IMG/VR virus record: IMGVR_UViG_3300023314_000002
Coordinates: 1 to 53,485 of that record
Reading direction: 5' to 3' (one strand)
Length of the DNA: 53,485 bases
From: a virus
Lineage: Duplodnaviria; Caudoviricetes
Shown: positions 1 through 53,485 of the stretch, piece after piece
Position numbering within the stretch: the stretch's first letter is position 1
Layout: each line of letters opens with the position of its first letter
Translations under genes and position numbers: made by a program
The notes under the pieces: generated by a model
Seen by the model: only the letters and a program-made list of their open reading frames with translations
What the model was told of the DNA's origin: nothing
Databases searched by the model: none

Positions 1-127
1 CCGTTGTTTAGTCCTATTGTTTGTGTACTCATGATAATGAATGTTTTTTAACTTCTGCCATAAAATCTTCTACAGTCTTAGCCTCCGCAGCTTTCTCTGT
101 GTTAGGAACTTCTTTTGTATCAACTAC
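1..127. repeat. Terminal direct repeat, copy 1 (circular assembly overlap)
   Basis: 1..127 is identical to 53359..53485, and the protease gene runs directly into the decoration gene across the junction. Confidence 0.97.
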
Positions 128-1015
128 AGGCTGCTCCTTTGTTTCTGTTTCCAAAGTTGCAAGAGCCGTTTTGCTGTTTGCTTTTAATGCAAATTCTGCC
201 ATTGCTTTAGCAGTTAACTCATTGCCGCTTTCAATAGCTGCCTTTACGCCAACCGGATCAATATCCAAGAAAACCATACAAGCCTCAACACGATCTTTTT
301 CTTTGTTGATACCAGATGTCATACCCTCTTTGTGCGCTTGCGCGTACACGTCAGGATGCTTTGCTTTTAATTCTTCTAATGTCATTTTATCTGTTTTAAT
401 TTCTTCTTGTTGTGCGCCTTTATATTCAGCTGCCATTTCCATAACTACCAAACTTTCGAACTCTTTTATTTCTGCTTTTTTAGTAGGTGTGATTTTATTT
501 ACTTTAGAAATAAGACCTATTTTTTTTGCAACATCTGCACTAAAAAAAACATCTTCGCGACGTTCCATTGAAAAAACATCTTTCAATTTGAATCCTGTTA
601 ATTCTTCAAAGAGAGGAACATCTACTTTATTCTTAAATGCTGTCATTAATGAAGCATTTACACGATCTAAGTTGCCACGAATAGCATCTGTAAAGTACTT
701 CGGATCGTTCTCAAAATATTCAGGATAAGCAGCACGATGTAAAAGAAATTCAGAAACATCATAAGCCTCTACTTCGTCTGCATAACATAAAAAAAACAAG
801 CCTGCGGAAAATGCTTTTCCATCAACTTGTACTCTTTTTTTGCCTGTATATTCTTTGTATTTTGCGACCATTCCAAATGCATATTCTGGATTTCCGCCTG
901 GTGTATTTACTCTTACTAATAAATCTTCATTGTTAGCTGTCTTTTCATCAAGTTCACTAATAAATTCGGCTGCACCGAAACTATCAATTGAACCATATAA
1001 AAGTAAATCTGCCAT
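29..1015 (-). CDS. Prohead protease, ClpP/S14 family, with C-terminal scaffold-like region
   Basis: VRVNTPGG, DGKAFSAG and LLHRA motifs; lies between portal and decoration/capsid; ATG at 1015 preferred over TTG at 1027. Confidence 0.88.
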   Translation of the reverse strand: MADLLLYGSIDSFGAAEFISELDEKTANNEDLLVRVNTPGGNPEYAFGMVAKYKEYTGKKRVQVDGKAFSAGLFFLCYADEVEAYDVSEFLLHRAAYPEYFENDPKYFTDAIRGNLDRVNASLMTAFKNKVDVPLFEELTGFKLKDVFSMERREDVFFSADVAKKIGLISKVNKITPTKKAEIKEFESLVVMEMAAEYKGAQQEEIKTDKMTLEELKAKHPDVYAQAHKEGMTSGINKEKDRVEACMVFLDIDPVGVKAAIESGNELTAKAMAEFALKANSKTALATLETETKEQPVVDTKEVPNTEKAAEAKTVEDFMAEVKKHSLS

Positions 1016-1098
1016 TATTGGAAGCAAATATGGACGTAAATTTCACTTACTTAAAATAATGTTGGTCTTTTCTTGGTTTTTTTGTTATGTTTGTAGAA
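1014..1098. promoter_or_regulatory. 85-bp direct repeat copy 1, probable bidirectional promoter
   Basis: 83/85 identical to 14408..14492; TATGTTTG (Bacteroidota -7 motif) on +, CATATTTG on - just before the protease ATG. Confidence 0.8.
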
Positions 1099-1108
1099 AT
1101 TATCCGAT

Positions 1109-1309
1109 ATGCCAATAAAAACAGATGGAATATTCATTACGAATGTGCCTGTAATTGCAAAACAAAAATTATTTTACATAGCAAAACAAAAGAATGGCAT
1201 CACAGTTTCGGGACTGTTAAAAAATATAATTTGCTCGAAAATTATCAAAGAATATGAAGAAAAATATGGTACTATTTCTGAACAACAGTTGGCAGAATCT
1301 CCGGAATAA
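1109..1309 (+). CDS. Small ribbon-helix-helix-like DNA-binding protein
   Basis: 66 aa; pattern IFITNVP..KQKLFYIAKQKNGITVSGLLKNII resembles Arc/CopG; directly downstream of the + strand promoter motif; overlaps the portal 3' end. Confidence 0.55.
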   Translation: MPIKTDGIFITNVPVIAKQKLFYIAKQKNGITVSGLLKNIICSKIIKEYEEKYGTISEQQLAESPE

Positions 1310-2879
1310 TATCTAAACCTTTCACTTTTTCTAATTCTTTTGCATATTGCTCAATATTGGAATTACTGTCACCACTATTTAGCACTTCTGTTGCTCTTTG
1401 AACTGTTGTTAATGGTATATTTTCTGCACTTGTACCTAATTTTAATCTTTCGGCTGCCACTTCTTTCAATGGATCTATATGTGGGAACATAGAACCTGTC
1501 ATATAGATAGTCCTGTATGCGCCTAATATCATTACATCCTTTTTTTGCATAGCCAAAAGATAGCCCGGTGCTTGTATTTTAAACTTGTTTATTTCTGTAA
1601 ACTGCCAAAAATTATAAATCGGCTGATAGAACTGAAAGGTAATATCTTCACGATTGACAATTATTGTGTGTTCCCAATCTTTTGTAGCCGCTCTACTTGC
1701 GCTAAAGCTATCGTTATAAATAGAGAATGCAACATTCGGTGGTATATTTACCGCGCCACAAATAATGTCTGCATTTGTGCTGTAAAACTCTTTAAACATC
1801 AACTCATTCTTTGATTCTAAAGCCTTTAATTCAGAGCCAATTGGCATGTTAAACGTTTGCTTATTAGTGCTTGCAAAAACAGTATTTGCAAGTTCTTTTC
1901 CATCATCTGTTTTTGGAAAATCATTTGCGCCCGGACCACCTACAAAACGTCCACTACTTAATTTATTTGCGAGAACACTTTCACCTGTTGAATTATTATC
2001 GTGAACGATTTGCATAACAATTTTAGCACGTTCTTCAGCACTTCCAACTGTTGCCTCTTTATACCTTTCTAACTTTTTTATGGTTTCTAAACATATAGCA
2101 ATTAAAGGCATTCCGCGATAATTGTCCAGTCTTTGTTTGCTTCCGTATACTAAATAAGCAACCGTCAATCCTGTCTTAGATTTTGCTTCAATTCGTGAGA
2201 ATGTATAATCTTGATTCATTACATGATAAGCCACGTGTTCACCTGTTGGCGAAACTTCTACACCATTTCTGATAGTATTTCCATTACTTAATGTATTAGC
2301 AAAATAATCACCACTAAAGTAAGGTGATTGCAGATGCGCACCGTCAATTAATTGTATCTTCACGATGCCATCAATGTATTTAAGAACAACTAAAACATCA
2401 CCTCCAACTTTTGCATTTTTATAAGCTGTTTGTGCAATTGTATTAAGGTTATCCATTCCATTATAACTACATTCACGCATGTTTGACCATACACTAAATC
2501 TTGATTCTGTTATATTGTTGAATTTTTCAGCATCAAATGTTATTCCCTCTTCTTTTAGTAAATATTGAGCAGGATTTGATTGGAGATTAAGACCTTTTGA
2601 AATCATCCACAACACAAATTTATCCAAAACCGTTTTTGCGATGTCCGATTCCGTATACGCCTGCCACGATCGTGAACGCAAAGTATCATAATCAAGAATA
2701 TAATCTTTAACAGGTCCTAATTCACCTACATTTTTTTCGCCATCATAAATAGAAGAAAATATTCCGCGTGAACCATTATTATAGCCAAAGAAAGATTCTT
2801 TTTCTATTGGCTTTTGCGGTTCTTCTTTCACAAAAAAGCTAAAGAACTTTTGAAATATGTTTTTATCTGTTGTAGCCAT
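1272..2879 (-). CDS. Portal protein, lambda family
   Basis: 535 aa; LRSRSW, NGVEV...G..VAYHV, RGMP, SFSASRAA and IDPLKEV motifs; downstream of gpW-like gene. Confidence 0.92.
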   Translation of the reverse strand: MATTDKNIFQKFFSFFVKEEPQKPIEKESFFGYNNGSRGIFSSIYDGEKNVGELGPVKDYILDYDTLRSRSWQAYTESDIAKTVLDKFVLWMISKGLNLQSNPAQYLLKEEGITFDAEKFNNITESRFSVWSNMRECSYNGMDNLNTIAQTAYKNAKVGGDVLVVLKYIDGIVKIQLIDGAHLQSPYFSGDYFANTLSNGNTIRNGVEVSPTGEHVAYHVMNQDYTFSRIEAKSKTGLTVAYLVYGSKQRLDNYRGMPLIAICLETIKKLERYKEATVGSAEERAKIVMQIVHDNNSTGESVLANKLSSGRFVGGPGANDFPKTDDGKELANTVFASTNKQTFNMPIGSELKALESKNELMFKEFYSTNADIICGAVNIPPNVAFSIYNDSFSASRAATKDWEHTIIVNREDITFQFYQPIYNFWQFTEINKFKIQAPGYLLAMQKKDVMILGAYRTIYMTGSMFPHIDPLKEVAAERLKLGTSAENIPLTTVQRATEVLNSGDSNSNIEQYAKELEKVKGLDIIPEILPTVVQK

Positions 2880-3174
2880 GTCTAAAATTTTTACTATCCA
2901 TCATTCTTACGACTCTACCATCTCTATCGTTAATTAAATCAGCCTTTAGCCTTTTCATTGCCTCTATAGATTTTGTGATACTTTCTGAACTTTTATATAC
3001 TGTCCTAATTTTCGTTTGTCCATCATCTAAACTATATTCACTAATATCTTCGTTCATCGCAGCCTTTAACAAAGACTTATATAGTTCATTTATAATGGCT
3101 TCAATTCGTGCTAACTGAACATTAATGCACGGTTGACCAAAAATATAATCCGGAATAGAATTGAAAACTACCAT
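2863..3174 (-). CDS. Head completion protein, gpW-like
   Basis: 103 aa with EYSLDDGQTKIRTVY hairpin; immediately upstream of portal. Confidence 0.65.
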   Translation of the reverse strand: MVVFNSIPDYIFGQPCINVQLARIEAIINELYKSLLKAAMNEDISEYSLDDGQTKIRTVYKSSESITKSIEAMKRLKADLINDRDGRVVRMMDSKNFRHGYNR

Positions 3175-3178
3175 AGCT

Positions 3179-3186
3179 CAAATTTA
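3179..3186 (-). promoter_or_regulatory. -7 promoter motif TAAATTTG before gpW-portal
   Basis: Exact TAnnTTTG, 4 nt before the ATG at 3174. Confidence 0.5.
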
Positions 3187-3191
3187 ATCAT

Positions 3192-3689
3192 TTACAATGT
3201 TTTTATTTCATTTATTTTTGCAGCACTAATATCTATACTTACATCGCCAGGCGTGTAGCTGCCTCCACCCGCTGTTATTCCTGTTGAAATTAAAGAAAGT
3301 TGTGCTGTTAATTTGTTCTCAAATACAGTTAAAGCATCTTCTAATTTTTGATACCTTACAGCGTTGTAAACCGTTCCACCTATCTCATAAGTTCCATCAT
3401 TCTTTATCCATGTATAGAACTTTTCATTACCATTTTCATCAGTTGAAAATGTGCGAAACTCACCAACATCAGCCTTTAGATTTTTATTCAAATAACCTAC
3501 AATAACTGTATCGCCTTTTCCTGTTGTTTCTGCATAAACAGCAACCATATCTTTGATCGGATTGCTATCTAAGCCATAAGGATTAGCTTCAATACTCGTT
3601 TGAACATCCGAACTGCCAAATCGCAAAAACTTTACTAAGCGTTTTTTTTGCTTATCTAATTCTGTTGATATGACTTTAACTATGTTCAA
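3192..3689 (-). CDS. Baseplate spike protein, Mu gp45-like
   Basis: PYGLDSNP and GEFRTFS motifs; follows the hub gene. Confidence 0.7.
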   Translation of the reverse strand: MNIVKVISTELDKQKKRLVKFLRFGSSDVQTSIEANPYGLDSNPIKDMVAVYAETTGKGDTVIVGYLNKNLKADVGEFRTFSTDENGNEKFYTWIKNDGTYEIGGTVYNAVRYQKLEDALTVFENKLTAQLSLISTGITAGGGSYTPGDVSIDISAAKINEIKTL

Positions 3690-4753
3690 TGTAAATTAAT
3701 TCCTTTATATAAATAAACAGGTGTTTCCATGTTGTAAACTTCAGGTATAACACAATTTAAAGTGGCTGTTGTTTGCGTGTTATCGCCAACAAAATCTATG
3801 CTTTCAATGAACCATGTTTGTTTTTTAAATGCGTAAATTTCAGGATTTATAACGGTAATTAAGTTGTTAGGTTTAATTATTTTGCCGTCAACAATCCATC
3901 TATCTGTTTTTATAGTCAACTTCAGATTTTTCAACTCTGCTGCAAGAGCTGTTTTTGCTGCTTTCTGACTGTCATTATCATCTCCACTATTTTGAGATAT
4001 TACCTTTGGTCGATAAACAGAATTTATAACATATGGATTTCTTATTGTGTACTCACCTGCATTGCCTCCATCAGTAGATGCTTGTTTCTGAACAGTGATA
4101 TGTGAATGCATCGCCTGTCCATCAAATTGCAAAGTAAATTCAGTTCCAGGAATAGCACCTTTTGAAGTGTCAAAATCTAAAATAGGTTTTTGTTTTGTTT
4201 TTGCTTTTGTGAACCACAACTCACCGTTTGGCGTGTGTGATAAAACGATATTTTTTTGTGATGCAAGTTCTGATAAATAGCTTTTTATGTTTTGATTTTC
4301 TTTGGCTGTAGATTTTTTAAAAGAAGAGTTCATTAATGAAGAAACCGAGCTATCTATAACCATTTTTAAACCAAAGGGTGCTATTATCTTTTGTGCAATT
4401 TGCTTTAAAGAAAGATTGTCACTTTGTAATGGATATATTTTTGGTGGAATCTCACAATCTTCTAAAACGCCAGGCAAAGAATAGCCTGTAATAGCGACTA
4501 ATTTACGTTGCGAACTGCTTACAAAGCCTTGAGATATCATATTTCCTGTAAGCAATGTTTCGCCATTGTGTGTAACCTTGCAAATATGATAGTGACCAAT
4601 ACAAAGAAGCTCTTTATGTTCGGGATTGTCAGGATTATTATAAAATGTAAAACTGAAATTACCGGACAAAGAATCGTAAGGCAATTTCAATGTGAAATTG
4701 TTAAAGAAATCAATCTTTCTATTCCTTATCCTATCATTTACAACTAACTCCAT
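3686..4753 (-). CDS. Baseplate hub protein, Mu gp44/gpP-like
   Basis: 355 aa; ITGYSLPGVLEDC, LKQIAQKIIAPFG and HTPNGEL motifs. Confidence 0.8.
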   Translation of the reverse strand: MELVVNDRIRNRKIDFFNNFTLKLPYDSLSGNFSFTFYNNPDNPEHKELLCIGHYHICKVTHNGETLLTGNMISQGFVSSSQRKLVAITGYSLPGVLEDCEIPPKIYPLQSDNLSLKQIAQKIIAPFGLKMVIDSSVSSLMNSSFKKSTAKENQNIKSYLSELASQKNIVLSHTPNGELWFTKAKTKQKPILDFDTSKGAIPGTEFTLQFDGQAMHSHITVQKQASTDGGNAGEYTIRNPYVINSVYRPKVISQNSGDDNDSQKAAKTALAAELKNLKLTIKTDRWIVDGKIIKPNNLITVINPEIYAFKKQTWFIESIDFVGDNTQTTATLNCVIPEVYNMETPVYLYKGINLH

Positions 4754-5992
4754 CTATACATAATAAGTTATTGTTCTGTTTTTTCTGACTTGCAACATCT
4801 CGTTTAATCCGGCATTATTGTTTTTCATCAACTCTTCAATAGTAGAATCATCAAGTTGTAAGCCATAAAAACGATGTGCTAAAATTATCCAATTGCTGTC
4901 AGCTTCTAATATTATTTTTCGTTCTTGTTTTGCACCTAAAGCAATACTAAAAAGGCTCGAAATAGTATAGTTTACTAATAGTTGCAGTTGTTGCAGAGAA
5001 TCGAAATCTGCAACATAGCTTGATGGAGTGCCACCATTATCAGTCTGCAACTCATCAATAGTCGTTACATAAAAATTGTAATTAGAAATCAGGTTATCAA
5101 TTTGAATAATCACTTCATTCCTATTTCCATAATCACCAATATAAGGCGTTGAACACGTTTGACACATGGCAGAAATTAGAGTGCTTCCACTTGTTTCAAA
5201 CATAAATTTATCACCTAAATAAATGATTCCATTTTTAAATGTACTGCCTAATCCTAAAAGATTCTCTTTTAAAACGTCCATACGTTGCTGAACACTTGCC
5301 TGAAATTTTACAGGTGCAGTTATTGCTGATTGTGTTGCACGAATGGCTGTAAGCGGTGCGCTTGTAAGCGTGTCAACTGCTGCCTGTGCGTTATTAAATG
5401 CGTTAAAATAAGATTGCGCATCTTCTAACTTATTTGTAAACTTAGAAACGGCTGCATTCACCTTATCAAGAAACTTTTTTGTTTTGTTTACAGTAGACGG
5501 TCGCGCGCGATTGACTGTAAGGTTTGATGATACTTTTACAGCTGTTGTTTCATTACATATTTCAGTGTCATTTGCTATTTTGTCAACAGGAACAGTCGTA
5601 CCCTTAGGATAATCTTCTGTTATTGTTTCTACAACAGGAATCTTGATACTTGTTACATTGTATTTGGTATTGTCAATAGAAATTGAAAGAGGCTGAACAA
5701 TTACACGATCATAAAAAGGATGCGATAATATCCATACGCGCGGATCATCTGCACTTTTTTCAAAAGCCTTGAACATATCCAAATGGTCTTCACCTTGAAA
5801 GAATATTTCCAACTCATAACGTGAACCTTTTGGCTTTTTTCTTGAAACTAAAGTGCCTGAAACGTTTGGAAACTCAAACTCTGCTATATTATAATCTTTA
5901 GTTTTGGTTGCATTTATCCATTGAGGCTTATATTGCTTTCCATCACCGCAGGTAATTATTAATTCTGTTTTTATCTTATCTATCCAACTCAT
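4754..5992 (-). CDS. Mu gp43-like DNA circularization / tube initiator protein
   Basis: EFEFP..G and LSHPFY in the N-terminus; LysM-like C-terminus LAHRFYG..IEELMKNN. Confidence 0.75.
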   Translation of the reverse strand: MSWIDKIKTELIITCGDGKQYKPQWINATKTKDYNIAEFEFPNVSGTLVSRKKPKGSRYELEIFFQGEDHLDMFKAFEKSADDPRVWILSHPFYDRVIVQPLSISIDNTKYNVTSIKIPVVETITEDYPKGTTVPVDKIANDTEICNETTAVKVSSNLTVNRARPSTVNKTKKFLDKVNAAVSKFTNKLEDAQSYFNAFNNAQAAVDTLTSAPLTAIRATQSAITAPVKFQASVQQRMDVLKENLLGLGSTFKNGIIYLGDKFMFETSGSTLISAMCQTCSTPYIGDYGNRNEVIIQIDNLISNYNFYVTTIDELQTDNGGTPSSYVADFDSLQQLQLLVNYTISSLFSIALGAKQERKIILEADSNWIILAHRFYGLQLDDSTIEELMKNNNAGLNEMLQVRKNRTITYYV

Positions 5993-6705
5993 CTTAAAGC
6001 TTTTTCAAATTGTTTATTTGCCTGAATAAAATAAAAATCATCAACTTTCTTACTCGTTACATCTGTTGCTTCTTTCATAAAATGTGTTGGTTCAATGTTC
6101 ACGTCACGTCCTTTTTTGAATGTATATAATGCTGTCAGTTTAAATTTTTCATCATCTGTTTTTTTGATAGAATTTATACGCCATAGTATTTTTTCATTTT
6201 TATAATCTGCTAATACAAAGCCACCAACACCTGCAAAGTTTACAGACTTCACGAACTTTTCCTTATCATTTGCACCTTTTGCATTTTTAGTGTCAATTAT
6301 TTTTTTAATGTTTTTTAATCTTGCGTTTGGTCGTATGTTTTTGCTATTCGAGTTGCCAGTTCTTGCACTATCTAAAGGCACGAATGAACGACCATCTATT
6401 TTGCCACCTTTTTCTTGCTGCTCCATGTCATCAACTGCTTGCGATTTGCCTGTAAAACCTACACTTGCAGCCATTCTACTAATACTAAAGCCTTTTGCTG
6501 TTTCTACCTTAGTATTTGCTTTAAAAAATGTCGGCTTTCTTTGTACAAAATTATCTTCTGCGCTCTTTAAAATCGTGTCCTTTTTCATGTCAAAGGCTGC
6601 TGAATTTAACGTATTGCGAACAGCAACAGGAAAAGCTGAACGGCTTAACTTTTCTAACTTGTTTGTTAGAACTACTGTTGCATCGGTATTTACGTTAAGC
6701 TGCAT
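5989..6705 (-). CDS. Neck/tail morphogenesis protein, gpZ-like
   Basis: Basic 238-aa protein in the tail operon; AVRNTLNSAA and HFM motifs. Confidence 0.45.
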   Translation of the reverse strand: MQLNVNTDATVVLTNKLEKLSRSAFPVAVRNTLNSAAFDMKKDTILKSAEDNFVQRKPTFFKANTKVETAKGFSISRMAASVGFTGKSQAVDDMEQQEKGGKIDGRSFVPLDSARTGNSNSKNIRPNARLKNIKKIIDTKNAKGANDKEKFVKSVNFAGVGGFVLADYKNEKILWRINSIKKTDDEKFKLTALYTFKKGRDVNIEPTHFMKEATDVTSKKVDDFYFIQANKQFEKALR

Positions 6706-7278
6706 TTATACTTTTTTATATTCCAAATAAAAAGCAAATTGTGTTGGAGAACCTAAAGAAGAAATAACCGCATATGGATTAGTAATAGCTGTTCCTGCGG
6801 CGTATAATCCTACTTCTACACGTGTTGTATTAAATGCGGTATAACCCTTAAAAGAATTTAAAAAAGCATTTGGTATTCCTGATAAAATGCTTGTATTTAC
6901 AGCAATATTAGAACTGAATGCTAATATTGCAGCTATCATAATTGTACCATTTGCGTACTCGCGTGCAACCAAAGAGGATGTTGTTATGCCACCTGCAACT
7001 GTTATTCCGCTTACATTTGTATAAGCACCGCTGTTATTTTTAACAGCCTCTACCAATGCTAACCAATATTGAAACCCATCTGTATCGCTATCTGGCAAAC
7101 CATTGTAAGCAATTCCAGACGCATCCATCATCTTTGCAAAAAATTGATGAAAATCTGCATGATTTATTTTGTCAACTGGCGTTCCATTGTTTGCGCCTGT
7201 GTTATCCTTTATATTTCCAAATGGATAAGCTACGCTTGGTGCTTCGGTATTAACCTTGTCTTGTAATCTGATTGCCAT
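6706..7278 (-). CDS. Short tail fibre / fibre-base protein
   Basis: Follows the gp48-like gene; N-terminus YPFG..NGTP..FQY..AL typical of Mu-type fibre attachment domains. Confidence 0.65.
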   Translation of the reverse strand: MAIRLQDKVNTEAPSVAYPFGNIKDNTGANNGTPVDKINHADFHQFFAKMMDASGIAYNGLPDSDTDGFQYWLALVEAVKNNSGAYTNVSGITVAGGITTSSLVAREYANGTIMIAAILAFSSNIAVNTSILSGIPNAFLNSFKGYTAFNTTRVEVGLYAAGTAITNPYAVISSLGSPTQFAFYLEYKKV

Positions 7279-7279
7279 T

Positions 7280-7987
7280 TTATATGTAATTTATTAGTAA
7301 ATAACCTACCATTTGTGCAGGTTTTAATTTTAAAATCAATTGTCGAAACTCATTCTTTCTAACCAATGGAACATTTGCAAAAGTTCCCAACGGATTGCCA
7401 CCTATAAAAAAAGTACATCTTAAATCATTCGGTATTGCAAAATTAGAATCTATTTCTTCATCAATGTAATTTGCTATAATATTTGAATAAGTGCCACCAT
7501 ATTGCGAATCACCATATTGCGAATCACCATATTGAAGCTCATTTACACCAACATTTCCTATAATATCGAACAAAGTTCGCGTATAATAAGAACCGCCATA
7601 AGGAAATCTATTTTCATAAACATAGACATCAAAACCTGCAGCGCGCAACTGTCCTTGAATATACAAATAATGTTGGCGTGCTTTTATATCGCCTGGATGA
7701 TTAATTTTTCTTCTAATTGCAAGTTTTCTAAGTTCTAAATCTACCAATGGACTTATAATCATGCCTAATCTTCGCTCCCAATCTGTCGCATCATCTTCTG
7801 TAAAGTCTGAATTGTCCGGTAATATAGAATTGTGTATAGCTAATATGTCGTTATATGCCTTGTTTTCACTCAAAGATAAGGCATACTTTAAAGATTCTAA
7901 ATCACTACCTAAAGGCATTTTAAATGCCCTGCCTGTTGGTAGCAATTGCCTTGATAAAGCTAATATTTTAGGTAAAAAATTAAGCAA
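7280..7987 (-). CDS. Baseplate wedge protein, Mu gp48/YmfQ-like
   Basis: QLLPTGRAF, DWERRLG and LKLKPA motifs; follows baseplate J. Confidence 0.82.
   Translation of the reverse strand: MLNFLPKILALSRQLLPTGRAFKMPLGSDLESLKYALSLSENKAYNDILAIHNSILPDNSDFTEDDATDWERRLGMIISPLVDLELRKLAIRRKINHPGDIKARQHYLYIQGQLRAAGFDVYVYENRFPYGGSYYTRTLFDIIGNVGVNELQYGDSQYGDSQYGGTYSNIIANYIDEEIDSNFAIPNDLRCTFFIGGNPLGTFANVPLVRKNEFRQLILKLKPAQMVGYLLINYI
7495..7534. repeat. 15-bp tandem repeat (about 2.7 copies) encoding QYGDS repeats
   Basis: caccatattgcgaat twice plus caccatattg. Confidence 0.9.
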
Positions 7988-9155
7988 AAGTAATTGAATT
8001 TACAAATGGAATATTTCCGTTAATAAATGTATATGAATTATAAGGAACTCCACCAACATTTAAATTAATTGTTCCAAAAACAGAACCTGGTCGTGTATTT
8101 AAAATGATACTTATTATTTTATTAGTATCTAAAATATCATTCTTTTCATCGAGAATATCGCATGCTGCTACAAATGGTCTTACTAAATTTATTTCATCTG
8201 TCAAAGCTGCTATAATTGCATTCTGAATCGCAACCGTTGCGCCTATAAATCCATTGATAGTAATATCAACATTTATAACCGTTACAGGTAAGAAATTAAC
8301 GATTACGCCTAATGGTCTGCGACCTCTCTCTGTTGTCGGTCGTGTCGTATCAGGATCGAACTCAACAACATCTTCAACATCTTGCAATAACAACGCACTT
8401 GGTGTGCCTTTTCCATCTATTGAATCATCAATCGTAGCTTCAACATATAAATTAATCTCATTCACCGCTGCTGTTTTTGCATAAGCGTAAGACTGCTTCA
8501 CGCCCTGCGCATCATACGACCATAGTCGGTAATCGGTTGCTGCACCACCTTGTGGCTCTAATCGGTAAGCATCTAATGCTTTCGCTCGATAATCTTCAAT
8601 ATTTTCTGCTGCACTTGGTTGTATCGTTTCCGCACTTACAGTAGCAATAGAATCTACTAAAGCAATAGGTGCTGTTGCCGTTAAAGTGTCACCAATATTT
8701 AACTTAGAGTCGTTGCCAGCTTCTAATGCACGAACAGTTATACTATCCGTTCCGGAAATTAAAGTATAGGCTGTATCTAAGATGAAAAGCTTATCAGGAC
8801 TTGTAGACGTGTCGTCACTTTTAAAAGTAGACTGTGCAGGAATAACCGCACCTGTTGTTCCTGTTACTGTAATTGTATATTGTCCTGCACGCGCGCTAAA
8901 TGGATCTCTATTTAATTTAACCCTACCGAATCTTTCTAAAGTACCGCCTATTGCTTCAGGCTCAGCTGTGTCTATGAATATATTTTTTTGAACATTTCCT
9001 AACGCTTTGTATAATACCCAAAGTACACCTGCCTGAACAGCAGCCAATGCGCGCAAAAAGTTCTTTCCAAATATAGGAATACTGACCTGCATTTGTGTTT
9101 GCAAGTCTGACAAAACAGCGTTATATAACTCGGTGTAAGTAGGTATTACCGTCAT
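7980..9155 (-). CDS. Baseplate J / Mu gp47-like wedge protein
   Basis: IFIDTAE, LERFG, VRALEAG, PQGGAATDYRLW and RPLG motifs. Confidence 0.92.
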   Translation of the reverse strand: MTVIPTYTELYNAVLSDLQTQMQVSIPIFGKNFLRALAAVQAGVLWVLYKALGNVQKNIFIDTAEPEAIGGTLERFGRVKLNRDPFSARAGQYTITVTGTTGAVIPAQSTFKSDDTSTSPDKLFILDTAYTLISGTDSITVRALEAGNDSKLNIGDTLTATAPIALVDSIATVSAETIQPSAAENIEDYRAKALDAYRLEPQGGAATDYRLWSYDAQGVKQSYAYAKTAAVNEINLYVEATIDDSIDGKGTPSALLLQDVEDVVEFDPDTTRPTTERGRRPLGVIVNFLPVTVINVDITINGFIGATVAIQNAIIAALTDEINLVRPFVAACDILDEKNDILDTNKIISIILNTRPGSVFGTINLNVGGVPYNSYTFINGNIPFVNSITFA

Positions 9156-9526
9156 AGCAATTTCTTGTAAATAGTTATGTAATAATTTGCTGCTGTCATT
9201 TCTACAACACCTGTATTTGAGTTGAAAGTAAAGCCGTTATTTAAACTCAACAACGTACCGCTTCCATCGTTTGTTTGTATGTAGAAATCAACCATTGGTG
9301 TTTTATTAACTAACATCATATTGGTATATGTGTTGCCTTCAAAATCTGCAGCAGTAACGGTAAATGCAATAGGAATTACAGCAAGAGCTAAAGAGTCATA
9401 GATATTATTTATTGCTGACTTTAATTGGTTCATATCGTCGGCAACTATTTTATATTTTCTCGGTAAATCCGTAAGTCGTCTATCTTCTTTATCTTCAAAG
9501 GTGATAGCTTTTTGTGCATCTGCCAT
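9152..9526 (-). CDS. Hypothetical structural protein, C-terminal domain paralogous to 50292..50627
   Basis: Inserted between gp46-like and baseplate J genes; shared beta-rich C-terminus. Confidence 0.6.
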   Translation of the reverse strand: MADAQKAITFEDKEDRRLTDLPRKYKIVADDMNQLKSAINNIYDSLALAVIPIAFTVTAADFEGNTYTNMMLVNKTPMVDFYIQTNDGSGTLLSLNNGFTFNSNTGVVEMTAANYYITIYKKLL

Positions 9527-10044
9527 TACAGTAAATAGTTTAATTCTTGTTCTAAATAAAATTCTTCAATCGTTAATCCACTTGATTGTTTGCCTGCAAA
9601 ACTCACTTTTCCTGCCTGCCAAATATATTGATATTGACGTTCCTGTAAGTTACTCGGTTCTACTAACTTTACATTAATAATTAATGTGTCTGTTGCAGGA
9701 ATAGACGTAGTAACCGTTACCTCTGCAAAGTCTTGCATAAATTGCAAATCTTTTTTTATTTCATTTTCAATTAGCAAACGACCTGCACTTGTTAAAGGTA
9801 TTTCATCGAGTGCTTTCTCGGTTAAGCTGTTAAATTGTACGCTTGGATCGTTTAAAAAAAAGAGTGTGTTTCCGAACCAATCAAAAACCTGTTCTGTAGG
9901 CAGGCGTTCGCGCGTAACCGCTTCTTTATTTCCCCCAAACATTGCGAGATAAACCATGTTCTCAAATGAATATACTAAAGCTAAATCATTGCCGTTTTTT
10001 GCAATATCACCACCATTTCCTGTTTCATTTATTAGTAAATCCAT
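9526..10044 (-). CDS. Baseplate protein, Mu gp46-like
   Basis: NGNDL, VYLAMFGG, WFGN and IKKDLQFM motifs; position after tape measure. Confidence 0.72.
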   Translation of the reverse strand: MDLLINETGNGGDIAKNGNDLALVYSFENMVYLAMFGGNKEAVTRERLPTEQVFDWFGNTLFFLNDPSVQFNSLTEKALDEIPLTSAGRLLIENEIKKDLQFMQDFAEVTVTTSIPATDTLIINVKLVEPSNLQERQYQYIWQAGKVSFAGKQSSGLTIEEFYLEQELNYLL

Positions 10045-11900
10045 TAGAATGCAAGTGTTGATGTATTTTTAGGCAATAATGCCCCCATACCATCACCTGT
10101 CACGGCAACGCCTGTCGGCATGTTTTTAAAATCAAACGTCACATTCTTATTTTGATTGTTTGTTTGTACCGCATTTACCATGCCTTGCTGCGCTGCTGCC
10201 TTTGAATTAAGCAACGGCTTAACGCCATAAATATTAGTCGGAATATTTCCTACGCCCTCTCCGTCACTTGTTCCTAAATTGTACCGCGCTTGATTTAATC
10301 CTGTTGAAAGACCTTTAAAAAATTTACCACCCAAAAGAGTAGGCAAATGAGATAGCATTTCAAATACTCTTTGCAAAGGACTCAAAATTGCATCTAAAAT
10401 AACAACACCAATTGCTTTAACGCCACCTATTATTCCATCATTTTTAAAGCCATCAGAAACCATTTTCCAATTATCTTTAACAGAACGTATAAGCGATATT
10501 ATCGCACCCAATGGAGGCACAATAAACCACAAAGCGGTTGTTGCAATTGCACCCCATTCATTCCATTTGCTCACAAGTATTCCCGTTAGGATAATTAATC
10601 CACTAATAGCAACAGCTATTAATCCAATTGGAGAAACGATTATAGCAAAACTTGCAGCTAATCCTGTAACGATAGAAATAACACCTGTTATTGCAGATAC
10701 AGCAAGCAAGAAGCTACCTAAAGCAGCAGCAGCTTTAATTATTCCGCTAAATAGCTTTGGATTTGTTTTTGTCCAGGCAATAAATGACTTAACCAAAGGC
10801 TCTACTTTTGTGGCTATTTTTTCAATAATAGGCAACAGAACTTCACCTACTTTTATAGCCAAATTTTGAGCTTGGTTTTTCATAGCCTCCCATCTTTTTG
10901 CTAAAGTTTGTGACTTTATTTGTGCCTGCAAAGTTGCTTCAGATGTGCCTGTTACACCTTTTGTGTATTCTTTAAACAAATCAATATTTCCTAATAAAAT
11001 CTTTCCTGTTGAAATATTTTCAGCTCCAAATAACTTTAATATAGCAGCATCTTTTTCTTTTGCTGTTCTTAATTTGTCAATACGATTTTTGCTTTCTAAA
11101 AGCGCATCATTTATAGCAAATTGTCCACTCTTATAGCCAACACCTGCCTGTTGTAATTTCAATAAAGAACCTCTTAATTTTGTTCCGGCTTCAGCACCAA
11201 ATAATGAATATTTACTAAGTACTTGTACTGCTCCAACAGCCTGCTCAACGCTTAAATTAGCACCTGCAGCAACAGATCCAAAATTTACCATAGCATCAGC
11301 AGTCTGTGCAATTGATGCAGCACCAACTTTTGCACCTGCTGCCAATACATTTATCGTTCGTCCTGACTCGCTTGCACCTAAACTAAATTGATTCATCATT
11401 CCTGTTAAAGAACGAATTGAACTTTCTAAATCTTCACCACTTGCTTTTGACAAAGTGATTGCTGCAGAACTCACCTGACCTAAAGCAGCAGCACTATTTA
11501 ATAGCTCCGGAATAGCAGAACCTGCCAACTCAAATGCCTTAGCCGTTTCTCCATAAGCCATTTTCTGTGCATCTGCAACTTCTTCAACTTTTGATTTAAA
11601 CTTGGTTAACTCACCACCTGTTGCACCTGTAATTGCAGACAAAGAAGCTATAGATGTTTCGTAATCCATAGCTGACTTGACAGCATATGCCAATGGTGCA
11701 ACGATAGCAGCACCTGCGATACCTGTTGCTACAGATACTTGCTTTGTAACATCAGAAATACCACGCATCGACCTCTGAAGTCTTGCAATATTTGCTTCAC
11801 TCGCACTTGTAAACGACTTTACATTTTTACCCATACCATCCAACACCGAACTAAATTTGTCGATAGCTGTGAAAATAGTGGGTACTTTTAAAGTCGTCAT
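10044..11900 (-). CDS. Tail tape measure protein (TP901-like core)
   Basis: 618 aa, Ala/Gly-rich helical; AIDKFS N-terminus, GAEAGTKLR motif, hydrophobic segments. Confidence 0.95.
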   Translation of the reverse strand: MTTLKVPTIFTAIDKFSSVLDGMGKNVKSFTSASEANIARLQRSMRGISDVTKQVSVATGIAGAAIVAPLAYAVKSAMDYETSIASLSAITGATGGELTKFKSKVEEVADAQKMAYGETAKAFELAGSAIPELLNSAAALGQVSSAAITLSKASGEDLESSIRSLTGMMNQFSLGASESGRTINVLAAGAKVGAASIAQTADAMVNFGSVAAGANLSVEQAVGAVQVLSKYSLFGAEAGTKLRGSLLKLQQAGVGYKSGQFAINDALLESKNRIDKLRTAKEKDAAILKLFGAENISTGKILLGNIDLFKEYTKGVTGTSEATLQAQIKSQTLAKRWEAMKNQAQNLAIKVGEVLLPIIEKIATKVEPLVKSFIAWTKTNPKLFSGIIKAAAALGSFLLAVSAITGVISIVTGLAASFAIIVSPIGLIAVAISGLIILTGILVSKWNEWGAIATTALWFIVPPLGAIISLIRSVKDNWKMVSDGFKNDGIIGGVKAIGVVILDAILSPLQRVFEMLSHLPTLLGGKFFKGLSTGLNQARYNLGTSDGEGVGNIPTNIYGVKPLLNSKAAAQQGMVNAVQTNNQNKNVTFDFKNMPTGVAVTGDGMGALLPKNTSTLAF

Positions 11901-12465
11901 TTAGTCAATTCTTTGTTTACTTTTACTGCATCTTCATACCAATAGTCTAATCCGTAATAATCAATATCGTCTAAAAAAAAAGTATCAATTACCTTAGGCG
12001 GAAATTGATACATTCTTACTACTGATTTTATTGTATTGTTTAAATTGTCAATATGTATAATATTTCCATCGGTTAGATAAAAAAAATTGCGATAGCCTGT
12101 CCAACTGCATAATCTTCTGAGTCCAATACGCCAATTGTAGCACTTGGAAATCCTGTCAACGCACTAATATAGGCACTAATCATACCACCTAAATTGTCAG
12201 ACTTAACACCGTTTAATTTAGAATGAATTTCCTTAATTGGAATACGCGGCTTATATTTCAATTCCATCGTTTGTTCATCGCCATCAATCGGAAATTTCAA
12301 TTTTTGAGTGAAAGTAAAATCACTATTCAATATCAAATCGCCATCACAAACAGCATTTATAAGAGCCTCAATGCTATCTTTTTTATCAATACGCTTACGC
12401 TCGTTTATCTTCTTATAAGATAACCATTTTTCTACTTCTACTTTTGCTACTTCTACTGCAATCAT
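11897..12465 (-). CDS. Tail assembly chaperone, long form via predicted -1 programmed frameshift (about 189 aa)
   Basis: T8 run at 12079..12086; the -1 frame is open (YLTDGNII..YWYEDAVKVNKELTK) to a TGA overlapping the tape-measure ATG. Confidence 0.75.
12073..12465 (-). CDS. Tail assembly chaperone, short form
   Basis: Between tube and tape measure; ends ISALTG..LDSEDY..FFI like P2 gpE / Mu gp41. Confidence 0.85.
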   Translation of the reverse strand: MIAVEVAKVEVEKWLSYKKINERKRIDKKDSIEALINAVCDGDLILNSDFTFTQKLKFPIDGDEQTMELKYKPRIPIKEIHSKLNGVKSDNLGGMISAYISALTGFPSATIGVLDSEDYAVGQAIAIFFI

Positions 12466-12878
12466 TATCCTGATATTTTTTTAAGTTTTCCGCCACCACT
12501 TACTTTTAAAGTAAAAGTTGCAGCGTTTCCATTTCCTTGCATATCGCCAACAGGTGCGCCTTTGCCACCATAAACAGTACCGTTAATTGACGTGAATGTC
12601 CAATCTGCTTCTACCGGATCGCCTGCTAAAGCTGTCATTTTTTCCAAATCAGTTCTTGTGTTAGCATCCCAGGCAACCGTTACCTCAAAAGACCAACGTG
12701 CGTTATTCATTTGACGAATATTGTCACCACTTCCGGCAACCATATTAGCATCATCGTTTCCGCGAAATCCGCCTAAGTCATAAGTAGAATCTTCCGCAGA
12801 TTTAGGCAAAAAACGACCTGAACCCAAAGTTGCATGATTGTAAGTTACCTCTAAAATATCTCCGCCTATTGATGCCAT
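12465..12878 (-). CDS. Tail tube protein
   Basis: 137 aa, beta-rich, directly after the sheath gene. Confidence 0.85.
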   Translation of the reverse strand: MASIGGDILEVTYNHATLGSGRFLPKSAEDSTYDLGGFRGNDDANMVAGSGDNIRQMNNARWSFEVTVAWDANTRTDLEKMTALAGDPVEADWTFTSINGTVYGGKGAPVGDMQGNGNAATFTLKVSGGGKLKKISG

Positions 12879-12885
12879 TTATGTA

Positions 12886-14400
12886 TTAGTTTAAAGTTCC
12901 GAAATTAAATCCTGCTTCCGCAGTTGTTGAAGAAATGCGGTCAAATCCGCTTCTTTTATATCTAAAGAATGTTTCTAAACGGTCGGGATTCGTTGTGCTT
13001 AAATTTACTGTTGTTGATGCCTGTGAAAAATCGGAATCTACAATTAATGCGCGCTGAACCAACTCCAGGAACATATTAAATATTACCTGTTTCCATTGCT
13101 TTGGCTTAACCACTTTATCAACTGATACAATATCTGTATCGCGAGCAATCGCATGGTCAACAACGTTAATTTGTTCTAATAAATAGTAAGTATATCTTAC
13201 ATTAAAATCAAGAACAAGATTACGACAATATCTAAATTGTGGCGGATTTTCACCAATTGGATGATAAGTAGTTACAAAGTCTTCTACTTGATAAAAACCT
13301 GCTGACAAACTAACCGTTGAACATCCTTTTTTTACAAAAGCATCACGGTTTTCATAAATATTCATCGCACCAATATTAATAGGCGTTGGCATGTCAGGAT
13401 ATTTCCTGCCAGCAACATCTAAATGCGGTGTATCTTGGTTTACTCTTGCAAATAAAACAGCCATGTTAGCTGCTGCTTCAAAATGATAGCCTTTGCTTAA
13501 TGGTGCAGGACAAATAGCAATTGTTACTTGTTCTTTTCTTGCATCAGTTACGGTTGCTTCTTCTTCCAAAACAGAACCTGTCAACGCAATAAAAGGCTTC
13601 ATAACAATTCCGCGATAACGTCCTGTTGGATTATCTTGGTCTGGTCTTCCGTTGAAACTTTCTAAAGTTTGCATAACAGCAGACTGAACACCATAACCGT
13701 TAACAACTATTGTTATCCATTCGTTTCCAAATTGATCTAAAGCTGATTGAACGCTTGGTGTTCCTGCACCACTTTGTGTGCTTCCAATAGTATATGTAAT
13801 ACCTAAATCGTCAGTAGCTGTATCAACAGAAACATTAGTTCCGTCAGCCGTTAAGCCTTTCCATTTAGTAGTAAGAATAGCTTTGTAAGAATCATCTGTA
13901 GCAATTACAGGTGATGCTAAAGTATTATTTACTGCATCGTAAATCTTAGCAGTAATTTCAGATGTTGAGTCGCCAATTTCTAAATTAATATCGTAAAAAT
14001 TACCATCTACACCATCTCTTCCACTTATGAAAACTCGGTGTGTTCCATTTTTTGTAACTACACCTGTTGGTGTAATTGTCAAAACTTTTGCCGTTGCTCC
14101 ATCTGGTGTTATCTGAGGATAAATAACAACAGGAATGCCTCCAACTCCATCACTTGACACAGGCAAAACAATACGTGACATCAAATGAATAGGAGAACCA
14201 TAACCATATAAATCACCTGCTTGTTTAGAAGTAGTAATTTGTTTGCCTGTAATGTCTAAATTCGTTTGATTTGCTGTATTTGCTTCGCCAATGATTGCGA
14301 TTTTTTGCGGTAGATTTGGTGAAACTTCTCTAAAGTCGCCTTTAGTTATCTTGTAGCCAACGACTCTTGAAATTAATTCTGTACCTACTGCAAAGCTCAT
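12886..14400 (-). CDS. Tail sheath protein, Mu gpL-like
   Basis: PQKIAIIG, YGYGSPIHLM, LTTKWKG, VTTYHP and NPDRL motifs; ATG at 14400 preferred. Confidence 0.92.
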   Translation of the reverse strand: MSFAVGTELISRVVGYKITKGDFREVSPNLPQKIAIIGEANTANQTNLDITGKQITTSKQAGDLYGYGSPIHLMSRIVLPVSSDGVGGIPVVIYPQITPDGATAKVLTITPTGVVTKNGTHRVFISGRDGVDGNFYDINLEIGDSTSEITAKIYDAVNNTLASPVIATDDSYKAILTTKWKGLTADGTNVSVDTATDDLGITYTIGSTQSGAGTPSVQSALDQFGNEWITIVVNGYGVQSAVMQTLESFNGRPDQDNPTGRYRGIVMKPFIALTGSVLEEEATVTDARKEQVTIAICPAPLSKGYHFEAAANMAVLFARVNQDTPHLDVAGRKYPDMPTPINIGAMNIYENRDAFVKKGCSTVSLSAGFYQVEDFVTTYHPIGENPPQFRYCRNLVLDFNVRYTYYLLEQINVVDHAIARDTDIVSVDKVVKPKQWKQVIFNMFLELVQRALIVDSDFSQASTTVNLSTTNPDRLETFFRYKRSGFDRISSTTAEAGFNFGTLN

Positions 14401-14407
14401 AATGGAT

Positions 14408-14492
14408 ATTATTGGAAGCAAATATGAAAGTAAATTTCACTTACTTAAAATAATGTTGGTCTTTTCTTGGTTTTTTTGTTATGTTTGTAGAA
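14408..14492. promoter_or_regulatory. 85-bp direct repeat copy 2, probable bidirectional promoter
   Basis: 83/85 identical to 1014..1098; sits between the divergent sheath gene and glycosyltransferase operon. Confidence 0.8.
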
Positions 14493-15139
14493 TGAAAATA
14501 GGCGTTATAATTCCCGATCGTGGTGATAGACCAGAATTTATGAAGAATTGCTTACGAATGTTAGCATCACAAACAATTAAACCTGCCATAATTGAAGTAA
14601 TTAACGACCTACCTTTAAGCGAGGAAAAGGATATTACTTTACGTTATCGAATTGGTTACGAAAAATTAAGAAACAAAGGAATAGATGTAATAGCTTTAAT
14701 TGAAAATGATGATTGGTATGCACCTGAATATCTTGAAGTAATGTATAATAAATGGTTAGAGCTTGGGAAACCTGAATTGCTTGGTCAATCATATACTATT
14801 TACTACCATATAAAAGAACGTGCTTTTTTTACAATGAACCACCCTGAACGTTCAAGCGCAATGAATACTTTTATTAAACCTGACTTAAATTTTAGTTGGT
14901 GTGTTGATAACGATCCGTACACAGATTTACATTTATGGTTACGGAGTGGATTAAAAGGTGAAATATTTACACCAAAATCGCATATTTGTTTAGGAATTAA
15001 ACATGGTACAGGTCTTTGCGGTGGTGTAAACCATGTTGATGATATGCACCGATTTACAAATAGAGATTCAAATATGACTTTTTTAAATCAAGTTATGGAT
15101 TCGCAAAGTTTTAATTTTTACTCAAAATACTTTAAATGA
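14492..15139 (+). CDS. Glycosyltransferase, GT-A fold (GT2-like)
   Basis: IGVIIPDRGDR start and IENDDWY motif; true start probably ATG 14492, since the upstream extension is the repeat. Confidence 0.8.
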   Translation: MKIGVIIPDRGDRPEFMKNCLRMLASQTIKPAIIEVINDLPLSEEKDITLRYRIGYEKLRNKGIDVIALIENDDWYAPEYLEVMYNKWLELGKPELLGQSYTIYYHIKERAFFTMNHPERSSAMNTFIKPDLNFSWCVDNDPYTDLHLWLRSGLKGEIFTPKSHICLGIKHGTGLCGGVNHVDDMHRFTNRDSNMTFLNQVMDSQSFNFYSKYFK

Positions 15140-15834
15140 AAATATCACTAATACACCCATCGCGCGGACGTGCTGAAAAAGCAAAAGCCACTTATGATAA
15201 TTGGATGCAAAAAGCATCTGGTGAAATCGAGATTGAATACATATTATCATTAGATTTAGATGATAATTATGATGAATACAAGAGAGTATTTGGTGAACAT
15301 TATAATTGTGTTTTAGCTTTTAATAAAAATTTAGTTGAAGCTGCAAACGTTGGTGTTTCCTATTCACATGGAGATTTAATAATTTTAATTTCAGATGACT
15401 TTGAATGTTTTGATTTATGGGATGCGACCTTAAAAAACTTTTTAGTAGGCAAAAAAGATTTCGTTCTAAAAACTTTTGATGGTATTCAAGATTGGATAGT
15501 AACACTACCGATAATGGATAGAGTTTACTACAAAAAACAAGGCTACTTATACTATCCTGAATATCATCACATGTTCTGCGATACAGACCTTACACATAAA
15601 TCGGAGTTGCAAGGAAAATTAATTATCAGAAATGATTTACTGTTTAAGCATAATCATTACTCTGTTGGCGGTTGCAAAAAAGATGCTATAAATATTAAAG
15701 CAGATGCTACTTGCGCAAAAGGTGAATCATTATATTTACAACGTGTGAAAAATAATTTTGGTTTAACTGAAAATACCTGTTCATTAAGCGATAACGCAAA
15801 TTCACATATTAATTGGTTAAAAAATAAACTATGA
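15136..15834 (+). CDS. Glycosyltransferase, GT2-like
   Basis: ISLIHPSRGR, ISDDF and FCDTD motifs. Confidence 0.82.
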   Translation: MKISLIHPSRGRAEKAKATYDNWMQKASGEIEIEYILSLDLDDNYDEYKRVFGEHYNCVLAFNKNLVEAANVGVSYSHGDLIILISDDFECFDLWDATLKNFLVGKKDFVLKTFDGIQDWIVTLPIMDRVYYKKQGYLYYPEYHHMFCDTDLTHKSELQGKLIIRNDLLFKHNHYSVGGCKKDAINIKADATCAKGESLYLQRVKNNFGLTENTCSLSDNANSHINWLKNKL

Positions 15835-16403
15835 AATTATCTATTTTAATACTGACTATTGAAAAAAGGAAACATTTTTTGAATGATTTACTAAATCAAC
15901 TTACTGAACAAGCAAAAGACGAATTAAACAATACAGTTGAAATTATTATAAATAGTGATGAAAACCTAAGTATCGGTTGTAAAAGAAACAATCTTTTGGA
16001 AAGCGCAAAAGGAGAATATCTTTGTTTTTTTGATGACGATGATTTACCAAGCAAAGATTATATTAGCACACTATTAGAAGCCATTAAATCTAATCCTGAC
16101 TGCGTATCTTTGCGTGGAATAATGACAACAAATGGCTCAAATCCTGAAATATTTGAACATTCGATTAGATATAGCGAATATAAAACAAATGAAAATGCAA
16201 TTTATCCTGAAGTTAAATACGAAAGATTCCCGAATCATATTTCTTGTTTAAAATCAAGTATAGCAAAGTTATTCAAATTCCCAGAATGCAATCATGGAGA
16301 AGATACAGATTTTGCTACGCAGATTTATAAATTAGGATTGCTTAAAAATGAATATTATACCGACAAAATTCTCTACTACTATAAATACGTAACCAATAAA
16401 TGA
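15831..16403 (+). CDS. Glycosyltransferase family 2
   Basis: LSILILT, KRN..L..AKGEYLCFFDDDD and GEDTDF motifs. Confidence 0.9.
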   Translation: MKLSILILTIEKRKHFLNDLLNQLTEQAKDELNNTVEIIINSDENLSIGCKRNNLLESAKGEYLCFFDDDDLPSKDYISTLLEAIKSNPDCVSLRGIMTTNGSNPEIFEHSIRYSEYKTNENAIYPEVKYERFPNHISCLKSSIAKLFKFPECNHGEDTDFATQIYKLGLLKNEYYTDKILYYYKYVTNK

Positions 16404-17101
16404 AATTACAACTACCAACGGTAACACTTGTTTGCATTGATTGCGTTAATTCAGAACGCGCTAAAGATGTTTTGGAAATTTGCAAAAGCAAAGTTGATTT
16501 TGGTGACGTAAAATTACTTACAAGCCAAGCTATTTACTATAAGCATAGTGTAGAAATTCAACCATTAGAATCTTTGGTAATGTATTCTGTTTTTTGCCTT
16601 ACTGAATTATACAAATACATAAACACAACTCATTTGTTAATAGTACAACGTGACGGATTTATACTTAATCCGCAATCGTTTAGAATAGAATGGTTGGATT
16701 TAGATTATATTGCACCGTTATTTATTCAGTACGATAAAGTTGGTAGCGGTGGTTTTTCATTGCGTTCTAAACGCTTAATGGAATATTCAGCACACGTTTT
16801 ACCAAAGTGGGACGGCACTTTAGAACACGCAGAATACTTACAAGTTGGATTAGCCTATTATGAAGATGGTGTGCTGTGTTTTGATAAGAAGTTTAATCAC
16901 TTTAATTTTGCAACAAAAGAACAAGCGTGTGGCTTTGCGCAAGGTGGCAATCGTAATCCTGAATATTTTTGCGAACTGCCGTTTGGCTTCCACAGAACGT
17001 GGCAACAAATAGATTTTGAAACAGGCAAAGTAGATAGTAGCGATTTAAGTAAAGACTTAACACAAAGTTACGATAGTGAAATTGAAAAATTAATACAATG
17101 A
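16400..17101 (+). CDS. DUF5672-family putative glycosyltransferase
   Basis: LIVQRDGF, DYIAP, VGSGGFSLRSK, ED and PFGFH motifs. Confidence 0.8.
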   Translation: MKLQLPTVTLVCIDCVNSERAKDVLEICKSKVDFGDVKLLTSQAIYYKHSVEIQPLESLVMYSVFCLTELYKYINTTHLLIVQRDGFILNPQSFRIEWLDLDYIAPLFIQYDKVGSGGFSLRSKRLMEYSAHVLPKWDGTLEHAEYLQVGLAYYEDGVLCFDKKFNHFNFATKEQACGFAQGGNRNPEYFCELPFGFHRTWQQIDFETGKVDSSDLSKDLTQSYDSEIEKLIQ

Positions 17102-17946
17102 TATATTTAGAAAAAAATGACATTCATGCAACGATTTGTACATGGATTTATTGTCACTTTTGGCAAATGTGGAGTGCAGAAAAACAAGGTAAAAGTTGTT
17201 ATATAAATTGGCACGGTGGCGAAAATAATCACCTAATAGATTTAAATGACAGCCAAAAGTTTGCGGAAATACCAAATATGTATGACTGGTATTTTGTGCA
17301 ACCAAATAAAAAAGAAACAGCTACTGAAATTTGGACTTGGGAGCATTGGCAAGATACTTCACCTGTACCATTTATGGCGCAACCATTATCAGTAATTAAA
17401 GACTATTATAAAAAGAATCTTATTTTTAACGATATTGTAAATAAAAGAGGACAGGAATTAGTAGAGAAATACGGAATAGATTTTAGTAAAATAATCGGTA
17501 TTTCATGGCGTGGAACTGATAATGTAACAGATGGTAGGATAACAATGCCTATTGAAAAATACTATAAGTATATTGATATGGCTTTAGAGCAAATTCCTGA
17601 TGCAAGAATTATGTGTACTGCTGAAGAAACAGAAGTATTGCAACCGTTATTAGATAAATATCCACAGGCATTTAATATAGATGAGTTTATTAGTTCACCA
17701 AAAGGAAGTTTGCAAAATCCTGAAAGAAATTCAAACGTATCTGGTTTTGAGCGTGGTATGCAACCGGTACTTATGGTTTGGTTATTTTCTAAATGTGCAT
17801 GGTATATAAAAAATCGCAGTTCAACAGGTGCGGTTGCAAGTTGGCTAAGTGATGGACAAATAGTGTGTTTGGCACACGCAGAAACATTGAACTATGATAA
17901 ATTAGATAACGAAGTTGAAATTAACGGTAAAAGATTTCCTTTATGA
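17098..17946 (+). CDS. Fucosyltransferase-like GT-B enzyme (NodZ/GT23-like)
   Basis: WYFVQP, IGISWRGTD (cf. GVHxRxTD) and LFSKC....RSS motifs. Confidence 0.7.
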   Translation: MIYLEKNDIHATICTWIYCHFWQMWSAEKQGKSCYINWHGGENNHLIDLNDSQKFAEIPNMYDWYFVQPNKKETATEIWTWEHWQDTSPVPFMAQPLSVIKDYYKKNLIFNDIVNKRGQELVEKYGIDFSKIIGISWRGTDNVTDGRITMPIEKYYKYIDMALEQIPDARIMCTAEETEVLQPLLDKYPQAFNIDEFISSPKGSLQNPERNSNVSGFERGMQPVLMVWLFSKCAWYIKNRSSTGAVASWLSDGQIVCLAHAETLNYDKLDNEVEINGKRFPL

Positions 17947-18506
17947 CATTACAAGAAATATATGAAGATTTAAAAACAAAAGGTTTTGAAACTGACAAAG
18001 GCTCGGTTCACAGCTATATACCCGTTTATGAAGAAATACTTGCACCATATAGAAATACTGCTAAATTCGTGCTTGAAATAGGTGTTTTTAAAGGAAATTC
18101 GTTAAGAATGTGGGAAAAATACTTTAATTGTCCTGTTTTTGGTGTGGATTGCGATGAAACTCCACACGATGGAATGGCGGATTTGCGTGAAATGATAGCA
18201 AGTGGTGAGCATTTAATTAAGATTTTTGATGCATCAAATGAAAATGAAGTAAAAGAAAATTTAGGAAACATAAAATTTGATGTAATCATAGAGGATGCAA
18301 ACCACCAACTATCACAACAATTAGAATTATATCGCATTTATAAAGAGTATTTAACTCCAAATGGCATATATATTATTGAAGATGTAGAGGATATTGACGA
18401 AAACAGAGGCGTTTTTAAGAATATAGATAGCGAAAAAACAGTAACAATTTTAGATAGAAGAAATATCAAAGACAGGTTCGATGATGTATTAATAATTATA
18501 AAATAA
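17943..18506 (+). CDS. Class I SAM-dependent methyltransferase, sugar O-methyltransferase-like
   Basis: TDKGSVHSY, VLEIGV, FDVIIEDANH and GIYIIEDV motifs. Confidence 0.85.
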   Translation: MTLQEIYEDLKTKGFETDKGSVHSYIPVYEEILAPYRNTAKFVLEIGVFKGNSLRMWEKYFNCPVFGVDCDETPHDGMADLREMIASGEHLIKIFDASNENEVKENLGNIKFDVIIEDANHQLSQQLELYRIYKEYLTPNGIYIIEDVEDIDENRGVFKNIDSEKTVTILDRRNIKDRFDDVLIIIK

Positions 18507-18511
18507 ATAGC

Positions 18512-19096
18512 ATGTACTCACAAAATCAAGAAGAAAATTACATAACAGAATACTTTTCAGGTCGCACCGGAAAATTTATAGATATTGGTGCTTATGATGT
18601 GTTCAGACTGTCAAATACACGTAAACTTTTTGAGTTAGGTTGGCGTGGAATTTTGGTCGAACCGGACCCAACAAACTATAAATCTATTTCAGATTTTTAT
18701 AAAGACGAACCAAGAATCGAAGTTTTAAATTTTGCAGTTGGAAACTCAAATGAAGATTTGGAATTTCTGTCAAGTGGTGGTGATGCTGTTTCTACTTCGG
18801 TTGTTGAACATGCAGAAAAATGGAAAGGTGCTGGTGTGAAATTTGAAAAGGTAATAGTAAAACAAATGCACGTTGCAGAATTATTAGAATTACATAAAGA
18901 TGCTATTTTTCTAAGTATTGATACAGAATCAACCAACATGCTTGTATTTAATTCTATTCCAGACAACGTATTTGAACAAATAGAAATGTTATGTATAGAA
19001 CACGACAATTGTATTGTTGAAATTGTAAGCAAATTAGAACCTTTTGGATTAAAAACAAAATACCTGAATGCAGAGAATATAATTTTAGCAAAATGA
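18512..19096 (+). CDS. FkbM-family methyltransferase
   Basis: YSQNQEE, FIDIGAYD...SNT, GILVEP and FLSIDTE motifs. Confidence 0.9.
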   Translation: MYSQNQEENYITEYFSGRTGKFIDIGAYDVFRLSNTRKLFELGWRGILVEPDPTNYKSISDFYKDEPRIEVLNFAVGNSNEDLEFLSSGGDAVSTSVVEHAEKWKGAGVKFEKVIVKQMHVAELLELHKDAIFLSIDTESTNMLVFNSIPDNVFEQIEMLCIEHDNCIVEIVSKLEPFGLKTKYLNAENIILAK

Positions 19097-19836
19097 AAAT
19101 TTGCGGAATTTACAATGCATTTGATTCAATAGAATTATTAAAAGGCTCTATGGAATGCCTTAAAAATGATGTAGATTTATTTATAATTATCTATCAAACT
19201 GAATCTAACTATGGTGAAAAATACAACCCTTTGGATGATTTCGATTTTACGAAATATACAAACACAATATGTCACCTTTACACACCAATTAGAGAACGTG
19301 GCGGAGCTTGGAATGAAACAAGAAAAAGGAATATAGGATTAGACATCGCACGTGAACACGGCTGCACACACTTCTTGCACCTTGATTGTGACGAATATTA
19401 CCAAAACTTTGCTGAAGCAAAACAAAAATTCATTGACAGCAAAGCAAAAGGCTCTGTTTGCAAAATACTAACCTACTTTAAAAAGCCAACACTTCGTTTG
19501 GAAAGTCCTGACAATTATTATGTTCCGTTTATTCACAAACTTTACACAAATACAAATTCAGGCTATCAAAATCAAATTATATTTCCATTTTATGCAGATC
19601 CAACACGACTAATTAATGAAGAAAATGTTGTTTTGCTTGACGTTTTCATGCATCATTTTAGTTGGATTAGAAACGACATAGAAAGAAAGGTGCGAAATTC
19701 AAGCGCAAAATCAAACATTGAAAGAAGTAATTTACTTGAAGATTACTATTCTGAAGAAACAAAAGCCGGAACATTCTTAGTTGATTATAACCAAAAACTG
19801 ATTGAAGTAGAAAACATATTCAACTTTAATTTCTGA
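19093..19836 (+). CDS. Glycosyltransferase, GT-A fold
   Basis: KRNIGL, HFLHLDCDEYY (DxD) and MHHFSWIR motifs. Confidence 0.78.
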   Translation: MKICGIYNAFDSIELLKGSMECLKNDVDLFIIIYQTESNYGEKYNPLDDFDFTKYTNTICHLYTPIRERGGAWNETRKRNIGLDIAREHGCTHFLHLDCDEYYQNFAEAKQKFIDSKAKGSVCKILTYFKKPTLRLESPDNYYVPFIHKLYTNTNSGYQNQIIFPFYADPTRLINEENVVLLDVFMHHFSWIRNDIERKVRNSSAKSNIERSNLLEDYYSEETKAGTFLVDYNQKLIEVENIFNFNF

Positions 19837-20104
19837 TTAAAGACAAAGACTCTACCAACGTATCTACATCTCGTTTAGAGGTAATTATATAATTACCTCT
19901 TGAGTCTTTTTGCAACCCTAAGCTTTCAACCCGAATTTCTATTGGAAGGCTATAAACAACTATAGCTCCGTTTATTATCTTCAGAATATCTTCACATTTT
20001 TTGTGATGATAAAAGATACAAGGATCACTTTCACTACCATAGTTAGACTCATCAAAACCAAAATTATCTAAATAATCTCTTAATTCATTTGTTATATTTT
20101 TCAT
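19826..20104 (-). CDS. Hypothetical protein
   Basis: 92-aa ORF after terL, convergent with the glycosyltransferase operon. Confidence 0.6.
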   Translation of the reverse strand: MKNITNELRDYLDNFGFDESNYGSESDPCIFYHHKKCEDILKIINGAIVVYSLPIEIRVESLGLQKDSRGNYIITSKRDVDTLVESLSLIRN

Positions 20105-20128
20105 GTATTTTTTTTACAATATAAATAA

Positions 20129-22105
20129 TTAAAGTCTACCCAACATGGCATCACAAAAATTCTGCCATGTTCCATTTGTATATTTCAACTCTTTTAATAC
20201 ACGCGCTACAATTATATCTTTCACAACACCTGCATACAAACGGCAATCATACAAGTGATTCTGCACGTTATCATTTTTCTTTACCCATCTAAAATAAGTT
20301 TCTTTATCATAAACTTTATGTTCGGCTTCGAAATGTGAAAAATAATTATTGAATGTATATAAGCCCCGAGACGGAATAGGAAAATTCATAAAACCTGCAG
20401 GTTGCTTCATGTTCATAGTATCATTCCATCTCAAAGAAATCTTTTCCGATAACCATTGCTTAGTTAAATTAGTTTCCACCATATACAAATTTGGCTTTTC
20501 CAAAGATTGCTTAAACGATTTCGCATCGCGCTGATTCATTGTAAATTTATCTGTATCTTTTCCTTTCAATCCAACAATTGTAAAATCTTTAGAATCTATA
20601 AATTGGTAGCCAAAATCTTTTAAGTAGCCACAATCTACGCCTGCAGTAAATACTGGCATAAAACGACCATCATCGGTCGGAATAGAAGTATTTATTATCT
20701 TATCTAACTCATCCCAAACGCTGCGCTGCATCCCGTGTTGATATGTCCACCGTTCACGGTCAATACCGTTCTGTCCCTCGCGTGGTACAAAAGTTCCAAT
20801 AGATCCATGACTAATTGAATAACTCGGTCCGGCTTCCGACCATCCTACAATCTCATAATCTAAACGTGCGTCATCTAATTTGCCATTCATATCACAGCCT
20901 AAAGTAACTATAACAATAGGACCGTTACCATCATTTTCGCTCATTTGGTTTGGCACAATGCCTACTTCATAATCGCGGATATTCTTTTGTAATTCTGTTG
21001 ATGATAATTCCTCTGCTGGCGGATCGTAAGTTTCACCAAGCACCACATTTACAAAAGTTTTATACAAATCTTCTTTGCGTGGCTGTCCTACCGGATGCGC
21101 TTCAATCCAATCATTCACATAATGTTCCCAACCATACATTCCGATTGGTGCATACAAAGAAGAAATGTGATAGGAATAATAACCTGGTTTGCTTGGTTCG
21201 GCAGTTGCTACCCATTGCCCTAAATTTAACAACTCATTTTTGTTTTTATCATCAAAAAACTCGCCACATTCCTGACACACATAACCTACTGAATCATGAA
21301 TTACCTTTCCTTTTTCGTCTAATTTCCATGTGATGCCGCCTGTAATTTCACCTTTCGTAATGGTCCAACACCATTCTATAAACTCACCACAACAAGGACA
21401 TGGTATCATATATTTGCGCTGGTCCCCTAACAGGTAAGCCTCTTCAATATTAGAACCATCAGCAAGCTCAGGCGTTGAACAATAGCATATTTTGTGAGAA
21501 TCTTCATATGCGGCAAACCTTTGTTCTAATAATTTTCGCGTACTACCGGACTCTTTTGATTTAGATTTTACACTTTCAAAATCATCAAACAATCCATACT
21601 TCAAAGAAACGTCACGAATATCTTTGTGATTATTTGCGCTGCCAATGTGAATATAACCGCCTGAAAATTCCTTTTTTGTATTAGTATCACCGGACTTTTG
21701 CGCTCGTTTACGCAACACCTGTGGCTTTATATATGGTCGTAAGCCAGCATTATCAATACCAATATCTAATTTCTCTGTAGCTTTTTCAATTAAATCAGGT
21801 GAGCCTACCAAAAAGTAAGCATTTGATGGATCATTTTTTATCATCCAAAGCAAAGTCGGAATTAAAACACCTGCAGACAAACCAATCTGCGCACCTTTCA
21901 TAATCGCTAACCACTTCATAGGATTATCTGTTGCAAATCGATCTATAATCTCACGGCAATAAGGCGTGCGTAAATAACTGAACGGACCGGGAAAAGGCTT
22001 ACCCATCACAACATTTTGCATTACCCATTCACTCGGTTTAATATCCGAAATGGAAACATTGCTGCTCTCAATTAAATCAACTAACTGATTTGAATATTCT
22101 ATCAT
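20129..22105 (-). CDS. terL: Terminase large subunit, lambda gpA family
   Basis: MKGAQIGLS Walker A, FDDFE Walker B, STP, GDQRKY.IPCPCC, YVCQEC and NHLYDC motifs. Confidence 0.96.
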   Translation of the reverse strand: MIEYSNQLVDLIESSNVSISDIKPSEWVMQNVVMGKPFPGPFSYLRTPYCREIIDRFATDNPMKWLAIMKGAQIGLSAGVLIPTLLWMIKNDPSNAYFLVGSPDLIEKATEKLDIGIDNAGLRPYIKPQVLRKRAQKSGDTNTKKEFSGGYIHIGSANNHKDIRDVSLKYGLFDDFESVKSKSKESGSTRKLLEQRFAAYEDSHKICYCSTPELADGSNIEEAYLLGDQRKYMIPCPCCGEFIEWCWTITKGEITGGITWKLDEKGKVIHDSVGYVCQECGEFFDDKNKNELLNLGQWVATAEPSKPGYYSYHISSLYAPIGMYGWEHYVNDWIEAHPVGQPRKEDLYKTFVNVVLGETYDPPAEELSSTELQKNIRDYEVGIVPNQMSENDGNGPIVIVTLGCDMNGKLDDARLDYEIVGWSEAGPSYSISHGSIGTFVPREGQNGIDRERWTYQHGMQRSVWDELDKIINTSIPTDDGRFMPVFTAGVDCGYLKDFGYQFIDSKDFTIVGLKGKDTDKFTMNQRDAKSFKQSLEKPNLYMVETNLTKQWLSEKISLRWNDTMNMKQPAGFMNFPIPSRGLYTFNNYFSHFEAEHKVYDKETYFRWVKKNDNVQNHLYDCRLYAGVVKDIIVARVLKELKYTNGTWQNFCDAMLGRL

Positions 22106-22731
22106 AAACGTTCTCCAACTCCTTTTTTCTCAACGTGTGTTTGAATAATTGATTCAATAGATTTTGATGTTGCAAAGATCGCTTTTGCTATCGCGCCATT
22201 GGTCGCCTTAATTAATTCTCCTTTACAATAGGCAATATCTTCTACAGAAAATGAATGCTTTTTGCTCATTATCCTCACAATTTCATCAGCTGCATTCTTA
22301 AATTCAGTTAAAATAGATTGGTTGTGCTGCAAAATAACTGGCTTAATTAGCTCTACCGGAACAACTTCACCTTTCTTTTTCTGTATTTCTATTTGTAGTT
22401 TTTCAATTTCACGACCACGCTTTACCGTGTCAAGATGCTTTAATAATGTTGTAGATTTGTGTAGATTTGGAACGCCTGAGTTGTCTTCCGGTTCTATTTC
22501 TCGATTAATTGGTTCTGTTTTTTCAACTAAAGATTCATTAATTTCTTCTATTTCGTCCTTTGGTGGCAAAAAACAAACCTCTCTCTTTTCCAAAAATAGT
22601 TTATTAGTCACATCATCACTATCAATGAATCCTGAAATGACAACAACTTTATTTCTTTGAATATAAACAGATAACTCTTTGGTTTTCAACTTACAAATAT
22701 CTGCAAATTCCTTTTTAGAATATAATGCCAT
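22102..22731 (-). CDS. terS: Terminase small subunit, Nu1-like
   Basis: N-terminal wHTH-like SKKEFA..C, coiled coil ending KKGEVVPV; overlaps the terL start; ATG 22731 preferred. Confidence 0.8.
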   Translation of the reverse strand: MALYSKKEFADICKLKTKELSVYIQRNKVVVISGFIDSDDVTNKLFLEKREVCFLPPKDEIEEINESLVEKTEPINREIEPEDNSGVPNLHKSTTLLKHLDTVKRGREIEKLQIEIQKKKGEVVPVELIKPVILQHNQSILTEFKNAADEIVRIMSKKHSFSVEDIAYCKGELIKATNGAIAKAIFATSKSIESIIQTHVEKKGVGERL

Positions 22732-22747
22732 AGTCAAATTTACAAAA

Positions 22748-22779
22748 TTGTTGTCAAATAAGTTCCAACTTGACAACAA
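22748..22779. repeat. 10-bp inverted repeat upstream of terS
   Basis: TTGTTGTCAA-N12-TTGACAACAA. Confidence 0.8.
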
Positions 22780-22866
22780 AAGTTCAAATATAGTCACACA
22801 TGCTTTTTATTGCGGTGTTTCATACATTGCGTGGAACGTATATTTTGTTTCACAGTACCTTGACAT

Positions 22867-22897
22867 TTAACATTGGCTTAACATTGACTTAACATTG
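22867..22897. repeat. Three TTAACATTG copies with 11-bp period
   Basis: Copies at 22867, 22878 and 22889. Confidence 0.85.
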
Positions 22898-23146
22898 ATG
22901 TGTACTCTCCTGCTGCTTTAAAGCTTTATCCATCTCATGAAAACATAAGCACACGCACACCACGTTAACATAAATACATTTGAGCTTATAATAATAGCAA
23001 CAATGTTTATTATTACAATTGAAATTACAACTAATATTGTTTGATTATTATAGCTCATAATTTCTAAATTTTACTTACCAACCAACACGCAAAAGCAATT
23101 AGTATAGCGTATATAGTCATTAATATTGTTTTTAATTGGTACTTTT

Positions 23147-23590
23147 TCATTTAAATAATGGCAATTTATATCCAGACAAAGAATAAGTGACATTTTGTAA
23201 TTGATGAACATATTTAATCTTTATGTTTTCTGAAAAAGCATCTGCAAAATAAAATTCTTTAGGTTTTAATATTTCATCTTCTAAAAAGAATCCCCCGAAA
23301 TCCATATAATACCACATCATAACATCTTCTCCTTTATAATTCAAACCTTCACTGGGTTCAAATCCCAATAATTGAAGATACGCATGATCTATTGGAATTG
23401 GACTTAAATCAAAAAGGCTAAATTCTTGATATTCTGTTGCATGATGAATATTCATAGTAGCTCTTATTGCCCTAACCTTGAATAAGCCAATTTCCACTAC
23501 TTTATAAGGTATTTCTAATGGTAAATGTATAGGATTTCTTCTTTGTATTGGATAAAAAAGATTTTCTATTCTTAATTCTATTGCTTCCAT
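23147..23590 (-). CDS. Hypothetical phage protein (YopX-like), paralog of 39839..40204
   Basis: ELRIEN, SPIPI..LLGFE and IKYVHQLQN motifs. Confidence 0.7.
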   Translation of the reverse strand: MEAIELRIENLFYPIQRRNPIHLPLEIPYKVVEIGLFKVRAIRATMNIHHATEYQEFSLFDLSPIPIDHAYLQLLGFEPSEGLNYKGEDVMMWYYMDFGGFFLEDEILKPKEFYFADAFSENIKIKYVHQLQNVTYSLSGYKLPLFK

Positions 23591-23634
23591 ATCTATAATT
23601 TAGTTTTATTTACTGGTATCATTTTTCTATTTCT

Positions 23635-23958
23635 TTACAAAGTGATTAATTCGTATTCAAAAAATTCTTTTCCTTTTGGTACGATTTCTTTTGTTACCGT
23701 TAATTTATAAATTAGATTATCATTAAAGCCTAATTTTTTACTCAATAAATCAATTGTCATCTTGTTCGGATTATCTATGTCGCTTCCTTTGCTGCTAAAA
23801 CCATAGTTAATTCGTAATTCTAATGGCTTATTTTCAATTATTTGCTTTGGCATGAGGAATAAACAATCTCTTTCAAATTTAGTGTATAAATGAGACTTTT
23901 GTCTTCTTCCTTTCCAGGCTTCATTAACCGATAACGCTTTCAAATTAATCCTTACCAT
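23635..23958 (-). CDS. rusA: RusA-family Holliday junction resolvase
   Basis: LSVNEAW, SDIDNPNK..D and NDNLI motifs. Confidence 0.85.
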   Translation of the reverse strand: MVRINLKALSVNEAWKGRRQKSHLYTKFERDCLFLMPKQIIENKPLELRINYGFSSKGSDIDNPNKMTIDLLSKKLGFNDNLIYKLTVTKEIVPKGKEFFEYELITL

Positions 23959-24202
23959 GTCTTTTATTTATTATTTCTTGAAATTCTGCTAAATATTGTT
24001 TTTTATCACCTTTCTGGATATGATGTTCTCGGCAAAGTGCAACTAAATTAGTTATTTCATTCAATAATTTTGAGTTTTGTTTACGATTAATAATATGATG
24101 AATATCATTAGCTATTTTTGAGCAGTTAGGAATTTCACATTTTATTTTTTCGTCAATAGTATATCCGAAATGGTCAAGATAAATTTTTGTATAGCTTTTC
24201 AT
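23945..24202 (-). CDS. HNH endonuclease-like protein
   Basis: C..C, DIHHI and NLVALCREHH motifs. Confidence 0.8.
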   Translation of the reverse strand: MKSYTKIYLDHFGYTIDEKIKCEIPNCSKIANDIHHIINRKQNSKLLNEITNLVALCREHHIQKGDKKQYLAEFQEIINKRHGKD

Positions 24203-24265
24203 TGTTGCAGTTCCTTGATTTGCATTTTTTCATTTACCAAGATATTTTAATTGAATATCCATCTT

Positions 24266-24643
24266 TTATTGTGTGATGGGTGGTGACAAATAATCTCTTA
24301 ATTCTCTAATATGTGTAACTTTTACAGTTTCTTGAGTTGCACAATAGTGTGAAACTCTCCATCTTTGAATTTTAGAATTAAACCATCCAACAAATGGAAT
24401 TGGGTTTCCTGATGTAAAATCAATACATTCTAAATAATCACTATCTCCTGAGTCATCTATTTCGAGTATGACACTATCTACACTTACCCAATAATCTTTA
24501 GACTTTAGTTCTGCGTAGCGTTCTGCAACTTCATCAACAATAGAATTATTAACAAAAACAGTATTTGTATAATCTTCCCAATCTTTTGTTAAATGACGTT
24601 TTGCAATCTCATTTTTTGCTTTTTCGAGTAGTTCGTTTTTCAT
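24266..24643 (-). CDS. Hypothetical protein (DUF551-like C-terminus)
   Basis: WVSV...VTH pattern. Confidence 0.6.
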   Translation of the reverse strand: MKNELLEKAKNEIAKRHLTKDWEDYTNTVFVNNSIVDEVAERYAELKSKDYWVSVDSVILEIDDSGDSDYLECIDFTSGNPIPFVGWFNSKIQRWRVSHYCATQETVKVTHIRELRDYLSPPITQ

Positions 24644-24830
24644 TGGTGGTGTATTTAGTGTTATTTTTTACTTGGTTCCATTTTTGTTTCATTAAATCAC
24701 TTCTTAATAAATTCAAGTCTTTTACAACTTCTTTTATCAGTACGGACTCATCTTTGTCAGCCTTTTCAATGGCATAATCCATTATAAATCTTAAACTTTC
24801 GGTGTAACTATTTATTGATTTTACTTTCAT
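24609..24830 (-). CDS. Hypothetical protein
   Basis: ORF in a coupled minus-strand gene run. Confidence 0.55.
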   Translation of the reverse strand: MKVKSINSYTESLRFIMDYAIEKADKDESVLIKEVVKDLNLLRSDLMKQKWNQVKNNTKYTTNEKRTTRKSKK

Positions 24831-25066
24831 TTTATTAAGTACTTAGTATTGTAATAATCTTTTGAATCACAACTCATGTGTTTTCTATTTCCGAATACAT
24901 CAATCTGTGTTTCATATTCAGTAAACCCATCTTCGTAGGCATCAATTACCATCTGCTTTTCCGCTTCTAAAATCTTGGTGGCTTTTTCTAAACAATCTAT
25001 CCTATCCGGGAAGTTAGATGGGTTCTTCAGCCATTCAATTAGCTGCTGTATTGGTGTTTTGCTCAT
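24827..25066 (-). CDS. Hypothetical protein
   Basis: EKQMVIDAY..DYYN pattern; coupled to neighbours. Confidence 0.7.
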   Translation of the reverse strand: MSKTPIQQLIEWLKNPSNFPDRIDCLEKATKILEAEKQMVIDAYEDGFTEYETQIDVFGNRKHMSCDSKDYYNTKYLIK

Positions 25067-25068
25067 GG

Positions 25069-25500
25069 TTAAATTTGTTTAATGATTAGAAGTTTTGATC
25101 CGGTGGATAGGGTTTTTAGTTCGTATTCTTGCCATTTTTCATACTTATCAATTGCATTGTACATTCTTTGTGTGTCTGGCTCACATGGTATATTAGGCTT
25201 ATCACCCATCGGATTTTTAAGATAGATTCCGTTTGCTTCAAGCAGAAAAATAAATTCTTTATAAAGCAATTCAAGCTTTTCAAACCAATCAAATGTACAA
25301 GTACCGTCTTTGGTTACTGTACCGATGATTTCATATCTTCCACTTTTCTGAATAGAATTATCATCTTTTACAGTTCTGAATGTGTTCTCAGATAATAGCA
25401 AATTGTACCAAATATCTGAAGAATAAATTCTTATATCATAAGCATCTTCCGGAACGGTTACGGCTATTAGATTTGTTGGTGATAATCTTACTGTCTGCAT
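25069..25500 (-). CDS. Hypothetical protein
   Basis: 143-aa ORF in the coupled run. Confidence 0.7.
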   Translation of the reverse strand: MQTVRLSPTNLIAVTVPEDAYDIRIYSSDIWYNLLLSENTFRTVKDDNSIQKSGRYEIIGTVTKDGTCTFDWFEKLELLYKEFIFLLEANGIYLKNPMGDKPNIPCEPDTQRMYNAIDKYEKWQEYELKTLSTGSKLLIIKQI

Positions 25501-25501
25501 G

Positions 25502-25717
25502 TTATTTTATTTTAATTTGAGACTCAGCTTTTACGCATTTAAAATTGTAGTTATTTTTCCAATAATTCCATGACTCACCGCTTCCGCTTATAAAATTTGA
25601 TATACTTTTACTTCTTGTCCTGGCAAAAGTATCTATTACTACATAAGGACTTAAACCTGTTGGATGGTCATAATTTACTATCACCCAACCATCTCTTGAG
25701 TCTGTTATCTTATCCAT
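25502..25717 (-). CDS. Hypothetical protein
   Basis: Start probably MDKITD, overlapping the upstream stop. Confidence 0.6.
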   Translation of the reverse strand: MDKITDSRDGWVIVNYDHPTGLSPYVVIDTFARTRSKSISNFISGSGESWNYWKNNYNFKCVKAESQIKIK

Positions 25718-26000
25718 TGCTTTGCTGTTTAGATTGTTTGAAAATTTCGTAAAGTTGTTCTGTTGTTTTAACAAATGTAATATCCTTACCTTCATCGTCT
25801 CTCAAATACCATTCATTTGCATTCGGAAATCTTGGAGTTGCATTTTTATATAACCATCTACCAAATTCGATAGATGTATGCTGCTCTCTTTGTGCTGCAT
25901 ATATTTCCATTACTTCAATTACATAAGGTTTTACTTTTAATGACAGAAAATGAGGCATTTCATCTTCCATTTGTGCTACTATTTGCGCTGCTGTTTTCAT
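25710..26000 (-). CDS. Hypothetical protein
   Basis: ORF coupled (ATGA) to the upstream gene. Confidence 0.7.
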   Translation of the reverse strand: MKTAAQIVAQMEDEMPHFLSLKVKPYVIEVMEIYAAQREQHTSIEFGRWLYKNATPRFPNANEWYLRDDEGKDITFVKTTEQLYEIFKQSKQQSNG

Positions 26001-27088
26001 AATATAGCTTTTGTTTGATTATCTATTTTTAGTGTTAATTCTGCGAGCTTTTCGATTAAAAAACATCTTGTATTCGTTATCAAATCTAAATCCTTATTTT
26101 TTAAAAGAGATTCATCAAAATCTTGATACATTACTTCAATCAAATCAGCTATTTTTTCATCTTGGTAATCTTTACTTTGCTCTTTCACTACTTCTTTTTC
26201 CTTAAATATTGGTTCAAGCCAAATATTTAACACTCCTGATTCCTTTAATTCTTTTTCGAAATCAGATCCAACTTTTATCTCGGGAAGCTTCCTTGATTGA
26301 CTTCTTTTTGGTCGTATTGTATTTATTATGTCAACTACCAAAGATGTATAATTTGCATATTTTTCTTTCATTTTCCACCCGACAATTTCCTCTTCCTGAA
26401 GCTCAAACATTGGCTTTTCTGGAATGGATTCTGAAAATCTTTCACTCCAATTTTCCACTTCTTCTTGTAAGTCTTTAAATTTCTCGGTAAGCTCATTTAT
26501 TGATTGCATCTTCTTCTCCATTTTCAATTCTTCTACACCTTTTCTAATCTCTTTTTTTAATTCTTTCCTTGACTCCGTTCGATCGTCATCTTTCAATATC
26601 CATTTCTTGAATTGGTCAAAGGTTATTTCTGTGAAATCATCGTGGTTTGGTGCTTTTTCTTGAAAAGATGCTTTTGGCGAATTAAATGAGCCACAAACAT
26701 TTTCAGAATAAACAAAACCTGATGTAGTAAAATAATGTTCATAGTTATATTTTTTATTAAACCATTCATTAATAACTTTCGCTGTTTCGGATGTTCTTTT
26801 AATACACCATTTTTTTGGCAAAGACTCTTTCACATTCAGCACCTCTCTTAGCTCTTCTATGGTCTTTAGTTCGGTGTAACCTTGTTTTTCTAAATATTCT
26901 TTCCCCCAACTCATATCACCATATGTTAATAGGATATAAATTCCATTGTGTTCAGTTAAATAATGAAATATACCTACCACTTCATTGTACGTAAATTTTT
27001 TGTCAGCTGCATTATTGATAATTTGTTGAATTTGTTGCAAATTTTCATTTGTTGGTACTATGAACCATTTTTTGTTTTGATTTTCCAT
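25997..27088 (-). CDS. Hypothetical modular protein with duplicated KKW-x-I domain and coiled coil
   Basis: KKWFIVPTNEN..ELKTIEELREVL and PKKWCIKRTSET..EITFDQFKKWIL. Confidence 0.75.
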   Translation of the reverse strand: MENQNKKWFIVPTNENLQQIQQIINNAADKKFTYNEVVGIFHYLTEHNGIYILLTYGDMSWGKEYLEKQGYTELKTIEELREVLNVKESLPKKWCIKRTSETAKVINEWFNKKYNYEHYFTTSGFVYSENVCGSFNSPKASFQEKAPNHDDFTEITFDQFKKWILKDDDRTESRKELKKEIRKGVEELKMEKKMQSINELTEKFKDLQEEVENWSERFSESIPEKPMFELQEEEIVGWKMKEKYANYTSLVVDIINTIRPKRSQSRKLPEIKVGSDFEKELKESGVLNIWLEPIFKEKEVVKEQSKDYQDEKIADLIEVMYQDFDESLLKNKDLDLITNTRCFLIEKLAELTLKIDNQTKAIL

Positions 27089-27115
27089 AATTCTATTTGT
27101 TTATTGGTTTGAATT

Positions 27116-27412
27116 TTAGCCTTGTGAATAATGGATAGATTTAAATAAATATTCTGAATCAAATATTACACTATAATCTCTGCTCCAACCTTGTGTATCA
27201 CTTTCATTTTGACCTCCTGTTTCACCAAAAAAAAAGAACAATCTACCATCTTTCAATATTGAACATTCGTCTACCATTAATTCTAAATTATCCTTATCCT
27301 CAATAAATGATTTTAAAAGTGTTTTAAATTTTTTAGGACAGTAATCTATGGCAATAGTTAAATCTATTTCATTTTGCCATATTTCATTCCATTTTATGTA
27401 TTTGCTTTCCAT
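27116..27412 (-). CDS. Hypothetical protein
   Basis: 98-aa ORF. Confidence 0.65.
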   Translation of the reverse strand: MESKYIKWNEIWQNEIDLTIAIDYCPKKFKTLLKSFIEDKDNLELMVDECSILKDGRLFFFFGETGGQNESDTQGWSRDYSVIFDSEYLFKSIHYSQG

Positions 27413-27413
27413 T

Positions 27414-27770
27414 TTATTTATTTAAAGTTTTCTCCATGTCGGATATTATTTCGCTTAGTACTTTGAGGCGCCATTGCTTAGATGCAACTAATGATTCTAC
27501 CAATTCTGTATGAATTAAGTAATGACCAAAAATATCATCTCTATCATAGTTAAAGTACCTGTGAAATTCAGGGAATAATTCAGGTGTTTTTGTTTGTTTT
27601 ATCCTTTTTCCATTTCCTATATCATCATCAAAATACTTAACCTTAAAAAACAAACAAGGCAACAGCCAGCATAAGTGATTATATTGTAATCCAAAATGGT
27701 TATTTCCTTTTTCTACAATTTCCTTAGCTCTCTTATAGACTGCTAATCTCTCTTCAAATGTTGGTTTCAT
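27414..27770 (-). CDS. Hypothetical protein
   Basis: 118-aa ORF. Confidence 0.7.
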   Translation of the reverse strand: MKPTFEERLAVYKRAKEIVEKGNNHFGLQYNHLCWLLPCLFFKVKYFDDDIGNGKRIKQTKTPELFPEFHRYFNYDRDDIFGHYLIHTELVESLVASKQWRLKVLSEIISDMEKTLNK

Positions 27771-27791
27771 CGTTTTTATTTTTTTAAATAG

Positions 27792-28019
27792 TTATTTAAG
27801 TTTATATTCTCTTTTTGTTTGACCTAAAAATATTTGATGATTAAATAATTTACCTTTTACTTTAAAACAATTACTTTCAACGTCTAAAAGGCAACCATCA
27901 GGGTAAAATATATCATTCATTGATTCTATATAAATACCATAGTTAAAATATGTAATAATATCGGTGTCGAAAGTGTAAATTACTTCAGATGTTTTAATGT
28001 CTATTAATTCAATTTTCAT
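27792..28019 (-). CDS. Hypothetical protein
   Basis: 75-aa ORF with A-rich leader. Confidence 0.6.
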   Translation of the reverse strand: MKIELIDIKTSEVIYTFDTDIITYFNYGIYIESMNDIFYPDGCLLDVESNCFKVKGKLFNHQIFLGQTKREYKLK

Positions 28020-28040
28020 ATTTAAGTTTATTTATTTGTT

Positions 28041-29903
28041 TTAAAATATTTCAAATTCCTTTTGCTCTAATTCTGTTGGCTTGTAATCGCGCATTTCGTC
28101 TGCGAGTGATTTTGTTTCTTTATTTTTGTGCGCATAAATTGCACGTTCCATATAATCAATACCGTTGAAATAGAAACGTCTTTTAGCTCTATTTAACTCA
28201 AAACCCAAAGTTCCTTTTTTGCCTACACTTTTTTGTCTTCTTATTTTTTTAGAATGAAATTCACAATATGGACTATTCGGATCTAATTGATGATTTGGTC
28301 TGTCGTAAATCAATATATTATCCATTTTATTGTTCCACATTGCACCGTCCGCAATATCAAATACGCCTGGACATGGATAATTTCCAGAACTATCTTTTGT
28401 CATTTTTACAGGGTGTGCAACTATTACAAATTTTTGATTGTTTATTTGCGCAAATCTTGAAAAATCAGATAAAACAGTTTCTAAATATTTGTCTGAACGT
28501 CCCCCTGACTTTCCATACTCATTTGACATTTGATTGAATGGATCGACAATACAACCGGTAACATTTTGCTTTATTATAAGCTCTAAAAAACGTTCTTTTA
28601 TATATTCTGGAGTTGGTGCCATTTCCTTTGGATAAACATAAAAAATACTTTTAGAAATCAAATCATAAGCACTTTCATACATTTCTAAAGATGGCTTATT
28701 ATAATTGAAAGGCGTGCAGTCGCAACCTAAATACATTTCTACAAAGTCATGGTAGAACTCTTCAGCAGGATTATCTTCCGGTCCAAAAATTGCAAATTTT
28801 TCATCAAATAAGAGAACTTTTAGTAGCAATAGAAACTTTAAAAATGTAGACTTTCCGTAATTTCCAATTCCAGATAATAATGTAATCTCTCCGTTTTTAA
28901 ACTTAAAAAATTCGTCTAAATCAGGTATTCCTGTTGTTTCAACACTCTCATATCCATTTTCAAAAATATGAATCGCTTTTGCTTTCACATCTTCACCAAA
29001 AATTACATCTTTAGGTTTTATATCTAAATTATAAATTTCGGTATTTATTTCTGTTTTTATTTCACTTCTTGTTACTCTGTCGACTAAAACATCTTTTGAA
29101 AATTCAGCACTACCAAAATGACTTGCATTCGTCTTGTAGGCACTTTTTACGGTTCTTTCGCATTCATTTGAACTAAATGTATTATCCGATGTAGAAAAAC
29201 GAAATCTGCAAAGATTATACGCATCTGTTTGGTTTATTCCAAACCTACAACATGCACTCGCTAATTTGTAAATAAAAGTATTTCTTTCTCCAGTTACAAA
29301 AGCATCACCACGATTTGATAGCCACTTTAATATATTTTCAAATGTTTCAAATTCATCATCTAATTTTTTAGGTTCTAAAATTTGTTCTTTTTTTGCTATT
29401 TTTTTAAATTCTGTTGCAATTGTATTGATGTAAATGTTTTCATCTGCACTTTCGTAACACACACGACTTTCATTAATTCCAGACTTATCAGCATCGGAAA
29501 ATATTTCTCTTAGTGCAATAAAATGTTCTCGATGTTTTTTACCATCAGCAATTTTAATTAATGCTTTTAATCCTTTTCCGCTTGGTGAAATCCAACAAGC
29601 ATAAACAAAAACATGTGAAATAATTTCATTTTTCTTTGATTCTAAATTTTCTATATTGTCAAAATCCAAAACAATAAAACCTGAATGATGTAATATTTTT
29701 GCATCTTCACGTTCATTGAATTTTCCAGAAAAACAAACACTTGGTAAATTGCATTTCAGTTTATTTGCACGCTCTTTGTCAATTTGCGTTCTAATTTCCT
29801 GAACTTGCAATAAAGATTTACCTGACTTAATGCGCTCCAAAGCCTTATCGACCGAAATGTAATTAGGTTGTTTGTCAAAAATATTTCTGTAAATCGTTAC
29901 CAT
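28041..29903 (-). CDS. Primase-helicase (VirE_N/BT4734-like, PriCT and DnaB-like SF4 helicase domains)
   Basis: LPSVCFSGKF, LDFD, ISPSGKGLK, GERN; Walker A GIGNYGKS, IVDPFN, VAHP and KIR motifs. Confidence 0.9.
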   Translation of the reverse strand: MVTIYRNIFDKQPNYISVDKALERIKSGKSLLQVQEIRTQIDKERANKLKCNLPSVCFSGKFNEREDAKILHHSGFIVLDFDNIENLESKKNEIISHVFVYACWISPSGKGLKALIKIADGKKHREHFIALREIFSDADKSGINESRVCYESADENIYINTIATEFKKIAKKEQILEPKKLDDEFETFENILKWLSNRGDAFVTGERNTFIYKLASACCRFGINQTDAYNLCRFRFSTSDNTFSSNECERTVKSAYKTNASHFGSAEFSKDVLVDRVTRSEIKTEINTEIYNLDIKPKDVIFGEDVKAKAIHIFENGYESVETTGIPDLDEFFKFKNGEITLLSGIGNYGKSTFLKFLLLLKVLLFDEKFAIFGPEDNPAEEFYHDFVEMYLGCDCTPFNYNKPSLEMYESAYDLISKSIFYVYPKEMAPTPEYIKERFLELIIKQNVTGCIVDPFNQMSNEYGKSGGRSDKYLETVLSDFSRFAQINNQKFVIVAHPVKMTKDSSGNYPCPGVFDIADGAMWNNKMDNILIYDRPNHQLDPNSPYCEFHSKKIRRQKSVGKKGTLGFELNRAKRRFYFNGIDYMERAIYAHKNKETKSLADEMRDYKPTELEQKEFEIF

Positions 29904-30526
29904 TGGTTTTCTTCTGGTGGAATTTGTGATATGTATTTCGGTTTTTCAACTATCAATTCTGATATTTTATTTTCAGGCTTAAACCATACACCTTGCATCT
30001 TTTGTTTCCAATTTCTTACCTTATTCCCTTTTGAGTCTTTCCAATCTGCATCATTGTAATATCTGAATGCTTTTTCTGCTGAAATTTTAGTAAATCCGTT
30101 TTCAGTAAAGTAGCTTACAACTTCTTCTAAAATCGGTGGTATGAATACGTTAGTATTCTTTATTACTTTATCTATTACTATTACTTTAACTGTATCTTTA
30201 TCAGTTATGTTTGTTATAGGATTTATAACAGTGTTATCATTTGTTATACCTTGTTGTGTTTTGTTGTTTTTCCAACGTTCTTTCATTCCTTTTTTACCTG
30301 CATTTGAACGCTTTATTTTTTCATCTTTCCACTTATTCAAGTCTCTTTTCAAAGTTTGCTTTATAGGTTCAAATGCAATTTGTGTTATTTTATCTGGTGC
30401 AATTGGATTTAAGTCATTTATGTAGTGGCAATAATGTTTAATTAATCTTCCAGCTTCTTTGTCTGACAACGCATCGAAAGTGTGTATCATGTCGACATAA
30501 AATAAAACTACTTTTTTATCTTCCAT
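29897..30526 (-). CDS. Replication initiator / replisome organizer (DUF6291-like)
   Basis: LSDKEAGRLIK, AGKKG..RW, FIPP.LEEV..Y and VRNWK motifs; upstream of the helicase. Confidence 0.8.
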   Translation of the reverse strand: MEDKKVVLFYVDMIHTFDALSDKEAGRLIKHYCHYINDLNPIAPDKITQIAFEPIKQTLKRDLNKWKDEKIKRSNAGKKGMKERWKNNKTQQGITNDNTVINPITNITDKDTVKVIVIDKVIKNTNVFIPPILEEVVSYFTENGFTKISAEKAFRYYNDADWKDSKGNKVRNWKQKMQGVWFKPENKISELIVEKPKYISQIPPEENQW

Positions 30527-30801
30527 TACGGTTTCACTTTAAATCTTAAAATAACTTGTTGTGCTGTTAATCTTTTACCGGATATGTCGTTGTTTAAAAC
30601 CATAAATAATGTAGTTGTGTCTGCACCGTAAGGTAATTTATCAAACATCAAATGGTAAATAACATTTACGATTGATTCTCGATGTGATAATATTTCTTTG
30701 CAGCTCGCTCTATTATCAGAAAGAAATTTTGGATTATCACAAACCGAATAGTAAGCATTAATTAGCTTAGTTAGAGTTATAATTTTATTGCTCATACACA
30801 A
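30526..30801 (-). CDS. Hypothetical protein
   Basis: First ORF after the structured leader; coupled to the initiator gene. Confidence 0.6.
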   Translation of the reverse strand: MCMSNKIITLTKLINAYYSVCDNPKFLSDNRASCKEILSHRESIVNVIYHLMFDKLPYGADTTTLFMVLNNDISGKRLTAQQVILRFKVKP

Positions 30802-30814
30802 AATGTATTAGGTT

Positions 30815-30954
30815 AAAAAAGGGTTCTGAAGCGTGCCGTTTAGAAAGTAGAAATTATCACAAATCAAACAACCGTTGACAGCACTTCAGAACTTATTTTA
30901 AAAAGAAAATTATCATTATTTTACGGAGTTTGCAATTTGTGATGTCCAAATATA
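30815..30954 (-). promoter_or_regulatory. Promoter plus structured attenuator-like leader of the replication operon
   Basis: TATATTTG at 30954..30947; terminator arms 30881..30892 / 30823..30836 with T-tract; 9-nt complement 30935..30943 / 30856..30864. Confidence 0.65.
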
Positions 30955-31143
30955 ATACTAATTACTGAAACAAACAAATCTTTTTTCACTTTTCTAAAAT
31001 AATTCTAATTGAGTACCGTATTTAAACTTTTTCAAATCATCAGAAATTATTTTAAGCTTTATTTTTGTAGACTCTAAACTAAGCCAGTATTCATAAGTCA
31101 TTGGATATTCCATTATAATAGTCTTAGCTGTGATTTGTATTCT

Positions 31144-31524
31144 TTAAATAAGCATTAATTGATTTTTTGCCTCGACACATTCTTCATTAATACCTTTTCC
31201 GTCAATCCAATGTTGTGAAAATAACTTTTTAAGTATTTCGAAAACATAAATCATAGGCGTAAGATATTCGTAATCGTAATAGTTAAAGTATTTGTTTATT
31301 TTATGAATAAATCCACCATATGTAGAACCTCTCATTTGTAATCTCGGTTCAAATGAATAGCCTGATGAGTGCGGAAATCTATTTATTAGTTCTTGAAAAA
31401 ATTCAACATCTTTTTGTATTGCTTGAACTTTTCTTTGAAATTCCCAATCGTCTTTTAAGTTACAATATTCAGCATATTTTAAAAATATTTCTTTAATTTC
31501 TTCGTTGCAATTTAAAGTTATCAT
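31144..31524 (-). CDS. Hypothetical protein
   Basis: 126-aa ORF. Confidence 0.7.
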   Translation of the reverse strand: MITLNCNEEIKEIFLKYAEYCNLKDDWEFQRKVQAIQKDVEFFQELINRFPHSSGYSFEPRLQMRGSTYGGFIHKINKYFNYYDYEYLTPMIYVFEILKKLFSQHWIDGKGINEECVEAKNQLMLI

Positions 31525-31676
31525 AATTTTGTTTTTATTAATTAGTTAATTGGTTTATTCTTTTGATTCTTTGCCACATTTTAGGCACTTATAAAAGTTG
31601 TAATGGCTGTCATTATACCAAAATTTCCATTGGTGCTCGCAGTGTTCCTGTTCTTGTAATTCTTTTGTTATTAGTG

Positions 31677-32003
31677 TCATCGTGGAAAGTGTTTAAAATG
31701 TTGGTCTTGTGGAAAATAATTATCAGTTGGTTCTGCTTTACAATCTAAAATATAAGGCAATTCTAAGCTAAAATTTTCAAATGTCTGAAATGGTTCTTTC
31801 CAAATTAAATCACGACCATTAATGTATTTATCTCTGTTTTCTCTTGAAGTAAATCCATAATGTCCATAGTGAAGAAAGTGAAACCCTTTATCTAAATTTT
31901 TACCAAAAGGATAAATTCCATTTTCTTCATCAGCAAGCCTTTTTAGTGTGTTTTCTGGCTTATTATATTCGATCCAATCTATTTCTTCTTGTGTGATTTC
32001 CAT
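31677..32003 (-). CDS. Hypothetical protein
   Basis: 108-aa ORF coupled to the upstream gene. Confidence 0.7.
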   Translation of the reverse strand: MEITQEEIDWIEYNKPENTLKRLADEENGIYPFGKNLDKGFHFLHYGHYGFTSRENRDKYINGRDLIWKEPFQTFENFSLELPYILDCKAEPTDNYFPQDQHFKHFPR

Positions 32004-32440
32004 TAGTAATTTATTTTAGATTGTTCGCCTGGAGGTGGAATTATGATGTTTAAAAATTCATCAGCAAATATTATTATCTTATCTAAATATTCACCAAATT
32101 CGGTTGTCGTTAATTCGGTTGTCGACATTGGTAATTTAATCACTTCTCCAGTATTTTCATTTACTAATTCCTTATAATGAAAGCTGCCTTTTAGAAATTC
32201 GTGTGTAGCATCTACCGTTAATTGATAACCTTGTGTTTCTAATAATCCTTGTTGTATGCAAGGTATAACAGCACCAAAATAATATCTATTTTGTAGAGAA
32301 CTTCTTTTTTTTCTCTTTCGTGTTATAGTTATTTCAACTTCTTTGCCAATCAGATAATGTAATTGAGAATCGAATATCTTACGATTGTAGATGTATAGAT
32401 TTCCATCCTCTTTTACATTTCCTGTGGCTTCTATTTTCAA
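32003..32440 (-). CDS. NinB/Orf-like recombination accessory protein
   Basis: KRSSLQNRYYFG, HEFLK and STTELTT.EF..YLD.I motifs; next to ERF. Confidence 0.7.
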   Translation of the reverse strand: MKIEATGNVKEDGNLYIYNRKIFDSQLHYLIGKEVEITITRKRKKRSSLQNRYYFGAVIPCIQQGLLETQGYQLTVDATHEFLKGSFHYKELVNENTGEVIKLPMSTTELTTTEFGEYLDKIIIFADEFLNIIIPPPGEQSKINY

Positions 32441-33075
32441 ACGCTTGAATCTTTAATTCTGTTTTCAAGATTTTTTTTCCATTCAGATTTTATTGAAAAT
32501 CCATCTTTTGTGTATTTTTCGATTGTTGCTTTTATTGCATCAATTTTTTCTGATTTCATTGCATTATCATATGTTGCTTGGTTTAGCCATATAATTTGTG
32601 GTGGTGGTGGTGTTTTTTTACGTTCCTCTTCGTCTTTTTTGCGTTGCAATTCATCAGGATCATCCGCGTCAGTTGGAATATGAAAGTATTTTAAAAGGAA
32701 ATAACGTTCACCATATGTTAAAGCAGAACCTACACCTTTGTCCCAATCATTCATTCCGTTTGCAGCAAATAGATTTTCATCTTTTTCACCAGTTTCACAA
32801 TCTATCCATGTAAACTTCATGAATGCAGTAGAAAGTATTTCACTTTTTATTTTCTCTTTTGGTGTGAAATGTCCAACTGTATAATCATGCCTTACATTTA
32901 CTAAATTTAAAATTTCCTGTTTAAGAAGCAATTTATTTGCATTCATTAATGGTCTTATCTCATTTAGTACTGAATTTCCATCTACATATTTATATTGATT
33001 TGTAGATTTATTTTTGTAGAAACCTTCAATATGTTCTTGTATTGAAAGAAGCTTTGAATATAATTTATTTTCCAT
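32437..33075 (-). CDS. erf: ERF-family ssDNA annealing recombinase
   Basis: YKY and DKGVGSALTYGERYFLLKYFHIPTDADDPD motifs. Confidence 0.9.
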   Translation of the reverse strand: MENKLYSKLLSIQEHIEGFYKNKSTNQYKYVDGNSVLNEIRPLMNANKLLLKQEILNLVNVRHDYTVGHFTPKEKIKSEILSTAFMKFTWIDCETGEKDENLFAANGMNDWDKGVGSALTYGERYFLLKYFHIPTDADDPDELQRKKDEEERKKTPPPPQIIWLNQATYDNAMKSEKIDAIKATIEKYTKDGFSIKSEWKKNLENRIKDSSV

Positions 33076-33097
33076 AGTTTATAATTTGTTATTTGAA

Positions 33098-33475
33098 TCA
33101 AAATGGCAATGATTCGTCGATTTCATCATTAGTAATATTTTCATCAATTACAGCGTTTTTATGGCTTTCATGTTCTTTTTTTGCATAGTCTGAATTTTTT
33201 ACAGACCAAGCATCAATAGAAGTGAACCAACCTTTTGCAGTTTCTTTGCACTTAAAGTTGAATGATACTTCCACTTCGTCAAGTTCATTATTGTATTTTA
33301 AAAACTTATCTACTTTTTCTTCGCCAAATAATTGAAACTTTGCAGATTGCGGATATTCACCGCCTGTTTCTCTTACAATAAATTCAACTGCTTTCCAGTC
33401 TTTACCGTTTGATGTTCCTGTTTTAATGTCAAAGATTTTTTCTATAAATCCTGTAAATTTAAATTGGTTTGCCAT
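33098..33475 (-). CDS. Single-stranded DNA-binding protein (DUF3127 family)
   Basis: YPQSAKFQLFG, VEVSFN, WFTSIDAW and acidic tail ending LPF. Confidence 0.88.
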   Translation of the reverse strand: MANQFKFTGFIEKIFDIKTGTSNGKDWKAVEFIVRETGGEYPQSAKFQLFGEEKVDKFLKYNNELDEVEVSFNFKCKETAKGWFTSIDAWSVKNSDYAKKEHESHKNAVIDENITNDEIDESLPF

Positions 33476-33500
33476 GTGTTTATTTTATTAGTGAGTTAAG

Positions 33501-33653
33501 TTAAAATTTAATTACTGGTTTTATTTTAATATTGCAAGGAACACACAAATAAGGTGTTCTAATTCTTTTACCACATTTTGGACATGGATATTTATCTGTA
33601 CTTTTCCATGATTTGATATTAATTACTAATTCTATTGGTTCTGTGCCTTCCAT
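33501..33653 (-). CDS. Small zinc-ribbon protein (not in ORF track)
   Basis: 50 aa with CPKC and CVPC, translated by hand. Confidence 0.55.
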   Translation of the reverse strand: MEGTEPIELVINIKSWKSTDKYPCPKCGKRIRTPYLCVPCNIKIKPVIKF

Positions 33654-33670
33654 AATAATAAGTTTATATT

Positions 33671-33874
33671 TTAAACTAAATTCCAGGTGTTATCCATATT
33701 TAATATGCCATCTATTTGATAGCTATCATTATCAATAGTTATCTTTTTGTTTTTGTGTTCTCTGTTTTTATCGAAAAATTCTAAAGCTTTCTTTTCTGCT
33801 TCTTCTTTTGAAGATGCTTTAATGTTAAATGATAAAATAGCTTTATAGCCAATAGTAATACTAAAATTTGTCAT
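33671..33874 (-). CDS. Hypothetical protein
   Basis: 67 aa with IKASSKEEAEKKA pattern. Confidence 0.65.
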   Translation of the reverse strand: MTNFSITIGYKAILSFNIKASSKEEAEKKALEFFDKNREHKNKKITIDNDSYQIDGILNMDNTWNLV

Positions 33875-33894
33875 AATAAATAAATTAGATTTGG

Positions 33895-34041
33895 TTAAAT
33901 TAATTCTGATAATGATTTTCTACACTTTATACACTTTGCTTCTGCTGAATTAAATACTTCTTTTAATTCAAAAAGATGCTTACATTCTCTTTTTATAAAC
34001 CTATTTAGAAGCTCTTTTATTAAAGTGATAAATTGTTTCAT
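33895..34041 (-). CDS. Small Cys/His protein (not in ORF track)
   Basis: 48 aa, CKH..CIKC; first ORF after the structured leader. Confidence 0.55.
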   Translation of the reverse strand: MKQFITLIKELLNRFIKRECKHLFELKEVFNSAEAKCIKCRKSLSELI

Positions 34042-34060
34042 CGTTTAGATTTTAGACAAT

Positions 34061-34181
34061 AAAAAAGACCGCCAAAGTCTGAACCTAAAGACGGTGTAAG
34101 CATCTTAAAGAAAAGCCAAAGGCGGTAGATTGTAATATAATGAATCACCTTACACGTGATTTTTAATTCTGTACAATATTA
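34061..34181 (-). promoter_or_regulatory. Promoter plus kissing-loop/terminator leader of the recombination operon
   Basis: TAATATTG at 34181..34174; hairpin loops GTGTAAG and CTTACAC; ACCGCC/GGCGGT stem followed by T-tract. Confidence 0.7.
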
Positions 34182-34375
34182 CAATTTTTTTTTAAGTATT
34201 ATAAAGAATTAATGCTATAATTATGAATACAATTAAAAATGCAAATATTGCACCCCAAGATGAAGATCCAAAGAATAAAAAGCCATCGGATAATCCATCT
34301 AAATAATCATTGTCGTCGTCGTCAAACATAATTTAAATTTTATTTGTTTATAATTGATTTAATAATTAAAAAAGA

Positions 34376-34422
34376 GTAGCGAGCCTAAATGAAAACCCTT
34401 TACATAAATAACGGCTCGCTAC
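34376..34422 (-). terminator. Inverted repeat / terminator downstream of the tRNA-like element
   Basis: GTAGCGAGCC-N27-GGCTCGCTAC followed by TCTTTTTT on -. Confidence 0.55.
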
Positions 34423-34439
34423 CTGACCTGTCACAGTCG

Positions 34440-34542
34440 TTGTGGTGGTAAGACTTGAACTTACATTAATCAGGACTTTCGCATTCGACCTATCTGATTT
34501 CACTGATGCACCAGTAGCGTTAACCAATTCCGCCACACCACA
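34440..34542 (-). tRNA. Non-canonical tRNA-like RNA / pseudo-tRNA (anticodon undetermined)
   Basis: Acceptor stem TGTGGTG/CACCACA, D arm GCG-GAATTGGTTAA-CGC, T arm GTAAG-TTCAAGT-CTTAC; anticodon loop only 4-6 nt; about 37-nt variable arm; no encoded CCA. Confidence 0.7.
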
Positions 34543-34547
34543 ATATT

Positions 34548-34769
34548 TTAAAGAACTTTTTTCTTCTTATGTCTATACAAAAATTCATCTGTATATGAAG
34601 CTCTACTTACTATCTGAAAATATGCTTTAACACGTCCGTTATTAATGTTGTGTTGTCCATATTCATTTATTAAGCGAGTCTTTATTTTTCCTACATCTGC
34701 AAAGTCTGATTTTTCAACTATTGTTTCGCCTAAAAACTCAATTACAAGAGTCGGTTTTAATACACTCAT
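34548..34769 (-). CDS. Hypothetical protein
   Basis: 73-aa ORF ending just before the tRNA-like element. Confidence 0.6.
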   Translation of the reverse strand: MSVLKPTLVIEFLGETIVEKSDFADVGKIKTRLINEYGQHNINNGRVKAYFQIVSRASYTDEFLYRHKKKKVL

Positions 34770-34851
34770 AAAGTTAAATTATAAAGGCTCAAAAGAAGTA
34801 TCAAAACAGGTATTACTATCTTGCAAAAGTATTCGTATTTCTGGTATCTGC

Positions 34852-35052
34852 TCATTTGTATTGTGGATTATTCCCTATAAAATCGTATTGCCAATCCTCT
34901 GTAAATCCACATCTAAAACACTTGTGCTGTCCCCAACTTGATTGATGATTATGCATAACAAAAAGACTGTACATTGAGTGTCCTTTTTCAAAACATATAT
35001 GGTCTTTATTTAAAGGCAATTTCCCTTTTTCTTGAATTTCTTGTTCTGTCAT
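34852..35052 (-). CDS. Hypothetical zinc-finger-like protein
   Basis: C...GH and HKCFRCG motifs. Confidence 0.6.
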   Translation of the reverse strand: MTEQEIQEKGKLPLNKDHICFEKGHSMYSLFVMHNHQSSWGQHKCFRCGFTEDWQYDFIGNNPQYK

Positions 35053-35056
35053 AAAT

Positions 35057-35527
35057 CTATTTTAAAGTATTTATATCTATTGCCAATCCTTTTTCAATTA
35101 GCTTATGAAAGTCAAAGTGCCAACTTAAAAGTATCTCATAAAAAGAAGCTGAAATAGAGTTCATTATATTTTTAGTATGTATTACATCATAATCACTTCT
35201 ATTATCAGCAAATTCCCACTGAATAAAGATTGATTCTTCATATTCGTTAATAATAAACTTAATAGGTTCTTTTAGCAAAGTTTTATAGTAAACTCTTTCA
35301 ATTGGCATAAATGGTTTCCCTTCATTATAACCATCAATAGTTATTTCTTTTGTAAGGTCGGTCAATGGTCTAAGTATTGGTTTATGTAAGTTTTCAATTG
35401 CATCTTGAAAAGAAATTGTTTCGGAATCCATTCTATCTTCAATAGTAACTTCATAAATATTGTGATTATGAAATACTTTCAATCCATAAGGCAAATAACA
35501 TGCTAAGTGTTTCAATTCTAATTCCAT
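35057..35527 (-). CDS. Hypothetical phage protein (YopX-like)
   Basis: YLPYGLK, KPILRPLTDL and WHFD..LI..GLAID motifs. Confidence 0.75.
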   Translation of the reverse strand: MELELKHLACYLPYGLKVFHNHNIYEVTIEDRMDSETISFQDAIENLHKPILRPLTDLTKEITIDGYNEGKPFMPIERVYYKTLLKEPIKFIINEYEESIFIQWEFADNRSDYDVIHTKNIMNSISASFYEILLSWHFDFHKLIEKGLAIDINTLK

Positions 35528-35659
35528 AATATCTATTTTACAAAGTGAGCTAAAAAAATTACTAAAAAGAAAAGTACCGCTATCACAGGAGCTTCAAGGC
35601 ATCCTCTGCCTATTTCCTCTATGTCTATTTCTGTTGGTTCGTCTTGCATGGCTTTAATA

Positions 35660-36028
35660 TTAAATGGTCAAATATTGTCCTGTGAAAATTATATCTATTC
35701 CTTCTTCTTTGAAATGAAGAATTAATTTTGCCTCTCTTTCTTGAGAAGTTATACTTTCATCATCATTTATAGATACTGCTATTTTTGTGAACTCGTTGTC
35801 AAATCCTCTTTCATTTAATAATAATGAACCGATTTTAGGATTATTCAAAGATGATGGCAAAGCTTTTCCTTTTAAATCATCTTCCTTGATGCCTAATTGT
35901 TGGACGCAAAACCCAAGACAACACATGAAACCTTCTTTGTTTAATAGAAAAGTTGTACCAAATCCTGTTTTATTTTTACTGTCAGCGCCAGTGCGCCATA
36001 GTCCTCTATCAATTATTAATCTTTCCAT
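35660..36028 (-). CDS. Hypothetical protein
   Basis: G.MCCLG and IND motifs. Confidence 0.7.
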   Translation of the reverse strand: MERLIIDRGLWRTGADSKNKTGFGTTFLLNKEGFMCCLGFCVQQLGIKEDDLKGKALPSSLNNPKIGSLLLNERGFDNEFTKIAVSINDDESITSQEREAKLILHFKEEGIDIIFTGQYLTI

Positions 36029-36157
36029 TTTTGTAATATTTATCAGTTATCAATATCCATCGCTCTTTCCTTTCTTCATCGTATAGAAAATGCTTTAAAC
36101 ATTCCTTTGCTATTATTGGATTTACGTTGTGTAGCTCGGTGCAGATGTGTGGCTTCA

Positions 36158-36358
36158 TTATTCTTCAAATAGGCTTAAAAAATCAATTACAATACATCTT
36201 ACACCTAATGCAAACAATAATAAACTGCATTCTATTAATATTATTAACGGTGGGTTTGTATTAGGCTTAGGAACGGCAGTTGCGCACATCACTAATACAA
36301 ATAATATATCAATAGCTAAAATAGCTAATAATATAAGTTTTGCTGTTTTTCTTTTCAT
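36158..36358 (-). CDS. Small two-transmembrane protein
   Basis: Two hydrophobic stretches in 66 aa. Confidence 0.55.
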   Translation of the reverse strand: MKRKTAKLILLAILAIDILFVLVMCATAVPKPNTNPPLIILIECSLLLFALGVRCIVIDFLSLFEE

Positions 36359-36375
36359 AATTTAAAATTTAAATC

Positions 36376-36406
36376 GTAGCAACGGCAACCCTTTTACCGT
36401 TGCTAC
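36376..36406. repeat. Intergenic 10-bp inverted repeat (hairpin)
   Basis: GTAGCAACGG-N11-CCGTTGCTAC. Confidence 0.75.
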
Positions 36407-36424
36407 TTAATTAATAAAAACCCT

Positions 36425-36949
36425 CTATATAACTTTTTCTAATGATGGATGCGCTGCCAAATCAGAGCGTAATTTATTTTTTTCATCAGTAATACTGTCC
36501 AACTCTAAAAGAACGTCTAAAACAGCACTTAATCCATTAAATTGGTCTTCAAGTATTTGTTGTTCGGTACTAATATAATAATCTCTCCAACTAATTCTTG
36601 TGCTTATTTCAAATGCAAATTCAATTTTTGCAAGTTCTTCTACACTATAGCCGGTTTCTTTTATAACCAAACGTCCTTTTTCTTGATTATACGTGTCTCC
36701 TAAGGAAAGAGATTGATACCCATTGTGTGTCTCAAAAAGGAATTTCCAATCGGATATATCTAAATCATCTTTTGTTAAAATTGAAGTTTGATAAGTTAAT
36801 TCTAATGGATTTGGAACCATAAGTCTATGTGAGCTGGCTACCATATTACCTACTGCACATGCCGAGCAGTGTCCTTTTGCTAAAGTTCCGTTATGGTACG
36901 CATTTACCAAAGCCGTATAGGCACGATTAAATCTTTCTGATTGTTTCAT
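36425..36949 (-). CDS. Hypothetical protein
   Basis: CSACAVGN and TGYSVEELAKIE.AF motifs. Confidence 0.75.
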   Translation of the reverse strand: MKQSERFNRAYTALVNAYHNGTLAKGHCSACAVGNMVASSHRLMVPNPLELTYQTSILTKDDLDISDWKFLFETHNGYQSLSLGDTYNQEKGRLVIKETGYSVEELAKIEFAFEISTRISWRDYYISTEQQILEDQFNGLSAVLDVLLELDSITDEKNKLRSDLAAHPSLEKVI

Positions 36950-36951
36950 TT

Positions 36952-37176
36952 TTATTTATTTAGTGATTTAAGATATAACTCTATTTTTTGCAATACATCG
37001 CTTCGACATTCTTTGTCTGTCACAACTGATTTATAAGTGCGTGAATTAATTCCTATTGCTATCCTATGAGCGTTACTTGAAAAGAAATTCTTTCTATTTT
37101 CAGTAAGCTGTTTAAAAATATCATTAGGTATTTTTTCTCTACCTATTGAACGCCCTTTTGTTATTGTTTGTGCCAT
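36952..37176 (-). CDS. Possible Cro-like HTH protein
   Basis: 74-aa basic ORF, first after a consensus promoter; IAIGINSRTY..V pattern. Confidence 0.4.
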   Translation of the reverse strand: MAQTITKGRSIGREKIPNDIFKQLTENRKNFFSSNAHRIAIGINSRTYKSVVTDKECRSDVLQKIELYLKSLNK

Positions 37177-37193
37177 GTATTAATTTTGTATTG

Positions 37194-37201
37194 CAAATGT
37201 A
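37194..37201 (-). promoter_or_regulatory. Bacteroidota -7 promoter motif TACATTTG
   Basis: Exact TAnnTTTG with an upstream TTTG, after a terminator. Confidence 0.65.
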
Positions 37202-37266
37202 ATACGCATTTATTTAATAAGCAAATTTATTTTCAATAATTCTTATTTTCTTGACATTTATCAATT

Positions 37267-37293
37267 AAAAAAGGCTCGCATCTCTGCAAGCCT
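37267..37293 (-). terminator. Intrinsic terminator after the endolysin
   Basis: AGGCTTGCA-GAGA-TGCGAGCCT followed by T-tract on -. Confidence 0.75.
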
Positions 37294-37331
37294 AAACCAT
37301 ATAACTATGAAAAATATTGCTGTGCAGCAAT

Positions 37332-37823
37332 TTATTGTGATGCGAAAAGATTATATTCAGCCTTTCGTCTATTAATTAATCCATTTAATTTCTTTCCTTT
37401 TGATGTTATTGCAGTAGAAATAAATTTAGCTTCTAAATTAGGTTTATTTTCATTTACATAGCTCCATAATTCGTATGGTTTCCACTTCAAGTTTTTATCA
37501 TTATATCCACCACCTGTATTGAAAGCAAAAGATACCATGGCTGAATATTCATTATCTGTTAGTTCTCGCTTAATCAGACGTTTTGCAACAGATTCAGCAT
37601 TCTTTAAGTCCTCTAAAAGCAACTCATTGGCTTTTTCTTCAGATATTACTGTGTTCCATTTTATCCATTTTCCGGTGCTTCCATAACCTATGGAAATAGT
37701 ACCTAATATTTTCGTTGTGGCTGTTAGTATAACTTTCGGTTGAAAGTCATCATATGCACGCAAAAAAAGCTTTTCATAGCCTTTTATTAAATCGATTCCT
37801 TTTTGATTTAGTTTCATACCCAT
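37332..37823 (-). CDS. Endolysin, GH24 phage lysozyme
   Basis: GIDLIKGYE..L.AY.D, IGYG, A.VSFAFN.G and GLINRRKAE motifs. Confidence 0.92.
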   Translation of the reverse strand: MGMKLNQKGIDLIKGYEKLFLRAYDDFQPKVILTATTKILGTISIGYGSTGKWIKWNTVISEEKANELLLEDLKNAESVAKRLIKRELTDNEYSAMVSFAFNTGGGYNDKNLKWKPYELWSYVNENKPNLEAKFISTAITSKGKKLNGLINRRKAEYNLFASQ

Positions 37824-37870
37824 AGCTTAGACTTTATTTCTTCTTTTGTAATAGTTTTCATTTTTTATAA

Positions 37871-38692
37871 TTATGCTCGAATTGCTTCATAAATTGTTTT
37901 CTTTCCGGAAATTACATCTTCTAAACTTTTGTCTGGAATATCAGCAAAATCAACTTCACAAATAATGCTACAACTTGGCATTATTTCTTTTGTCATTCTT
38001 CCAGCTTTAGGATTTAATTCATCTAAGAAAGTTCCATTAATACAACTATATCCTACTTTTCGTTCAATTTCAGCCATTCTTTTAAATACAAAAGGAAAGT
38101 CAATCCGTATTTTGTTCCAATAACCTTTTCCTCCTTTTACACAACCTATACAGTTGTTGTTATTGTAACCAAGTTTATACATTTCTGGAAGTTCAATCCC
38201 AGCATTTAAAAGCAATCCAGCACATTGATTCTTATTTATACCTTTTTCTATTAATGGAAATAACGGATTTGTATAAGAATATTGCTGACCATGTCTGATT
38301 GCTCTGTTTATTTCTTTTTTCTCAAATTCAAACCCCCAAACCTGATTGTTAATTACATTCTCATTAAAAAGAGATAATCCATGCAATGCCTCTAATTCAT
38401 ATCTAACTTCTTTCTTTAAAATACGTGTACATGGTGCGCCTTGTGGTGTATTTACTGCGCCTGTTTTTTCAATTACATCAAATTGGTCATTTGCTTCTTT
38501 GCTTTTTATCAATTTAATTTTCTTGCCATACCAATTTTCACAATCAGATTTAAACCTTTCGTTGTCTGAATGTGCTGTGTCAATTCCAATATAATATAAT
38601 TCTACATTTTCATACATTTCTAACGCCATTTTACATGCAACAGCAGAAGTAACTCCAGCAGACCACCAAGCAACAATAAACCCATCTTTCAT
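37871..38692 (-). CDS. PP-loop / PAPS-reductase-like adenine nucleotide alpha-hydrolase
   Basis: WWSAGVTSAVA, PCTRILKK, FPLIE, MYKLGY.NNNCIGCVKGG.GYW and terminal C...C motifs. Confidence 0.8.
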   Translation of the reverse strand: MKDGFIVAWWSAGVTSAVACKMALEMYENVELYYIGIDTAHSDNERFKSDCENWYGKKIKLIKSKEANDQFDVIEKTGAVNTPQGAPCTRILKKEVRYELEALHGLSLFNENVINNQVWGFEFEKKEINRAIRHGQQYSYTNPLFPLIEKGINKNQCAGLLLNAGIELPEMYKLGYNNNNCIGCVKGGKGYWNKIRIDFPFVFKRMAEIERKVGYSCINGTFLDELNPKAGRMTKEIMPSCSIICEVDFADIPDKSLEDVISGKKTIYEAIRA

Positions 38693-38931
38693 AAGTAAAT
38701 AACTTTAGGCTTCTTTCCTGTGTAGTCGGTGACTGGAATCTTATTATTTAGTAACCATCCTCTAACATCAACTATTCCAAATATTTTACCCCAAACGAAT
38801 GCTGTTGATATGATGTTTTTCTTTGCCATAGCTTTTGTTGTAAAGGTTTCTGCTGTATTTAAATTCTTATTGTTATTGGCATCAGTTCTTACGTAGAATT
38901 GACCGTCTTTGCTCCTGTGTAGTTCTATCAT
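38689..38931 (-). CDS. DUF1508/YegP-like protein
   Basis: SKDGQFYVR..A.N...L..AE.FTTK..AK..I pattern. Confidence 0.6.
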   Translation of the reverse strand: MIELHRSKDGQFYVRTDANNNKNLNTAETFTTKAMAKKNIISTAFVWGKIFGIVDVRGWLLNNKIPVTDYTGKKPKVIYL

Positions 38932-39337
38932 TGATTAGTATTTTAAAAAGTAAATAATTATTAATCCTATTGTCATCCATAATATAAAATAACACCCATT
39001 CGGATCAGAACTACCCTTGAATATATTTTTCATAATTTTCCGTTTTTAATTTTCCAATACAGCTCCAATCTCTCTTTAAATTGTGGCTGGCTTATTCTTA
39101 AATTGTGCGTTTCCAAAAACTTTTTCTCATCTATTATGCAGACTCCTGGTGATAGTTGCATTAGTGATTAAATTTTACAGAACGAATATGATGCTGTGAA
39201 TTATTTATAACTTTGGAAGAATCTTTGTCTTTCTTTCGAAGTTTTTCTAACCATTCATTTAATGATGCTCTTGTTTCTTTTTCCAATGCAGCATCTAACC
39301 TACGTTCCAAATCTTTTAAATCTAATGCCATAACTTT

Positions 39338-39685
39338 TTATTTACTACCAAATATAGAATCAATAATACTATCTATATACTCAATTGCATCTTGTATATT
39401 TTCCGGAACGTTTTCATTTGATTCTACAAATTTAACTAAGATTTCCCAATGTTCACGAATACCTGAAAAAGCATTTATCAAATTGGAAAGCCTGTTTTTC
39501 TTTACCAACTCCATCGTATTGAATGCACTTTCAACTGCTTGCGGATTTTTATCATAGAAAGCCAATATTTCTTCTATGTCCTGCGCTTTATTACCTCTTT
39601 TAGATCCACCTAATGTTTTTACAAATCGATTAATAAAAATGATTCTTTTGCTTGCTAAAGCTTCTTTAAATTCTTGTCGTGTCAT
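39338..39685 (-). CDS. Hypothetical protein
   Basis: 115-aa ORF with A-rich leader. Confidence 0.65.
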   Translation of the reverse strand: MTRQEFKEALASKRIIFINRFVKTLGGSKRGNKAQDIEEILAFYDKNPQAVESAFNTMELVKKNRLSNLINAFSGIREHWEILVKFVESNENVPENIQDAIEYIDSIIDSIFGSK

Positions 39686-39838
39686 GTTGTTTGTTTTATT
39701 TGTTTGAGATTATTTTAAATTAATATTACCTTATAATTTAGGCTTTTCCATGCTGCTATTACTTGATACATTGTTTGTTTATTATTATAAGCAGCCCTGT
39801 TAATGTATTTTATACGCTTTTCCTTATTCATTGTTGTT

Positions 39839-40204
39839 TTATTTAGTTATTGTTAGCTCGGTTTGGGTTAGGCTGTGAAATAAGTTCATTAATTGATGCA
39901 CAGATTTTATTTCAATAGAAATGTCTTCTGAGTTAAACTCAAAATAAGGCAAATCTATAACAATTCCTTTTTTAGAATAAGAAGACCATTTGTTGATTTC
40001 ATCATCCGGCAATGGTTTTATTTCTTCAAACCCAAACTTCAAAAGCCATTCCTCTGTTATTGGTATAGGTGATTTTATTATCTCATTTAATTCTAATCTA
40101 TATATGTCTAACAAGTGGAATGACTCTAAGCTCCATTCGAAAGGTTTATCATCAAAACCAATAAACCAATTCCCTAAAACTAAATCTCTGTCTGATATTT
40201 TCAT
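39839..40204 (-). CDS. Hypothetical phage protein, paralog of 23147..23590
   Basis: DLVLGNW, SPIPITEEWLLKFGFE and IKSVHQLMN motifs. Confidence 0.75.
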   Translation of the reverse strand: MKISDRDLVLGNWFIGFDDKPFEWSLESFHLLDIYRLELNEIIKSPIPITEEWLLKFGFEEIKPLPDDEINKWSSYSKKGIVIDLPYFEFNSEDISIEIKSVHQLMNLFHSLTQTELTITK

Positions 40205-40540
40205 AGTATAAATTTAGGCTTTTTATTGATTCGTTTTATTAATTATTTATTCAACTTTAGATACCGATTCCTTTATGCTGCATACCTATGTAGCAACCTG
40301 AAAACCTCTTATTTTATTATCATGCTCACTGTAACACTTCCGACTGCGACCAATTATTATGTATTCAAAGTATCACTACTTTATGGCGGTTTCGTTCACT
40401 TAGATTTTAATATGCAGCACCTGTTGTTAGGATAGAACATTGCAGGATTTTGAATCTCTAAGCGTTTACAAGAACAGTTGTTTTGATGAGTTTAACATCT
40501 ATTGTTTTTAAGGCTAAAGTTCAATACTAAACAACTTTAA

Positions 40541-40682
40541 AAGAGAAATCCTCTCTTACTAAGCACATTCATATTTCTATGAACTTTGACCGAGATAATA
40601 AGAGAGGAAAATTTTATGTAAAAGTAAGATAAATCTTGTTGTTTTCCTATCTCGGTCAAAAGCTTAGGCTTGCACAAATATA
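40541..40682 (-). ncRNA. Candidate structured leader / small RNA (unit 3)
   Basis: TATATTTG at 40682..40675; 13-nt complement 40648..40660 / 40585..40597 with the second half inside stem 40599..40608 / 40549..40558. Confidence 0.55.
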
Positions 40683-40714
40683 ATTATTAAAATTCAATTA
40701 AACAATAGTAAAAT

Positions 40715-40881
40715 GAAAAATCCACCGATTAAAGTGGACTTTTTTTTTGTTATAACGTCTCTTACCTCGTTATTACGCTTGTTCTTGTAAAGAAAATTGG
40801 ACGCTTATAGAAACATAAAAAAATAAAACCCTATGAAAATTTAATATCAATTTCCGTCCAAGCAATTGATATGCAATATTA
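40715..40881 (-). ncRNA. Candidate small RNA (unit 4)
   Basis: TAATATTG at 40881..40874; hairpin 40844..40872 with loop TTGGACG complementary to CGTCCAA at 40803..40797; terminator-like hairpin 40719..40740. Confidence 0.5.
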
Positions 40882-40949
40882 CTAATTATTTTCTATTTGC
40901 GCAATACCTTAAATAAAAATTTCGCTATTTAAGATTTTAATCCGTTTCC

Positions 40950-41192
40950 TTAAACTAAAATCTTTGGCGTTAAATAATCGTCCATGATCGAGCGTGTCGC
41001 ATCTCTTACCTTTAACTCAATTTCAGCTTTTCTAGACTCCGGAACTTTGATTTGAATCTCTAATAATTCCGTTTTCTCTCCATATTTTAAAGGTCTTCCT
41101 GCTCCAGGACGGTAACCACCTCTATTGTCTTTTTTCTTCATTATATCCTGCATTTGCTGTTTTAAAGTCCATATTTCTGATTCTTTTTCCAT
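40950..41192 (-). CDS. Small DNA-binding protein with AT-hook-like RGG..GAGRP motif
   Basis: RGGYRPGAGRP followed by an RHH-like segment. Confidence 0.65.
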   Translation of the reverse strand: MEKESEIWTLKQQMQDIMKKKDNRGGYRPGAGRPLKYGEKTELLEIQIKVPESRKAEIELKVRDATRSIMDDYLTPKILV

Positions 41193-41204
41193 AATATTAT
41201 TTTT

Positions 41205-41912
41205 TTAATAACAATATATATTTTTGCAAGGAGGAAACCAAGATTTCAGCCATACTTTGTGTTCTGATTTTATTTCAGAGGCATGAACATTTTTATAAAT
41301 ATTTCTTAATTTACTTACTACGTTTCTATATCTATCAATATTATTATCAATATCAAAAGACCATTCGGCAACAAGCTTTTTTAATGGAAAATCTAATCTT
41401 TCAAGTATTTCCATTTCTGCGCCCTCTATATCCATTTTACAGCAAGAATCAGAGTTAAGCACTTCTTTAAAATTAACGCAATCTACTTTATAATGTGAAG
41501 ATTTCCAATTCTTTACTATTGAGTTTCTCCATGTGTTGCCATTTATATTTATGTAAAATTCCGTTTCTTTTCTATCATCAAATACTACTGCTTTATTTAT
41601 TATATTAGCATTTAGTCCATTTAACTTTAGATTCATTTCTATCAAATTACAATGTTCTTTGCATGGCTCATAAACATCAACTGTTGAACCTAAACTCGCA
41701 ACCAAAACAGTAAAAGCACCTATATTTCCGCCTAAATCAATCCAATGCTCATTTGAATCTATTTTAAAATACTTTTTTTGGTAAACATTTCTTTCAACCA
41801 CCTCCATAATCGTCTTAATATCAGATGTATTTGGTCTGTAATAAAACTTTAAGTCTGTTCTTTCGCTTTTATAAGTTGGCAATGATGTTGAAAATAAATC
41901 TTTATATGTCAT
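41205..41912 (-). CDS. FkbM-family methyltransferase
   Basis: WIDLGGNIGAF, VYEP and KMDIEGAE motifs; ATGA-coupled to the dioxygenase. Confidence 0.9.
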   Translation of the reverse strand: MTYKDLFSTSLPTYKSERTDLKFYYRPNTSDIKTIMEVVERNVYQKKYFKIDSNEHWIDLGGNIGAFTVLVASLGSTVDVYEPCKEHCNLIEMNLKLNGLNANIINKAVVFDDRKETEFYININGNTWRNSIVKNWKSSHYKVDCVNFKEVLNSDSCCKMDIEGAEMEILERLDFPLKKLVAEWSFDIDNNIDRYRNVVSKLRNIYKNVHASEIKSEHKVWLKSWFPPCKNIYCY

Positions 41913-42796
41913 AATAGTTTCATTTGTCTATCACTATTAATATTCTTAATTTCTTTCTCATATTGTCTATTTCTGGCAATAATAACTTCATCTTCCAAAT
42001 AATTACAACGCCACATTTCAGACAATGAATAATAAACAATAGAATATCTATTTGAATATTCTGTATTATATTTTATTGGAGTCACTCCATGTAATATATC
42101 TTGACCATCAAATATAATACAAGTCCGATCTGCAACCTCAAAACAAATATCATATTCTGGACAACATAAATAGCCTCCATCGCAATCATCTTTAAATACT
42201 ACCATATTTGATAAAACACCTTTAAAGTTTCCAGAATCAAAATGATATTTTAAGGAATTATTTTTATTTACAATACCTGATGTAAAAGGAGTGTTTCCCA
42301 TTATCCAATCTTCTTTAATCTTTAATCTTGTTTTTTTAATATGATTATTGTAAATGTCCGGAAAGTGTTTTCTATATAACTTACTTAATTCTAATCCATA
42401 GGACATTAATTCTTGTTGTGCCGGATTGTTATTTATCCCAATTGCTGACTCTGAACAAAAATCAGCATATAAAGAACCTATTCTTCTTGGTCTATATCCA
42501 AATACCGCACATGATCCGTCTTTTATATTTCCTGTTCCTATTCTATCAGTACTACCTTTCATATGCTTATGAACTGAACTTTTGGTTCTTAATACAGGAT
42601 TATATTTTATTTTTTTGACAAGTTCTAATAATTCAACGTTTGGATTTACTTTACAATATAGTATTTTGGGAATGCCATTTTCATAAACAATACAATCACA
42701 ATCTATGAATACTTTACAGTCTTCTTTTTTAGCTGCCTTATATTGGTAATCACTTAAATTTATCCTTTTCTTTTTTGCTATATCTATTCTCTTCAT
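41909..42796 (-). CDS. TET/JBP-like 2OG-Fe(II) dioxygenase
   Basis: FTSGIVNKN, HFDSGN (HxD), GGYL..PEY, LHGVTP and RYSIVYY motifs. Confidence 0.85.
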   Translation of the reverse strand: MKRIDIAKKKRINLSDYQYKAAKKEDCKVFIDCDCIVYENGIPKILYCKVNPNVELLELVKKIKYNPVLRTKSSVHKHMKGSTDRIGTGNIKDGSCAVFGYRPRRIGSLYADFCSESAIGINNNPAQQELMSYGLELSKLYRKHFPDIYNNHIKKTRLKIKEDWIMGNTPFTSGIVNKNNSLKYHFDSGNFKGVLSNMVVFKDDCDGGYLCCPEYDICFEVADRTCIIFDGQDILHGVTPIKYNTEYSNRYSIVYYSLSEMWRCNYLEDEVIIARNRQYEKEIKNINSDRQMKLL

Positions 42797-42944
42797 AAAA
42801 TTCTAAAATTTTCAAAAATGTCAAAGCATTATCTTTTTTTATGCATAATTCGTTTGAAATTACTTGCATTCTTTTATAAATACTTTCATAATCTTCATTA
42901 TTGAAAATTAACACAATTTGTCTTATATTCTTACTTTTCGGCAT
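42750..42944 (-). CDS. Small hypothetical protein leading the TET/FkbM cassette
   Basis: 64 aa; overlaps the dioxygenase start. Confidence 0.6.
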   Translation of the reverse strand: MPKSKNIRQIVLIFNNEDYESIYKRMQVISNELCIKKDNALTFLKILEFYEENRYSKKEKDKFK

Positions 42945-42975
42945 ATTATTTTAAATTAAAGTTTATAGAATTTAC

Positions 42976-43245
42976 TTAATCCATTGTATCTAATTGGCTT
43001 CCAAATTTTTCAAGAAACTTTATTGCTAAATTTTCATCTTCTTGCATATTCTTCTGAGAAGTAAATACTAACCTGTTGGGTAGATAATTATGCAAGTGTT
43101 CATTGTTATAAATAACTATTTGGTGACCATTTTCGAGAAATATTAAATATTCTCTATTCATTACACTCACTAAAGTAGTAGTAAAGTTACTTTCATCGTC
43201 ATGAGAAAATATAAAATTTCCTTTTGTTTTAATAATGTTTTTCAT
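42976..43245 (-). CDS. Hypothetical protein
   Basis: 89-aa ORF. Confidence 0.65.
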   Translation of the reverse strand: MKNIIKTKGNFIFSHDDESNFTTTLVSVMNREYLIFLENGHQIVIYNNEHLHNYLPNRLVFTSQKNMQEDENLAIKFLEKFGSQLDTMD

Positions 43246-43263
43246 TTTCTTTTTATTTAATGT

Positions 43264-43563
43264 TTATACCATAGCCATGTAAGCCGTTCCTGAATATTTA
43301 GCTTTCAAGGCATCTGTCTTAAAGTCATTAGCAAAAACTTTAGAATTATTTACAAATACTTCACCTAATGCAATTGTTAGTAATTTAGTTGCTGTCTTCT
43401 CGCTTTTAACATTATTTCTAATTAATACATTCATTACGTTTAGCATAAAATCTTTTAAAGTAATACCATTGTAAAATCTTTCTGTTGTCAATTTTGTATG
43501 TTTAACAATAATTATTTCTCTATTTTCAGATAACCATTTTTTTAATTCAAATTGTGCTTTCAT
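43264..43563 (-). CDS. Hypothetical protein
   Basis: 99-aa ORF downstream of a TAATATTG promoter-like motif near 43600. Confidence 0.7.
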   Translation of the reverse strand: MKAQFELKKWLSENREIIIVKHTKLTTERFYNGITLKDFMLNVMNVLIRNNVKSEKTATKLLTIALGEVFVNNSKVFANDFKTDALKAKYSGTAYMAMV

Positions 43564-43681
43564 TTTTGATTTTTTGTTGTTGTGATTAATTCGATATACA
43601 ATATTAATACTTTACTTTTGATTATGCAATAGATTAATCAAAATAAATCACGATATAACATTTTCTTAACATTGTACAACT

Positions 43682-43710
43682 AAAAAAGCCTCACGATATA
43701 CATGAGGCTT
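43682..43710 (-). terminator. Intrinsic terminator ending the late/lysis operon
   Basis: AAGCCTCA-N9-TGAGGCTT followed by T-tract on -. Confidence 0.8.
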
Positions 43711-43730
43711 AATTTTCTGTGTGTGATAGC

Positions 43731-44008
43731 TTAAACTTGTTCGTCGCTTTCCGGAACGTCTTCTGTTTTTTCGTCAACTGTTTTTAATGATTCTTTTAAA
43801 CTTGCAGATAATTCTTTGATTTCTGCGATAGCATCTGAATCGTTTGGCAATGCATCTATTTTGCATCTAAGACATCAATGTCTTTTGAAATTTTAGCAAC
43901 CGTTTCTTTTGATTCGATTAGGTCTTGTTTGATTTGGTCTAAGTCTGCTGACATAAAATATTGTTTTAAGATTATGAATAATAAGAGTGCTAAGATAGTA
44001 ATTTCCAT
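43731..44008 (-). pseudogene. Frameshifted TM plus coiled-coil gene (possibly spanin-like)
   Basis: MEITILALLLFIILKQYFMSADL..DAK then stop; one extra A at 43859..43862 restores a 92-aa ORF. Confidence 0.6.
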
Positions 44009-44020
44009 GTAATAAAGTTA

Positions 44021-44359
44021 CTATTTTTTCTTGAAATATCTCTTTATAGGCTCAAACATTAAATCAAAAATTGAATAATCATCTAACTTGATAAGCAACC
44101 ATTCAAAGAATTTATCTGCTGATATCGCTATTAATGCAATAGCGATAGGATATTTATTTGGTGAAAGATGTTCTTGAAAATAAGGACTAACTATCCATGC
44201 CATGCCAACGCCTGATATAAGCGAAACAATAGCATTTATTAGGTTAAATTTTCTCTTTCTCACGGTGATAGCAATTTTGATTGATACCGCGATAAAAGCA
44301 GGTAACAACAGTGATAATTTAGCAAAAAAAACAGCCAATTCATTTTCAAATTTTTGCAT
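44021..44359 (-). CDS. Holin-like membrane protein
   Basis: Three hydrophobic segments and a basic C-terminus; end of the late operon. Confidence 0.6.
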   Translation of the reverse strand: MQKFENELAVFFAKLSLLLPAFIAVSIKIAITVRKRKFNLINAIVSLISGVGMAWIVSPYFQEHLSPNKYPIAIALIAISADKFFEWLLIKLDDYSIFDLMFEPIKRYFKKK

Positions 44360-44696
44360 TTTTAGGGTAGTTTCGTGTGATAATTATACTTGCAATGAAA
44401 GCCACAACCCCAAATACATATTCATTCCATTGAATAACGTATGGATCGAATAAAAGGTTGTCTAAAATATTGTTAAGCGAAAGAAAAAATAGAAAATAAC
44501 TCGCTCTGATTGTGAATTTTGAACGTGAATAATCTTTTGCATAATTAAGAATTATTAAACAAGCGATACTAATTCCAATTGCAACGCCTCTTGAAAAGAA
44601 TCGCTCAATAAAATTGAATACACTCCAAAGATTATAGGCTGCTAAGAAAGTGGTTATGCAAAGAACTATTAGTATGTCGTATTTTGTAAATTTCAT
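44346..44696 (-). CDS. Multi-pass membrane protein in the lysis region
   Basis: About four hydrophobic segments. Confidence 0.65.
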   Translation of the reverse strand: MKFTKYDILIVLCITTFLAAYNLWSVFNFIERFFSRGVAIGISIACLIILNYAKDYSRSKFTIRASYFLFFLSLNNILDNLLFDPYVIQWNEYVFGVVAFIASIIITRNYPKNAKI

Positions 44697-44715
44697 TATG
44701 CTAATATAATAAAAA

Positions 44716-44976
44716 TTATGGCTTTGGTGGATTGTCTCTGGGGTCTGTCGGCTGTGGTCCTACTAAATTACTATTCAAAGGCTCATTTGTAAAGAATGCC
44801 CTTAATACATAATTACCTACAGCCGTAACTAAGCCTATTGCAGCCGTTATTTTTGCGATAGTATCTGCACTAAAGCCAAATACATCTAATATTGTGGAAT
44901 CAAGTATTGAGCCGATAAAAAGCAACAGCATAATTATATTGAACCATACTGTTTTTGATTGAAGTTGTTTTTTCAT
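44716..44976 (-). CDS. Holin-like two-transmembrane protein
   Basis: SKTVWFN start, two TM segments, N..LR..T..P end. Confidence 0.62.
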   Translation of the reverse strand: MKKQLQSKTVWFNIIMLLLFIGSILDSTILDVFGFSADTIAKITAAIGLVTAVGNYVLRAFFTNEPLNSNLVGPQPTDPRDNPPKP

Positions 44977-45066
44977 TTTGAGTTTTGTTTAAAGATTTAA
45001 AAAAGGGTAACGATATACTTTAGTGTACCTGTTTTATTTTTAGCTAAACGCTAAAACAAAACGAGT

Positions 45067-47523
45067 TTATTTTTTTGGAATCTTTCTTTCTTTCCTTGCG
45101 TCCAATTCAGGCTTACTAAGCATATTTTTAGTAACAGATTTCATATCTATTTTACCTGCTTCGTATTTATTTATCAATTCATTATCTGATAAGCCTTTTT
45201 GTTTAGCATACGGTTTGTTATCTGCCATATTTATTTCTTCACCCCAAATTTTTCTAATTTCTAAATTATTCTTTTTTTCGAGTTCATTGATTTGCTTTTG
45301 AGCTTTTTCAATCTCGTTTTCATTTCTATCCAATTTGTCAACTATTTCCTGTTGAATCTTAATTGGAGGCAACGGTATCGTTATATCTAAAATTTGTTTT
45401 ATAGAGATGTGTTTTACTGTAGTATATGGCGTATGTTCCCATATAATGTTTAATGGCTTTCGTATAATATGAAAGATGTATTCTTTTAGGCAATCCTTGT
45501 AATCATGTATTTTACATATCCTTTGGTTTAGCAACGCATTACCACCCTGCCAAAGAACATGATTAAAATCACCATCCATTCCAATAATTAAATCACCATT
45601 TTTAACAATGTATTCGGGTTTAAATTCACCATTGAATTTAGTTTCAGTTGAATTGGTTTTAATATCTCTAATCCTAATTATTGGATACCCATTTGTAGGG
45701 GAAAAATTATTTGAAGCAAATGGATAACCAGATAAAACCTTAACTACATCTCTTAATTTCACTAACTTGAATTTTACATTATCATAGTTGTATAATTCTT
45801 TATACTGACTTCCAATTAAGGTGTAGTCGTTATTTATTACGTCGTTTATGCTTATTATGCTAAATCCAATACTTAAAGCTTCATTTTGTTCTGTTTCAGG
45901 ATTTCTATTAGAAAGATATTTTTCTAAATCATTTCCACCATCTAACTTTCTTCTATTGTTATCAAGACTATATCCATCATTTTTTACATCAAAGTTCCAA
46001 TAGTGGTCTTTAGTTGATCTTTTATTGACTTTCTTTAGATATATTATGTTTGTTTTTACGCCAGTATATGGTAAGAAAACACCTTGCGGTAAGGAAATTA
46101 TACTTTGAAGTTCACACTTTTCTAATAAATATTTTCTTGTTTTTTTTAAATCTTTTCTGAATAAAAAACCTTCAGGTACTACAATCGCAATTCTACCGTT
46201 TTCAGATGTCTTATCAACAGCTTTTATACAATGTTGCACACATATACTATCTCCATTTTTTGTTGGTATATCATATAAGCTACCAAATTCTGTAGTCTGT
46301 GAATAAGGCATATTAGTTATTACAATATCATATTTGCCGTCTATTGGGTCTTCTAAGCTATTTTTCATTTGAATATTACTATGACCATCGCCAGCCAAAA
46401 TCATATTCATCTTTGTTATCCTTGCGGTGTTTGTAATTTCGTTTCCAAAAATAGTATTCTCCCTTAGCTGTTTTAATGTTCTTTCATTTCTTGGCATAGT
46501 ATTATATATGTGCCTGAAACTTTCTATTAATAAACCGCCTGTTCCACAAAAGGGGTCGTAAATTTTTTCACCAATCTGAGGGTTTACAAGTTTGACCATC
46601 ATTTTTACGATATGTCTTGGTGTAAAATATTCGCCTAAGTCATTACCAGTTGCTGTTGTCGCTCTTAAAAAATATTCAAATGCATCACCTTTAATATCAG
46701 AATTTATATCTGTAAGAATCAATGGGTCTAATTTATCAATGATACTTTTTAATACCCTACCGTCTTTTATTTGAAGTTTACTAAAAATATTCTCATCATT
46801 GTAATGTTTACTTATTTCAGGTAAAACAATAGCATTGATATAATTCAAAATCTCATCTGATGGCATTCCTTTATAAAAATCCCATTTGTACTTCCTATTA
46901 AATTCAGGTGCATCTTTTAGGTTATCAATTTCACTAAATAATTTAAGAAATAATATATTTGAAAATTCACTAAATCTTTCAATCCCTGCCCTTAATCCTT
47001 CAACCCTTAAAGTATTATTTGCTTCTTCAAATATATTTATTAGTTCTTGCCTTGAAAGTTGTATCTGTTTGGGTATTGTATCTAATTCATTTGTACCAAC
47101 CTCTAAATACTTTATTGCAATTAATTCTCTTATAAGTTCATCAACTTCCTCGCCATTTAATAATAATGGTTTAAGGGTTCCTGTATGTAGGCTTTTGTAA
47201 TAAACTCCATCAGTTGCAAATACTATAGGTATATTTAAGGTTTCAGCATATAGCTTTCCTTGATGTAAAGCAGAATCAATATTAGATCCTTTTTTCTTCG
47301 TTTCAATTATTATTAATGGAGTGTCTTTCCCTTTTTCGTATAGAACATAATCAGGTCTTTTGCCTTTTAGTTTCTTTTTTTCGGTAACTGTTTTCGGTTG
47401 TTCAAAATAGACATTTTGATTTTTTCCATTAAATTCCCACCCCAAGTTTTTCAACCTTTCATCTACCTGTATTCTAACATCTGTTTCTAAAGGAAAATTT
47501 ACCATGCTATCATTAGTTTGCAA
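45067..47523 (-). CDS. Single-chain restriction-modification enzyme (Type IIG-like: HsdR_N nuclease, N6-adenine MTase, one HsdS-type TRD)
   Basis: RPDYVL..IIETKK; GEYFTPRH, YDPFCGTGG, NMPY; ALLNQR and IPLPP..IQQEIV motifs. Confidence 0.9.
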   Translation of the reverse strand: MQTNDSMVNFPLETDVRIQVDERLKNLGWEFNGKNQNVYFEQPKTVTEKKKLKGKRPDYVLYEKGKDTPLIIIETKKKGSNIDSALHQGKLYAETLNIPIVFATDGVYYKSLHTGTLKPLLLNGEEVDELIRELIAIKYLEVGTNELDTIPKQIQLSRQELINIFEEANNTLRVEGLRAGIERFSEFSNILFLKLFSEIDNLKDAPEFNRKYKWDFYKGMPSDEILNYINAIVLPEISKHYNDENIFSKLQIKDGRVLKSIIDKLDPLILTDINSDIKGDAFEYFLRATTATGNDLGEYFTPRHIVKMMVKLVNPQIGEKIYDPFCGTGGLLIESFRHIYNTMPRNERTLKQLRENTIFGNEITNTARITKMNMILAGDGHSNIQMKNSLEDPIDGKYDIVITNMPYSQTTEFGSLYDIPTKNGDSICVQHCIKAVDKTSENGRIAIVVPEGFLFRKDLKKTRKYLLEKCELQSIISLPQGVFLPYTGVKTNIIYLKKVNKRSTKDHYWNFDVKNDGYSLDNNRRKLDGGNDLEKYLSNRNPETEQNEALSIGFSIISINDVINNDYTLIGSQYKELYNYDNVKFKLVKLRDVVKVLSGYPFASNNFSPTNGYPIIRIRDIKTNSTETKFNGEFKPEYIVKNGDLIIGMDGDFNHVLWQGGNALLNQRICKIHDYKDCLKEYIFHIIRKPLNIIWEHTPYTTVKHISIKQILDITIPLPPIKIQQEIVDKLDRNENEIEKAQKQINELEKKNNLEIRKIWGEEINMADNKPYAKQKGLSDNELINKYEAGKIDMKSVTKNMLSKPELDARKERKIPKK

Positions 47524-48466
47524 TCAGTTGTTTGTAAGTCAATCTACAATTCATCGTGTTATGTAGCGAAAAATCAAACATTTCACTTGTACTTATTTTT
47601 CTTGCGTTGTATCTGTATGCAAATTCGTGGCAGTATGTTTGTAAATGTTTCGGACTAACTTGATGATATATTCCAAAGATACCTCTTTTTAGTAAACTCC
47701 AAAAGCCTTCGATAGAATTAGTATGAAAATCACCATTAACATATTCGTGTCTTTTGTGATTTACAACTACATGAGCGTAATTTTTAGCTAATCCTTTGTA
47801 TGCTAACCATTCATCTGTAACAACGATAGAACCACTTGTTACCATGCTGTGTATGATTGGTTTAAGTGTAGTTGCTTTAGTGTCTGCAACTACATAAGTA
47901 TGTACACTTCCATCTTGTACCATGCCAAAAACAGGTGTTTTATCTTTAACGCTTCTGCCTTGACTTTCTTCAACTTTTTTATTTGCGTGACGGTTTTTAT
48001 TCTTTCCACCTACAAATGATTCATCACATTGGATAACTCCATCTAATTTAACGCTAATATCTTTAGTTTTAAAAGAGTTTCTAATTCTGCCTAACATAAA
48101 CCAAGCCGTTTTCTGTGTAACGCCTAAATCTCTTGAAAGTTGGTGTGAACTGATACCTTTTTTATGAGTAGAGAATATGTAAATAGCTATAAACCATTTA
48201 CGTAATGAAATATGAGAACCCTCAAACATAGTTCCAACAGTAACTGTAAATCTTTGTTTGCAAAGTTTTGTACTGCATTTATACATACCTCTAAATTCAC
48301 CATTTTGTTTTAATTGATAAGGATTGATACCACCACATTGTGGACAAACAGGTGAACCATTCCATCTAACGTTTTCTAAATATTCTCTACATGCCGTATC
48401 ATTTGGTAATACTTCAAGCATTTGAGCGAATGATTTAAACTGATTGATTTGTGCGTAATTGTTCAT
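47513..48466 (-). CDS. IS1595-family (ISXO2-like) DDE transposase
   Basis: CPQCG..YKC zinc ribbon, GISSHQL..LGVTQKTAW, DESFVGG, TDEW, HTNSIEGFWSLLKR and EFAYRYN motifs; ATG 48466 preferred. Confidence 0.96.
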   Translation of the reverse strand: MNNYAQINQFKSFAQMLEVLPNDTACREYLENVRWNGSPVCPQCGGINPYQLKQNGEFRGMYKCSTKLCKQRFTVTVGTMFEGSHISLRKWFIAIYIFSTHKKGISSHQLSRDLGVTQKTAWFMLGRIRNSFKTKDISVKLDGVIQCDESFVGGKNKNRHANKKVEESQGRSVKDKTPVFGMVQDGSVHTYVVADTKATTLKPIIHSMVTSGSIVVTDEWLAYKGLAKNYAHVVVNHKRHEYVNGDFHTNSIEGFWSLLKRGIFGIYHQVSPKHLQTYCHEFAYRYNARKISTSEMFDFSLHNTMNCRLTYKQLIAN

Positions 48467-48528
48467 GTGTTTGTAATTGATACACAAATATAAGTATAAT
48501 TATTGGTACATGCAAGTATATCGTTACC

Positions 48529-50295
48529 TTAATTTATTACTGAATTGGCATAACCTGAACCATCAAAAAATATAGAATAGATATTTCCATCAGTGCCAAA
48601 TACAACATTTTTGGTTGCTGGTGTGTAAAATTCTGAATGTGAACCTGCTGTTATTCCTGTTGTCCATCCGTAACCATCTATAGAACCGCCAAACGATACG
48701 TTACGAACGCCATTAATATCATTTAATGGTAAGATATGCTTTGTTCCACCAAAAGCGATATTACTATTGTTATTGCCTATAGTAATTGCGCTTCCTGATT
48801 TAATTTCAATCTTGAAATTATTATTACCTGCCGTAATAGAGTCAACAATACCATATACTACTGCATCGGTAAAGTAATCACCTATTGTGCTATTCATCCA
48901 ATTGCCATATTGTATATTTCGAATAAAATTTCTACCTGTTGTAACGTTTGTCATTTTGTCCCAAATAGAATTATCATTGCAACTGTCACCAAATGTACAA
49001 TTAGTAATAGCGTTAAAGAAGTCATTTTCATGCGCATCACCTAAGAAAGTAATACCATTAGAAAAGCCACCGATATAATTATAACTAAATCCACCTACTG
49101 AGCCTAAGAAAACGGTTATATCTTGTATGTCAGAACCTGTTTTAAGTGCAGAACAAATATTTAAGAATGTGAAATTTCTATTTCCACTATTAAAATGATT
49201 GTCAAGTGCGATATTCTGAAAAACTATATTTGGTAAAATAAAAGCATCGCCCAAAAACGGCGCAACAGCTGCAAAGTTACCTAAGTCATTATATAATGCA
49301 GCCGGACCGCTAAACGTTAAAAATTCTTGACTATCTTCTCCGTTATCACGCCATGAACTAAATAGCCCTGAGCCTGTTGAGCTTTCATATCTTTTAAAAA
49401 GAATATTCCTAAAATCATAATCAGCACGATTGAAATTTTCGTCAATACGTTCTGAAATGCGACCCTTTGCGGGTGCGTTCATTACCTCTGTTTGAGTGAA
49501 ACTAAAATCAAATTTAATTTTATCATTTGGAAATTCAATTGAAAAAACTTCTGAAGCTAATGTATTAGTGCCTGTTGCCGTAAAAACTAAGTTTTCTAAA
49601 CTGCCTGTTTTTGTAACAACCGTTCCTTTTGGCGTTCCATCGGCATTAAAATCTGGTTGATCGTAAATGCTTGTAAATCTCATAATATACTTAACACCCG
49701 TTACTAATAAATTTGTACTTATCAAATCAGTTAATTCTTCAAAAGTAACATCATCAGAAACTTTAACAACAGGATTCTCTGCATCAGTATTATCTACAAC
49801 ATCACCTGTAACAGTTTGCACTCCAACACCTATCTTAGTTCTAAATAAGTTCCCTTTATCATCAATAGAAACGAACGTATCTTGACTACCATTATAAACT
49901 AATCCTGAAATATTATTCTGATACGTCAAATCGCCTTTTAAAAAGAACGTTCTAAAAGCTGCTCCACCTGTTGCTGGATTACCTAACAATGATTCTACTG
50001 TATCGGTGTTGTTCCTGCTCAAAAAACCATTATCATAAGTAGTGCCGTCCTCTCCAATAAAGAGCCTGTGACCTTGCACATCAAACGTGTGATTAGTTTT
50101 AAAATAAGAACCACCATTGTCAAAAACCATGAACGGTAATAGAAATTTACCTTTTGCATTTAAAGTATCAGGAACTTGAAACCCTTTACTTACTTGTTGA
50201 TTCCTGTTCGCTGCACCTATCGTTGCAGGGTTGTAAATGTCCTGCCCGAAACTTAAAGAGCAAATAAAAAATAATAAGATTGTCAGTTTTTTCAT
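48529..50295 (-). CDS. Tail-fibre/spike-like beta-helical protein with apparent signal peptide
   Basis: MKKLTILLFFICSLSFG-Q N-terminus; VQTVTGDVVDNTD..NPV linker; Asn/Gly/Phe-rich repeats in the C-terminal half. Confidence 0.6.
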   Translation of the reverse strand: MKKLTILLFFICSLSFGQDIYNPATIGAANRNQQVSKGFQVPDTLNAKGKFLLPFMVFDNGGSYFKTNHTFDVQGHRLFIGEDGTTYDNGFLSRNNTDTVESLLGNPATGGAAFRTFFLKGDLTYQNNISGLVYNGSQDTFVSIDDKGNLFRTKIGVGVQTVTGDVVDNTDAENPVVKVSDDVTFEELTDLISTNLLVTGVKYIMRFTSIYDQPDFNADGTPKGTVVTKTGSLENLVFTATGTNTLASEVFSIEFPNDKIKFDFSFTQTEVMNAPAKGRISERIDENFNRADYDFRNILFKRYESSTGSGLFSSWRDNGEDSQEFLTFSGPAALYNDLGNFAAVAPFLGDAFILPNIVFQNIALDNHFNSGNRNFTFLNICSALKTGSDIQDITVFLGSVGGFSYNYIGGFSNGITFLGDAHENDFFNAITNCTFGDSCNDNSIWDKMTNVTTGRNFIRNIQYGNWMNSTIGDYFTDAVVYGIVDSITAGNNNFKIEIKSGSAITIGNNNSNIAFGGTKHILPLNDINGVRNVSFGGSIDGYGWTTGITAGSHSEFYTPATKNVVFGTDGNIYSIFFDGSGYANSVIN

Positions 50296-50627
50296 TTTAG
50301 GATTTTTAGTTTATAATTATCAGGTGTAATCGTTATCACACCATAGTTAATGTCAAATGTATATCCATCGTCAACTTTCAGCATTACGCCTGATCCTGTG
50401 TTAGAAAATAGCTCAAAATCTACATCAGCAATCAAGCCAATCAAAGAATTATTTTGATAATTTTCACCTGTAAAGTTAGCAGATGTGAGTATTATATTTT
50501 GCGTAAAACAAGAGTCAATAATTTCAAACAATTTTTCCTGTAGCTTATTTCCGGTAATGTCTTCAATACCATTTGCTTTAATGACTGCAGCAATGCTTAT
50601 TTTAAGTTCTTGTTTTGAAGTAGCCAT
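50292..50627 (-). CDS. Hypothetical structural protein, paralog of 9152..9526
   Basis: IKANG..DITG..LQ N-terminus and shared C-terminal domain. Confidence 0.62.
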   Translation of the reverse strand: MATSKQELKISIAAVIKANGIEDITGNKLQEKLFEIIDSCFTQNIILTSANFTGENYQNNSLIGLIADVDFELFSNTGSGVMLKVDDGYTFDINYGVITITPDNYKLKILK

Positions 50628-50628
50628 A

Positions 50629-51276
50629 TTACACAGTTAGAAAGTCTTTATTAAAATCATTATTAAAATCAGCCATTTTTTTTCCCCAATAAACATAGCC
50701 TTGTTCCGTTTCATCTAACTTAACTGTCGTGTACCATTGTGCTATCTGTGGCGGTGTAATCAAAGGTGTTCCCTCGTGGAAAACAACTGTAAATGCTAAC
50801 CTACCCATCGTTTGATTCGTTGCGTCTAACCTGTCAGGATTAGCTATATTAATAGAATCAACAGATGTTCGTGAAATAAATGGTGGTGTGAAATTCAACG
50901 TAACAAATGCCTGGTCTTCCAGTATCGCACGACACATTCCAACTATTCTATGCAATTTAAACATAGCCTTTTGGTCACCATTTTCACCTGAATTTGTTTT
51001 AGAGCTTGTAAAGCAATCTATGTTAAAAACAGCCGTACTTCTTACATCTGTTCCTGCATTCTTTAAATCAAATGTGTCTGAAGCTAAAGAAACATTAATA
51101 ACAGGATTTTCTATCTTATCAAACGGATTTGTGCGCTCTAACCACACATCACAATCTATCTCTGAATTAGAAGATAAAACAAATTGATTAGCAACCTCCG
51201 TAGCCAATATAACAGCTATTCTATCTCGAATTAATTCGAAATTTTGTTGAGGTATTACTGTATTAATTTGTGCCAT
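50629..51276 (-). CDS. Tail terminator / completion protein
   Basis: Position after the head-closure gene; ELIRDRIA and P.INVS motifs; DFNNDFNKDF tail. Confidence 0.6.
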   Translation of the reverse strand: MAQINTVIPQQNFELIRDRIAVILATEVANQFVLSSNSEIDCDVWLERTNPFDKIENPVINVSLASDTFDLKNAGTDVRSTAVFNIDCFTSSKTNSGENGDQKAMFKLHRIVGMCRAILEDQAFVTLNFTPPFISRTSVDSINIANPDRLDATNQTMGRLAFTVVFHEGTPLITPPQIAQWYTTVKLDETEQGYVYWGKKMADFNNDFNKDFLTV

Positions 51277-51643
51277 AATCTTCTAAAATACAGACTATCA
51301 AACCTATTGTTTCGTCTGGAAAAACTTGTTTTATAATATAATTCTTAACTACGCCTGTTGAGTCTTTAACATCACAACGCCACTTCAAAATATCAACTTC
51401 ACCATTTGCATTTCTTATCGAAAAATCAAGAGCCAAAGTATTATCCTCGCTAAAAGAAACATGCGCCTTTTTTGCATTGACCATATTTCCATCGGTATCA
51501 ACACCTAAATGAATTTTTGTATGCAACCCTTGAATATCAACAAAGCTTCCACTTCTATTCGTCAACCTAATATCAACCGCCCACTCACTTAAATTTGAAG
51601 TGATTCTTTTTATATCCGATTGTGAACGTGCTATTAAACTCAT
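51263..51643 (-). CDS. Head closure / head-tail joining protein
   Basis: Beta-rich 126 aa, two genes after the capsid; PDETIGLIVCILE end. Confidence 0.6.
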   Translation of the reverse strand: MSLIARSQSDIKRITSNLSEWAVDIRLTNRSGSFVDIQGLHTKIHLGVDTDGNMVNAKKAHVSFSEDNTLALDFSIRNANGEVDILKWRCDVKDSTGVVKNYIIKQVFPDETIGLIVCILEDYGTN

Positions 51644-51712
51644 ATTAAAAATGCGAACCTTTTACAATCCGCATCCCATTTTTAACTATTAAAAAAACAA
51701 AATTATGAAAAT

Positions 51713-51895
51713 CTATTTTTTCTTAGGTATTTTTCTATCTTCTTTTTCGACTTCATCAAATGGCTTCAAAAAGCCTTGACGAACCAATGCATCAATATTC
51801 TCTTTTGGAAAATTTCCGTCGGTTACAATGTCGCCAGAATTATAGATTTTATTTCCTAATCCACCTACACTCAACGCTATTACAATGAACTTCAT
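51713..51895 (-). CDS. Small post-capsid protein
   Basis: Y.SGD.V...L..QGFL pattern; ATG overlaps the capsid stop. Confidence 0.6.
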   Translation of the reverse strand: MKFIVIALSVGGLGNKIYNSGDIVTDGNFPKENIDALVRQGFLKPFDEVEKEDRKIPKKK

Positions 51896-52944
51896 TATGA
51901 GATTACTTTTGCTGTCCAAATTTTATCAATTGATACCGGAATTGCAACACCTGCTGATTGAACTTCATAGATGTGGTTTTTCTTTCTTTGGTCAATATAA
52001 TCTTCATAAACAAATTTACCTTTCTTGATTCCTTGACCTGCTGTTGGCAATTGTGGTACTGCTGCAAATCCTAAAATAAAGTTTGGATTTTCAGGCAATA
52101 TAATTACTTTCTTCGGATCTAAATATGGAGTTTTCACACCTGTATCCGGCATATCGTAATATTGATTATAAGACCAAAGACGTGCACGGAAAGTTCCTGC
52201 AGAAATCTCACCATGAAAAGTAGCACCTGCTGATTTTGCTTGCGGTGTATTGATTTGGTCTAAGGCATAACTAAACAATTTAGCACGATTTTGAACGGCT
52301 TCATTATTTAAGAATGGCTGTATCACATCATTACCCATAATGATGTCCAACATTGAACCTGTAGACAATCCAGATGTTCTTAAAAAGTTACCTGCAACTG
52401 TGATTGATGTTACCGGATCAACGTTTGCTTGATTCCAATAATTACCACTGCCTAAGTCAACTAAAGAATCAGATTTTCTTAAAAAATCTATGTTGATTCC
52501 TGACTGTAAAGTAACGATACCTGTTGTTAAAACTTGTGCGCATTGAAGCTCATAACGTCTGTCGATTTTATCGCGCAACATCATTACTTTTTCTGCAACA
52601 CCTTCTAAAAAGTCATTGAAAACAGATGCTTCAATATCCATATCTGTAAATAATCGGTCGTAAACTTCCAACTCATTTACATTGAAATACTCGCTATAAT
52701 ATGGCGGCACTAAAATTCTTTCAGTACTTTTATCGAACTTGTTACGGTTTCCATCTGTGCCACGCTCAACATCTACAGCAATCATCTCTGTACCACGTTG
52801 AACCGCGATAGATAATGAGAACGTAGTTTTTTCTACCGTCTTAAAGAAAGACTGCAAAAACAATGTTGGTGCAACTCTATCTTTATAAATTGCAATTAAT
52901 GCGTTCGTGTATAAGCCACGCGCTGTTGTTGTTGATATTCTCAT
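51895..52944 (-). CDS. Major capsid protein, lambda gpE family
   Basis: 349 aa; FLQSFF, PPY, IDRRYELQCAQVLTTG, IDF and VQSA..P motifs. Confidence 0.93.
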   Translation of the reverse strand: MRISTTTARGLYTNALIAIYKDRVAPTLFLQSFFKTVEKTTFSLSIAVQRGTEMIAVDVERGTDGNRNKFDKSTERILVPPYYSEYFNVNELEVYDRLFTDMDIEASVFNDFLEGVAEKVMMLRDKIDRRYELQCAQVLTTGIVTLQSGINIDFLRKSDSLVDLGSGNYWNQANVDPVTSITVAGNFLRTSGLSTGSMLDIIMGNDVIQPFLNNEAVQNRAKLFSYALDQINTPQAKSAGATFHGEISAGTFRARLWSYNQYYDMPDTGVKTPYLDPKKVIILPENPNFILGFAAVPQLPTAGQGIKKGKFVYEDYIDQRKKNHIYEVQSAGVAIPVSIDKIWTAKVIS

Positions 52945-53390
52945 TACTGTGGATTGTCGAATTTAGTTAAATCTACTGCTGTTACTAATTTGATGCCGAT
53001 TGTGTCAGCTCCAATTTTATCTTTTATTTGACGACCATCAACTACCGTTGTCAGGCTATCCGATCCTTGAAATAAAAGCATTTCTGCTGCTACATCACCG
53101 GAAACACAATAGTAAACTTCTTTTGTTTCGCCTGCCTGTAAAACATGGTCTTCATTCAAAACGCCGATGATATATTGACTGCCATTTGAAGCTCCACTTG
53201 TAAACGGAACTATTGCACCTGAAGATGAAACGCGACCCATTACTGTGCCTGCTAAAATAGTAGCTTCTGTATATCCGGAATTAGTATAAAGTCCTTTGTC
53301 AAACCTGTTGTCCCAAATAAATATTTTACTTGTATCAGTATTGACATTTAACTGTTGACCGTTGTTTAGTCCTATTGTTTGTGTACTCAT
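52944..53390 (-). CDS. Head decoration protein, lambda gpD-like
   Basis: GTVMGR, GSQ..IGVL and SGDV motifs; between protease and capsid. Confidence 0.85.
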   Translation of the reverse strand: MSTQTIGLNNGQQLNVNTDTSKIFIWDNRFDKGLYTNSGYTEATILAGTVMGRVSSSGAIVPFTSGASNGSQYIIGVLNEDHVLQAGETKEVYYCVSGDVAAEMLLFQGSDSLTTVVDGRQIKDKIGADTIGIKLVTAVDLTKFDNPQ

Positions 53391-53485
53391 GATAATGAAT
53401 GTTTTTTAACTTCTGCCATAAAATCTTCTACAGTCTTAGCCTCCGCAGCTTTCTCTGTGTTAGGAACTTCTTTTGTATCAACTAC
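53359..53485. repeat. Terminal direct repeat, copy 2
   Basis: Identical to 1..127. Confidence 0.97.

Follow-up and report, generated by a model that had tools for sequence, protein, structure and literature searches.

A hypervariable glycosyltransferase and methyltransferase island at the terminase-sheath junction of a Bacteroidota-type myovirus, with virion proteins as candidate acceptors

Virion glycosylation has a precedent in the capsid and tail-tube glycans of mycobacteriophages (PMC12619734). As these systems are described (Freeman et al. 2023; via PMC12619734, PMC13313380, PMC11256854), phage-encoded glycosyltransferases, sometimes together with a methyltransferase, modify capsid and tail-tube subunits within the cytoplasm, which is the same course as that proposed here. 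The capsid glycans of chloroviruses are made by viral glycosyl-, fucosyl- and methyltransferases; according to the account in PMC7019647, chloroviruses and giant viruses use soluble GT-A enzymes of their own, along with a fucosyltransferase and O-methyltransferases acting on sugars, to produce a methyl-capped capsid glycan without the host secretory pathway, and their enzyme set resembles that of the present locus. Another likeness is with the clusters for sugar hypermodification of phage DNA, which are reported to encode glycosyltransferases of the GT-A and GT-B folds with relatives among the LPS and teichoic-acid enzymes (bioRxiv 10.1101/2023.12.21.572611), to act late and sometimes to lie near terminase genes (bioRxiv 10.1101/2023.12.21.572611; PMC13326640). 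Phage glycosyltransferases are very common in metagenomes, and about 65% of some 25,000 glycosyltransferase-bearing contigs are near no base-modification enzyme according to Pyle et al. (bioRxiv 10.1101/2023.12.21.572611).

The window analysed here, a stretch of 53,485 nucleotides, is a complete phage record with a terminal repeat of 127 nt. Its only long plus-strand run is an island of eight translationally coupled genes (g1 to g8, 14492-19836; Table 1), which takes up 5345 of the 53,485 bases, or 10%, as the initial annotation had estimated. The position between terminase and tail sheath, also given there, agrees with the assignment of the flanks to phrog_15 and phrog_165. Neighbouring genes overlap by 4 bases at six of the seven joints, and g6 and g7 are separated by a 5-base gap. 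The longest g1 frame opens at 14402, while the Met at 14492 is the start in all eight aligned homologues.

Table 1. Positions of the island genes, their borders and related features in the window.
Feature	Position	Strand	Evidence or remark
Copy 1 of the 85-nt element, between portal and head-protease genes	1014-1098		Repeat comparison
Tail sheath	12886-14400	-	phrog_165, E 5e-81; left border of the hotspot
Divergent control region sheath/g1; copy 2 of the 85-nt direct repeat	14408-14492		98% identity to copy 1
g1, GT-A glycosyltransferase	14492-15139	+	Lineage-specific anchor, candidate priming enzyme
g2, GT2-like glycosyltransferase	15136-15834	+	phrog_14945 (glycosyltransferase), 1e-14
g3, GT2 glycosyltransferase	15831-16403	+	Pfam GT2; DDDD motif
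g4, DUF5672 protein	16400-17101	+	Pfam
g5, NodZ/FUT8-like GT-B (fucosyltransferase-like) enzyme	17098-17946	+	Structure model
g6, class I SAM methyltransferase (Methyltransf_24)	17943-18506	+	Pfam
g7, FkbM-family methyltransferase	18512-19096	+	Pfam
g8, GT-A-like glycosyltransferase	19093-19836	+	Atlas model; second lineage-specific anchor
Perfect 10-bp hairpin, candidate terminator between convergent units	19877-19900	+	41 nt past g8
Large terminase	20129-22105	-	phrog_15, E 7e-110; right border of the hotspot
TET/JBP-like dioxygenase	41909-42796		Tet_JBP, E 4e-15, 50.5 bits vs cut-off 34.9

The products of g1, g2, g3 and g8 are assigned to the GT-A fold, for g2 by PHROG and for g8 by an Atlas model, and each contains a putative acidic DxD-type metal/nucleotide-sugar motif. 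The g1 protein reaches Pfam GT2 at 0.012 only; its structure model (pLDDT 97.8) gave 98 Foldseek matches at E<=0.001, with TM 0.48-0.59. GT-A enzymes such as SpsA, RmlT and TarP were matched at E of about 3e-6 to 7e-5, and heparosan synthase is likewise among the matches. Its ENDD motif is invariant in 8 of 8 lineage homologues, with E71 and D73 invariant across 72, and the family comprises 1393 clusters at E<=0.001. The g2 protein, with an SDD motif read off the sequence, scores 0.0016 against Pfam GT2, which is under the cut-off, while g3, the acidic motif of which is DDDD, exceeds it (4.4e-10; phrog_14775 at 2e-33). No Pfam match was obtained for g8, and its Atlas model (pTM 0.88) matched GT2 and GT17 clusters at TM 0.75-0.80; together with a DCD motif, in which D100 is invariant, this provides a lead to a GT-A glycosyltransferase.

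The g4 protein belongs to DUF5672 (PF18922, 1.8e-12; 47.6 bits vs a gathering score of 24.4), and sequence comparison linked it neither to the g1 family nor to a solved structure; all of its 120 listed matches are at least 58% identical. The g5 protein has no Pfam match, and its model (pLDDT 92.6) resembles NodZ, FUT8 and POFUT (best E 5.8e-8), pointing to the GT-B-variant fold of these enzymes. Against the PDB, 44 matches were found at E<=0.001 with TM by query of at most 0.67; the 35 listed are all fucosyltransferases (NodZ, FUT8, POFUT1, POFUT2, plant FUT1), and the solved enzymes are 8-15% identical to g5 in sequence. Among viral proteins, its fold is matched best by one from a giant virus (4.5e-13) and by cyanophage proteins that bear the name fucosyltransferase. 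The WRGTD motif of g5, invariant in 33 homologues, resembles by pattern HxRxxD, the conserved Arg-containing GDP-fucose motif of GT23/GT65/GT68-type fucosyltransferases, and GDP-fucose is a candidate donor. Relatives of g5 number 450 at E<=0.001, and the best 120 of the 450 are at least 60% identical. The g6 and g7 proteins are predicted SAM-dependent methyltransferases, according to Pfam (Methyltransf_24 at 3.6e-6, 28.3 bits vs cut-off 26.3, for g6; FkbM at 8.8e-10, over cut-off, for g7), PHROG (phrog_21658 at 1e-20 and phrog_8156, respectively) and the glycine-rich SAM motifs LEIGVFKGNS and IDIGAYD read off their sequences; the context suggests that their substrate may be a sugar.

Pfam, PHROG and the structure models thus bear out the inventory of the initial annotation, i.e., four GT-A enzymes, a DUF5672 protein, a fucosyltransferase-like GT-B enzyme and two methyltransferases. 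Its remark that none of the products shows an obvious transmembrane segment holds in the hydropathy scan of g1 to g8, in which no 19-residue window reached a Kyte-Doolittle value of 1.6 (maximum 1.05). As it had also noted, no nucleotide-sugar synthesis family was found among the eight island proteins and 32 other window proteins scanned, the latter drawn from 75 further ORFs that are 50 aa or longer.

The entire intergenic region between sheath and g1 consists of an 85-nt element, which is repeated at 98% identity upstream of the head protease. Copy 2 directly adjoins the sheath and g1 start codons, and copy 1 those of the head-protease gene and of a small ORF on the plus strand. The sequence TATGTTTG, located four bases ahead of the g1 ATG, matches the Bacteroidota -7 box (TAnnTTTG). 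One relative possesses a different element of 37 nt, repeated at the same two sites. The repeated control element, and the relative's own element at these sites, give indirect support to the proposal that the island may be co-regulated with morphogenesis. At the other end, the hairpin beyond g8 lies within an unconserved 92-aa minus-strand ORF (19826-20104).

The junction is empty in eight relatives, in which terminase and sheath are directly adjacent (90-243 bp), so the description of the island as inserted is supported. Occupied junctions contain 33 distinct islands of 2.8-7.7 kb, the 238 ORFs of which fall into 67 gene families, including 42 singletons; the terminase-sheath junction is a recombination hotspot with a hypervariable island. 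Of 80 loci with g1, the orientation is inverted in 51 and the same as that of the flanking genes in 14, and the remaining 15 have neither flank within 8 kb; inversion is therefore true of the window but is not a property of the island as such. None of the 238 ORFs has three or more hydrophobic segments, and flippases, polymerases and priming phosphoglycosyltransferases are accordingly absent from the 33 islands, which extends the earlier remark on a missing flippase.

The gene g1 is present in 6 of 6 occupied islands in a sheath-based sample and in 31 of the 33 distinct islands, and g8 in 28 of 33. Profiles of g1 and g8 had no match in 13 cassettes from other backbones, and both genes are anchors particular to this phage lineage, following the phage backbone. 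The genes g2 to g7 are also found in unrelated phage backbones and form a portable block, chiefly the g4-g5-g6 trio. In several such backbones, the core cassette has as its neighbour a terminase gene (L026, L030) or the portal gene (L025). One complete genome possesses the core (g4 54%, g5 57% identical) and no structural protein in common with the window, so the core is independent of these virion proteins. What the relative G001 has in common with the window is limited to terminase, island, tail, portal, protease, decoration, capsid and head-closure genes and includes no replication genes. This picture of a hypervariable island, conserved anchors and a portable core goes beyond the initial annotation.

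Our preferred reading, held tentatively, is that the island may encode a cytoplasmic pathway building a methyl-capped glycan on virion proteins, with a virion protein as the best guess for the acceptor. The proposal starts from the observed gene set, folds and families, solubility, hotspot and anchor-plus-portable-core architecture; the acceptor, order of steps, sugars and timing are conjectural. The fully cytoplasmic island would draw on host nucleotide sugars and SAM to make a short methyl-capped oligosaccharide, which would be attached to at least one virion protein of the phage itself in the late phase, during particle making. The g1 enzyme, probably with g8, would read a lineage-specific acceptor and add the first sugar(s); g2, g3 and possibly g4 would extend the chain; g5 would add a fucose-type sugar; g6 and g7 would O-methylate terminal sugars. 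The island interior would be exchanged between phages at the hotspot, so that related virions would carry different glycans, much as bacterial O-antigens or flagellin glycans vary.

This virion reading is favoured by the all-soluble set of six candidate transferases and two methyltransferases, and by the location of the island in the virion/packaging module; as in phage virion glycosylation systems, the transferase genes lie within or beside structural genes. It is also favoured by the 14 of 80 loci in which the island runs in the same direction as terminase and sheath on either side of it, by the placement of the core beside terminase or portal in unrelated backbones, and by the inheritance of the island in G001 together with structural rather than replication genes. 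Lineage-bound g1 and g8 with portable g2 to g7 fit anchors that read a lineage-specific acceptor, and the sheath/g1 control region recurs upstream of the head protease. The phages are, in addition, mostly non-temperate (no integrase or resolvase in the window; integrase in 3 of 18 lineage records). On the other hand, no Ser/Thr-rich tail or other obvious acceptor feature was found in capsid, decoration, tube, baseplate or other virion proteins, the core also occurs in the genome sharing no structural proteins with the window, and the eight empty-site relatives make the same kind of virion. The g1 fold neighbours RmlT and prophage TarP act on lipid- or polymer-linked wall glycans, and the terminase-side position would also fit late DNA modification as it is described (PMC13326640; bioRxiv 10.1101/2023.12.21.572611); both points weaken the case.

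Alternatively, the enzymes could remodel host lipid-linked glycan intermediates at the inner membrane face, belonging to a general protein O-glycan, LPS O-antigen or capsule, and alter the surface of the infected cell, for instance to block superinfection or to keep progeny from sticking to debris. Soluble GT2-type enzymes are able to use lipid-linked acceptors, and the wall-teichoic-acid enzymes RmlT and TarP are among the g1 fold neighbours. A core mobile among unrelated backbones fits a host-side acceptor common to many hosts. Island variants encode AsnB-like amidotransferases, acetyltransferases, NeuB, a sialyltransferase-like protein and a pyruvyl transferase, decorations known from Bacteroidota surface glycans; the S-layer glycan of Tannerella is reported to contain a 4-O-methyl, amidated sugar (PMC4030854), and the closest cultured relatives by sheath (50% identity) infect Flavobacterium. 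We consider a host-envelope target less likely than a virion target. Membrane proteins of the serotype-conversion type occur in 0 of 33 islands, g1 and g8 track the phage backbone, and close homologues of g1 and g5 are almost absent from 185,579 species genomes in a pattern scan (none for g5; three for g1, at least two of which are phage contigs of this lineage). With 15 of 18 lineage records, like the window, lacking an integrase, classical lysogenic conversion is not the general role. An acceptor of another kind (a small molecule, a host cytoplasmic protein or a glycolipid), or selfish hotspot cargo of no benefit to the virion, is improbable. The frequently empty site, the high share of singletons, the homing endonucleases inside some cassettes and the lack of annotation in half or more of the island families (8 of the 10 frequent families have no Pfam match) would agree with it; the strong conservation of g5 and g4 across the 120 matches listed for each, the g4-g5 order kept in 15 of 15 loci (g4 directly upstream), translational coupling and intact frames in all relatives instead argue for a selected, expressed pathway.

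The TET/JBP-like dioxygenase in the window reopens DNA as a target: it would make 5-hydroxymethyl-uracil or -cytosine after replication, and the island transferases would then build a sugar chain on this base before packaging, which would protect the genome against restriction. No C5 methyltransferase was found in the window, which by the logic of Pyle et al. would indicate a thymine-oxidising enzyme; these authors describe phage GT-A and GT-B enzymes acting on DNA, sometimes near terminase or structural genes (bioRxiv 10.1101/2023.12.21.572611), and Lee et al. place such group transfers late, before packaging (PMC13326640). However, DNA-modification pathways are usually clustered according to Pyle et al. 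(bioRxiv 10.1101/2023.12.21.572611), and here the dioxygenase is 22 kb away from the island and has its own adjacent FkbM-like methyltransferase. The search that found Tet_JBP in the window found it in none of 28 further records with an island or cassette, of which 8 are at least 90% complete, and thymidylate-synthase homologues (PF00303) are absent from the window and from 23 of 23 other records; the transferases are neither clustered nor co-inherited with a base-hydroxylating enzyme. A chain from up to six transferases and two methylations would also exceed the mono- to trisaccharides reported on DNA by Pyle et al. (bioRxiv 10.1101/2023.12.21.572611). DNA glycosylation is thus weakened and, although very unlikely, still alive in this phage, since the window alone encodes the TET/JBP-like enzyme.

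The target question is testable at this locus, because it is compact and well bounded: the insertion site is fixed and stands empty in some relatives, two anchor enzymes are conserved, and the portable core comprises six genes. Should the target be the virion, particles of phages beyond actinobacteriophages carry variable glycans, with a bearing on adsorption, stability, recognition by grazers or immune systems, and phage engineering; a host-envelope target would mean a new surface-remodelling route, and DNA an unusually complex DNA glycan.

Chlorovirus and giant-virus systems, as described in PMC7019647, differ from this locus in their eukaryotic hosts, multi-domain enzymes, N-linked glycans and genes that are scattered or in other cluster types. 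The mycobacteriophage systems, compared by description, involve siphoviruses of actinobacteria and few genes, unlike the eight genes and hypervariable island of this Bacteroidota-type myovirus. The DNA-hypermodification clusters, as their authors present them, have as their defining feature a 5-methylpyrimidine dioxygenase or a thymidylate-synthase homologue close by, whereas the dioxygenase here is distant. The gtrABC, Oac and Wzy modules of temperate phages, which also alter a glycan, require polytopic membrane proteins and lie beside integrases; the gtrABC type comprises a membrane flippase, a bactoprenol transferase and a polytopic transferase specific to the serotype. Serotype conversion of the gtrABC type was rejected, as g1 to g8 have no hydrophobic segment, the 33 islands no polytopic ORF and the window no integrase or resolvase.

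Bacterial flagellin, pilin and serine-rich-adhesin glycosylation islands and O-antigen loci have variable gene content between conserved flanks, and in the case of flagellin and serine-rich adhesins the sugars are added in the cytoplasm. The phage locus is similar in this architecture, in its location beside genes of a self-assembling surface polymer, and, across the island variants, in nonulosonic-acid synthase, AsnB-like amidotransferase, acetyl- and methyltransferases; it differs in that the bacterial loci are cellular, and no Maf-type or GtfA/B-type priming enzyme was identified here. We suggest, as a possibility still to be treated with caution, a "phage serotype locus" in tailed phages of Bacteroidota-type hosts, in which a hypervariable glycan island between terminase and sheath would combine lineage-specific priming by g1/g8 with interchangeable elaboration modules, one of which would be the DUF5672-fucosyltransferase-methyltransferase trio circulating among unrelated phages. 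If true, virion glycosylation would no longer be confined to a few actinobacteriophages but would be a trait widespread among environmental phages, and many phage glycosyltransferase contigs near no DNA-modification enzyme would gain a function; the virions would wear a diversifying sugar coat, like bacterial O-antigens and the capsid glycans of giant viruses.

The window, 53,485 bases long, is a complete record that has a terminal repeat of 127 nt, and nearly all of its genes are carried on the minus strand; the sole long plus-strand run consists of the eight ORFs g1-g8 of the glycan island, which makes up 10% of the genome. The initial annotation placed this eight-gene block between the terminase and tail sheath genes, which was confirmed by ORF and flanking gene assignment. 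To the left of the island, the sheath gene is followed by tube and tape measure genes, and to the right lies the large terminase gene, with a small-terminase-like gene further on. Six of the seven junctions from g1 to g8 are 4-base overlaps, and the g6/g7 junction is a 5-base gap. The longest frame of g1 begins at 14402, and the start methionine at 14492, as originally annotated, is supported by all aligned homologues (8/8).

The order of the minus-strand modules in the window is unusual, running from small and large terminase through the island, sheath, tube, tape measure and baseplate to portal, protease, decoration, capsid and head-closure genes; the usual portal-capsid-sheath order is found in the nearest cultured relatives, the Flavobacterium FCL-2-like phages (sheath 50% identical). 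The capsid gene is at 51895-52944 and the decoration gene at 52944-53390, and a further virion protein, of 588 aa, is encoded at 48529-50295. Elsewhere in the window, two genes bracketed by inverted repeats look like a cargo-carrying insertion element within the phage genome.

Coordinates of features in the window, in its close relative G001 and in two loci from homologue searches (L012, L026)
Record	Feature	Position	Strand	Remarks
Window	85-nt direct repeat, first copy	1014-1098		Between portal and head-protease genes, upstream of the latter
Window	66-aa ORF	1109-1309	+	11 nt past first repeat copy; overlaps 3' end of portal gene; no homologue in G001
Window	85-nt direct repeat, second copy	14408-14492		Whole sheath/g1 intergenic region; copies 98% identical
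Window	Glycan island, g1-g8	14492-19836	+	
Window	92-aa ORF	19826-20104	-	Downstream of terminase; no family match, no homologue in G001
Window	Perfect 10-bp hairpin	19877-19900		3' of g8
Window	Endolysin gene	37332-37823		
Window	PAPS-reductase-like protein	37871-38692	-	phrog_424 at 7e-42; Pfam below cut-off; adjoins endolysin gene
Window	Tet_JBP dioxygenase and FkbM-like methyltransferase pair	41205-42796	-	Adjoining genes
Window	Tet_JBP dioxygenase	41909-42796	-	Targeted search, 50.5 bits against cut-off of 34.9
Window	Candidate insertion element	44998-48536		
Window	Inverted repeats	44998-45029, 48505-48536		32 nt, 81% complementary
Window	HsdR-N, N6 DNA methylase and type I specificity fusion	45067-47523		818 aa
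Window	IS1595-family transposase	47513-48487		
G001	37-nt perfect repeat	10020-10056, 22912-22948		Unrelated to the 85-nt repeat; same two sites
L012	DUF4406 (nucleoside 2-deoxyribosyltransferase-like) gene	7636-7923		Between g1 and sheath gene
L026	NUMOD3 and GIY-YIG homing-endonuclease-like genes	11412-13687		Inside glycan cassette, unrelated backbone

Pfam matches above cut-off were obtained for g3 (GT2 enzyme, 4e-10), g4 (DUF5672, 2e-12), g6 (Methyltransf_24) and g7 (FkbM methyltransferase), while g2 fell below the Pfam cut-off and matched a PHROG glycosyltransferase family at 1e-14. The Pfam call of g1 is the weakest of the eight (GT2 at E 0.012), and its PDB sequence search gave only a marginal match to a Bacteroides glycosyltransferase (0.0016). 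The g1 family comprises 1393 clusters at E<=0.001, and roughly 426 viral contigs carry g1; the ENDD motif is invariant among the homologues aligned, and longer relatives are fusions of the g1 domain with GT2, GT1 or TOD1-like domains or a sulfotransferase. The predicted model of g1 (pLDDT 97.8) resembles GT-A enzymes, including SpsA, RmlT, heparosan synthase, WrtF and TarP. Neither a Pfam match nor a useful PDB sequence match was found for g5, whose predicted model (pLDDT 92.6) points to a NodZ/FUT8/POFUT fold (best E 6e-8), the best viral fold matches being one protein of a giant virus and, in cyanophages, proteins annotated as fucosyltransferase. The call of g8 is taken only from Atlas's own model, in which its predicted fold resembles GT2 and GT17 clusters at TM 0.75-0.80. 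PDB sequence searches gave nothing useful for g8 or g4, and g4 has no detectable sequence relation to any solved structure; it is not called a glycosyltransferase here, because DUF5672 showed no relation to the g1 family by hhalign (probability 0.3%). Membrane-like segments are absent from all eight proteins, in agreement with the initial annotation, and because of this absence and the assignments by Pfam, PHROG and fold, the gene inventory of the initial annotation stands.

The terminase-sheath site is a hotspot. Among 18 relatives fetched through the sheath, terminase and sheath were both on the locus in 14, being directly adjacent in eight and separated by an island in six. When 80 loci found through g1 were added, a sample biased to occupied sites, 41 distinct junctions were obtained, including 8 empty (90-243 bp) and 33 occupied ones (2.8-7.7 kb). 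By a crude procedure of ORF calling and clustering (ORFs taken from the first start codon, overlaps filtered greedily, families built by single-linkage BLAST), the 33 islands contain 238 ORFs of at least 80 aa, which fall into 67 families and include 42 singletons. g1 is present in 31 and g8 in 28 of these islands, and both are found in all six islands of the unbiased sheath sample. Other families recur less often, such as one with a hexapeptide acetyltransferase representative (15/33), a weak GT2-like family (15/33), and the families of g3 (13/33), g2 (12/33) and g7 (10/33); g4, g5 and g6 were each found in 3/33 islands, those of the window and of two close relatives. Some variants encode AsnB-like amidotransferases, extra GT2 and FkbM genes, or a DUF4406 protein. 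Of the 80 g1 loci, 51 run opposite to the flanking genes and 14 in the same direction; for the other 15, neither flank lies within 8 kb. In the sheath tree, island-bearing and empty-site relatives mostly form separate, weakly supported groups, and no sheath feature could be linked to island presence.

The searches returned 450 relatives of g5 (E<=0.001) and 380 of g4, the best 120 listed being at least 60% and at least 58% identical, respectively; cluster look-up gave no informative names for either. In the 15 viral loci found via g5, g4 is always directly upstream of g5, and g6 is downstream in 14. Thirteen of these loci belong to other phage backbones, in which homologues of sheath, terminase, g1 and g8 were absent, also by profile search. 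There, the cassette adjoins a different terminase family (loci L026 and L030) or a portal gene (L025), and may include NeuB, a sialyltransferase-like protein, STELLO-like transferases, pyruvyl transferase and homing endonucleases. A complete 68-kb genome (G008) has only g2-g7 and one small protein in common with the window, and G001 has only terminase, island and virion genes in common with it, and no replication genes. These locus and whole-genome comparisons indicate that the architecture is one of lineage-specific anchors, g1 and g8, around an exchangeable interior.

No match in cultured phages was found by megablast of window positions 12000-23000 or by tblastn of g5, and tblastn of g8 reached Lak megaphages only (29% identity). 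Pattern scans of species genomes found none for g5 and three metagenome-assembled contigs for g1, and no fewer than two of these come from phages of the window lineage; the host of the lineage was not revealed by these three. A literature search excluding supplementary files found no published description of such an island.

The 85-nt repeat lies 5' of the sheath gene as well as of the head-protease gene. Because G001 carries a different sequence repeated at the same two sites, the paired repeats argue for a functional control element common to late structural units, and the 85-nt repeat probably serves both late units as a control element, perhaps in both directions. According to the sequence reading, TATGTTTG ends four bases 5' of the g1 start codon. 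TAnnTTTG is the Bacteroidota promoter consensus, and candidate boxes of this form, similar to TATGTTTG, were found 5' of the sheath gene in several relatives; a sigma-70 promoter scan gave fewer sites than in shuffles, which makes it uninformative. The 66-aa ORF next to the first repeat copy could be a small DNA-binding regulator. At the other end of the island, the 92-aa ORF may not be a gene, because the hairpin lies inside it.

The best-supported mechanism, which we hold tentatively, is a cytoplasmic, late-acting pathway, in which a variable, methyl-capped glycan would be put on virion proteins late in infection. Virion proteins are the acceptor that we infer; Ser/Thr-rich acceptor tails were found in none of the 13 virion proteins examined. 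No island encodes a polytopic membrane protein, integrase and resolvase are absent from the window, and an integrase was found in only 3 of 18 lineage records, so that classical serotype conversion is unlikely. The soluble enzymes could still modify lipid-linked intermediates from the inner side of the host membrane, and a core that moves between backbones would fit a host-side acceptor; such action on the envelope is considered possible but less likely than decoration of virion proteins.

The island could also glycosylate DNA in the window phage, on a base made by its Tet_JBP dioxygenase, which deserved a test because enzymes of this type provide the hydroxymethyl group to which sugars are attached in DNA glycosylation, as outlined in bioRxiv 10.1101/2023.12.21.572611 and PMC13326640. 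The dioxygenase gene had the PHROGs label queuine tRNA-ribosyltransferase, which was replaced by the Tet_JBP match; with its methyltransferase neighbor, it is possibly a thymine-oxidising DNA-modification pair, and neither a C5 methyltransferase nor a thymidylate-synthase homologue was found in the window. Although the window encodes this dioxygenase, it lies 22 kb away from the island, none of the other records carrying an island or cassette has Tet_JBP (28 examined, including 8 with a completeness of 90% or more), and PF00303 is absent from 23/23 records, which makes a DNA acceptor unlikely. Given these absences and this separation, the island as a family is independent of known routes to a DNA acceptor; a joint action of dioxygenase and island on DNA in the window phage alone is possible.

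The proposed decoration of virion proteins would be analogous to the virion glycosylation of mycobacteriophages, as outlined in PMC12619734, and to that of chloroviruses, as outlined in PMC7019647.

Follow-up and report, generated by a model that had tools for sequence, protein, structure and literature searches.

A candidate thymine hydroxylation and O-methylation cassette with a CTD-only ParB-like partner in a 53.5 kb phage genome

The window analysed here, a stretch of 53,485 nucleotides, is a complete viral genome (53.5 kb) with direct terminal repeats. An earlier note on it described a TET/JBP-like dioxygenase coupled to an FkbM methyltransferase and recognized no C5-cytosine methyltransferase (C5-MTase) anywhere in the genome. 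The question that this locus raises is which base such a dioxygenase oxidizes when no C5-MTase is encoded beside it, and what the FkbM enzyme does to the product.

Gene layout and genome setting

Positions 41205-42944 are filled exactly by three minus-strand open reading frames in the ORF listing (Table 1). The 64-aa ORF and the dioxygenase ORF overlap by 47 nt, and the dioxygenase stop and the FkbM start overlap by 4 nt (ATGA); coordinates and overlaps agree with the three overlapping genes (small ORF, dioxygenase, and FkbM) that had been read there earlier. The earlier impression that the module is more AT-rich than the structural genes was also borne out, with a GC content of 27.3% for the module, 35.1% for the structural block (1-14400), and 32.0% genome-wide. 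This AT-richness is real but modest because the non-structural block (23000-48000) likewise has a low GC content of 29.5%.

Table 1. Genes of the module and their assignments
Feature	Position	Strand	Assignment and evidence
Mini-ParB, 64 aa	42750..42944	-	ParB-like C-terminal (dimerization) domain only; ParB-partner profile, complex model
TET/JBP-family Fe(II)/2-oxoglutarate dioxygenase (5mYOX), 295 aa	41909..42796	-	PF12851, fold; predicted thymine dioxygenase producing 5hmU
FkbM-family SAM-dependent methyltransferase, TET-linked subfamily, 235 aa	41205..41912	-	PF05050, TIGR01444; predicted 5hmU O-methyltransferase

In this phage, the module lies apart from the terminase genes, which the modules of relatives usually precede. 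The cultured Prochlorococcus phages P-HS2 and MED4-184 carry the same module, and cyanophage MED4-117 likewise has a module of ParB-like, FkbM, and TET genes; a blastn search of the module region against cultured phages gave no match. Genome-wide searches for PF01555, PF02086, PF00303, and PF18724 found none, and a thymidylate-synthase-like enzyme, which was also looked for in the genome, was absent. A PF02384 match is present in the genome, and its linkage to the module was seen in only 1 of 28 relatives. At 45067-47523 the genome also encodes an N6-adenine MTase fusion, a further DNA methyltransferase that the earlier note does not mention.

The dioxygenase, its substrate, and its ParB-like partner

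The dioxygenase matched Tet_JBP (PF12851) with 49.2 bits (cut-off 34.9; E 4.4e-13). H185, D187, H236, and R250 were invariant in a 32-sequence alignment and were kept in 158, 159, 159, and 159 of 159 homologues, respectively, which confirms the complete HxD..H..R set noted earlier as Fe(II) ligands and 2-oxoglutarate-binding Arg conserved across homologues. The AF2 model (pLDDT 88.4) has a double-stranded beta-helix fold. In a fold search, TET2, CcTet, NgTET1, and CMD1 took ranks 1 to 26, with E values from 5e-11 to 1e-8, and AlkB/FTO ranked next; a CcTet structure with N6-methyladenine DNA (7w5p) was among the matches. Because the top structural matches are TET2, CcTet, NgTET1, and CMD1, the enzyme probably acts on nucleic acid; the grouping with non-nucleic-acid dioxygenases that had been named beforehand as contrary evidence was not observed. 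When the dioxygenase sequence alone was the query against viral contigs, no relatives came up; an alignment query was needed to recover them. A sequence search of the PDB with both enzymes returned nothing meaningful. Databases label the dioxygenase family 'queuine tRNA-ribosyltransferase', a label to which Pfam and NCBIfam give no support.

The enzyme has 28 residues between R70 and F99, where 79 of 79 siblings have 10, and the stretch carrying this 18-residue insertion (residues 71-91) was disordered in the AF2 model. Full-length ParB was found alongside insert lengths of 10 to 28 residues (133 loci), so insert length was rejected as a clean marker of ParB loss and a long insert is an unreliable sign of ParB independence. 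The enzyme also sits on a long branch (1.02) of the dioxygenase tree, which could reflect adaptation or decay. After R250 there is a 45-residue tail with a helix at 267-294, as seen in the model.

A search of the complete genome with PF00145 (C5-cytosine methyltransferase) gave no match at E<=1, which upholds the reported absence of a C5-MTase, and only 1 of 28 long relatives had a match above cut-off, leaving 27 of 28 without this enzyme. O'Toole et al. (PNAS 2026, PMC13229309) showed that the ParB-associated TET/JBP enzymes of phages (5mYOX) act on thymine in DNA and turn it into 5-hydroxymethyluracil (5hmU), and that C5-MT co-occurs in only 6% of such 5mYOX pathways. Because thymine is already in DNA, a C5-MTase is unneeded. 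Of the substrates considered in the earlier note, thymine is thus favoured by the missing C5-MTase, here and in the long relatives, and by the 5hmU-forming activity of the ParB-linked kin; from sequence, the substrate is likely thymine and not 5mC. Most of the original observation is explained by these thymine dioxygenases, and the absence of a C5-MTase beside a phage TET enzyme is the norm of the enzyme class rather than an anomaly. The FkbM gene was also considered as a hidden C5-MTase and rejected, the FkbM alignment having no conserved cysteine.

A profile made from 53 full-length ParB-like partners, 196 positions long, matched the 64-aa protein over positions 148-195 (E 7.5e-9). The protein also aligned with the C-terminal domains (CTDs) of ParB-like partners. 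No remnant of a ParB N-terminal domain was found in six frames, and PF02195 had no match at E<=10 in the genome. Of the nucleotide-binding domain and the CTD of a ParB homologue, the gene adjacent to the dioxygenase encodes the CTD alone. The small ORF is therefore what remains of a ParB activator, of which the C-terminal dimerization domain survives, an identity that the earlier note had missed. The TAGT and ParB ideas reportedly originated with Iyer et al. in 2013. Among the best 80 of 251 TET loci, 71 have a ParB-like gene upstream of the dioxygenase. The layout of small ORF, TET, and FkbM recurs, again CTD-only, in four contigs (L081-L084) of a different dioxygenase lineage.

In a complex model, a dimer of the 64-aa protein docked on the dioxygenase with a score of 0.72 versus 0.02 for the best of three controls. 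The docking site was the C-terminal helix of the dioxygenase, and the modelled interface spans residues 267-286 and takes in the conserved residues E270, R275, R281, E282, and R285. Contact agreement between runs was at least 93%, and the pLDDT of the partner was at least 81. In calibration, 58 of 80 solved complexes but 2 of 110 mismatched pairs attained the mark used for this score; the calibration holds only roughly here because the run had three chains and relied on our own alignments. According to PMC13229309, ParB176 activates 5mYOX176 only when it has its nucleotide-binding domain as well as its CTD, and ParB176 was needed only on dsDNA. A CTD-only partner might leave the present dioxygenase weak or inactive on double-stranded DNA.

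The FkbM methyltransferase and the proposed pathway

The 235-aa protein scored 27.7 bits against PF05050 (cut-off 22.7) and 57.9 bits against TIGR01444 (cut-off 37.7), and matched phrog_28597 at 4.1e-54. Its model (pLDDT 91.6) has a class-I MTase fold, and D59, G61, G65, and E82 were invariant in a 28-sequence FkbM alignment; these residues fit a glycine-rich motif and an acidic residue after strand 2. Sugar methylation is common among FkbM-family enzymes. Foldseek retrieved only generic class-I methyltransferases (TM about 0.45), many of them RNA methyltransferases, and because these matches are generic, the structure gives no pointer to DNA or 5hmU as the substrate. A survey that covered FkbM members of characterized gene clusters lists 29 O-methyltransferases (4 experimental, 25 inferred) and 1 N-methyltransferase (PMC9259500), and because one member N-methylates, O-methylation is a prior for this family and not a rule. 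The subfamily is not rare: 217 cluster representatives match at E<=1e-30, and the viral contig collection holds 299 stretches that match it.

The gene-neighbourhood survey suggested in the earlier note showed that a TET-like gene is adjacent in 79 of 80 FkbM-family viral loci (the best 80 of 299); the sole exception is truncated at the end of the locus. Elsewhere among the best 80 of 251 TET loci, the FkbM slot is taken by the TET-associated glycosyltransferase TAGT (59 loci), a P-loop kinase, the amino-acid:DNA transferase ADDT, or a GT1-like gene. The queried TAGT, kinase, and GT1-like representatives occurred in none of the best 80 of the 299 FkbM loci. Among the best 150 FkbM-family representatives, 23 are long forms; 20 of these were examined, and Tet_JBP was present in 13 at E<=1e-3 and exceeded the Pfam cut-off in 10. 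TET-FkbM fusions in a single polypeptide occur in at least 10 protein clusters, in both domain orders. The idea that the long forms are ParB-FkbM fusions was rejected, as the ParB profile was unmatched in the 13 tested. A TET-TAGT-FkbM triple fusion is also present in the database (P0266), so FkbM and a glycosyltransferase are not always alternatives; in P0266, the substrate of FkbM could be a sugar. Five changes of the FkbM label are needed on the dioxygenase tree, at least two of them forced by starred branches, and the genes in common with the closest FkbM contigs are those of the module only. The three genes are most likely a mobile DNA-hypermodification cassette, and the FkbM subfamily appears to be a dedicated TET partner that is new beyond published work.

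The hydroxylate-then-O-methylate scheme of the earlier note is the best-fitting reading of this slot equivalence, adjacency, and fusion, with the chemistry predicted as follows. The TET/JBP dioxygenase, judging from its family membership and the enzymology of its relatives, would hydroxylate thymine of phage DNA after replication to give 5hmU. FkbM would then move the methyl group of SAM onto the new hydroxyl to give 5-methoxymethyluracil, as suggested by the linkage, the fusions, and usual FkbM chemistry. The methyl cap would play the role of the glycosyl, phosphoryl, and aminoacyl groups in sister cassettes and would block further oxidation to the formyl or carboxyl forms excised by repair enzymes. 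As modelled, the ParB CTD would dock on the C-terminal helix of the dioxygenase, and the 18-residue insertion may offset the loss of the nucleotide-binding domain. By analogy, the benefit would be phage DNA shielded from host nucleases, in keeping with the anti-restriction role proposed in the earlier note.

Taken as a whole, thymine hydroxylation followed by O-methylation with a CTD-only ParB partner is a reading that we favour tentatively, at somewhat under an even chance, and 5-methoxymethyluracil in DNA is the likely product on the strength of the gene content. The literature searched contained no 5-methoxymethyluracil in DNA and described no O-methylated hydroxymethyl pyrimidine linked to phage DNA or 5mYOX; for FkbM with TET in phage DNA modification, it gave only unrelated giant-virus work. 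We hold yet more tentatively the broader proposal that the FkbM subfamily is a dedicated DNA 5hmU O-methyltransferase, that 5-methoxymethyluracil is carried by hundreds of phages, and that docking of the ParB CTD is the minimal activating contact.

It is unlikely that the cassette is partly decayed, with a dioxygenase inactive or weak on double-stranded DNA and genes that are the remnant of a transferred module. The ParB N-terminal domain is missing throughout the genome, 5mYOX176 needs both ParB domains (PMC13229309), the dioxygenase branch is long, and the module stands away from the terminase genes. However, none of the three coupled reading frames is broken, the dioxygenase keeps its catalytic residues, both enzyme models are confident, the CTD-only layout is repeated in four further contigs whose dioxygenases belong to another lineage, the complex model favours binding over its controls, and ParB176 was needed only on dsDNA (PMC13229309). 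A distinctly unlikely reading is that FkbM methylates a further-oxidized product; with 5-carboxyuracil, for example, methylation of the carboxylate would yield a methyl ester. Such a pair would resemble ALKBH8/Trm9 tRNA wobble-uridine modification, which pairs a methyltransferase with a dioxygenase, and the tight linkage and fusions would suit any reaction on the TET product; the slot-mates TAGT and kinase, by contrast, act at the hydroxymethyl stage. The survey counts in PMC9259500, 29 O- and one N-methyltransferase, include no carboxyl methyltransferase.

We consider it quite improbable that FkbM methylates a sugar placed on 5hmU by a glycosyltransferase encoded elsewhere, even though the P0266 triple fusion and the sugar methylation by many FkbM-family enzymes would fit. 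The candidate source is an operon at 14402-19836 with GT2-like genes and DUF5672, which the earlier note had supposed might extend the pathway; it lies 22 kb off on the other strand, between tail-sheath and terminase genes. No TAGT (PF20691) was found among its proteins or in the genome at E<=1, and its own FkbM is unrelated to that of the module by BLASTP. In a genome-wide glycosyltransferase search covering two GT families, TAGT and GT2, neither was above cut-off in any of 14 FkbM-type near-complete genomes (TAGT was found in 10 of 10 TAGT-type genomes as the control), and the queried glycosyltransferase genes adjoin none of the 80 FkbM loci surveyed. With no link to the module found, the operon was rejected as part of the pathway. 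Another suggestion of the earlier note, that the methyltransferase supplies the methylated substrate, would have FkbM act first as an unconventional DNA methyltransferase (at cytosine C5 or an exocyclic nitrogen) and the dioxygenase oxidize that methyl group. The 7w5p match and the one N-methylating FkbM enzyme (PMC9259500) are in keeping with it, but we regard this order as very improbable. C5 methylation has a thiol-based mechanism (PMC8989533), and since inspection of the FkbM-family alignment showed no invariant cysteine, such chemistry by FkbM is unlikely; sister cassettes with the same dioxygenase family work without any methyltransferase (59 TAGT loci), and the ParB-linked relatives oxidize thymine (PMC13229309). 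In giant-virus genomes that encode FkbM-domain MTases, no methylation was attributable to these enzymes (PMC7253447). Least probable of all is action of the pair on RNA or a non-nucleic-acid substrate. The RNA methyltransferases frequent among FkbM fold matches and the tRNA label of the dioxygenase family would suit it, but that label is unsupported in Pfam and NCBIfam, the closest structures to the dioxygenase are DNA-bound TET enzymes, and the genes that commonly flank it are ParB-like, TAGT, ADDT, and terminase genes.

Significance and comparison with known systems

If the favoured reading of thymine hydroxylation and O-methylation is true, the methyl ether of 5hmU would be a natural DNA base new to science, and the enzyme that forms it would have a new activity, in which the side chain of a DNA base is O-methylated from SAM. 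The carriers would be mostly marine or aquatic phages, cultured Prochlorococcus siphoviruses included, and because the module occurs in cultured cyanophages, the proposal is practical to test. It would be relevant to phage-host arms races and to the development of tools with which 5hmU and 5hmC are mapped or written. The ParB-CTD contact would be a mechanism beyond the reach of published work, and a CTD-only ParB would offer a minimal system, provided by nature, in which to study the activation of these dioxygenases by ParB-like proteins. One expectation is also corrected: a phage TET enzyme without a neighbouring C5-methyltransferase is normal.

The cassette shares its dioxygenase superfamily and post-replicative hypermodification with the TET and C5-MTase cassettes that produce 5hmC (Burke et al., PNAS 2021, PMC8256090), but those rely on a co-encoded C5-cytosine methyltransferase, which is absent here and in 27 of 28 long relatives. 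It also resembles the ParB-dependent 5mYOX clade C1 (PMC13229309) in the TET/JBP fold of an enzyme of about 295 aa, the lack of a C5-MTase nearby, the ParB-type gene directly upstream, and the adjacent tailoring enzymes, to which relatives add adjacent terminase genes; a helical extension at the C-terminus may be a further resemblance. The differences from the systems in that paper are the partner, which is a 64-aa CTD alone whereas 5mYOX176 needs both ParB domains; the 18-residue insertion, unlike its subfamily kin, in a region that the paper calls a variable insert; and the tailoring enzyme, here a methyltransferase, for which the main text gives 'O-MT' as a co-occurring domain class with no product.

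As in the base J pathway (JBP1/2 with a glucosyltransferase) and in phage TET-TAGT cassettes, the thymine methyl would be oxidized in DNA and the hydroxyl then capped, and the TET-TAGT cassettes have a dioxygenase of the same subfamily (40-49% identity) in the same gene slot; unlike in either, the predicted cap is a methyl ether in place of a sugar, and no glycosyltransferase is linked to the module. Hypermodification by a 5hmU kinase and an amino-acid:DNA transferase (Lee et al., NAR 2021, PMC8989533) similarly employs modular enzymes on 5hmU DNA, and genes for these enzymes occupy the same slot at L004, L005, L060, L067, and L070. The present genome has neither kinase nor transferase, in contrast to that pathway, and SAM-dependent methyl transfer would skip the phosphorylated intermediate. 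Finally, the methyltransferase resembles the family of FkbM (31-O-demethyl-FK506 O-methyltransferase) in matching PF05050/TIGR01444 above cut-off and in its class-I SAM-binding fold, but differs from other FkbM enzymes as a distinct subfamily that phages encode beside, or fused with, a DNA dioxygenase.

Organization of the module and its genome

The interval 41205–42944 was exactly filled by three minus-strand ORFs, whose overlaps and TET/JBP and FkbM identities agreed with the earlier note. The GC content was 27.3% for the module, 35.1% for the structural block, and 29.5% for the whole non-structural block. The window is a complete viral genome of 53,485 bp with direct terminal repeats. It encodes a tail sheath, from which we infer a myovirus, and its large terminase found its nearest counterparts in Cellulophaga and Flavobacterium phages (~36% identity), suggesting a flavobacterial host.

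Several other ORFs were recorded. Immediately upstream of the 64-aa ORF, an 89-aa ORF showed weak likeness to the ParB C-terminal region (E 0.25) and may be a diverged duplicate or a chance match. The 80-aa ORF, 12 nt downstream of the FkbM gene, had a glycine/arginine-rich motif and no family match; relatives have a small HTH gene at this place, ahead of the terminase. A 273-aa protein weakly resembled PAPS reductase, below the threshold (E 6.4e-4, 20.2 versus 22.5 bits). An 818-aa single chain joined three parts: a nuclease-like HSDR_N region at its N-terminus, a DNA N6-adenine methyltransferase (PF02384, E 1.3e-55), and a specificity domain of Type I; this domain order reads as a putative Type IIG-like restriction-modification enzyme. 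Together with the overlapping transposase gene, it looks like an insertion-sequence-associated acquisition within the phage genome.

Table. Coordinates of the module and of other features in the window
Feature	Position	Strand	Remarks
64-aa ORF (mini-ParB)	42944..42750	-	47-nt overlap with 295-aa ORF
295-aa ORF, TET/JBP dioxygenase	42796..41909	-	4-nt overlap with 235-aa ORF
235-aa ORF, FkbM-family methyltransferase	41912..41205	-	
GT operon	14402-19836	+	two GT2-like, DUF5672, Methyltransf_24, second FkbM, three proteins without family match
89-aa ORF	42976-43245	-	
80-aa ORF	40950-41192	-	
273-aa protein	37871-38692	-	
818-aa protein	in 45067-48487	-	
IS1595-family transposase gene	47513-48487		11-nt overlap with 818-aa gene

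A predicted thymine dioxygenase and its variable partner

As a TET/JBP dioxygenase, the 295-aa protein matched PF12851 at 49.2 bits (cut-off 34.9), and H185, D187, H236, and R250 were invariant in an alignment of 32 sequences and kept in 158–159 of 159 homologues. The AlphaFold model was confident (pLDDT 88.4, pTM 0.84), and its top PDB matches were human TET2, CcTet, NgTET1, and CMD1 (E ~5e-11), with AlkB and FTO ranking behind.

We clustered the ORFs around the dioxygenase in the best 80 of 251 related loci from viral contigs. The conserved order was a ParB-like gene, one variable gene, the dioxygenase, a small HTH protein, and the large terminase; the ParB-like protein (~195 aa, PF02195 on its representative) was present in 71 of the 80. 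The variable slot held a TET-associated glycosyltransferase (TAGT, PF20691) in 59 loci, P-loop kinases in four, a kinase with an amino-acid:DNA transferase (ADDT) and an FAD oxidoreductase in three, a GT1-like gene in two, and an unknown 301-aa protein in four; FkbM occupied it in two loci (L001 and L037) and in the window. The named slot families are all enzymes derivatizing a hydroxymethyl base. Viewed from the FkbM side (best 80 of 299 loci), a TET-like gene directly adjoined FkbM in 79 loci, the remaining one ending at an edge, and a ParB-like gene lay upstream in 69; the queried TAGT, kinase, and GT1-like representatives were absent from all 80.

As the earlier note had remarked, no C5-cytosine methyltransferase was detectable in the complete window genome at E<=1. 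PF00145 scored above its cut-off in one of 28 long, mostly near-complete relatives. According to the available text of O'Toole et al. (PNAS 2026, PMC13229309), ParB-associated phage 5mYOX, the TET/JBP-type 5-methylpyrimidine dioxygenases, are post-replicative thymine dioxygenases producing 5hmU, C5-MT co-occurs with only 6% of mined 5mYOX pathways, and the thymine substrate explains this rarity beside ParB-linked phage TET. Lee et al. (PMC8989533), in the part available, argue likewise for TET_JBP genes adjoining thymidine-hypermodification enzymes. The missing C5-MTase is thus normal for this enzyme class, a puzzle already answered in the available text of these papers, and the dioxygenase is a member of a kind already described in 2026. 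The sole confident C5-cytosine methyltransferase among the 28 relatives (98.1 bits; 25717-26568 of the L137 record, G025) lay in an FkbM-type genome, a lineage that may combine 5mC and thymine chemistry.

A dedicated FkbM methyltransferase and its predicted chemistry

The 235-aa protein belongs to the FkbM family of methyltransferases (PF05050, 27.7 versus 22.7 bits; TIGR01444, 57.9 versus 37.7 bits), and its model (pLDDT 91.6) had a class-I methyltransferase fold. Searching 1.84 billion cluster representatives by profile recovered 217 of its subfamily at E<=1e-30. Among the best 150, 23 exceeded 350 aa; 13 of the 20 examined carried Tet_JBP at E<=1e-3 (10 above the Pfam cut-off), with both domain orders seen, and a family-specific profile confirmed three of the weaker fusions and hinted at four more. 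Two fusions from the same search, a TET-TAGT-FkbM chain (P0266, 715 aa) and a radical-SAM domain joined to the same FkbM subfamily (P0271, 779 aa), hint at more elaborate pathway versions.

On a FastTree phylogeny of 159 dioxygenases, the FkbM label required five changes, at least two of these forced by well-supported branches, and all partner labels together required 15. The window FkbM shared 62–67% identity with those of its four closest FkbM contigs (L081–L084), whereas the dioxygenases of the same loci shared only 24–30% with the window dioxygenase, and the flanks had nothing in common beyond the module. The sequences paint a picture of a probable mobile cassette: a dedicated methyltransferase has repeatedly been joined to thymine dioxygenases, either as a partner gene or within one chain.

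Homologues with 43–44% identity to the FkbM protein occur in the Prochlorococcus phages MED4-184 and P-HS2 and cyanophage MED4-117; no mention of DNA modification was found in the available text of a P-HS2 paper (PMC7852597). In MED4-184 the homologue directly adjoins a TET-like gene. There, a gene annotated 'queuine tRNA-ribosyltransferase' matched Tet_JBP (E 3.4e-6) and an upstream 'DNA methylase' matched ParB_N (E 6.4e-5), both below cut-off. Public annotations attach these two labels to TET-like phage genes and to the ParB-like partner (L161, NC_020847.1 15790-17914; phrog_6059); they look wrong, since Pfam points to Tet_JBP and ParB_N, and such doubtful labels have propagated into many records of actinophages and cyanophages.

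According to the available text of PMC9259500 and PMC9811515, a survey of FkbM members from characterized gene clusters counted 29 that methylate oxygen (four by experiment, 25 by inference) and one that methylates nitrogen. Given this prior and the slot equivalence, the simplest reading is that FkbM would place a methyl group on the 5hmU hydroxyl, yielding 5-methoxymethyluracil. The earlier note had proposed hydroxylation then O-methylation, and for thymine this remains the best-supported reading of the sequences; its variant, in which the methyltransferase supplies the methyl group first, is opposed by the lack of an invariant cysteine in a 28-sequence FkbM alignment and by TAGT-type sister cassettes without any methyltransferase. 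Methylation of a sugar on 5hmU is not supported either: TAGT and GT2 were above cut-off in none of 14 FkbM-type near-complete genomes, with TAGT in 10 of 10 TAGT-type controls, and the window genome has no TAGT or ADDT. The P0266 triple fusion complicates this argument, because it implies that TAGT and FkbM coexist in some lineages. A fold search with the FkbM model did not reveal the substrate.

The suggested extension of the pathway by the distant glycosyltransferase operon likewise found no support, as nothing ties the operon to the module. Its eight genes lie between the tail-sheath and terminase genes, with minus-strand genes on both sides; its FkbM was unrelated to that of the module by BLASTP (E 2.2), and PHROGs places its two GT genes under 'moron, auxiliary metabolic gene and host takeover'. 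We take it for an auxiliary cassette that would build a glycan.

The reduced ParB partner and comparison with described systems

A ParB-like profile built from 53 full-length partners matched the 64-aa protein at positions 148–195 of 196 (E 7.5e-9). Across all frames of the genome, the same profile detected no trace of the N-terminal domain, and PF02195 had no match there at E<=10. The partner therefore corresponds to the dimerization domain at the C terminus (CTD) alone. The small-ORF, TET, FkbM layout recurred in L081–L084, whose small ORFs matched the same region (E 6.8e-6 to 0.048).

The predicted complex of the dioxygenase with two 64-aa copies scored 0.72 (best of three controls, 0.02), at least 93% of contacts were common to the runs, and partner pLDDT was at least 81. 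Among 80 solved complexes 58 attained such a mark, as did two of 110 mismatched pairs, a calibration that holds only roughly here because of the job's own alignments and three chains. A sequence search of the PDB found no similar solved complex. The modelled interface was mainly the dioxygenase C-terminal helix 267–286, with E270, R275, R281, E282, and R285 conserved; the model supports binding of the dioxygenase by the 64-aa protein. We consider the complete scheme, from thymine through 5hmU to 5-methoxymethyluracil with the ParB CTD docked on this helix, slightly short of an even chance, its weakest link being the predicted FkbM chemistry.

The available text of PMC13229309 describes a C-terminal extension as a mark of ParB-dependent enzymes and reports that swapping the dioxygenase 'variable insert' can abolish ParB dependence. 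The R70–F99 spacing was 28 residues in the window dioxygenase, the extra stretch being disordered in the model, 10 in 79 of 79 subfamily siblings, and 33 in the L081–L084 enzymes. A link between a long insert and a reduced ParB is only suggestive, since full-length ParB co-occurs with 10–28-residue inserts in 133 loci.

No O-methylated hydroxymethyl pyrimidine in DNA was described in the literature searched, and 'O-methyltransferases' appear in the available main text of PMC13229309 only as a co-occurring domain class. According to that text, 5mYOX176 needs both domains of ParB176, whereas the window encodes a CTD-only partner. Relative to the described 5mYOX kind, what is new here is the pairing with a methyltransferase, the product predicted for that enzyme, and a ParB reduced to its CTD.
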